DNA from: an uncultured delta proteobacterium
Lineage (GTDB): Bacteria; Desulfobacterota; Syntrophorhabdia; Syntrophorhabdales; Syntrophorhabdaceae
Assembly: GCA_903872255.1 (NCBI GenBank)
Contig: CAIQJW010000218.1
Span: 1 to 33,549 of the forward strand
Reading direction: 5' to 3'
DNA: 33,549 bases
Numbering within the stretch: position 1 is the first letter of the stretch; the number at the start of each line of letters is the position of its first letter. A program made the translations under genes and the position numbers. Below are positions 1 to 33,549 of this stretch, in pieces. The notes beneath the pieces were generated by a model. That model was given only the letters and a program-made list of their open reading frames with translations. It was not told where the DNA came from and did not search any database.

Positions 1-1
1 G

Positions 2-469
2 ATCGGTATAAGTGATACGATCCTCTTGAAAGAAGGCAAGCTGACCGAAGGGGAATTTGAGATCATGAAAGGGCATGTCCGGCACGGCTCCGAAATTATC
101 GCCGGCTATCCCTGGCTCGGCGATTGCCTTGATGTCGTACTTCATCATCACGAGAAGTTCGACGGAACCGGATACATAGCCGGGCTAAAAGAGAAGGAGA
201 TCCCGATAAATGCCCGGATATTTGCTGCCGCCGACGTTTTTGACGCGTTGACCAGCGTGCGGCCGTATAAACGTGCCCTGTCATACGATGAGTCCATCGA
301 GATTATGAAAAAAGGCAGGGGGTCTCATTTCGATCCGGATATAATCGATGGATTGCTCATGCTGGGCGAAGATCTGTACCGCGAGCTATGCCAGGCGGAT
401 GAAGAATACCTGCGAAATATACTCAGGGAAAATATCGGCGCTCTTTTTGATGATGACCCGATGCAGTAA
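2..469 (+). CDS. HD-GYP domain protein (cyclic-di-GMP phosphodiesterase family), C-terminal part; 5' end lies outside the window
   Basis: The frame is open from base 2 (IGISDTILLKEGKLTEGEFEIMKGH...). It contains HHHEKFDGTGYIAGL (the HHExxDGxGY motif, with GYI in place of GYP) and the typical FDALTSxRPYK segment. Stop TAA at 467-469. Confidence 0.85.
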   Translation: MGISDTILLKEGKLTEGEFEIMKGHVRHGSEIIAGYPWLGDCLDVVLHHHEKFDGTGYIAGLKEKEIPINARIFAAADVFDALTSVRPYKRALSYDESIEIMKKGRGSHFDPDIIDGLLMLGEDLYRELCQADEEYLRNILRENIGALFDDDPMQ

Positions 470-475
470 AATGTC

Positions 476-1573
476 TCAAGAGTCTAGCCTCTCCTCTTCA
501 GAATTCTCCCGGCTAACCCGGCATCGTTCTTCCTCGGAATATCGAAATATCTCGAAAACAGATACGAAAAGAGCGAGGACTAAAGGCCCCAGGATGAGGC
601 CGATGAACCCGAAGACCTGAATGCCCCCGAGGATGGAAAAAAATATCACGATCGTGGGCATCTTCATCTTGCCCCCTACGATCAGCGGCCTCAAGATATT
701 GTCAACCATGCCTATTATGAGAATCCCTACGATGAGAAGGACGATAGCTTTTAAATACGAGGTCTGGAAGAGGAGATAAGCTACCGCCGGACCCCATATG
801 ATGAAAGAACCGACCACGGGGAGAAAAGACGTAACAAACATGGCGAGGCCCCAGAATACCGGCGAGTGGATCCCAAGCGCTGCGAACGTAATGCCTCCGA
901 TCAAACCCTGCGCCATCCCGACAATGATACCGCCGTAAATGGTAGATATGACGATATCTTTGGTTTGCCTGAGAAGCCGCGTTCGCTGCTTGTGCGAAAA
1001 AGGCATGAAATTTTCCAGCTTCTCGATAAAAACCGGACCGTCTTCGAGAAAGAAAAAGATCGAGAATAGCACCAATATAAAATTCATCCCCCCGGCAAGT
1101 ATATTGCCAAAACCCGACTTTATCAGTCCTGTCGATTGTTTTGCAAAGTTCACCAGGTTTGTCGAAATGGTTGTGTATAATTCCTGTTCCGTAATATTGA
1201 ATGCCGCGAGGAGCTTCTGTACAACAGAATTTACGAGCGGATGTGCTAACAGGGATTGGATTATATTGGTATTATCGTTTTGGCCCTGAAAGTGGCTCAC
1301 CAGGTTGATCAGTTCCTGGCTCAGCATATAAGTGAAATAAGAAAATGGACCTATCAGTATAAGGATTATTATGAACAGGGTCGCAACAGACGCCACAGAT
1401 TTGTACCGTACATGTTTCAGTATATAAGCATAAACGGGATAAAAGATCAGGGAAAGGACGATTGCCCACATGATCGGAGACAAAAAGGGATCCAGTGTTT
1501 TATACGAAAGATATCCCAGCAGAATGACTATGATGATAAGAACAAAGTTATAGAATCTGTTTTCCGTGGTCAT
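476..1573 (-). CDS. AI-2E family transporter (PerM/YhhT, UPF0118) integral membrane protein
   Basis: 365 aa and multi-TM, with the family-typical C-terminal region (GLIGGITFAALGI...FLPVVGSFIIWGPA...ILRPLIVGGKMKMPT...FFSILGG). ATG at 1571-1573. Confidence 0.8.
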   Translation of the reverse strand: MTTENRFYNFVLIIIVILLGYLSYKTLDPFLSPIMWAIVLSLIFYPVYAYILKHVRYKSVASVATLFIIILILIGPFSYFTYMLSQELINLVSHFQGQNDNTNIIQSLLAHPLVNSVVQKLLAAFNITEQELYTTISTNLVNFAKQSTGLIKSGFGNILAGGMNFILVLFSIFFFLEDGPVFIEKLENFMPFSHKQRTRLLRQTKDIVISTIYGGIIVGMAQGLIGGITFAALGIHSPVFWGLAMFVTSFLPVVGSFIIWGPAVAYLLFQTSYLKAIVLLIVGILIIGMVDNILRPLIVGGKMKMPTIVIFFSILGGIQVFGFIGLILGPLVLALFVSVFEIFRYSEEERCRVSRENSEEERLDS

Positions 1574-1655
1574 GCCCGCCCCAATAAGCGCAAGGCTGCC
1601 CTCCCGTATTAAGGAGAACAGCCCTTAAAAATGTCAGAGTGATCTTGTGTTATTT

Positions 1656-1958
1656 CTAGCCCTTTTTTTCTCTATCGTATGCCTCTTTGCCTGCTTCAAC
1701 GGCTCTCGAGATAATGCCCTTCTGAGAGTCGATAAATTCTTTACCCTTTTCCACATAATCGGTTGCCTTATCTTTCACCTGCCCCACATAATCTCCCGCC
1801 TTATCCCGTGCATCGTCGGCAAAATCCTTGATTATCCTCCGGGTCTCCTGGCCCGTTTTGGGCGTTGTGAGAAGGGCGACCCCGGCACCGATTATCCCGC
1901 CGATGAAAAAGGAAAGGAGAACTGCGCCTGCACCATAACCGTTATCCTGCTGTCCCAT
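1656..1958 (-). CDS. YtxH domain-containing small membrane-anchored protein
   Basis: 100 aa. N-terminal hydrophobic GAVLLSFFIGGIIGAGVALLTTPKTGQETR followed by a charged helical tail, typical of the YtxH family. GGAGGT RBS upstream of the ATG. Confidence 0.7.
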   Translation of the reverse strand: MGQQDNGYGAGAVLLSFFIGGIIGAGVALLTTPKTGQETRRIIKDFADDARDKAGDYVGQVKDKATDYVEKGKEFIDSQKGIISRAVEAGKEAYDREKKG

Positions 1959-1976
1959 TACGTTACCTCCTGTTTT

Positions 1977-2372
1977 TTATTGCTCTATGCCACGCTTAGA
2001 CCAGGCATTTTTTGCAAAATATCCAATACCTGCCTTTATACCGGCTTTGATCCCCCGTGTTTCGCTGATAGACGAACCCGTTGCCTGCTTTACTGCTCTG
2101 CTTACCTGTTCAATGTTCTCACCGATGCGCTTGACGGACCCGGACATATCCTTGAGATCATCGGTCACCGTTCCCACGTCATCAGTTATCTTCCGGATGC
2201 TTTGCAGTGTCATTTGAACTTCCTGAAGCGTCGGCTTCAAGGTTTCTTCGGTCGAAGCGATGAATTCATTGACCGTAGTGAGGGTTTTCTTTATTCCAAC
2301 TATCAAATAGATAATATAAATGACCAAAACAACCACTGCCAGGGTAATAATACCCAGCCATACAGTATTCAT
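1977..2372 (-). CDS. DUF948 domain-containing membrane protein
   Basis: 131 aa with a single N-terminal TM and then a coiled/helical region (TLTTVNEFIASTEETLKPTLQEVQMTLQSIRKITDDV). Sits directly upstream of the YtxH gene, a common DUF948/YtxH pairing. AAGGGGAGGG RBS. Confidence 0.65.
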   Translation of the reverse strand: MNTVWLGIITLAVVVLVIYIIYLIVGIKKTLTTVNEFIASTEETLKPTLQEVQMTLQSIRKITDDVGTVTDDLKDMSGSVKRIGENIEQVSRAVKQATGSSISETRGIKAGIKAGIGYFAKNAWSKRGIEQ

Positions 2373-2671
2373 CTAATAACCCTCCCCTTGCCTCGCGGAC
2401 CCCAGAATCTCCGGATGCCTTCAAAGTACGGGCGAAACCGGCCGGAAGAACTCACTACATTATAACCATTGTATCACATCAACACAAGTTTCATGGCCCG
2501 GCAGTATACGTTTATTTAAGATAAACCGGTGATATATTAGAAACTTATTATGTTCTCGACCCTGGCGAAGAGGCCGGGGATGCCCGGGGCCTATCTTTAT
2601 ATTGAACCTTGAACATGGAACTTGGATATATTTTTAGTTATAATTAGACACCTAAGATCAAGGAGGCGGTA

Positions 2672-3217
2672 ATGAAAAATGCGGTGGTCCTTTTTGGGAG
2701 CCCGAGGAAAAGAGGCAATACTGCGGAATTGGCCCGTACGGTGATCGGCACGCTAAAAGAAAAAGGCTGGGGCGTAAGGACCCTTTACCTGAATGACATG
2801 CATATCCGGCCCTGTCAGGGATGTTATACATGCCTTCCCGAAGGGGTCTGTAAAATCGAGGACGACATGAGGGATGTCCGCAAATACATGATGGAATCGG
2901 ATCTCATTATTTACGCCACACCGATATACTGGTTCGGCCCGTCCGGACAGCTGAAACTTGCCATGGACCGGTCAATTGCCTTCATGGATGAGAATTTCGC
3001 ATCCCGCCTGAAGGGCAAGAGCGCCATAACCCTGACAACATTCGGCGATGAGAATATGGATTCATGCCAGCCGGCGATCGATATGTTCAAAAAAACGTTT
3101 GAACTGCTTAATATCTCCTATGCCGGTCAGGTCAACGCGCCGGGATGCCAGCCTGAGGGAGGCGTCGGGCACCAATATATCGAAAAGGCAAAAGTGCTGG
3201 CCGACTCAATTGTATGA
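2672..3217 (+). CDS. Flavodoxin-fold NAD(P)H-dependent FMN reductase / iron-sulfur flavoprotein-like protein
   Basis: 181 aa. N-terminal VVLFGSPRKRGNT, a CQGCYTC Cys cluster and YATPIYWFGPSGQLK. AAGGAGG RBS 5 nt upstream of the ATG. Confidence 0.75.
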   Translation: MKNAVVLFGSPRKRGNTAELARTVIGTLKEKGWGVRTLYLNDMHIRPCQGCYTCLPEGVCKIEDDMRDVRKYMMESDLIIYATPIYWFGPSGQLKLAMDRSIAFMDENFASRLKGKSAITLTTFGDENMDSCQPAIDMFKKTFELLNISYAGQVNAPGCQPEGGVGHQYIEKAKVLADSIV

Positions 3218-3945
3218 ATATTCGCGGCCCTTTGTATTTCGTCACAAAGAAAACGGGTAAGGCTGTCTGGGATTACAAAATGATCGCCGACGGAGACAAG
3301 ATCATCATGGCCGTATCCGGCGGGAAGGATAGCCTTTGCCTCTTGAGGATCATGCTGGAAAGGTTAAAATTCGTACCTATTACGTATGAGATAGTTGCCT
3401 GTCATGTCGACATGGGGTTTACCTGGTCAGACACGGATATACTCAGGTCACATTTTGAAAAAGAAGGGGTCTCCTACATGATCATTCCGCCGCCTGATGC
3501 CTGGCAGGAGCAGAAGGATAATTTTGATTGCTTCTGGTGCAGCTGGAACCGGCGCAAGGCCATCTTCGATCTGGCGGCCAAGATAGGCGCAAACAAGATC
3601 GCTTTCGCCCACCACATGGATGATATTATCGAGACCATGCTGCTGAACCTTTTTTTTCAGGGAGAGATCGGGACGATGATGCCCTATCAGGAGATGTTCG
3701 ACGGCGAGCTCGCGATCATACGGCCCCTGGCGTATGTCGAGGAACACGAGCTGACACGCCTGGCGGGGCTGCTCCATCTGCCCGTCGTTGCATCGTCGTG
3801 CCCGCACGGAGATGTTTCCAAGCGCGCCCTTGTGAAAGGGATCGTGGGAGACCTCAAAAAGCATAACAGCAACGTAAAAAAGAACATTTTCCGCAGCCTG
3901 ACCAGGATCCGGCAGGACTACCTTCCAGAGATAGCACCGCACTGA
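3214..3945 (+). CDS. ttcA: tRNA 2-thiocytidine biosynthesis protein TtcA family (PP-loop ATPase)
   Basis: PP-loop SGGKDS, CFWCSWNRR (CxxC), AFAHHMDDIIETMLLNLFF, IIRPLAY and a C-terminal SSCPHG, all collinear with E. coli TtcA as I remember it. The start overlaps the upstream stop (ATGA). Confidence 0.85.
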   Translation: MNIRGPLYFVTKKTGKAVWDYKMIADGDKIIMAVSGGKDSLCLLRIMLERLKFVPITYEIVACHVDMGFTWSDTDILRSHFEKEGVSYMIIPPPDAWQEQKDNFDCFWCSWNRRKAIFDLAAKIGANKIAFAHHMDDIIETMLLNLFFQGEIGTMMPYQEMFDGELAIIRPLAYVEEHELTRLAGLLHLPVVASSCPHGDVSKRALVKGIVGDLKKHNSNVKKNIFRSLTRIRQDYLPEIAPH

Positions 3946-3950
3946 CCGAC

Positions 3951-4492
3951 GGTTTCAAGTTTCAAGTAAAAACAAAACTTTGGATCCCGGCTCGGAGAGA
4001 CTGTGTCGCAATTCGCCCACCCGCCATCCAAAGCTGGAATATTATACATGCCGTCATAAAACCCCTGCCGTCCCGGATCAAGAGACTGTGTCATAACACC
4101 TCGCCCACCATCCAAAGCGGGTATACTATACCTGCCGGTATAAAACCCCCGCCGTCATCCCGTAGGCATCATCCGGAAGCCGGCATCCACCCACCCCGCC
4201 GTCATCCAGGGCTTGACCCGGGATCCAAGGTTTTGTTTTTATTATTGTTTCTGTTTTAAGGTTTTCAAAAAGGCTTCAAAAGAAAAACCTTGGATCCCGG
4301 CTCGGGGGCCGGGATGACGGCGGGGAGGGGAGGCTTATCCCGGCATTTTGTGCGTATCCAGCCGAAAGAAAATAATTACGACACAGCCTCGAAAGCGGGG
4401 ATGACGGACTTAGGCGAATTGCGACACAGCCCCTCAAGCGCCGTGATGGTAGTCTCCGGGATGTTTTTATCTTTTGCCTGAAACTTGAAACG
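3951..4492. repeat. Cluster of nested REP/MITE-like direct and inverted repeats in an intergenic region
   Basis: Terminal inverted repeat GTTTCAAGTTTC (3952-3963) / GAAACTTGAAAC (4480-4491). TTGGATCCCGGCTCGG is direct at 3980-3995 and 4290-4305, with an inverted copy near 4216-4230. There is a tandem ~80-bp unit AGAGACTGTGTC...CCATCCAAAGC...CCGTC at 3996-4078 and 4081-4160. GGCGAATTGCGACACAG (4413-4429) is the inverse of 4003-4018. The GGGATGACGGCGGGG type motif occurs in both orientations. Confidence 0.7.
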
Positions 4493-4497
4493 CTTCT

Positions 4498-4902
4498 TCA
4501 GTATATTTGCGGCAGGAGGCGGTCGAAGACCCAGAATGTTACGACAAGGGATAGGACCACGGCGTAGAAGACAGGCAGCGCATGCTCGAGCCGGGTGCGA
4601 ACCGCAGGCCTGAGCCTGTGCATGGGCAATGTGCTCATGAGCAGCACGAAAAGAAGAAAAAAGCAGAAGGGGTTGTAAAGTGCCGCATTGCCGGGATGCC
4701 CGTCGATAAGGCTCGTGATTGCCCGGGTCATGCCACAACCAGGACAGGCAATACCCGTGATGGCCTTAAAGGGGCAAAAGACAGGAATGGTGCCCGTAAT
4801 TTTTTCGATGCGTACCATTCCCGTCATATTTACCATTACAAGAAGCAGAAAAATAGCGACGCATGATACTGCAATTTTCCTTGGAATGAGGTATTGCTCC
4901 AT
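4498..4902 (-). CDS. DUF2752 domain-containing membrane protein
   Basis: Signature CPFKAITGIACPGCGMTRA followed by hydrophobic helices. The start lies 1 nt after the stop of the upstream zinc-ribbon/DUF4234 gene. Confidence 0.8.
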   Translation of the reverse strand: MEQYLIPRKIAVSCVAIFLLLVMVNMTGMVRIEKITGTIPVFCPFKAITGIACPGCGMTRAITSLIDGHPGNAALYNPFCFFLLFVLLMSTLPMHRLRPAVRTRLEHALPVFYAVVLSLVVTFWVFDRLLPQIY

Positions 4903-4903
4903 G

Positions 4904-5485
4904 TCATTTTTCGAAAAATTTATTTATCTCATTCTGCTGGATGGCATCCGTAACGATGCTCAAGCCTATGATGGTAAGTACAAGGCTTAAAACAGGCAGG
5001 TCCTTGGATTTCTGCCGTCCGTGTTTTTCCTGGGCTTCGACGAGGCCATTCGCAAGGTAGTATTCATAATAAATATTGTACAGGCCGCAGGTAACGAGCG
5101 ACAGGATAAACCAGAGCCAGAAATTATATCTCTCCTGCTCCAGCAGATGGTTCACCGCCCTGAATTGCCTCGCCTGCCAGAAGAAATAATAGATCCCGCA
5201 TGTGATGAGCGAGAAGACTATGTCGAGCGCAATGTTTGATGTATAGGTTGCGGATTGCGGGTCGGATATCGGAGGGAGCGGTTCATACTTCGCGCCGCGT
5301 CCCAGTTCGCCTTCGGGCGCAGCGATAGATTTACCGCATATCGGGCAGAACAGTGTTCCCGGAGCAACCTCTGCACCGCAATGGGGACACTGAGCGGGTT
5401 GTCCCGGTGCCTTAAATTCTTTCCCGCATTTTATACAGAATTTTGACTCTTCGGAACTTTCGTTGCCACAATTTTCACAGCGCAT
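4904..5485 (-). CDS. Zinc-ribbon plus DUF4234 membrane protein
   Basis: Two CxxC...CxxC ribbons (CENCGN..CIKCG; CPHCGA..CPICG), then a duplicated ITCGIYYFFW / VTCGLYNIYYEY membrane motif (DUF4234). The track ORF extends to 5536, but the ATG at 5483-5485 has a GGGGG RBS and the upstream ATG has none. Confidence 0.7.
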   Translation of the reverse strand: MRCENCGNESSEESKFCIKCGKEFKAPGQPAQCPHCGAEVAPGTLFCPICGKSIAAPEGELGRGAKYEPLPPISDPQSATYTSNIALDIVFSLITCGIYYFFWQARQFRAVNHLLEQERYNFWLWFILSLVTCGLYNIYYEYYLANGLVEAQEKHGRQKSKDLPVLSLVLTIIGLSIVTDAIQQNEINKFFEK

Positions 5486-5623
5486 GAAATACCCCCTGGA
5501 GAGTTTCTCTCGATTGTACCAATGCATCGGGAACATTGTAAAGCAAAACCATTAGCCTTCCTGTTTAAGTTACACCTAATTCATTTCCGATAACCCCTTA
5601 CCCGGCACCCATAACCTGTCTTT

Positions 5624-6118
5624 TCATTTGACCGCGTATCCTCTGCCTTCCATGCAGGCCGAAAATGCCCGCTTGAAAGTGTCCTTTTGCGTGGCGGCGG
5701 CCTGATTTTGCTGCTCAGCCTTTGCTTTTCGGCTTTGCTGCTTGCCTCTTATGGCTCCTGCCGCTGCACCGACAGCTGCGCCCTTTCCCGCGTCATCATT
5801 AGTCGCCTCACCCACGATGGCCCCTTTCGTTGCACCCCGGGCAGCACCTTTCACACGCGAACCATCGGGACCCGTCGCTTGAGGCTGCTGCTTGGGCGGG
5901 GCAGCGGGGTCTATGCCCGTTTGCTGCTGGGACCATTTATAGCAATCTGTTTCGTCTTTTGCCTGTACGTCGCCTGACTGTCCTTTTGCTGGATAAACGG
6001 CAATTCCGAGATTCTTCGACAGGACCTGGCTCTCGGCAGTACTCATGATTCCCGGCACAAAAACAACGCAAATAATCGCGATGCCCCATCCAACAAGTCC
6101 TTTCCTCCAATTTTTCAT
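5624..6118 (-). CDS. Secreted Gly-zipper family protein (hypothetical)
   Basis: N-terminal signal-like helix, then a C-terminal GAARGATKGAIVGEATNDDAGKGAAVGAAAGAIRG glycine-zipper-like stretch. AAGGAG RBS. Confidence 0.5.
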   Translation of the reverse strand: MKNWRKGLVGWGIAIICVVFVPGIMSTAESQVLSKNLGIAVYPAKGQSGDVQAKDETDCYKWSQQQTGIDPAAPPKQQPQATGPDGSRVKGAARGATKGAIVGEATNDDAGKGAAVGAAAGAIRGKQQSRKAKAEQQNQAAATQKDTFKRAFSACMEGRGYAVK

Positions 6119-6162
6119 CGTCTGTATTCTCCTTTTTTAGGATTTTATTCGTTGACCCGGGT

Positions 6163-8523
6163 CTAAGGTTTCAGGTACGGTTCGAGTCCTTCTGCGCTGC
6201 GGATGTGAATATCCTGCTGAGGATATGCCATTTCGATATTATTTTCCCTGAAGGCTTTTTCCACTTCGAAACGGACCGCCGAGGCTATCCTGTCCCGTGC
6301 CTGGACGGGACGCCGTATCCAGTATCTCAGGCGAAACGCAAGGGCGTTGTCTCCAAAATCCCAGAAAAGAACGTAGGGCGGGGGGTCTTTCAGGACACCG
6401 GGGTTTGATTCAGCACACTCAATCAGTAGCTCCTTTACCCGTTCCGTATTTGAACCGTAGTTCACTGCCACCGCAATTTCGGCGCGGCCTTTCGGATCGC
6501 GATAGGTCCAGTTAACAATATTCTTATTGACCAGGTCCGAATTCGGTATGAAGATCGTGGAGTCGTCATTCGTCTGCATGATAGTGTTGCGGATGTTGAC
6601 CCTGATCACGGTGCCCCGGACATCCCCAAGCTGTATCTCATCGCCGGGATGGATGGATCTTCCGAAAAGCAGAATGAGCCCGCTGAAAAAATTCTTGATC
6701 AGCTCCTGCAGGCCGAATCCGGCACCGATGGATAATCCGCCGGCAACAATAGCGAGGTGGGTCACGCCGACCCCGACAAGTTTTAAGGAGAGCAGGATAA
6801 ACAGCGACCAGACGATATACGTGGATATGGCATGGAGGGATTTGATAACCCCTTCCCCGAGTAGTCCCCCGCCGCCCAGCCGAGTTGCAATGATCGTGAT
6901 CAATGTATTTATCACAATGACCAGAGATCTCGTGATAAAAAGGATCGCTGCGACCACGATCAACATGGGGAGATTAAGGGAAAGGTACCCTATATCCAAA
7001 TGCCAGCGAATCATATCAGTGAGAAGGGGGGTGCCTCCGACATATAAGATTATCCATACAACGGTAATCGAAAAAAGGCCGAGAAAAACCATCGGGAAAA
7101 CGGCGCCAACGGCAAGCCTGCGGGCCGTCGTCATGTTCTCTTTGCCGGCCTCCATTATCCGCTTCAGGCATCCGGCAAGGCCCGACCACAACTCGATGTT
7201 CAGGGCAATGGCAAACCACGCAGCCGCAGCCAGCACTGCAATGCTGCACCATCCAAAAAGCGTCAGGACAATAAGCGCGGCCGAAAGCCACGATGTTATA
7301 ACGAACAGCCTCTTGTCCAGATCATTCTGCCCGGTTTTTTTAAGGAAAAAAGAATAGATGCCGACGATCATGAAGATGAGCGCCATGGGAAGCGAATAAA
7401 GGATAATATGCGTGTGGCCTACCTGCGCCAGTATACCCGCGGCAAACATGAACCACGCGGGCCAGAGCGGATTATGCCTGAATAGCGATGAGCCGTCTCC
7501 AAAGATCCTCCGAAGGTTCCACCCGAGGCTGACCAGTCCCGCGGCAAGCACTATCTCGGCGATAAAACTGAGCACGCTCAGGATCCCCAGGCTTGTCGTC
7601 GTGCCAAGCACCATGAGCGGCAGGCCAAGTCCCGTATAAACGCCAAAAACCAGAAACCTGCCGACCGGTATCGAGCGGTATTTTCTCCGAATATGCACAA
7701 AGACAGCCAGGAACACAATAATGATGGCCGCCCCGTACAGGACAGTGCTGGAAAGCGTTCTCACAATGACGGCCCTGTTCTGCGCATACGGGATCAGCCA
7801 GTAATCCCAGAAACCGGACCAGCCGGCAAGGACAGACCGCAAGGCCTTCCACGTGTCTAACGTGAAAAAGGTCTGCATGGGCGGAAAAAGATAATATTTT
7901 TTCCAGGCCGCCCTGAGATCGTTCTCGATCAGTGTTTTCCTGGACGCGAGCCTGACGCTGAATTCCTCGATCGAATTCGGAATGAGATCGACAATGCCGC
8001 CTGCAGTGTTGAGAAGAGCGATCGTTTTTTTGATATCCGCCGCATGATCGGCGGCCGACTTGCGTGCAGCCCCCAAGGAATCGTCCCTGGCCAGATTCTC
8101 ATACTCAGCCTGATGGCCTGTTAGTGTTTTTTTCAGGTTCGAGATCGCGTCATATTCCTCTTTTATCGGTGCGACGATGATCGCCCCCTGGTCCTGCAGT
8201 ATTATCATTTGACGCAGGATATCGCGCATTTCTATCGGGTTGGCTTCCACCATGTTGTAGGTGATGGATAGTCTCATCAGTTCCTGGTTAAGTTGCTGCG
8301 TCTTCTCGTGAACCTTACTGACCCGTTCCGGCTGGGCGGCAATATATTTTTTCAGGTTTACCTGCATGGTATCGAGCGCTACCTTCTCCCTCTTGATCAT
8401 TTCCTCCCAGGATGATATGTCAGACTGGGAAAATAGAGCGGCAGGCAGAAGCAGCGACAGAATAAGGGCGATTATATGCGGTACGAATGTGCGGTATTGA
8501 AAAAAGGGTCGACTGTAATTCAT
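6163..8523 (-). CDS. Large mechanosensitive ion channel, MscS/MscK family
   Basis: C-terminal MscS core (GLQELIKNFFSGLILLFGRSIHPGDEIQLGDVRGTVIRVNIRNT...FIPNSDLVNKNIVNWT), about 10 TM helices and an N-terminal periplasmic coiled domain with a signal peptide. The track start at 8544 is TTG; ATG 8521-8523 gives MNYSRPFF plus the signal peptide. Confidence 0.85.
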   Translation of the reverse strand: MNYSRPFFQYRTFVPHIIALILSLLLPAALFSQSDISSWEEMIKREKVALDTMQVNLKKYIAAQPERVSKVHEKTQQLNQELMRLSITYNMVEANPIEMRDILRQMIILQDQGAIIVAPIKEEYDAISNLKKTLTGHQAEYENLARDDSLGAARKSAADHAADIKKTIALLNTAGGIVDLIPNSIEEFSVRLASRKTLIENDLRAAWKKYYLFPPMQTFFTLDTWKALRSVLAGWSGFWDYWLIPYAQNRAVIVRTLSSTVLYGAAIIIVFLAVFVHIRRKYRSIPVGRFLVFGVYTGLGLPLMVLGTTTSLGILSVLSFIAEIVLAAGLVSLGWNLRRIFGDGSSLFRHNPLWPAWFMFAAGILAQVGHTHIILYSLPMALIFMIVGIYSFFLKKTGQNDLDKRLFVITSWLSAALIVLTLFGWCSIAVLAAAAWFAIALNIELWSGLAGCLKRIMEAGKENMTTARRLAVGAVFPMVFLGLFSITVVWIILYVGGTPLLTDMIRWHLDIGYLSLNLPMLIVVAAILFITRSLVIVINTLITIIATRLGGGGLLGEGVIKSLHAISTYIVWSLFILLSLKLVGVGVTHLAIVAGGLSIGAGFGLQELIKNFFSGLILLFGRSIHPGDEIQLGDVRGTVIRVNIRNTIMQTNDDSTIFIPNSDLVNKNIVNWTYRDPKGRAEIAVAVNYGSNTERVKELLIECAESNPGVLKDPPPYVLFWDFGDNALAFRLRYWIRRPVQARDRIASAVRFEVEKAFRENNIEMAYPQQDIHIRSAEGLEPYLKP

Positions 8524-8816
8524 GTATGCGCCGGTAAATAACAATTACACGGGGCGATCACTTTTTGCAAGGCTAATGTGTCCTGATGAGCCGGGCATTT
8601 CATCAGAGTTGGAATGGATGCTCTATCGTCATCTGGACACTTCCGTGCTTAATTCCCTTCATCGAGGCTCCCTGGCGGCAGACTACAAAATGCCGGCCGG
8701 TATTATGAGAACAATACATTTACGCATCGCGGACATTGCCCGATATGATTGGCATCATTTTCAATTAATTCGACGCAGTTTTCAAGAGATTATTGGTTAA
8801 TAGTGATGTAACATCG

Positions 8817-9623
8817 TTAATAACCAACATTTTGATCGTTTATCGCCTGCCGGATCATATCGATCCTTTCCTGTGACGGCGGATGGGTCGAAAGGATGGC
8901 AAAACTGCTATTTCTGCCCGATTGAGCGAGGAGCATTTTCTGAACATCGATCATGGCCCGCGGATCATAACCTGAAATACGCATTATCCGGACCCCCTGC
9001 ACATCTGACTGCAATTCATTCACCCGTGAGTTTTTAAGGAGGAGAAGACTTGCGCTCATCTCGGATGCCTTAAGAAGCAGGCCTTGCGAAAGGCCTCCAT
9101 CGCCTAGCAGCGATCCTATTATCGCAAGGCCGAACTGGGCAAGCATCTGGCGCTGAATTGCTTTCAATGAATGTTTTTCGACAACATGGCCAATCTCGTG
9201 GCCCAATATCGCGGCGGCCTCGTTATCATTCTTCAGTCTTTTCAATAAACCGGTAGTAATATAGATAAATCCGCCGGGTGCGGCAAATGCATTGACCATT
9301 TCATCATCAAGGACTGTAAAATTATAACGTATCTTTCTTGCGGAATTGGCGGCGAGCCTCTGACCAATTCCGTTAATGCGCTGGCTGAGGTTCGCGTCGG
9401 CAGATACCCTGTATTTTTGCCGGATCTGCTGATCGGTACTCTTCCCGATCTCTATCTCCCTTTGCTCGCCGATAAGGACGGGGTCATGTTCGGTGCTTGT
9501 CAACGGGTTTACGGCCTCGACCGGAACCGTAGCCATAACACTGAGAATAGCCGCGACAAGTATAATATAAATTCTCGAAATTATTCTTTGGTCATTCATC
9601 GTCATCAACCCAGGCCGATACAT
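8817..9623 (-). CDS. M48 family zinc metalloprotease (periplasmic, BepA/LoiP-like)
   Basis: HEIGHVVEKH (HExxH), signal peptide, AFAAPGGFIYITTGLL. GGAGGGGG RBS. Confidence 0.8.
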   Translation of the reverse strand: MYRPGLMTMNDQRIISRIYIILVAAILSVMATVPVEAVNPLTSTEHDPVLIGEQREIEIGKSTDQQIRQKYRVSADANLSQRINGIGQRLAANSARKIRYNFTVLDDEMVNAFAAPGGFIYITTGLLKRLKNDNEAAAILGHEIGHVVEKHSLKAIQRQMLAQFGLAIIGSLLGDGGLSQGLLLKASEMSASLLLLKNSRVNELQSDVQGVRIMRISGYDPRAMIDVQKMLLAQSGRNSSFAILSTHPPSQERIDMIRQAINDQNVGY

Positions 9624-9717
9624 CGGCCCCCTCCATCAAAACCTCTTACCGGGCATCGCTCTTCCTATTATGGCATAACACATGAATAAACCTGCCATCA
9701 AGTGTCCCGGACAATCT

Positions 9718-10164
9718 TTAATGCCCGGTTGTCGTGCCTCGTCTGATCTCCGCTATAAATCCCATCACCTTCTCCTTTATAGCATCCCGGACTTGACGCG
9801 TTTCTTCAAGCTTCTCTTCCCGGGTACCGGAGAATGTCGAGGGGTCCTCAAAGCTCCAGTGCAGGGTTTTCGTGCGAAGACCCGGAAAGACCGGACAGGT
9901 TTGCGCCTCGTCACAAACTGTAATAACATACGAAAATAATTCACCCTGCTTGTATTTTTCAAAAACACTTTTGGTAGTATTCCGGGAAATATCTATGCCC
10001 GTCTCCTTCATGACCTCGACAGCAAGGGGGTTAAGCACGCCTGGTTCCATTCCTGCGCTTTCGGCCTGGAAATGCTCGCCGCCAATAGTGTTAAGAAACG
10101 CTTCGGCGATCTGACTTCTGGCGCTATTATGTATGCAGACGAACAATACCCTTAATTTATTCAT
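9718..10164 (-). CDS. arsC: Low-molecular-weight phosphatase fold protein, ArsC (thioredoxin-coupled arsenate reductase)-like
   Basis: P-loop VCIHNSARS (CX5R) and a downstream [12 protein letters not shown] Cys pair. Starts 17 nt after the phoU stop with an AAGGGGAG RBS. Confidence 0.65.
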
Positions 10165-10181
10165 ATCGGGGCTCCCCTTAT

Positions 10182-10841
10182 TCAGGCCCTTTCTTCAAGA
10201 TGATGTTTGATCACCCTTCCTTCAACCATAAATATCACATCCTCGCAGATGTTTGTCGAAAGATCGGCGACCCGCTCAAGATTGTTGGCTATCCTGATGA
10301 GATGCAGGGCCCGTTCGATCGTTGTCGGGTCCGATGACATAAATGTAACAAGCTCCCTGAAGATCTGGTCCTGGATGGCATCAATGATATAGTCCCGTTC
10401 ACATACCTCCTGCGCCAGGGCGGCATTCTCGTCGATAAAAGAACTGATGGCATCACTCAGGCTCTTTATGGTTTCATCCGCCATTCTGGGTATATCAATC
10501 AGCGGCTTTACCGGGGAATGGGATATAAGGAACAGCCCGCTGTCGGCAATGTTCGCCACATGATCACCCATTCGCTCCAGATCGCTGTTCATCTTGAATA
10601 TCATGAGGACGACCCTGAGATCCCGGGCCCTCGGCTGATACTGTGCAATGGTAGTCGTGCAAAGATCATCTATCCTTATCTCGCGCTCGTTGGTAAGCGG
10701 CTCCATTATATCTATGACCTCTGCAAGCGGGGTCTTTACCCTATTCATCAACCCATTCATACTTTTGGCGATCATGTCCTCCACAAACACGCCATACTCG
10801 ATGATCTCTTTTTTAAGCCCCTTTATCCGGTCCTGAAGCAT
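10182..10841 (-). CDS. phoU: Phosphate signalling complex protein PhoU
   Basis: 219 aa with two PhoU repeats carrying the conserved (E/D)xxxD metal motifs ([13 protein letters not shown]; [14 protein letters not shown]). Follows pstB. Confidence 0.9.
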
Positions 10842-10849
10842 TCGCCCTC

Positions 10850-11608
10850 CTATCCGAATTTTCCCGTTAAGTACTCTTCCGTAAGTTTATCTTTTGGCAC
10901 GGTGAACATTTTCTCGGTCGGCCCGAATTCGATGAGCTTCCCCAAATAAATAAATGCGGTGAAATCCGATACCCGGGCGGCCTGTCCAATATTATGGGTA
11001 ACAAGAAGCATAGTTACGCTCTTTTTCAGTTCCACGAAGAGCTCTTCGATTTGAGCTGTTGATTTTGGGTCGAGCGCCGAGGTGGGTTCGTCAAACAATA
11101 TTATCTCCGGGTTCATCGCAAGCGCCCTGGCTATGCAAAGGCGCTGCTGCTGACCCCCCGACAGAAATGTCCCTTTTCGATGGAGCGTGTCTTTCACTTC
11201 ATTCCAAAGCGCGGCTTTTCTTAATGATTGTTCAACAATGCCGTCCATTTCCGATTTCGGCATCTTGATACCGTTCAATTTATAGCCGGCAACCACATTT
11301 TCATAAATGCTCATTGTCGGAAAAGGGTTCGGCTTTTGAAACACCATACCGACCTTTCTCCGTAGAATGATGGGCTGCATTGCATAGATGTCTTCGTTAA
11401 GAAGGGACATTTTCCCCGATACGCTGGCACCCGGGATCAGCTCGTGCATCCTGTTGATACACCGTATAAGGGTTGTCTTGCCGCATCCCGATGGCCCCAT
11501 AAGAGCGGCGACAACGTTTTTTTGCACCGTAAGATCGACATTATGGAGGATCTTCTGGTCCCCGAAACAGGCGCTGAAACCTTCAACTGTTAAAACTGTA
11601 TTTTCCAT
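10850..11608 (-). CDS. pstB: Phosphate ABC transporter ATP-binding protein PstB
   Basis: Walker [10 protein letters not shown], signature [14 protein letters not shown], Walker [12 protein letters not shown]. The likely start is ATG 11606-11608 ([10 protein letters not shown]), overlapping the pstA 3' end. The longer track ORF N-terminus runs inside pstA. Confidence 0.9.
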
Positions 11609-12435
11609 TTTGCCGAAATACCTCGTGCGATCAGATTTAGGGAAAGTGTGAGGACAACAAGTACGAATGAAGCCCCCCAGGCGAATGAATGCCACTCGGG
11701 GTATGGGCTCATCGCATAATAAAATATCCGGTAAGGCAATGAATCAATTGGTTTGAAGATGTTGATGTTCATGAACTGGTTGCCAAAGGCCGTAAAAAGC
11801 AGCGGCGCTGTTTCTCCCGTAATTCGGGCCACGCTGAGCAGTATCCCGGTCAATATGCCGCTCATACCGGACGGAAGCACGACTTTGAGCAGCGTTCTAT
11901 AATACGGCACGCCGAGGGCGAGAGAGGCCTCCTTTAAGTGATACGGAACAAGCTTGAGAGTTTCTTCCGTCGTCTTGACAATAACGGGCAGCATCATGAT
12001 GGCAAGGGCAATGCCCCCCGAAAGGGCTGAGAAGGATTTCAGCGGGCCGACGATCCACAGGTAGGCGATGATCCCTATAACGATCGACGGTGTACCCTGA
12101 AGGACAATGACGCTCAATCGGATAGAATTGCTGAGCCTGCCGGTTTTATTCTCGGCAAGATATATTCCCGCGGCTATTCCGCATGGTATTGATAAAACAC
12201 TTGAAAGAACTATAAGTATCAACGTTCCCACAATGGCATTAAAGACGCCTCCGCCTGTTTCACCGATCGGCCGGGGCAGGCTCGTCAGAAAATCCCAGTT
12301 AATAACTGCGATCCCGTTCTTTGTTATGTAATAAAGGATCAGAAAGAGCGGGAGCAGGGAAATAAAAGCAAAAAGGCAGATAGCGCTTTTGAAAAAGACA
12401 TCCCTTACGAGACGCGCCTTTATGTTATTGACCAT
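11590..12435 (-). CDS. pstA: Phosphate ABC transporter permease PstA
   Basis: 281 aa, 6-TM permease with the EAA-type loop ([20 protein letters not shown]). Lies between pstC and pstB. Confidence 0.9.
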
Positions 12436-13358
12436 TACGTGACCTCACGCGATGATTCAATGCTGAGCTTCTGGATCACATAGGCTCCGGCAATATTGAC
12501 TATTATCGTCACAAAGAATAAGACCAACGCCACATATATGAGAGAAGCCGACGTGACCCCTGTGGCCTCGGCAAATTCGTTCGCAATAACACTGGCCATT
12601 GTATTGGCGGGACTGAATATGCTCGTCGGCAGGAAATTGCTGTTGCCTATAAGCATCGTCACGGCCATCGTCTCTCCTATGGCTCGTCCCAAAGCAAGAA
12701 GGATCCCCGCTATTATCCCCGACCGGGCGTAAGGAATAACGATGTTCCTGATGACCTCGAAGCGTGTCGCGCCCAGGGAATATGCAGCTTCTTTAAGGTC
12801 GCCGGGGACAAGGGTAATAACTTCCCTGCCAATGGATGCGGAAAAAGGGATGATCATGATAGCGAGGATCAACGAAGAGGTCAGGATCCCGACGCCCTGA
12901 GGCGCAACCCCAATTTGCATCTCTATGAACCTTACGCCGGGCATGAGAAGGAAAAGGCCCCACAATCCGTATATGACCGACGGGATGCCTGCAAGAACTT
13001 CCACCGCACTGCGAAGAAAACCCGATACCACCCCGTTCTTATAATATTCACCGAGCAATAGCGAGATGGCTATTGAAAACGGGATCGATATCAAAAGCGC
13101 CAGGAAGGATGTAGCAAGGGTCCCGACAAGGAAGGGAAGGGCGCCAAACGTTTCCGATGCGGCGTTCCAGGTCCTTGCGATAAAGAAAAAAACCCCAAAT
13201 TCGCGTATTGCCGGTATGGCATTTATGAAAAGAGTCCCCAGTACCCCCAAAAGGAGAAGAACAATAAAACCGCCGCTTAGCGTGAGAATGAACGTGAATG
13301 CCCTTTCAGAGCGGTCTATATGCCGGGTCAATTTTTTGCTTTGTCTGATCATAGCCAA
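12435..13358 (-). CDS. pstC: Phosphate ABC transporter permease PstC
   Basis: 307 aa permease with EAAYSLGATRFEVIRNIVIP. Its stop overlaps the pstA start by 1 nt. Confidence 0.9.
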   Translation of the reverse strand: MAMIRQSKKLTRHIDRSERAFTFILTLSGGFIVLLLLGVLGTLFINAIPAIREFGVFFFIARTWNAASETFGALPFLVGTLATSFLALLISIPFSIAISLLLGEYYKNGVVSGFLRSAVEVLAGIPSVIYGLWGLFLLMPGVRFIEMQIGVAPQGVGILTSSLILAIMIIPFSASIGREVITLVPGDLKEAAYSLGATRFEVIRNIVIPYARSGIIAGILLALGRAIGETMAVTMLIGNSNFLPTSIFSPANTMASVIANEFAEATGVTSASLIYVALVLFFVTIIVNIAGAYVIQKLSIESSREVT

Positions 13359-13405
13359 TCAAACAGGGGCGGATAATATTTTCCCGTTCCTGTTTGCTCC
13401 CATTT

Positions 13406-14467
13406 TTATTTTAATAATGGCGCGCCGTTATAGGTCATCGAGCCGATTATCTTCACTGATTTCGCCGCAGCTTCTTTTGATAATGGTGCGTATTGAAGCG
13501 GCTCAACATGTCTCTGGCCGTTCCCTACGGACCACATAAGCAGTTTAGCCAGGGTCGCCGCGCGTTCTTTTGTTTTGCCGCCGTAGTTTTGCTCCTTGAA
13601 GAAAATAAGCCATGTGAAACCGCTGATCGGATACCCGGCGGCAGCATCGGTATTTGTCAGGGATACATTCGTGTCGTCCGGTATCTTCACGTTTGCGGCA
13701 GCGCTGACAGACCGTAAGGACGGTTCAATGAATTTCCCCGCCTTATTCTTCACGTTGCCGTAGGCCATTTTGTTCTGAATTGCGTAAAGTAATTCCACAT
13801 AGCCTATGGCCCCCGGTGTTTGCTTCACGTACCCGGCAATACCCGGATTGCCCTTTTGGCCGATAGACCCGGCGGGCCAGTTCACTGATTTCCCCACACC
13901 CATCTTTTCTTTCCACGCATTATTAGCTTTGGCAAGGTATTCGGTAAAGATGAACGTGGTACCGCTGCCGTCCGCGCGATGAACGGGACTCATCGTCAGG
14001 TTCGGCAGAGCAATGCCGGGATTTGCAGATGCAATTTGGGGATCGTTCCATTTCGTGATAGTGCCCATAAATATGCCTGCTATCGTTTCAGGCGTAAAAT
14101 TAAGCCTGGGACTACCGGGCAGGTTGTATGCCAGGACTACGGCGCCGAGGCAGGTCGGGATGTGCAGAACGGGAGCGCCGGCGGACTGAAGCTCCTTTTC
14201 GGTCATAAAGGCGTCGGTCCCTGCAAAATCCACGGTTTTTTTGATAAGCTGGTTAATACCGCCCCCGGACCCGATCCCCTGGTAATTTACTTTTATTTTA
14301 TATTGCTGGTTGTACGCATCAAACATTTTCGAGTACAGGGGTTGCGGAAAGGTCGCCCCGGCCCCGAGCAGTTCCATGTCGGCTGCCGGCAAATGTCCCG
14401 TAAAACCGATCATTATAAACAGAAAGACCAGGGTCAATGAAAAGACTTGTGAAAAAGTACGCGTCAT
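13406..14467 (-). CDS. pstS: Phosphate ABC transporter substrate-binding protein PstS
   Basis: Signal peptide, GAGATFPQPLY, YQGIGSGGG, RADGSGTT motifs of PstS. GGAGG RBS. Confidence 0.9.
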   Translation of the reverse strand: MTRTFSQVFSLTLVFLFIMIGFTGHLPAADMELLGAGATFPQPLYSKMFDAYNQQYKIKVNYQGIGSGGGINQLIKKTVDFAGTDAFMTEKELQSAGAPVLHIPTCLGAVVLAYNLPGSPRLNFTPETIAGIFMGTITKWNDPQIASANPGIALPNLTMSPVHRADGSGTTFIFTEYLAKANNAWKEKMGVGKSVNWPAGSIGQKGNPGIAGYVKQTPGAIGYVELLYAIQNKMAYGNVKNKAGKFIEPSLRSVSAAANVKIPDDTNVSLTNTDAAAGYPISGFTWLIFFKEQNYGGKTKERAATLAKLLMWSVGNGQRHVEPLQYAPLSKEAAAKSVKIIGSMTYNGAPLLK

Positions 14468-14519
14468 AAAGACCTCCTCGCGCTTAAGATTTACAGCTGA
14501 TACAGTTTAGTCACTCAAA

Positions 14520-14558
14520 TGTTAATATTGAACAAGGCTGATGTTAAGAAACGGTTAA
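14520..14558 (-). promoter_or_regulatory. Pho-box-like direct repeats upstream of pstS
   Basis: On the minus strand: TTAACC (14558-14553), a 5-nt spacer, TTAACA (14547-14542), one degenerate slot, then TTAACA (14525-14520). All are in 11-bp register and lie 53-91 nt upstream of the pstS ATG. Confidence 0.55.
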
Positions 14559-14571
14559 GAATGACCGTCGA

Positions 14572-16299
14572 TCAGGAAATAGAGGCAGGCAACGATACGA
14601 TAAATGTCGTGCCCTTGCCGACAGTGCTTTCGACGCGGATCTTTCCATTGTGAAGAAGAACGATATGCTTGACTATCGATAGGCCAAGGCCGGTTCCGCC
14701 CAGTTTTTTGGACCTTGATTTGTCAACCACATAGAACCTTTCAAGAATGCGGGGAATATGTTCGGACGATATACCCGGCCCGGTGTCGGTTATCATGATA
14801 TTTATATCGCCGTCTGCCGTATTCATATGAATTGCGATCCCTCCGGCATCCGTGTATTTAATAGCATTGTCCAGAAGGTTAATAAAAACCTGTTCAAGCT
14901 TGAAAGGATCTCCCATGACGGGCGGGATATTGCCGGGAATATTCATTTTGACCGAAAAACCTTTTGCCCGTATTTGATTCTCAAAGATCTTCAACACCCT
15001 TTCTATAAGCGGCGCCATATCGACAGGTTCAAAATCGAGCGCGAAAGCCTTTTCTTCAAGCTTTGACAATGTCAGAAGATCACTGACGATATTGATCAGG
15101 CGATCTGTATTCCGCCTGATGATAGTGAGATAATTCTTATTTTCATCCGAAAGTGAACTTTCGTCCATGGTCTCTACGTATCCCTTGATAGATGTCAGGG
15201 GTGTGCGTAATTCATGGGACACGTTGAGGACAAAATCGCTCTTTATCTTCTCAAGCCTTTTGATTTCGGAAATATCATGAAAGACGATAACTATCTCTTC
15301 TTTGGACCTCAAAAAAGTGGCACTGCATAAATATGCCATGCCATTCATCATTATTTCTTCAGTGCGGTTTGACCGCTCGCCCCGTACTTTTTTTATAAGA
15401 TCGCTGATCGAGGGTTCCCGCAATGCTTCCCAGTAGGGCTTGCCTGTTTTCAGGTCATGCCCTGTGATATTTTTCATGCTTTCATTTGTCAGGACCACCC
15501 GTTCGTTATTATCAATAACCAGCAACCCTTCCTGCAGTGATGATATTATGCTGTTCAACTCCTCTTTCTGCCGGGTAAGCTCCGCGAACAGGCCCTGCAT
15601 CTCATCGGTCATCGCGTTGAAGCTATCCGCAACCTGTTTGAGCTCATCTCGGCCTTTCAGCAATACCCTGGCGCTGAAGTCGTGCCCGGCTACACGTCTT
15701 ATAGCGTCCGTCACTTCCGCTACGGGACGTGAGATCGTCCGGGCAAAAACAAATGCCGCGATAAGGGCCACAATAAGTACGGCGATGGCTATCTGCAGTA
15801 TTTTTGTATTGAGCCGTCCGGATACAATCTTGATATCTTTCAAGAACATACTTGTCCGGATAACATACCGGATCGTACCATCCTTCTGAACGGGTATCGC
15901 CACGTAGAGCATTTCCTGTCCCAGGGTTTCACTGAAGCGGAGATATCTTCCGGTTCCACCTTCGAGGGCCTGGGCAATCTCCGTCCTGGTGCGATGATTC
16001 TCCATTTTTTTTGGATCTTCCTGAGAATCAGCGATGACTCTGCCTTCAGCATCTACGAGGGTTATTCGGGTATTGATCTGCCCGCCCAGTGTCTTAATTG
16101 TTCTGTCGATCTGTTCATCCCGCGGGATGTCTGTAAGGCGGCTGCCGATCACCGCCGCGATATCTTTTAATTCCTGCCCGGTACGTTCCAGCTGATAATT
16201 ACGGATAAGGTACGACGAGAAAAGAACGATAAGCCCGGACAGGGCGATAATGAGAAAAAAATAACTGCCGAATATCTTAAGAAATATCGAGCGTTTCAT
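14572..16299 (-). CDS. phoR: Phosphate regulon-type sensor histidine kinase (TM-HAMP-PAS-HisKA-HATPase), PhoR-like
   Basis: H-box SHELRTPLTSI, N-box and G-boxes (DTGPGI; GGTGLGLSIVK), and a PAS segment. Overlaps the phoB 3' end and lies next to the pst operon. Confidence 0.8.
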   Translation of the reverse strand: MKRSIFLKIFGSYFFLIIALSGLIVLFSSYLIRNYQLERTGQELKDIAAVIGSRLTDIPRDEQIDRTIKTLGGQINTRITLVDAEGRVIADSQEDPKKMENHRTRTEIAQALEGGTGRYLRFSETLGQEMLYVAIPVQKDGTIRYVIRTSMFLKDIKIVSGRLNTKILQIAIAVLIVALIAAFVFARTISRPVAEVTDAIRRVAGHDFSARVLLKGRDELKQVADSFNAMTDEMQGLFAELTRQKEELNSIISSLQEGLLVIDNNERVVLTNESMKNITGHDLKTGKPYWEALREPSISDLIKKVRGERSNRTEEIMMNGMAYLCSATFLRSKEEIVIVFHDISEIKRLEKIKSDFVLNVSHELRTPLTSIKGYVETMDESSLSDENKNYLTIIRRNTDRLINIVSDLLTLSKLEEKAFALDFEPVDMAPLIERVLKIFENQIRAKGFSVKMNIPGNIPPVMGDPFKLEQVFINLLDNAIKYTDAGGIAIHMNTADGDINIMITDTGPGISSEHIPRILERFYVVDKSRSKKLGGTGLGLSIVKHIVLLHNGKIRVESTVGKGTTFIVSLPASIS

Positions 16300-16981
16300 T
16301 GTCTATCCTGTATCCGGCGCCGCGGACATTTCTTATAATATGCGACGCCTCTCCGAGTTTTTCACGTAAATGCCTGATATGAACGTCTACCGTCCGATCG
16401 ACCACAAACTTCCCATCTCCCCAGAGAAAGTTGAGTATCTGGTCTCTCGATTGAACGCGCCCCTGTCTTGACGCAAGCAAATGCAGTATTTTGAATTCAG
16501 ATGGCGTAAGATCAATTCTCCTTCCTTTCACCTCGACCTCATGTTTGTCAATGTCGATAGAAACAACATCGGCAATGATCATTCTTTGGGCCTCGTCATC
16601 ATGCCGTCCATGGCGTCTCAGGACAGCGCGGACCCGGGCAATAAGTTCGCGGGGCGAAAAAGGCTTAGTCACATAATCATCGGCTCCGAGTTCCAGGCCA
16701 ATTATCTTATCGGTTTCTTCAACCCTTGCGGTCAGCATAATGATGGGGATTAAGGAGGACCGTTCATGCCCTCTCAAATACTTGCATATTTCCAGGCCGT
16801 CTACATCGGGAAGCATCAGGTCGAGTATGACAAGGTCCGGCTGCTCTTTTGCGAGGAAACGATAAAAAGACTCCGCCTCCGTGAATTCCTTGACCCGGAA
16901 ACTGGATCTCTTGAGGTGGATCGATACCAGTTCGAGTATGTCCGGTTCGTCATCAATGATCGCTACCAGTTCGTTCGCCAT
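16277..16981 (-). CDS. phoB: OmpR/PhoB family response regulator, PhoB-like
   Basis: Receiver (IIDDEPDI...LDLMLPDVDG...TAR...KPF) plus a winged-helix output domain (LTPSEFKILHLL...VDVHIRHLREKL...IRNVRGAGYR). Confidence 0.85.
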   Translation of the reverse strand: MANELVAIIDDEPDILELVSIHLKRSSFRVKEFTEAESFYRFLAKEQPDLVILDLMLPDVDGLEICKYLRGHERSSLIPIIMLTARVEETDKIIGLELGADDYVTKPFSPRELIARVRAVLRRHGRHDDEAQRMIIADVVSIDIDKHEVEVKGRRIDLTPSEFKILHLLASRQGRVQSRDQILNFLWGDGKFVVDRTVDVHIRHLREKLGEASHIIRNVRGAGYRIDNETLDIS

Positions 16982-17030
16982 ATTACGAGATTACCCCACC
17001 AGCCATATTTTGCATATAATAAAACAATAT

Positions 17031-17047
17031 TGTTAATTTTGGGTTAA
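17031..17047 (-). promoter_or_regulatory. Pho-box-like direct repeat upstream of phoB
   Basis: On the minus strand: TTAACC (17047-17042), a 5-nt spacer, TTAACA (17036-17031), 50-66 nt upstream of the phoB ATG. The hexamer pair and spacing match those upstream of pstS. Confidence 0.5.
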
Positions 17048-17223
17048 GAAGATGATATGTGACAGACCATATTCTCGAAAGAGCATCATTATAGTTACCC
17101 ATCATCGGGTTATTCTTTCAAATTACCGCGAAACAACCGTTTCTATTTCGATTTCCGGGATGTATGATCTATACTATGCATGCGGCATTCGATGCCGTTA
17201 ATGAGATGCAGGGCATAGACACA

Positions 17224-17506
17224 ATGCGCATATTGATAATTGAAGATGAAAAGAAAACGAACCAGTATCTTGTCAAAGGGCTGACCGAGCATGAATTTGT
17301 TGCCGACGCCTCACATACGGGAGAGGTTCTCACGCGGGCCTTTGCAGGTACGGGACATCAATTTCGATAGCGATACCAACGTGATGGACATTGCAATCCG
17401 GCGGCTAAGAAAAAAAGCGGACGGCCCGTATCCCGTAAAATTGATCCATACTATTCGCGGTGCCGGGTATGTCCTGGAAGACCGCCGGGAATCTAATGAA
17501 TCGTAG
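17224..17506 (+). pseudogene. Decayed CusR/CopR-type (OmpR family) response regulator: large internal deletion plus frameshift
   Basis: [30 protein letters not shown] (first ~30 receiver residues) runs directly into HTGEVLTRA, which belongs to the winged-helix domain. The rest ([25 protein letters not shown]...[14 protein letters not shown]) is in another frame. The receiver phospho-acceptor region is missing altogether. Confidence 0.75.
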
Positions 17507-18950
17507 CAGGATAGCCGAATCCCTTTCAATTACGAAACGCCTGACAATCCTTTACGCTATTTCTGCGTTCATCCTGCTTGCCATATCGGCCATTATCCTG
17601 GATTGGATACTCGTAAGCGACATGGAGTTTGAGGACAACCAGTTCCTCGCTTCAGAAATACAGGGCATCCGGTTATTGCTGCATGAACATCCCCGCGATA
17701 CCGGTACATGGAAGAAGGTTATAGAGAGGGAAACCATCGCTTCGGCGTCCGTCTATCTGAAATATTATGTCCGTATTCTTGATGAGAAAGGCGTTTCTCT
17801 GGTTGAAACCCCGGGCATGAGCGAGGTTCTGGCGAAGACTTCCTTCCCGCTTTACGGGAATTCCCGGGAGCCCGGGGTAAAGGGGGTAAAGCTGAAAGCG
17901 GCAGATGGACGGCCCTTTCTTGTTATGGCCTCACTGGCGGAACCGGGCCCTGCCGGTACCGAAGATAAATATATCCAGATAGCGCTCGATATGTCCCACG
18001 AGGATGCGATCATCCACGGTTATCGCCGTAAAATGTTCATTATACTTATCGCTGGGGTCTTTTTCTCGGCAATGATAGGGTTTCTCGTTGCGCGGGAAGG
18101 TTTGCGGCCTTTAAAGGACATTGCCCGGTCCGTGCAGACCATCGGGGCGGACCGCCTCCATGAAAGGGTAGCGTCAAAACGTTGGCCCCGGGAGGTCATG
18201 ACCCTTGCGAGGTCCTTTGATGCGATGCTTGAAAGACTGGAAAATTCCTTCATTGGATTATCCCGGTTTTCGGCGGATCTCGCCCATGAACTCAGGACCC
18301 CGATCAATAATTTGAGGGGCGAGGCAGAAGTGGCCCTGTATAAGGCACGCGAAGCTTCCGAATACCGGCAGGTCATTGAATCAAGCCTCGAAGAGTACGG
18401 CCGTCTCTCGCGAATGATAGAGAACCTTTTATTTCTCGCACGGGCTGAAAGCAGGGATACCACGATCAGGTATTCCGCCATCAATGCGCGCAAAGATATC
18501 GACGCGCTTCTGGAATTTTACGACGCGATATCCCAGGAAAAACAGATAAACGTGACGTGCAGCGGAGAGGCAGTCCTTAAGGCCGATCCCGTACTCTTTC
18601 GCCAGGCGCTAAGTAATGTCCTGTCCAATGCCTTCCAGTATACCCCGGAAAACGGCGCCATCGAGATCGAAATAGCACAGCGGGACGACGGGTCTGTGCA
18701 TATATCCATCAGCGATACGGGCATCGGGATCGAACCTGAAAACTTATCGAAAATTTTCAACCGGTTTTTCAGGACAGAACGGGCGAAGAACTATTACCCC
18801 GAGGGCACCGGCCTCGGCTTCTCTATCGTTCAATCAATAATGGACCTGCACGGTGGTTCCGTATCTATTGAGAGCGAACCGGACAGGGGAACAACGGTCG
18901 TTTTCGTATTCAATAAGCCTAAGGACATTTCTAGCATTACAGTATTGTAA
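17496..18950 (+). CDS. Heavy-metal sensor histidine kinase (CusS/CopS family)
   Basis: Two TM segments flank a periplasmic domain, followed by HAMP, H-box [24 protein letters not shown] and the HATPase domain (DTGIGI; [12 protein letters not shown]). ATG 17496 overlaps the remnant regulator stop, as in intact cusRS pairs. Confidence 0.8.
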
Positions 18951-19156
18951 CTCAGCTGTAATCATCCTGTAATCGTCCATCCTGTATTATTTCGAGAACA
19001 AAAAATGATCTCAAGACTATTTATAGCGGTAGAGACAAATGACATTATCTGACGTGACTCATGTTTTTTTTATATGTGTTCTTGTAGCTATAGGGCTAGT
19101 GGCCTTTTACGTGCTCCGAAAAGGATAGACTTGTCAAATTAGAATAAGGAGTTGCA

Positions 19157-19498
19157 ATGATCTGCCAGAATTGTAAGAATGAATTACCGGGAGAATTTAA
19201 ATTCTGTCCTAATTGCGGTGCTGCAGTCGCACAGAAAGGGTTTTGCCCGGGCTGTGGAAAACAGACGGAGCCGGGCTGGGCAGCATGCGCATTCTGCGGT
19301 TTTCGGTTATCGTCCCCACCACACGCTGCAGCGCCATCCCAACCACACGCTGCAGCGCCACCCCAACCGCCACCGCCTCAGGGGTATTATGAACCAAGGC
19401 ATGGATATCACCATGGGTCCAGTTCCGGACATCATGGCGGGCATTATGGGAACCAGTACCGGAAAAAAGGGCTTTTGGGAAGAATATTTTCGTCCTGA
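19157..19498 (+). CDS. Double zinc-ribbon protein with a Pro/His/Gly-rich tail; ends at a TGA that is in frame with the downstream kinase domain
   Basis: CQNC..CPNCG and CPGCG..CAFCG ribbons, then PHAAAPSQPHAAAPPQPPPPQGYY...HHGSSSGHHGGHYG. AAGGAG RBS 6 nt upstream of the ATG. Confidence 0.65.
   Translation: MICQNCKNELPGEFKFCPNCGAAVAQKGFCPGCGKQTEPGWAACAFCGFRLSSPPHAAAPSQPHAAAPPQPPPPQGYYEPRHGYHHGSSSGHHGGHYGNQYRKKGLLGRIFSS
19319..19366 (+). repeat. Perfectly phased 24-bp tandem duplication inside the zinc-ribbon ORF linker
   Basis: CCACACGCTGCAGCGCCATCCCAA / CCACACGCTGCAGCGCCACCCCAA with one mismatch, encoding PHAAAPSQ / PHAAAPPQ. Confidence 0.9.
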
Positions 19499-20278
19499 AG
19501 GGCACACCCCGTAATACGGGGTTACACAATAGAAGAATTCCTCGGATCGGGGAGTTTCGGGGCTGTTGCCCGGGTAACAAGGCATGGCCTTGATTATGCC
19601 CTGAAGGCATTTCTGCCCGGTAAAACTGACGGTGGATTTCATCTCGAGGCCGATATTTTATCCCGACTCGACCATCCGGGGATCCCCGGCCTTGTCGAGA
19701 CATTTTCCCACGATGAAATAGATTACATGGTGCAGGAATTTGTGGATGGTTATCCATTGAGCTACTATATCGTCAACGGCAAAAGATTCGGTGACGAAGA
19801 GATCATGGAGGTCCTGTCCAGGTTACTTGAGATCCTGTCGTACCTTCATGAGCCGGACGATAAAGGATGCCCGGTCATACACAGGGACCTGCGCCTGTCG
19901 AATGTCTTTTGGTCTGAGAATAAAGCACATATAATTGATTTTGGCATGGCCCGATATCTTAGGGAAAAGGTCGCCCTATCAGAAAGATCATCCGACGGGA
20001 CGGTCCTGAATATTGACCGTCACCGCCCCGGCAAAGAAACATACTCCTTGCTTCGAGACCAGGTGTCCCCCTCGAGTGATCTTTTCGGGGCCGGCGTCGT
20101 GGCGCTTGATCTGTTTACAAACTGGATAACCGATGATAAACAATTAAAACAACCGTGGCAGGATATCTTTCCGGGCAGCAGTCAGCTCAGATCATTCATC
20201 GAACAATTATTGCTTCCCGAAGTCCAATTCCCGTCTGCCCGGGATGCGCTGGATAGTCTTGAGAAAATAAGGGAATAA
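19499..20278 (+). CDS. Hanks-type Ser/Thr protein kinase-like domain; its N-lobe lies upstream of the first canonical start codon (ATG 19727)
   Basis: The same frame as 19157-19498 translates to LGSGSFGAV (Gly loop), YALKAF (catalytic Lys), hinge MVQEFVDG, HRDLRLSN (catalytic loop), IIDFGMA (DFG) and SDLFGAGVV. There is no in-frame ATG, GTG or TTG between TGA 19496 and ATG 19727. Confidence 0.7.
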   Translation, partial: RAHPVIRGYTIEEFLGSGSFGAVARVTRHGLDYALKAFLPGKTDGGFHLEADILSRLDHPGIPGLVETFSHDEIDYMVQEFVDGYPLSYYIVNGKRFGDEEIMEVLSRLLEILSYLHEPDDKGCPVIHRDLRLSNVFWSENKAHIIDFGMARYLREKVALSERSSDGTVLNIDRHRPGKETYSLLRDQVSPSSDLFGAGVVALDLFTNWITDDKQLKQPWQDIFPGSSQLRSFIEQLLLPEVQFPSARDALDSLEKIRE

Positions 20279-20321
20279 CGAATTGTTAAATAACAACGCC
20301 TATAAGGAGCCTTGACTGAAT

Positions 20322-20459
20322 GTGCTTCGCAGTATGATCATGATCATCGGAATTGTCGTGATGTCCGGCGCAGGCATACTATCGTGTGACAGGGTTGACC
20401 AGTACAAGGTCAAGGAACTACCGGGCCGCAAGCCCATCTCTACGACAATGTGTTACTAG
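20322..20459 (+). CDS. Possible 45-aa small lipoprotein (hypothetical)
   Basis: GTG start 12 nt after AAGGAG (20304-20309). Translation MLRSMIMIIGIVVMSGAGILSCDRVDQYKVKELPGRKPISTTMCY has a signal-like helix and a lipobox-like ILSC. Too short for the ORF track. Confidence 0.3.
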   Translation: MLRSMIMIIGIVVMSGAGILSCDRVDQYKVKELPGRKPISTTMCY

Positions 20460-20543
20460 CACCATCAACCCTGGAAACCTCAGGTCGAGCGTAAAGGTTT
20501 TAGATAGTCGTCACAATTCCGTCACAATCGAAAGCGGTAGGGT

Positions 20544-20573
20544 TTGACAGTTGAACGAAAACCCTTGTAAAAT
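20544..20573 (+). promoter_or_regulatory. Sigma70-type promoter of tRNA-Leu
   Basis: TTGACA (20544-20549), an 18-nt spacer and TAAAAT (20568-20573). The tRNA 5' end lies 8 nt downstream. Confidence 0.7.
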
Positions 20574-20580
20574 AAGCCAT

Positions 20581-20662
20581 GCGAGAGTGGCGGAACTGGC
20601 AGACGCACTGGACTTAGGATCCAGCGGGTTAAACCATAGGGGTTCAAGTCCCCTCTCTCGCA
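20581..20662 (+). tRNA. tRNA-Leu, anticodon UAG (type II tRNA with long variable arm)
   Basis: Acceptor stem GCGAGAG/CTCTCGC plus discriminator A, D region GTGGCGGAACTGGCAGACGC, anticodon arm CTGGA-CTTAGGA-TCCAG (TAG at 20615-20617), variable arm, and T arm AGGGG-TTCAAGT-CCCCT. CCA is not encoded. Confidence 0.92.
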
Positions 20663-21051
20663 TTTTCAATAATTTCCAGTTGTTTCATGATTTAACTCCA
20701 ATAAAGTCCGACGTGTTGCGTTATCAATGTGATAAATTTGTGCTAATGGCAAAGTTGACCTGTTAGTTCTTAGTATGTTAGACCGGTGCGCTAATCCCAC
20801 ATCGAAGGCTTTCCATCGACATTTCTTGTTGCTGATGCCAACCTTGCTTCAGTTGCTGGGTAGGGTAGAAACTGCGAGCTTCCTGTAACAAATGACAACC
20901 AATGTTAGTTAAGGATACAAGATTTCAACCGGCAATCTCCAATATGGATATGCAGAAAATATTATTCGCCCGAAATACGTGTTTGCCTTGAAAAAAAGCA
21001 AAATGATGTATAATTATTTATAGACTCCGCAAAAGGAGGCGTAGGGTAGGC

Positions 21052-22860
21052 TTGGAAAAGAACCGTAAAGAAATGGAAGCAACTAAAGTATCCGAAGCCG
21101 CAGCCCTCGAATACGCCGAAAGCATCATCAACGCCGTGCATGAGCCGTTGGTCGTTCTGGACCAGGATCTAAGGGTGATCACCGCCGGCCGCTCCTTCTA
21201 TGAATTCTTCAAGGTAAGACCCGAAGAGACCGTAGGACAGCATATATATGACCTGGGCAATAAACAGTGGGATATCCCCGGACTGCGGGAACTGCTGGAA
21301 AACATCCTCCCCCAAAAGACAACCTTTGATAACTATGAGGTTGAACACGATTTTGTCACCATAGGCAGGCGTACAATGCTTCTGAATGCCCGGCAGATCC
21401 AAAGGGCGTTGGGCAAGGAACGGATCATCCTCCTTGCCATCGAGGATATCACGGAACGTAAGCGACTGGGAGACGCACTGGCAGAGTCCGAAGAGCGCTT
21501 CAGGAGAATTTTTGAGACCGCAAGCGACGGGATAGTGCTTCTCGAAAAAAGCGAAGGGAAGATAAAACATGCTAATGCGGCCATTTCGAAGATGTTTGGC
21601 TATACCAATGAAGAGAGCATCGGGAATAAGCTTCAGGACATCGGTATTCCACTCGATATGGGTGATTTCCAAACGACAATGCAAGAATTGAACGAGGTGG
21701 GCATTATTAATTACGATAATGTTCCGGTAAAAACCAAGTCCGGGGAGCATATCTATACGGATATATATCTCGTCGACAGGGCAACGTTGGTACAATGTAA
21801 CATCCGTGAAATCACCGAGCGCAGGCAGGCCTTAGCGGAACTGTACGAGTCGAAGGCATTGATCGAAGCAGTCGTGGAAAATGTCCCGCTCATGATCTTT
21901 CTCAAAGAGGCAACAGACCTGCGTTTTATAATACTCAATCGCGCCGGAGAGGAACTCCTTGGATATGACCGCAAAGATCTGATCGGGAAGAACAACCTGG
22001 ATCTGTTTCCTCCCGAACAGGCAGCCCAATTCATGGCAAAGGACCGGGAAGTGCTCGATGGAGAGATTGACATGCTGGACATTCCGGAAGAATCTATCCT
22101 GACGGCAAGGAAAGGCCAGCGGCTTCTCCATACCCGTAAGGTCTGCATCAAGGGTCCCGATGGGGTCACAAAATTCCTGCTGGGCATCTCTGAGGACATC
22201 ACCGAACGCAAACTCGCCGAGGAACAGATCAAGGCCTCCCTCCGGGAAAAGGAGGTCCTCATTAAGGAGATCCACCACCGGGTAAAGAACAACCTGAACG
22301 TCGTTGTAAGCCTCCTCAGGATACAATCAAACAAGATAGAAAACAAAGAGCAGGCCCGGGCCGCATTCAGTGAAAGCTGCGACCGGATTTACTCCATGGC
22401 CCTTGTCCATCAGAAGCTTTATGAAAAAGCAGACCTGACCTATATCGACATGGAGGGCTATATAGACGATATATCTCCCAAGCTGAAAGGCATCTACGCC
22501 CCTGACAGAGATATTACAATAGAGTCCAATGCGAAGGATGTCTCGTTAGATATAACCCTGGCAGTACCTGTGGGACTCATTCTCAATGAACTGATCACCA
22601 ATTCCCTGAAGCATGCCTTTCCCGATAACCGCGAAGGTTCAATAACCCTGTCTCTCTCTTTGAAAGATACCTCGTATCGCCTCTTAGTCGCTGATAACGG
22701 AATAGGACTGCCGGAAGATATCAGTGTAGATACATCGGAAACCTTCGGTATGGAAATCGTCTACCTCCTTACCGGGCAGATTGACGGCACCCTGGATATT
22801 CAACGGGACGAAGGCACACGATTTACAATCACCTTCCCCCGTGAGGATACCGAAGAATGA
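21052..22860 (+). CDS. Cytoplasmic multi-PAS sensor histidine kinase, HisKA_2/HWE-type
   Basis: About three PAS modules, then H-box EIHHRVKNNLNVVVSLLRIQ (HisKA_2 type) and the ATPase domain (LNELITNSLKHAF; ADNGIGLP). No TM segments. Start uncertain: TTG 21052 lies 12 nt after AAGGAGG, and ATG 21073 is the alternative. A perfect TATAAT sits at 21009-21014. Confidence 0.8.
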   Translation: MEKNRKEMEATKVSEAAALEYAESIINAVHEPLVVLDQDLRVITAGRSFYEFFKVRPEETVGQHIYDLGNKQWDIPGLRELLENILPQKTTFDNYEVEHDFVTIGRRTMLLNARQIQRALGKERIILLAIEDITERKRLGDALAESEERFRRIFETASDGIVLLEKSEGKIKHANAAISKMFGYTNEESIGNKLQDIGIPLDMGDFQTTMQELNEVGIINYDNVPVKTKSGEHIYTDIYLVDRATLVQCNIREITERRQALAELYESKALIEAVVENVPLMIFLKEATDLRFIILNRAGEELLGYDRKDLIGKNNLDLFPPEQAAQFMAKDREVLDGEIDMLDIPEESILTARKGQRLLHTRKVCIKGPDGVTKFLLGISEDITERKLAEEQIKASLREKEVLIKEIHHRVKNNLNVVVSLLRIQSNKIENKEQARAAFSESCDRIYSMALVHQKLYEKADLTYIDMEGYIDDISPKLKGIYAPDRDITIESNAKDVSLDITLAVPVGLILNELITNSLKHAFPDNREGSITLSLSLKDTSYRLLVADNGIGLPEDISVDTSETFGMEIVYLLTGQIDGTLDIQRDEGTRFTITFPREDTEE

Positions 22861-23231
22861 AACCGAGAATACTTATCGTTGAAGATGAAGCAATCGTTGG
22901 AAAATGCCTTAAAATGGATCTCCTTGCACGCGGCTACGAAGTATTGCCAATTGCGACAACAGCTGATAAGGCAGTGGAACTGACAGAAAAACATGAACCG
23001 GACATCATACTCATGGATATCGTGCTGAAAGGAAAGAGGACAGGCATCGACGCCGCCAGGGAGATTGGAGAGACTCAATCAATACCTATTTTCTTCCTCA
23101 CCGGGAACACTCACCTGTTAGACGACATTCAGTGGGTGCAGAAAGCCATGTGTCGGATTATCTCCAAACCGGTTGTAATAGAGCAGTTACACCAGTTCAT
23201 TGAAGAGACGCTGGGTATGTGGTATCAATAA
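22857..23231 (+). CDS. Single-domain CheY-like response regulator receiver
   Basis: ILIVEDEAIV...PDIILMDIVL...FLTG...SKP receiver pattern. 124 aa with no output domain. ATGA overlap with the kinase stop. Confidence 0.85.
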   Translation: MKPRILIVEDEAIVGKCLKMDLLARGYEVLPIATTADKAVELTEKHEPDIILMDIVLKGKRTGIDAAREIGETQSIPIFFLTGNTHLLDDIQWVQKAMCRIISKPVVIEQLHQFIEETLGMWYQ

Positions 23232-23890
23232 TATCCCTCAAAAATAAATTGCATGACAACAATCCCGGACAGAGGGTTAGCTTTTGTACCGATGTTGCCG
23301 TTCATAGAATCAACATTACTTCCCGTTATTCACGATCAAGGTAAAAAAAGCCCTATGCAACCTTTGCAGGTGCGCCAAATCCGGCAAATTATGCCCATTT
23401 TATACCCGTCATAATGAACATAATCGCCCCCCCTCTATTGATCGATTGCTCAATCCGACCGTGCCAGGTGGAGAGGATTATGGAACGTAATGATCCAGGA
23501 ATACCTCATCTGTGCTGTGCAGAATATCATGACACTGATAGGCTCATCGAAGAGACGGATGGAAGGAGCGGTCGGGCGTCCTTGCATAGCAGTGGAAAAA
23601 GCAACACAATCCCGCATGTTCCCGACGATCTGCATCTTTACGAGAATGACAATGACCGTTACTGCGCAATCAACGACTTAATCGTTCACGCCCGGCCATG
23701 GAACATGAACTGAGCGGTCACGCAACGGCTTTGGGCAACAGGCCGTAAAGATTTGACCCCAGGCCCCTCCACTCAAAAATCTAAACCCGTCCGCGCGCGG
23801 GGCAACAATGCCCGGAAATAAGATTTCGCGCCTTAAGGAGGGCTCGCTTTAAACGCGGGACGCCAGGCAGGGACCGGCTTGGGGATGCCT

Positions 23891-24634
23891 TTATCCGTTC
23901 TGTTTATCGGCTGCTTCCGACGCCTTCTTGAGGGCGTCCAGGAAGGCCCCGTAGTACTTTTCCGCCCTGTCGCCGGGCAACGCCTCGTCTTGGTCACGCA
24001 GGGCGTATATGTCTTTCAGTGCATCTCCATCGAGCGTGAACTCGCGGGCCGAGGCTTCGATGATTTGCTGCGGCCCTTTTGCGTCGCTGCCGTTGACGGC
24101 GAGAAGGAAGCCCAGCGTTTCGACGAAACGCTTTATCTGCTGCGACATCATGACGGTTAGCCGCTGCCCCCCGTTCAGGATGTAGTGCCTGCGAACCTTG
24201 AGAAGCATATTGCTCAGGCGCTGCCTGATGCGGACCATGACGTTCCGGCTGTCTATTGCAAAGCCTGCGAGCGGGTCCTCACCATAGAGCACCCGGTAGC
24301 CGTCCCTGATCGCCATGAATTTCAGCGGGAATATGTCGACGCCGGCAGCGATATCGCCCGGGGTCAGAAAAAGCGGTGCGATACCCGACCGTCTTCCCTT
24401 AAACACGGGGTCGAGAAGCGAGTGCAGCGATGCGATGTCGGCATTCCCGAGGACAACGAGAAGGTTGACGTCGCTCTTCCCGGGACGGTAGTCGTCACGC
24501 GTGGCGCTCCCATACAGGACGAGCGCCTCAAGGGATACCCCGGGGAGCTGCCGAATATCTTCAAGGAATAATGCGACCGCGCTTTTCTCTTCAGTTCCCA
24601 ATCGTGTTCCCGACAAATCCGGTTCTTTATTCAT
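23891..24634 (-). CDS. Pol-beta superfamily nucleotidyltransferase domain protein with a C-terminal helical domain
   Basis: LVLYGSATRDDYRPGKSDVNLLVVL fits hG[GS]x9-13Dh[DE]h, except that the second acidic residue is Asn. About 130 aa of helical C-terminus gives a KNTase/AadA-like overall layout. Starts 11 nt after the rSAM stop. Confidence 0.65.
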   Translation of the reverse strand: MNKEPDLSGTRLGTEEKSAVALFLEDIRQLPGVSLEALVLYGSATRDDYRPGKSDVNLLVVLGNADIASLHSLLDPVFKGRRSGIAPLFLTPGDIAAGVDIFPLKFMAIRDGYRVLYGEDPLAGFAIDSRNVMVRIRQRLSNMLLKVRRHYILNGGQRLTVMMSQQIKRFVETLGFLLAVNGSDAKGPQQIIEASAREFTLDGDALKDIYALRDQDEALPGDRAEKYYGAFLDALKKASEAADKQNG

Positions 24635-24645
24635 CTCTTAACCTC

Positions 24646-25773
24646 TCACGTAAATGTCTCCATAGTGTTCCCGGGACCGGGGTGGTTCGGGGCATACACC
24701 GTGGCCGCTGTTTCAACCCAGCAGCCGGGGTCTTTCCTGAAAGGGTCCCCGGTCAACGCATAGGAAAGGCACCTCAAGCCCCCGCCGCACAGCCGTTCGT
24801 AGAAGCAGCAGCCGCAGCCGTCAGCAGCCCTTTTCCTGTCCCGCAAGGCAATGAAAAGGGGGTTCTCCAGGTAGATCTCCTTAAGCGGCCGGTCAAGGAC
24901 GTTTCCCGCCGGGATGGGCATGCGCCTGCAGGGTACGACGTCTCCATTGGCCATGACGGTGATCAGCGTGCCGCCCGCGGCGCACCGGTAGGGCTCACCC
25001 CCGACCGCGAGGAACTGCAGGGCGCGGTCCATCGCGATCTCGGTGCGGCTAAGGGGGTTCCTCCCGGCCCTGCCCCTAACCTTCAGGACGGCAGAAAAAA
25101 GGTCGCGGACCTCAGCGGGAGATAAGACCTCATCCTTATGCGACCCACTACCGCCGCAGGGGATGAAACGGTCCGTCCAGACCTTGGATACACCCAGCTT
25201 CATTCCCAGTTTTGCAACATCGCTGAAGCACCGGTAGTTCCGGCGCGATGCCGTGAAAGATATCAGCGTCCTGATCCCGTTCTCGCCAAGATACCGGATC
25301 GCGCGGGAGATCCTCCTGTGGTCGCCCGGACCCCGTATGCTGTCGTGCATCGCCTCGTCACCGTCTATGCTCACCTGGATGAACCCGGGCCCAAGGGATT
25401 TGAGGCGCCTGGCGCTTTTCGCATCGATAAAGCTGCCGTTTGTCAGGATGGCAAAGCTGAAGGCCCCCCTGCGTGCATGGAATTCTTCGAGAAGGTCCCA
25501 GATGTCCTCCCGTATAAAAGGCTCCCCGCCCGTGAGATTAATGTGCCCGGGCTGCCCGTTGCCGATTGCCGCCAGGTCACAGAACCGGTCCGCTACCCGG
25601 ATAAGCTCATCCCGGGTAAGTTCATCCGTCCTGCCGAGTTCCTGGTAACAGTGAATGCACCTGTTATTGCACCGTTCCGTTATGTGCCACTGGAGGAGCA
25701 TTCTTTTGCGCAAGGATGGGCCTTTAGCCCGCTCTACCGTCAACCGGTCGTGATAGGCCTTTACCCGCCACAT
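24646..25773 (-). CDS. Radical SAM enzyme with a C-terminal SPASM-type auxiliary cluster domain
   Basis: CNNRCIHCY (CxxxCxxC), LTGGEPF, ILTNG, and a C-terminal YRCAAGG...GDVVPC...CGCCFYERLCGGGLRC. Start uncertain: ATG 25773, GTG 25782, ATG 25791 and ATG 25833 are all possible, and all overlap the 3' end of the upstream gene. ATG 25701 is the only non-overlapping option and lacks an RBS. Confidence 0.85.
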   Translation of the reverse strand: MWRVKAYHDRLTVERAKGPSLRKRMLLQWHITERCNNRCIHCYQELGRTDELTRDELIRVADRFCDLAAIGNGQPGHINLTGGEPFIREDIWDLLEEFHARRGAFSFAILTNGSFIDAKSARRLKSLGPGFIQVSIDGDEAMHDSIRGPGDHRRISRAIRYLGENGIRTLISFTASRRNYRCFSDVAKLGMKLGVSKVWTDRFIPCGGSGSHKDEVLSPAEVRDLFSAVLKVRGRAGRNPLSRTEIAMDRALQFLAVGGEPYRCAAGGTLITVMANGDVVPCRRMPIPAGNVLDRPLKEIYLENPLFIALRDRKRAADGCGCCFYERLCGGGLRCLSYALTGDPFRKDPGCWVETAATVYAPNHPGPGNTMETFT

Positions 25774-26669
25774 CCGCCGCACCCCCCGCATCCTCCGCCG
25801 TCTCCACCGCCTCCGCCGTCCGATGAACTGCATCCCCCGCAGGAACTCCCCGGGGACGACTTCCTGAAGGCGGACTGGAATTCCTCATATAAGGGAGAGC
25901 CCGCCAGGGCCGCCGCACCGAATATCGCGACCGCATAGGCCGGGTCTATCCCCTCCGGCGCGTTCCTCGTGCGCAGCCAGTCGAAATGTTTTTCAAGCTC
26001 TCCGAGATATTGCCTGCCCAGCCCGCTGGCCTTGCTCCATGGCTTGAGGATCAAGGGGACGAGGACGAAAGAGCAAACCATCAGCACGAAGAGAAAAAAG
26101 ACCGGTTTTCCCAGCGAGACGCCGAGCATGAATTTCGAGAAACCGGCCACGACGAGAATGGCCATGAGGACCCAGAAGATCGCCCAGCAACGCCTCTCCT
26201 CCGATGCATTCTTGATGAGCCGGTGTTGCGCCAACTCCTGGTAATTGAAGATGGCCAGGCTTTCCACGTCCCTGCGTATCGCCTGCGACGTGAAAAGGTC
26301 CTTTGTCTTCGTTTTCCTTGCCACATGATCGTAGACCGAACGGGTGACCGGTTTTAACGTCCGAAGTTTGACCGTCCGTTCCGCGTCGCTTAAGTCTGTC
26401 CTGTTGATGGAAGCCTTATCCTTCGTGCCTTCGATCTCTGCAAGCCCTTTGTTCAGGAGGTCGAACACTGCCGTCTTGACGGCCTCCTTCCAATCCCCTT
26501 TCAGGAACGATATCGTCAGGGGGTCAAACCTCGTCAGGTTAGGCAGGGGCAAACCCCTCGTGCTGTCGGCACCCATCATCAACCTGCCGGCAAGCACGCA
26601 GGCCACCCCCAGGCAGACGTAAAGGAATAGAAAGGCTGGTCCCGGTATGGATTGTAAGAATTCAATCAT
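25761..26669 (-). CDS. TIGR04222-like three-TM membrane protein with a Cys/Gly low-complexity C-terminal tail
   Basis: N-terminal TM, then LTRFDPLTISFLKGDWKEAVKTAVFDLLNKGLAEI, which resembles the TIGR04222 N-terminal domain as I remember it. Two central TM helices. The last 28 aa are SSCGGCSSSDGGGGGDGGGCGGCGGCGG. Starts 3 nt after the channel gene stop. Confidence 0.6.
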   Translation of the reverse strand: MIEFLQSIPGPAFLFLYVCLGVACVLAGRLMMGADSTRGLPLPNLTRFDPLTISFLKGDWKEAVKTAVFDLLNKGLAEIEGTKDKASINRTDLSDAERTVKLRTLKPVTRSVYDHVARKTKTKDLFTSQAIRRDVESLAIFNYQELAQHRLIKNASEERRCWAIFWVLMAILVVAGFSKFMLGVSLGKPVFFLFVLMVCSFVLVPLILKPWSKASGLGRQYLGELEKHFDWLRTRNAPEGIDPAYAVAIFGAAALAGSPLYEEFQSAFRKSSPGSSCGGCSSSDGGGGGDGGGCGGCGGCGG

Positions 26670-26672
26670 TGC

Positions 26673-28448
26673 CTACCCCGATCTTCCTCCCGGCGAGATG
26701 TAGTAAACGGTATCCCCCGGGTGCATCATTGTGTGGTCCCGTCCGAACCTGATATTGCCTTGTGTGTCCCTGACCATAAGCACCCTGTCCCCTAATTCCT
26801 TCAAAGCGGGCCCAAAGGCCTCCCCGGCGCCCACCCTGGAACTCGACACAAAGATCTTTCCCGCGGCACTGTCAAAGGCGTTTATGACATCGCTCATCAA
26901 TGCCGCCGATGCGAAAGCAGCCGATGCGATGTAGGAGGAACTGACGGCGTCGTCTATGCTGAAATTCTTCCGTATCATGCGGGCGAAATCTTCGTCGAAG
27001 ATCCTCAGGACCGTCCTGATACCGCCGTTCGTCGCCGCCGCGTTCAGCCCGGCCTCCAGGTTCATGAGGTCATTGTCGGTAGAGCACACTATCGCTTTTG
27101 CATGCCCGGCGCCGGCGTGAGCAAGGGAATCCTCCAGAGTTGCGTCTGAAACGATGAACGGGACCCCCATATCCCTCAGTCTCTGGATAAACCTGTTCTG
27201 CGGGTTCTTTTCGACGACCACCACATCCTCGCCGAGTTCGACGAGATTTTCGAGTATCCTTGCCCCGACATCCCCGAGGCCGCAGACAATCACGTGGTCC
27301 CGGATGTGCATTTTCCGCCTGCCCATGAGTATCTCGAGCCTTTTCTTGATCATGCTGTCCGTGATGAAAGCGAACAGTATGGCCATAAGCATGGCCCCGG
27401 AAAGCATGAGGACTATTCCGACGACCTTGGAAATTGTCGATGACTCGCGCAGGCTGATATCGCCGAAGCCGACCGTCGTGAGGACGGTCACGACAAAGTA
27501 GACGGCATTTATGAAGCTCAACTTCTCCGAGGCGGCGAAGAAGAAGATGCTGAAAAGGAGTATCCCGAGAAGGGTGACGAGGGTAAAGAAGAGCACCTTG
27601 TCCGACAGGAGAAGGCCCGGTCTGAACCTCCGCCCCTTCCTGGCCCCGCTTCTTCTTTCGCCGGGCCTCAAAGGGGCTATTATGCCGCTCAGCTTCTTTG
27701 CCCCGGCGAAGGATGAGAAGCACAAGACCCGCGCATCGTGCCCTATTACCTCATCTGTGCCCGGGCAAGCGGTCCCGTCGATCGCGACTATCCTGATATT
27801 GCGTTCGGCTTCAGTTTCACCGGCACTTTTTTCCGTTCCCCCCGTTAAAACATCGCCCTTCACCTCGTAAAACGTATATGTCGCGTTATCCACCCTGAAC
27901 GACAGGATAGAATCCCGGACCAATGCGGAAACAGCAAAGCTTGGCGTCGCGACCTGCGATACACTGATAGCGCGCACACCGGGTATCCTCTTTTCAAGCT
28001 CCCCGGCAAACTTCATGTTGAAGACCCGTACGACGATCCTCATGCCGGGATTGAGCTCGTTGACCCTCATTGCGGCGTGTATATTGAACTGGTCGTCCTC
28101 GGAGGGAAATATTATCGAACCCGCGGAACGAAGGTCCAGTTCATTCAACGTGTCCAGGCTGTTCGTGTCGGCTGTAACGACTAGAACCCCCGACGACCTC
28201 GTTTGCTCAAGAAGCCGCGAATGTTCCCGGGCCACAATGGTGACAGGCACCCCCGTTTCGACGAGGAATTCCATTATCCTGAACCCGGCATTCGAAAGGC
28301 CGTATATGATGACGCCCTTCTCCCGCCCCTCCCTAGCACGGGATACCGTTCTGTCGTCAACCGCATTTTGTTCCAGTATAAAGCCCCCTGTCTCGCACGT
28401 GTCGGTCATTGATTCAAAATCGATGTACCGGTGAGCCAATTGTACCAC
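26673..28448 (-). CDS. 2TM potassium channel flanked by N- and C-terminal RCK (TrkA-N/TrkA-C) modules
   Basis: Selectivity filter TVGFGD between two TM helices. Rossmann motifs VIIYGLSNAGFRI (N-terminal) and VIVCGLGDVGARI (C-terminal). Start uncertain: GTG 28448 or ATG 28409, neither with a clear RBS. Confidence 0.8.
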   Translation of the reverse strand: MVQLAHRYIDFESMTDTCETGGFILEQNAVDDRTVSRAREGREKGVIIYGLSNAGFRIMEFLVETGVPVTIVAREHSRLLEQTRSSGVLVVTADTNSLDTLNELDLRSAGSIIFPSEDDQFNIHAAMRVNELNPGMRIVVRVFNMKFAGELEKRIPGVRAISVSQVATPSFAVSALVRDSILSFRVDNATYTFYEVKGDVLTGGTEKSAGETEAERNIRIVAIDGTACPGTDEVIGHDARVLCFSSFAGAKKLSGIIAPLRPGERRSGARKGRRFRPGLLLSDKVLFFTLVTLLGILLFSIFFFAASEKLSFINAVYFVVTVLTTVGFGDISLRESSTISKVVGIVLMLSGAMLMAILFAFITDSMIKKRLEILMGRRKMHIRDHVIVCGLGDVGARILENLVELGEDVVVVEKNPQNRFIQRLRDMGVPFIVSDATLEDSLAHAGAGHAKAIVCSTDNDLMNLEAGLNAAATNGGIRTVLRIFDEDFARMIRKNFSIDDAVSSSYIASAAFASAALMSDVINAFDSAAGKIFVSSSRVGAGEAFGPALKELGDRVLMVRDTQGNIRFGRDHTMMHPGDTVYYISPGGRSG

Positions 28449-28627
28449 GCCGCTTTTATTTCTTGAACGAATAATTTCAGAGACCCCCGGCGCCTGAGGC
28501 TACGCCGGGTAAGAACCCTTTGATTGAGAAACTAACTTTAGAGATGGTACAATAGACGGGGGCAGGTCACCCTGCGAGAGGATGGACATCATTGTTGTCT
28601 CAACCTCTCGCTTGTGTCGCTGGGCAA

Positions 28628-29323
28628 CTACTTTGCGGGTGTTGCAGGAACTGCTTCTACAGGCTTTGCATCTTTTGCATCTTTTTTGTGATGTTTCTTT
28701 CCGTGGCGCTGTGGTTTTCCTACAAATTTTGCGACCATTTTGCCATCAGTCTCTTCGTAGCCAACCATGACCTTGTCGCCTGTCTTTAAATCTTCCAACT
28801 TGAGATCTTTGCCAAACTTGGCATTAGCAACGTCAAAGGTCATCTCGCCTTTTTTGCCCTTCACCGCTACCACTATGGTCTTTGCCGCTGCGTCAGCGCT
28901 GACTACCTTGCCTTTTGCCGTTAGCCCGGCCATATCGTGTTTATTGTGTTTTCCTACAAATTTTGCAACCATTTTGCCGTTAACCTCTTTGTAGCCGACC
29001 ACGACCTTGTCGCCTGTCTTTAAATCTTCCATCTTTAAGCCTTTGGCAAACTTGGCATTCGCTATGTCAAAGGTCATCTCGCCTTTTTTGCCCTTCACGA
29101 CCATGGTCTTTGCCGCTGCATCCACGCTGACTACTTCACCTCTTGCCCTCGTCCCATCTTTCTTTTGGGCCGGGGCTTTTACATCTGCCGCAGGGGCCGT
29201 GGCTGCCTCTTTCGTAACCGTCTTCTTGTCGGGCGCTGTTTTTGCTGCCTCCTGGGCAAATACTGTTGCCGCAAAAACAATACTAACGACAAATACCAAC
29301 ATTAATAATAATCCTTTCTTCAT
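28628..29323 (-). CDS. Secreted protein built from two tandem ~78-aa modules with His/Lys-rich ends (hypothetical)
   Basis: Signal peptide MKKGLLLMLVFVVSIVFAATVFAQE. The module G(E/K)VVS(V/A)DAAAKT..VKGKKGEMTFD(I/V)ANAKF...LKTGDKV.VGY.E..GKMVAKFVGK occurs twice. GGAGGT RBS. Confidence 0.7.
   Translation of the reverse strand: MKKGLLLMLVFVVSIVFAATVFAQEAAKTAPDKKTVTKEAATAPAADVKAPAQKKDGTRARGEVVSVDAAAKTMVVKGKKGEMTFDIANAKFAKGLKMEDLKTGDKVVVGYKEVNGKMVAKFVGKHNKHDMAGLTAKGKVVSADAAAKTIVVAVKGKKGEMTFDVANAKFGKDLKLEDLKTGDKVMVGYEETDGKMVAKFVGKPQRHGKKHHKKDAKDAKPVEAVPATPAK
28715..29134 (-). repeat. Intragenic tandem duplication (period about 234 bp) in the secreted-protein gene
   Basis: About 28715-28907 and 28949-29134 align almost base for base (TTTTCCTACAAATTTTGC.ACCATTTTGCC...GACCTTGTCGCCTGTCTTTAAATCTTCCA...GTCAAAGGTCATCTCGCCTTTTTTGCCCTTCAC...). 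Confidence 0.85.
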
Positions 29324-29354
29324 AGCTTTTTACCTCCGTTTTATATTTTATGGA

Positions 29355-29383
29355 CTTATAAAAAATGTAGCGTAATATGTCAA
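29355..29383 (-). promoter_or_regulatory. Sigma70-type promoter of the secreted repeat-protein gene
   Basis: On the minus strand: TTGACA (29383-29378), a 17-nt spacer and TATAAG (29360-29355), about 30 nt upstream of the ATG at 29323. Confidence 0.65.
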
Positions 29384-29415
29384 CAGGAAAACATAGATCA
29401 TAACGTACTCCAACG

Positions 29416-32400
29416 TCATGAGGGATTGCCTACCAATATAAATGCCCCCCAATAGAACGGATTTGGCCTCTTTTTCATCAGTTCCAACTTCGCCTGCCTC
29501 AGCGCCTCTGCCTTTGATTTTCCATCAGCCATGAGAGTGTAAAAGTTTGTCATAAGTTGCATTGTCTCCGCACTGGGCACACTCCAGAGACTTAGCACGA
29601 CCGCCTTAGCTCCGGAAAGAATAAATGCCCTCTTCAAACCAAAAACACCCTCCCCGCTTCGCACATCACCGACCCCGGTTTCGCAGGCTGACAGTACAAC
29701 AAGATCAGTTCCCATGAGTCGAAGTCCCATAACCTTTTCAGCACTCATTATGCCTTCGTCTTTTCCTTCTTTAAGGGACAGGTTGATTCCTGCAAGAGCG
29801 AGTCCTGACCGTAGCATGGGGCTGTCTTTTAGCAGCGTTTGATTGGACTCCGTTGCATTCTTGCCATGTTTACTTTCATCTTTTTCGATGAAAAAGCCAT
29901 GAGTTGCCAGGTGGACTATGCTCGGAGATTCGGCGGAAAACAGGACCGCGTCCACGGCTTTGTCATTCTGATAGTTTTTCACGGAAATCTGCATTTTCTG
30001 AGTTAATATCTTCTCGATGGTATTTGCCTCATCTTTTGTATCGGGAAGCCTTAAAAATGATGCCGGTTCGTTCACTTTTGCAGCAGATGTCGCTGTCACC
30101 GGTTTTGCCTGCCTGCTCAACCCGAAATCATAATCCGGATCAGCAAGAATCAGGGCTATCGCGCTGCGCTCCGGGCGAACCTCCTTACCCTCAAGCCTCA
30201 CAATGTCCCTGCCGGCAGAGATGTAGCTGATCTGGTACTTCTCTAAGGGGTATTCCCCTTTTGCATCAAGGAGCACTTCAAAAGGTATCAGATTGAGGAT
30301 GCCATCAGGGCTGATATACAGATGCTGTTTGTTGGTGACGTAACTATCGATAGGCCCCATCAGAAGTTTGTAAAGTTCCGCGCCCTCCTTATCGAGAGTT
30401 TGTTTATTGGGTACATACCCATCTCTTGAGGAATTCATCGCTTTTAGATAGGCACGAACATGTTGATCTATCTTCTCACACGAACCAAGACTGATCATTG
30501 AAAGGGGTATTTTTTCTCCCGGTCTGAGGATAAAAACGAGGTATTGTTCTCCGGCCCAGGCCTTTTTCTTATAATCAAAAATATCGATCCTGGCAAAATC
30601 CAGGTAAACCGAGTTCTTTGGGAGTACCTCGGCGATCCTCGCCGTGTCTGCCTTTCCGGCCTTCTTCTCAATGTCAAAATCCTTGCTCATGGCCGAAAGA
30701 GCTGTTTCAAGGTTCTCCTTCAACTTTTCCCGTGCCGCCAACGTATTTTTAACATCCTCAAATGTTGCATCCGTCCACCTTGTAGTCTGGAGCTTCGCTA
30801 TTTCCCTTCTCGTCTTGATCAATTTTTCAAAGAGCTCCTTAATCTTGACATTCCCGGAGGCAACGACAGCCTCCAGATGCCTGCCCTGGGCCTCCATGAC
30901 AGCCCCCTTCCACTGGAGCCATGCATTCATGGTCCCGGTTACAGCCGCCTCATTTGAAGCAAGATACGACGCGGAATGACTCAGGAACTCATACATGGAG
31001 AGCTCGGTTGTCTTCATGTAGTTCAATTTTTCCCTTTCTGACAAGAGGAGAAATACATTGTCCCTTTTTATACCTTCGATCCGCACACTTTGTTCAAAGA
31101 AACGGTGGCTTTCTATGTGGTTTCCCTGCAAGGCGTAGAGAAGGGCAAGTTCCTTTGCTGACAACCCCACTTTAGGATGCTTATCCCCGAGTGCATTGAG
31201 ACGGATTGTGTATGCCTTGAGCAGGAAATGCCCCGATGTATCATATCTGCCAATAATACGGTACAAGACCCCCAGCTTTTGCATGCTGTCCGCTGTAAAA
31301 ACATGGTCTTTACCATACACTTTTTCCCGTATTTCGAGAGCTGTCTTATAGCGTTGTTCTGCTTCCTGGAACTTCCCTGAAGTTACGTAAAGACCTGCCA
31401 GAGCGTCAAGGCTTTCCGCAATATCAGGATGGTATTTCCCGAAAGCCTTTTCGAGGATTTCGAGCGCCCTTTTATAGCAAGACTCCGCCTCTTTCACTGC
31501 CCCTCGCGCCAAATACAAAGTTCCAAGTAAGTTGAGACTTCCCGCAACCGAAAGATGGTCCCTGCCCAAAGCCTTTTCCTGAATTTCAATCGCTTTCTTG
31601 AATTCCTGTTCTGCTTCAACTGACCTGCCGCTGTTCCGATACAATTCAGCCAGATCGATCCGGCTTTCAGCGACAATGGCGTGCCCTTTGCCAAGAACTG
31701 TCTCACGTATTCCCAGAGCCTGCTTGCATAGGGGTTCTGCTTCAGCATATAGCCCTTTTGCAATATAGATTTCTGCCAGCACTTCCATGCTTCTTGCCGT
31801 GTCGACGTGCCCATGTCCTAATTTGTCCTGATTGGTCTTGAGCGCTGCAGTTGCAAGCCTTTCCGCGTCTTCATACCTGCCCATGTTCACATACAGGCCA
31901 GCAAGAGAGGTCATAACCCGGGTAGTGCTCGGATGGTCGCGGCCCCTTGTCTTCTCCCTGATTTCCAGCGCTTTCTGATATAGCGTTTCCGCCTCACGGT
32001 ATCTCCCCATTGTCTCATATAACTCTGCAACCGAACTGATACTCCCTGCATAACGGGGGTGATCGGTCCCCAACACCTTCTCCCTCATCTTCATGGATCT
32101 GGACAAAAGCTGCTCTGCTTCGCTGAATTTCCCCAGGGTCATATATACTCGGGCAAGACTATTCAAGCTTGCTGCCGTATCCTGGTGTTCGGGAATCAAC
32201 ACCTTTTGTCGTATTTCCAGGCCTTTTTTCAGGTACGTTTCAGCTTCGCCATATTTACCCATAGCAAGGCAGAGCATCCCGATAGATGTGAGGCTTTGCG
32301 CCACGAGAGGATGCTGGTCTCCAAATACGGCCTGCCGGATCTTCAGGGAATCTTTAAACAAAGATTCAGCTTCAGCGTTCCTTCCCGTAGACCGGTATAT

Positions 32401-33549
32401 ATTGCCCAGTAGTTGCATGCTCGTAGCCACGTCAGGATGGTTTTTCCCAAGTCTCGCTTCCCGTATGCCAAGGGCCTGCTTACAGAGCTGTTCCGCCTTT
32501 ACATATTCTCCGAGAGAGTATTCTATGTCGGCGAGATTCTGGATATCTTCAGCGATCCGGGGATGTCCCCGATCATAGTTTTTCTCTGAAATCTCCAGCG
32601 CTGCCGTGGCCATCCGCTGAGCCTCGGGGTACTTCGCCATAGTTTTGTACAGAGACGCAAGAGATCCAAGCGATTGTCCCACCTGAGAGTGATCTTTTTC
32701 CAGTTGCTTGCGTCTAATCTCAAGAACTCTTGTGTATTGTTTCTCCGCCTCGGCATAATTTCCCATAAGTTCGTTAAATTCCGCCAAAGCATATAAGCTT
32801 CGGGCGTAACGCAGACTATCCGTGCCTCCCGTTGCCTCTCTGGCTTTCAATGAACGTTTGAGCAGTGGTTCCGCCTCTGCGTATCTTCCTGAAACAGCAT
32901 ATAAGCGGGCAAGCATGCCTATTGTTGTTGTAATTTCTGGATAATCGGCGGCAAGCTGTTTCTCCCTGATATCAAGAGATCTCTTGTATGCGGCCTCAGC
33001 CTCCAAATACTTACCCTGAGAGAAAAGTGCCGATCCCAGAGAATTCAGGCTTTGTGCAACATCCAGATGCTCTTTACCTAAGGATTTCTCCCGTATTCCA
33101 AGAGCCCTTGTGTATTGTTTCTCTGCCTCGTTGGCTTTGCCTTTCGCTGAAGCTACACGTCCCAAAACCATCAGTGTTTCGGCGGTCTCCGGGTGATCGA
33201 CACCTAATTTCTTTTCCCTGATTGTAAGAACTTTCTTGGCCAATATTTCGGCTTTGTCATATTGACCTTTCGCTATTGCTATCTCGGCCCTTGTCTGCAT
33301 ACTCTTAGCTACCGCAGGATGCTCCGGTTCACCTCTTTTTTTCATGATCGCGTCCACGCGGTCGCAGAAAAGCTCGGACTCGTCGTATTTACCCATGCTC
33401 TTGTAGATATCGGCTACAGAATGAAGGGACATCACAAGACGAGGATGGTCTTTCCCCAGACGCTTCTCATTCATCTCAAGTGCCTTAAGATACAGAGGTT
33501 CAGCCTCACGGTATTTGCCCGTTGCCTCAAATATCTTTGCCATGGCAAA
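29416..33549 (-). CDS. Giant TPR-CHAT protein (kinesin-light-chain-type TPR array plus a C-terminal caspase-like CHAT protease domain); 5' end outside the window
   Basis: At least 19 consecutive 42-aa units (HP..A.SL..LA.LY...G.Y.EAE.L..+AL.IREK.LG.D). The C-terminal CHAT domain has IVHLATHGFF (His codon 29899-29901) and LVVLSACETG (Cys codon 29683-29685). The frame stays open through 33549 and the flanking residues continue the repeat register. Confidence 0.85.
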   Translation of the reverse strand, partial: FAMAKIFEATGKYREAEPLYLKALEMNEKRLGKDHPRLVMSLHSVADIYKSMGKYDESELFCDRVDAIMKKRGEPEHPAVAKSMQTRAEIAIAKGQYDKAEILAKKVLTIREKKLGVDHPETAETLMVLGRVASAKGKANEAEKQYTRALGIREKSLGKEHLDVAQSLNSLGSALFSQGKYLEAEAAYKRSLDIREKQLAADYPEITTTIGMLARLYAVSGRYAEAEPLLKRSLKAREATGGTDSLRYARSLYALAEFNELMGNYAEAEKQYTRVLEIRRKQLEKDHSQVGQSLGSLASLYKTMAKYPEAQRMATAALEISEKNYDRGHPRIAEDIQNLADIEYSLGEYVKAEQLCKQALGIREARLGKNHPDVATSMQLLGNIYRSTGRNAEAESLFKDSLKIRQAVFGDQHPLVAQSLTSIGMLCLAMGKYGEAETYLKKGLEIRQKVLIPEHQDTAASLNSLARVYMTLGKFSEAEQLLSRSMKMREKVLGTDHPRYAGSISSVAELYETMGRYREAETLYQKALEIREKTRGRDHPSTTRVMTSLAGLYVNMGRYEDAERLATAALKTNQDKLGHGHVDTARSMEVLAEIYIAKGLYAEAEPLCKQALGIRETVLGKGHAIVAESRIDLAELYRNSGRSVEAEQEFKKAIEIQEKALGRDHLSVAGSLNLLGTLYLARGAVKEAESCYKRALEILEKAFGKYHPDIAESLDALAGLYVTSGKFQEAEQRYKTALEIREKVYGKDHVFTADSMQKLGVLYRIIGRYDTSGHFLLKAYTIRLNALGDKHPKVGLSAKELALLYALQGNHIESHRFFEQSVRIEGIKRDNVFLLLSEREKLNYMKTTELSMYEFLSHSASYLASNEAAVTGTMNAWLQWKGAVMEAQGRHLEAVVASGNVKIKELFEKLIKTRREIAKLQTTRWTDATFEDVKNTLAAREKLKENLETALSAMSKDFDIEKKAGKADTARIAEVLPKNSVYLDFARIDIFDYKKKAWAGEQYLVFILRPGEKIPLSMISLGSCEKIDQHVRAYLKAMNSSRDGYVPNKQTLDKEGAELYKLLMGPIDSYVTNKQHLYISPDGILNLIPFEVLLDAKGEYPLEKYQISYISAGRDIVRLEGKEVRPERSAIALILADPDYDFGLSRQAKPVTATSAAKVNEPASFLRLPDTKDEANTIEKILTQKMQISVKNYQNDKAVDAVLFSAESPSIVHLATHGFFIEKDESKHGKNATESNQTLLKDSPMLRSGLALAGINLSLKEGKDEGIMSAEKVMGLRLMGTDLVVLSACETGVGDVRSGEGVFGLKRAFILSGAKAVVLSLWSVPSAETMQLMTNFYTLMADGKSKAEALRQAKLELMKKRPNPFYWGAFILVGNPS

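Follow-up and report, generated by a model that had tools for sequence, protein, structure and literature searches.

Gene organization of the locus

The window analysed here is a 33,549-nt stretch (forward strand) of contig CAIQJW010000218.1, from assembly GCA_903872255.1 of an uncultured delta proteobacterium belonging to the Syntrophorhabdaceae. Its minus strand carries a block of four co-directional genes (28448..23891) that encode, in order of transcription, a K+ channel, a membrane protein with a Cys-containing tail, a radical SAM (rSAM)/SPASM enzyme, and a 247-aa nucleotidyltransferase (NTase)-fold protein. The features are as follows.

23890..28477, minus strand: four-gene block (blastn alignment to the related locus L001, GC3, GC profile)
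26673..28448, minus strand: dual-RCK K+ channel, arranged as RCK, 2-TM pore with TTVGFGD filter, RCK (Pfam, homologue alignment)
25761..26669, minus strand: TIGR04222/DUF2207_C membrane protein, 302 aa (TIGR04222 HMM, AF2, hydrophobicity scan, alignment A3)
25764..25853, minus strand: Gly/Ser/Asp/Cys C-terminal tail of this protein, residues 273-302, proposed substrate (pLDDT, alignment A3, loci)
24646..25773, minus strand: radical SAM/SPASM enzyme whose family is not curated, alternative start ATG 25701 (PF04055, PF13186, alignment A1)
23891..24634, minus strand: two-domain NTase-fold protein, ANT/KNTase/HalB-like, 247 aa (AF2, Foldseek, alignment A2)

The channel ORF (28448..26673) ends with TAG, and the tailed gene (26669..25761) begins with ATG after a further 3 nt; between the rSAM stop (TGA, 24646) and the ATG of the NTase-like gene (24634..23891) lie 11 nt that include GAGG. 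A preliminary description of this DNA had reported four packed minus-strand genes, and both the ORFs and these two junctions are confirmed; its overlap of at least 13 nt between the tailed gene and the rSAM gene holds if the latter starts at ATG 25773 (13 nt), but is lost if it starts at ATG 25701, the start taken by the public gene call P0001, which leaves a 57-nt gap. A longer rSAM ORF, reaching to 25833, results from reading the GGC-rich tail region in a different frame. Among the domains named in that description, TIGR04222, Radical_SAM, SPASM, TrkA_N, and Ion_trans_2 all match; TrkA_C does not, and NTP_transf_2 stays below its cutoff, the fold itself being confirmed by AF2 and Foldseek. 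The observation is borne out, and its interpretation is supported in part.

The block differs from its surroundings in composition, with a GC content of 56-61% against 49% in the remainder of the window, and a GC3 of 70-75% in its genes against 50-64% in the flanking genes. It aligns by blastn to positions 5342..9900 of another Syntrophorhabdaceae contig (L001, CAXXUO010000002.1) as a single contiguous stretch of 4595 bp with 82.3% nucleotide identity, and no blastn alignment was found between the flanks of the two loci. Since the whole block aligns as one piece between unrelated flanks, it moved as a unit, and this comparison supports the arrival of the four genes together in the window genome by horizontal transfer, as had been suspected from the GC-rich block.

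A membrane protein with a conserved Gly/Cys tail

The second gene product matches the TIGR04222 HMM with 99.2 bits (curated cutoff 43, E 2.7e-28) over model positions 3-229 of 229, and is also matched by DUF2207_C of Pfam. Transmembrane (TM) helices lie at approximately residues 10-33, 155-185, and 191-208, with a soluble domain at approximately 50-148. In the AF2 model (mean pLDDT 86.9), residues 273-302 are disordered with pLDDT below 50 throughout, and are composed of Gly, Cys, Ser, and Asp, the last two in the upstream portion; the low-complexity Gly/Ser/Cys C-terminal region that follows the hydrophobic domain in TIGR04222-type proteins is thus present. The tail sequence SSCGGCSSSDGGGGGDGGGCGGCGGCGG bears out the earlier count of five Cys among the last 28 residues. 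In the alignment of 38 homologues (A3, 27-74% identical), the sole invariant block of the whole protein is GGGCGGCGG, corresponding to G291-G299 (nt 25773-25799), and CGGCG lies within the last ~10 residues in all 120 of the 120 nearest homologues. Judged from these alignments, the tail is the constrained part of the membrane protein.

The side of the membrane on which the tail resides bears on its access to a cytoplasmic enzyme. Three TM helices are firm, and the soluble domain and the segment following TM3, both on the side of the tail, are rich in Lys and Arg, which makes the cytoplasmic location put forward in the preliminary description plausible. In the related TPM/YgcG-type proteins, Gly-rich tails come after a TM helix and an RRRR stretch. 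The tails of TIGR04222 proteins have been predicted to be periplasmic (PMC12452194), whereas for the window protein the predicted topology tentatively favours a cytoplasmic tail. In some homologues, a fourth TM helix could be formed by a conserved and marginally hydrophobic segment at residues ~244-258 (DPAxAVAIFG).

A radical SAM/SPASM enzyme outside the curated families

The third gene product has the features of the radical SAM/SPASM subgroup, matching PF04055 Radical_SAM with 72.6 bits (cutoff 29.5) and PF13186 SPASM with 32.2 bits (cutoff 21.5), and carrying the CxxxCxxC motif of the SAM cluster (nt 25648-25671) and a 7-Cys SPASM region (nt 24721-24984) holding the Cys residues expected for two auxiliary clusters. 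In alignment A1 (27 sequences), C35/C39/C42, GGE, C264, C282, C320, C323, C329, C335, and C351 are invariant, and an N-terminal RRE domain is absent. The best PDB sequence match is PqqE (4e-16).

None of the NCBIfam models reaches its cutoff with this enzyme, every score being at most ~40% of the family cutoff. The window rSAM scores 141 bits with TIGR04053, 139 with GeoRSP, 138 with AhbD, 131 with the ACGX-system model, and 104 with SbtM, while for 10 of 10 other family members the best model, at 140-163 bits, is either ACGX-system rSAM (7 of the 10) or SbtM. These two models lead TIGR04053, NirJ, and AhbD by only 10-20 bits and the order differs for the window rSAM, so that sequence does not identify the chemistry. 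Assignment to TIGR04340, TIGR04303, or TIGR04053 was rejected (131, 139, and 141 bits against cutoffs of 400, 400, and 395), as was assignment to SbtM (TIGR04082; cutoff 350), whose model is covered only at positions ~190-515 of 516, and to the heme or heme d1 enzymes AhbC, AhbD, and NirJ (112-138 bits against cutoffs of 500-650). An anaerobic sulfatase-maturating enzyme (anSME) was likewise rejected, the match to PDB 4k37 being confined to 80 residues of the SPASM region (E 2e-5) with no sulfatase motif, and sulfatase genes are found in none of the neighbourhoods examined. Membership in a known family of unrelated function, such as heme or sulfatase maturation, which the preliminary description regarded as fatal to its proposal, is therefore not seen, the scores falling far below the cutoffs.

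A two-gene module recurring across phyla

Relatives of the window rSAM are encoded in at least 551 species genomes, and gene neighbourhoods were counted at the best 80 loci among these relatives. A TIGR04222-profile match adjoins the rSAM gene in 53 of the 80, and an ORF with a Gly/Cys tail is adjacent in ~66, spanning more than 12 phyla including archaea; the taxa comprise Syntrophorhabdaceae, Nitrospinota, Chloroflexota, Planctomycetota, giant sulfur bacteria, Clostridia, Verrucomicrobiota, Acidobacteriota, Thermoplasmata, and Woesearchaeota. In the reverse check, the rSAM gene lies immediately downstream in four out of four distant tail-bearing TIGR04222 homologues. At most loci the stop of the tailed gene is 26-80 nt ahead of the QWH motif conserved in the rSAM, which implies that the rSAM start abuts or overlaps that stop. 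The pair stands alone in most genomes, and no protease or exporter is conserved in the rSAM neighbourhoods. The conserved core is a two-gene module of tailed protein and rSAM, which is found in hundreds of species of bacteria and archaea and has not been described before. Co-occurrence with TIGR04222-type genes, on which the preliminary description had made its proposal depend, is strong across phyla.

At three sister loci (L029, L067, and L042), the membrane protein is replaced by short peptides with a GCGCGC end: ORFs of 35-73 aa ending in GGGGCGCGCGCG-type stretches lie directly upstream of the rSAM gene. The Gly/Cys stretch is the sole feature common to the rSAM neighbours. The remaining ~14 of the 80 loci have no Gly/Cys-tailed neighbour, ~4 of them being short of upstream sequence and ~10 having sufficient flank. 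Two rSAM loci that share downstream genes (L014, with a PqqD-like ORF, and L033) may represent a different subfamily.

Adjacency is not proof of an enzyme-substrate relation, and the CGGC within the tail is itself a CxxC metal-binding motif, meaning that the tail might work unmodified. It could then be a CxxC-type metal or Fe-S arm of a membrane protein that serves the rSAM as anchor, scaffold, or electron/metal donor, the substrate of the enzyme being a different one, such as a cofactor, lipid, or small molecule. The ~10 loci with adequate flank and no tailed neighbour are in line with this alternative, as are the AhbD, NirJ, and TIGR04053 models, which score nearly as high as those of peptide maturases. 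However, short Gly/Cys peptides can stand in for the membrane protein, the Gly/Cys motif is extremely conserved right beside the enzyme gene, and the neighbourhoods have no conserved genes for tetrapyrroles or cofactors; we consider an unmodified tail distinctly improbable.

The K+ channel and the NTase-like protein

The channel ORF matches TrkA_N (1.8e-40, two stretches) and Ion_trans_2 (3.3e-13) in Pfam, with no match to TrkA_C, and the TTVGFGD filter is conserved in the alignment with its homologues at L005 and L075; pore, filter, and TrkA_N domains together are those of an RCK-gated 2-TM K+ channel. The homologue at L005 begins at ~residue 22, so that the true start may be downstream of GTG 28448.

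The NTase-like protein scores 18.3 bits with NTP_transf_2 (PF01909), below the cutoff of 21. Its AF2 model (pLDDT 93.9) retrieves AadA, ANT(9), HalB, and ANT(4') in Foldseek (E 1.7e-5 to 1e-3, probability 1.0, TM 0.49-0.58), confirming a two-domain ANT/KNTase fold at the level of the predicted structure. The active-site motif is a variant, GS...SDxN (nt 24464-24514). The canonical catalytic pair hG[GS]...D-x-[DE] was rejected: the GS is present, but the second carboxylate position, Asp in canonical enzymes, is an invariant Asn in 40 sequences (A2; S54-D55-x-N57).

These two genes accompany the core to very different extents. The NTase-like gene occurs at 23 of the 80 loci and the channel at two, one of them a close relative of the window, so that the four-gene unit of the preliminary description does not hold up as a conserved system. 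Distant relatives of the NTase-like protein adjoin TPM-LemA pairs, whose TPM members end in Gly-rich tails, and beside these relatives neither a TIGR04222 gene nor an rSAM/SPASM of the window family was found. LemA/DUF2207/TPM (YgcG-type) proteins resemble the window protein, itself a DUF2207_C match, in their Gly-rich C-terminal tails, but those tails have no Cys and no rSAM partner. We propose that the NTase-fold protein is an optional accessory tracking Gly-tailed membrane proteins generally, and that the K+ channel is either a lineage-specific passenger or a partner with loose linkage to the core.

Alternatively, the four genes may form one device: the tail protein, either modified or acting as a redox or metal sensor, would regulate the channel or be its partner, with tuning by the NTase-like protein. 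The tight packing and the transfer as one block would fit, and the four gene types come together again, though ordered differently (rSAM-NTase-TIGR04222-channel), at a Planctomycetales locus whose channel is 30% identical. Against this stand the scarcity of the channel at the 80 loci, the core pair by itself in most genomes, and a negative control, in which none of the three other block genes was found at 79 unrelated generic K+ channel loci (0/79). Such a device seems very unlikely.

Proposed chemistry and the closest known systems

We return to the two-gene module. Its rSAM most likely modifies the cysteines of the tail without oxygen. The enzyme, encoded immediately downstream of the tailed gene and probably translationally coupled to it, would be cytoplasmic and would act on the cytoplasmic face upon the tail ending near GGGCGGCGG of the polytopic TIGR04222 protein, so that the tail would be treated like the core peptide of a RiPP whose "precursor" remains anchored in the membrane. 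A substrate Cys thiolate may bind an auxiliary [4Fe-4S] cluster at its open site, a Cys beta-hydrogen would be abstracted by the 5′-deoxyadenosyl radical, and oxidation of Gly-Cys units would follow. The likeliest products are 5-thiooxazole heterocycles, comparable to those of SbtM at GG(C/U)G and of MNIO enzymes in bufferins; thioether cross-links are an alternative. Either product, if formed, would turn the tail into a sulfur-rich ligand, tethered to the membrane, of soft metals such as Cu(I).

Thioether formation is the commonest reaction of SPASM peptide maturases. The same module and substrate could accordingly undergo other chemistry with no thiooxazole, namely sactionine- or ranthionine-type thioethers joining tail Cys sulfur to Gly alpha-carbons or to Ser/Asp carbons, or conversion of Cys to formylglycine or dehydro residues. 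In keeping with thioethers, the window rSAM is also matched by StsB and PapB, models of sactipeptide and ranthipeptide maturases (79-98 bits), its 7-Cys SPASM architecture is CteB-like, and Ser and Asp are available in the upstream tail. The invariant core, however, consists solely of Gly and Cys, leaving the Gly alpha-carbon as the only acceptor, and most family members lie closest to the ACGX-system rSAM and SbtM models rather than to sactisynthases. TIGR04222 tails elsewhere are moreover tied to bufferin-type MNIO enzymes, which are heterocycle makers (PMC12452194). We regard this alternative chemistry as unlikely, and the complete reading, in which the rSAM acts on the anchored Gly/Cys tail to give a thiooxazole as a counterpart of MNIO enzymes, as somewhat better than an even prospect.

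It was already proposed in 2025 that Cys-rich tails of TIGR04222 proteins are substrates of O2-dependent MNIO enzymes, and the MNIO gene is missing from about a third of TIGR04222-bearing genomes (PMC12452194). As in the window, that system involves an unstructured Gly/Ser/Cys C-terminal region of a TIGR04222 protein, with Cys modification proposed for a full-size protein, in its tail, and not for a short peptide. It differs in that the window partner is an rSAM/SPASM enzyme, with no PME partner, and in its hosts, mainly Actinomycetota, whereas the rSAM module is found mostly in anaerobes and microaerophiles of many phyla. An MNIO-TIGR04222 biosynthetic cluster was rejected for the window, no MNIO (DUF692/MbnB_TglH_ChrH) domain being detected in the four block genes or in 20 other large window ORFs. 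In its text and the supplements consulted, that paper makes no mention of an rSAM association (PMC12452194).

In a conserved motif, GGUG/Gly-Cys, SbtM forms a thio(seleno)oxazole (PMC9204691), and the same heterocycle is made by MNIO enzymes in Cu-binding bufferins (PMC11626156, PMC12668002). SbtM/SbtMa (TIGR04082) resembles the window enzyme as an rSAM/SPASM whose substrate, putative for the window enzyme, is based on Gly-Gly-Cys/Sec-Gly, and for the family as a whole it is among the two best-scoring curated models. Relatives of the window rSAM reach only 139-158 bits with it, and since alignments begin at model position ~190-200, the family is without the ~200-residue N-terminal extension of SbtM. 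The substrate of SbtM is a selenopeptide rather than the multi-Cys tail of a membrane protein, and the window family is distributed far more widely than SbtM, known from Geobacter and Desulfobacteria. The ACGX-system rSAM (TIGR04340) is predicted to act on Cys-Gly repeat peptides; it differs in its short-peptide substrates and in scoring 131-163 bits against a cutoff of 400, and is itself uncharacterised in function.

The rSAM looks like an anaerobic counterpart of MNIO enzymes, the chemistry being what we infer; if so, it would do without O2 what those enzymes do beside TIGR04222 genes in mainly actinobacterial genomes. An analogy for such anaerobic and aerobic enzymes on the same Cys target is the pair of anSME and FGE, in which oxidation of a protein Cys is carried out by an rSAM/SPASM enzyme where O2 is not used, and its equivalent elsewhere by an unrelated enzyme that depends on O2, the similarity of anSME itself to the window rSAM being weak. 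A canonical RiPP cluster was rejected, given a putative substrate that is a 302-aa membrane protein, an rSAM lacking an RRE, and neighbourhoods with no conserved protease or exporter; short peptides do occur at the sister loci L029, L067, and L042.

Gene organization and transfer of the block

The window carries four consecutive minus-strand genes, and profile searches agreed with the domain assignments of the preliminary description for all four, the nucleotidyltransferase match lying below threshold by sequence.

Genes of the block, with domains from profile searches
28448..26673, minus strand: dual-RCK K+ channel, 591 aa; two TrkA_N domains and Ion_trans_2
26669..25761, minus strand: TIGR04222 membrane protein with Gly/Cys C-terminal tail (tailed protein), 302 aa; TIGR04222 (99 bits, cutoff 43) and DUF2207_C
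25833/25773/25701..24646, minus strand: radical SAM/SPASM enzyme (rSAM), three start candidates; Radical_SAM and SPASM
24634..23891, minus strand: nucleotidyltransferase-fold protein (NTase-like protein), 247 aa; NTP_transf_2 match below threshold

Direct reading of the junctions confirmed the spacings described earlier, with the TAG stop of the channel gene followed by 3 nt and the ATG of the tailed gene, and the TGA stop of the rSAM gene followed by 11 nt including GAGG and then ATG. The overlap of at least 13 nt previously assigned to the tailed gene and the rSAM gene holds if translation starts at ATG 25773, but is replaced by a 57-nt gap if it starts at ATG 25701, as in the public gene call (P0001). 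The portion of the rSAM ORF 5′ of 25773 is the GGC-rich tail region in another frame, which explains its richness in Arg and Trp, and the true start is ambiguous among the candidates. Scans for promoters and terminators around the block found none above shuffled background.

The GC content of the block is 56-61%, against ~49% in the remainder of the window, and its GC3 is 70-75%, against 50-64% in ten flanking genes. When the whole window was compared by blastn with L001, a locus in a Syntrophorhabdaceae MAG reached via the closest rSAM homolog, a single alignment of 4595 bp at 82.3% identity was obtained (window 23890..28477, L001 5342..9900), whose ends coincide with the operon borders, and no alignable sequence was found in the flanks outside the block. 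The L001 genome around the block is 52-61% GC, compared with the 49% background of the window. This single bordered alignment and the GC contrast support horizontal acquisition of the block, at which the preliminary description had hinted, and the four genes form a transferred unit and move together in this lineage.

Linkage of the tail and the rSAM across genomes

With each GTDB species represented by one genome, a pattern-plus-tblastn scan detected rSAM relatives in at least 551 species genomes. Neighborhoods were analyzed for the best 80 of these loci (44-78% identical to the window rSAM) by extracting all ORFs and searching them with BLASTP and with HMMs from our own alignments. These 80 loci come from Syntrophorhabdaceae, Nitrospinota, Anaerolineae/Chloroflexota, Planctomycetota, sulfur bacteria of the Beggiatoa/Thiomargarita/Thioploca type, Desulfobacterales, Syntrophobacteraceae, Clostridia, Verrucomicrobiota, Acidobacteriota, Poribacteria, Thermoplasmata, and Woesearchaeota. 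The rSAM was found in all 80, with an adjacent TIGR04222-profile match in 53, and a composition criterion, requiring no fewer than 3 Cys and 10 Gly among the 40 C-terminal residues and supplemented by six-frame rescue, placed an ORF with a Gly/Cys tail beside the rSAM in ~66 of the 80. No such neighbor was found in the other ~14, of which ~4 are short of upstream sequence and ~10 have enough flank; two of the latter, L014 and L033, have downstream genes in common, including a PqqD-like ORF in L014. In the reverse direction, the rSAM lies immediately downstream in 4/4 distant tail-bearing TIGR04222 homologs, L087 among them. As a negative control, none of 79 unrelated metagenome loci, retrieved with a K+ channel profile, carried any of the other three genes. 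In most loci, 26-80 nt separate the stop codon of the tailed gene from the downstream QWH motif that is conserved in the rSAM, so that tightly spaced or overlapping junctions characterize the family. The conserved unit is the tail plus the rSAM, and this pairing recurs in hundreds of species from more than 12 phyla; archaea, giant sulfur bacteria, and ANME-type lineages are among the carriers.

The earlier treatment of all four genes as one unit does not extend to the K+ channel, which is present in only 2/80 loci, namely L005, a close relative of the window, and L075 from a Planctomycetales. The latter (L075:5989-10453), where alone among the best 80 rSAM loci the channel association recurs independently, has the order rSAM, NTase-like, TIGR04222, and dual-RCK channel with overlapping junctions, its channel being 30% identical to that of the window. 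In metagenome scans the window channel alone gave no match, and a three-sequence channel alignment retrieved the 79 K+ channel loci of the negative control, which are generic and of which none has an N-terminal RCK or the module. Most simply, the channel is a passenger.

Two minor features of these loci were also noted. In the complete genome at L086, a second rSAM/SPASM gene, adjoining small unannotated ORFs, lies ~3 kb upstream of the TIGR04222-rSAM pair (L086:1713-2870 and 5906-6973), and it may represent a duplicate of this maturase system or a relative of it. Splits or frameshifts interrupt the tailed gene or the rSAM gene in seven MAG loci (L015, L024, L038, L047, L079, L084, and L087), either in or close to the GGC-rich stretch that encodes the tail or in the SPASM region; the L087 rSAM, frameshifted in the SPASM region, is absent from the public gene call. 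These breaks could be artifacts of assembling low-complexity DNA or could reflect genuine slippage. The tail of the window protein is encoded with mixed Gly codons, and 9- and 18-nt periodicity is only weak.

The Gly/Cys tail as candidate substrate

The window tail is SSCGGCSSSDGGGGGDGGGCGGCGGCGG, with five Cys among 28 residues, as counted previously. In an alignment of 38 homologs of the tailed protein (27-74% identical), the invariant positions are four scattered residues and one block, G291-G299, which reads GGGCGGCGG and lies at or near the C-terminus. Furthermore, CGGCG occurs within the last ~10 residues in 120/120 nearest database homologs, whose 45 C-terminal residues contain a median of 5 Cys. 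In three loci the membrane protein is replaced by short ORFs that end in GGGGCGCGCGCG-like stretches and lie directly 5′ of the rSAM.

Short ORFs that substitute for the membrane protein
L029 (Poribacteria), 5305-5760: two tandem ORFs, 56 and 58 aa, sharing an ...YSKEELEEAIKPHG... motif
L067, 5703-5924: single ORF, 73 aa
L042, around 5894: single ORF, ~35 aa

Those of L029 and L067 are flanked by conserved genes of unknown function (~320 aa and ~270-300 aa), and the three loci resemble a conventional RiPP form of this system. Since the Gly/Cys stretch is the sole feature common to the membrane-protein and short-ORF neighbors, they provide the strongest argument for the stretch as the substrate, and we consider the tail to be probably the substrate of the rSAM.

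Whether the enzyme could reach the tail depends on topology. The AF2 model of the tailed protein (pLDDT 86.9) has helices at 10-33, 155-185, and 191-208, a folded domain at 50-148, two short helices at 244-255 and 259-271, and a disordered tail at 273-302. A Hessa-scale scan gave three firm TM segments in all 38 homologs and a fourth marginal segment at ~240-260, which scored +0.1 to +4 in 20/38 homologs and exceeded +4.5 in the window protein. If the protein has three TM helices, the K/R-rich 34-154 domain and the likewise K/R-rich 209-243 segment would lie on the same side as the tail, which by the positive-inside rule would be the cytoplasm, within reach of an Fe-S enzyme. The cytoplasmic tail of the preliminary description is thus favored by this model; however, the tails of published TIGR04222 examples are predicted to be periplasmic (PMC12452194), for which reason we only lean toward the cytoplasmic assignment. 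Foldseek gave no significant PDB relative of the model (best E 0.5), leaving the soluble domain unsupported as an RRE or winged-helix recognition domain, and tblastn of the tailed protein against plasmids gave no match, hence no MNIO-linked TIGR04222 protein with a tail to compare.

The rSAM family

Invariant in an alignment of 27 rSAM sequences are LLQWHxTxRCNxxCxHCYQ, which includes CxxxCxxC, the motif GGEPF, and seven Cys of the SPASM region (C264, C282, C320, C323, C329, C335, and C351). Seven rather than eight SPASM Cys would be compatible with an auxiliary cluster at which one site stays free to bind a substrate thiolate, as described for CteB. None of the 27 has an RRE domain, as only ~20-25 non-conserved residues precede the SAM motif.

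The window rSAM falls below the cutoff of every NCBIfam model (June 2026 release), with bits/cutoff of 141/395 for TIGR04053, 139/400 for GeoRSP, 138/500 for AhbD, 131/400 for ACGX, 119/515 for NirJ, and 104/350 for SbtM. For ten other family members the best model was ACGX (7/10) or SbtM (3/10), at 140-163 bits and with a small margin over TIGR04053, NirJ, and AhbD, so that these top scores hint at a relationship without placing the family. Among PDB sequences, the best matches were PqqE (4e-16), SkfB, and CteB, and the match to anSME was confined to the SPASM region. Assignment to heme (AhbD/NirJ), PQQ, mycofactocin, or anSME functions was rejected on curated cutoffs, and a firm place in a known unrelated family, which would have spoken against the preliminary description, was not found. 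The enzymes form a widespread, uncharacterized family that no curated model covers. A defense-system reading was also considered, PADLOC giving weak matches (generic viperin for the rSAM, PDC-S09 MNT-like for the N-terminus of the NTase-like protein), and was rejected because no conserved defense partners are present.

Precedents and possible chemistry

To our knowledge, the radical SAM/SPASM maturases described so far act almost exclusively on short secreted peptides and on a small number of soluble enzymes. Cys-rich substrates of SPASM maturases have precedents, and what is new here is that the proposed substrate is the tail of a membrane protein. The closest precedents for the chemistry are SbtM and MNIO (O2-dependent enzymes of DUF692). 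SbtM is an rSAM/SPASM enzyme that abstracts beta-H twice to convert Cys/Sec within a conserved GGUG motif to thio(seleno)oxazole (PMC9204691), and the same 5-thiooxazole, a copper ligand, is produced by MNIO enzymes of the bufferin type (PMC11626156; PMC12668002; PMC12538549); two unrelated enzyme classes therefore already make one heterocycle from Gly-Cys. According to a 2025 survey of MNIO, ~40% of the signal-peptide-less Cys proteins encoded upstream of MNIO are TIGR04222, mostly from Actinomycetota, and their Cys-rich tails are proposed as MNIO substrates, while ~1/3 of TIGR04222-bearing complete genomes have no MNIO gene; radical SAM partners are not mentioned in its text or available supplements (PMC12452194). 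The MNIO class is linked genetically to TIGR04222 tails, and in the window the other class, radical SAM, is linked to the same tails. In the openly accessible literature, no report of an rSAM/SPASM enzyme with TIGR04222, DUF2207, or Gly-Cys tails was found.

The central proposal of the preliminary description, that the rSAM acts on the Cys tail, survives the co-occurrence and family-placement tests, and it is sharpened by the conserved unit (tail plus rSAM), the motif (GGGCGGCGG), and the precedents (SbtM and MNIO). A thiooxazole-type product is a tentative suggestion, with thioether cross-links as the main and slightly less probable alternative. The modified tail would function in soft-metal binding, and the rSAM might act as an anaerobic counterpart of MNIO. 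Taken together, it may be speculated, with considerable doubt, that the family carries out O2-independent thiooxazole-type heterocyclization of GGCGGCGG at a membrane-protein C-terminus, producing a membrane-tethered metallophore arm as the convergent anaerobic counterpart of the MNIO-TIGR04222 system. If so, this would explain the ~1/3 of TIGR04222-bearing genomes lacking MNIO, and would carry RiPP-type chemistry beyond diffusible peptides, to proteins resident in bacterial and archaeal membranes. The rSAM is a concrete candidate for the modifier of TIGR04222 tails in MNIO-less genomes, a question open since 2025; the two enzymes would constitute an aerobic/anaerobic pair on one substrate class, and GGGCGGCGG offers a minimal putative substrate motif for in vitro work. 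If the product binds metal, anaerobes would possess a new type of membrane-anchored buffer for copper or soft metals.

The NTase-like protein

The NTase-like gene is present in 23/80 loci, 3′ of the rSAM, 5′ of the tailed gene, or between both. Its AF2 model (pLDDT 93.9) resembles the two-domain aminoglycoside nucleotidyltransferases AadA, ANT(9), and ANT(4′), which Foldseek retrieved together with the Hailong enzyme HalB (E 1e-5 to 1e-3, TM 0.5-0.58), whereas phmmer against PDB sequences gave no match even at E 10, so that the fold search alone succeeded. The family (72 database matches, ~246 aa) keeps the GS motif and has an invariant S-D-x-N where canonical enzymes carry D-x-D/E, which makes enzymatic activity uncertain. 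Three distant relatives (24-33% identity) were inspected, and none has a TIGR04222 gene or a same-family rSAM/SPASM gene beside it. In all three, the next genes after the NTase-like gene are a TPM_phosphatase (YgcG-like) gene and then LemA (L168:4001-6116, L169:4001-6132, L170:2392-4596), and in L168 a Radical_SAM-only gene without a SPASM domain comes just after LemA. The three TPM proteins have a signal peptide, TPM domain, TM helix, RRRR stretch, and Gly-rich tail ending GGGGASGSW. The NTase-like family thus tracks Gly-tailed membrane proteins generally, and not the rSAM, and this arrangement looks like a second conserved context tying the fold to such proteins.

Surroundings of the block

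Directly upstream, beyond the transferred segment, lies a gene (29416-33543, minus strand) for a 1375-aa protein with ~17 TPR_12 repeats and a C-terminal CHAT (caspase-like) domain. A 231-aa secreted-looking protein (28628-29323, minus strand) consists of two near-identical halves with the repeat ...VVSVDAAAKT.VV..KGKKGEMTFD.ANAKF.K.LK.EDLKTGDKV.VGY...GKMVAKFVGK; it matches DUF1344 and DUF5666 weakly, and its C-terminus is rich in His and Lys. A phosphate-uptake cluster (PBP_like_2 binding protein, two permeases, ABC ATPase, and PhoU) stands beside two-component sensor and regulator genes (10182-14467, minus strand, and 14572-18950). Together with an MscS-family channel (6163-8544) and a tRNA-Leu (20580-20663), this cluster forms unremarkable surroundings with the lower GC of the host genome.
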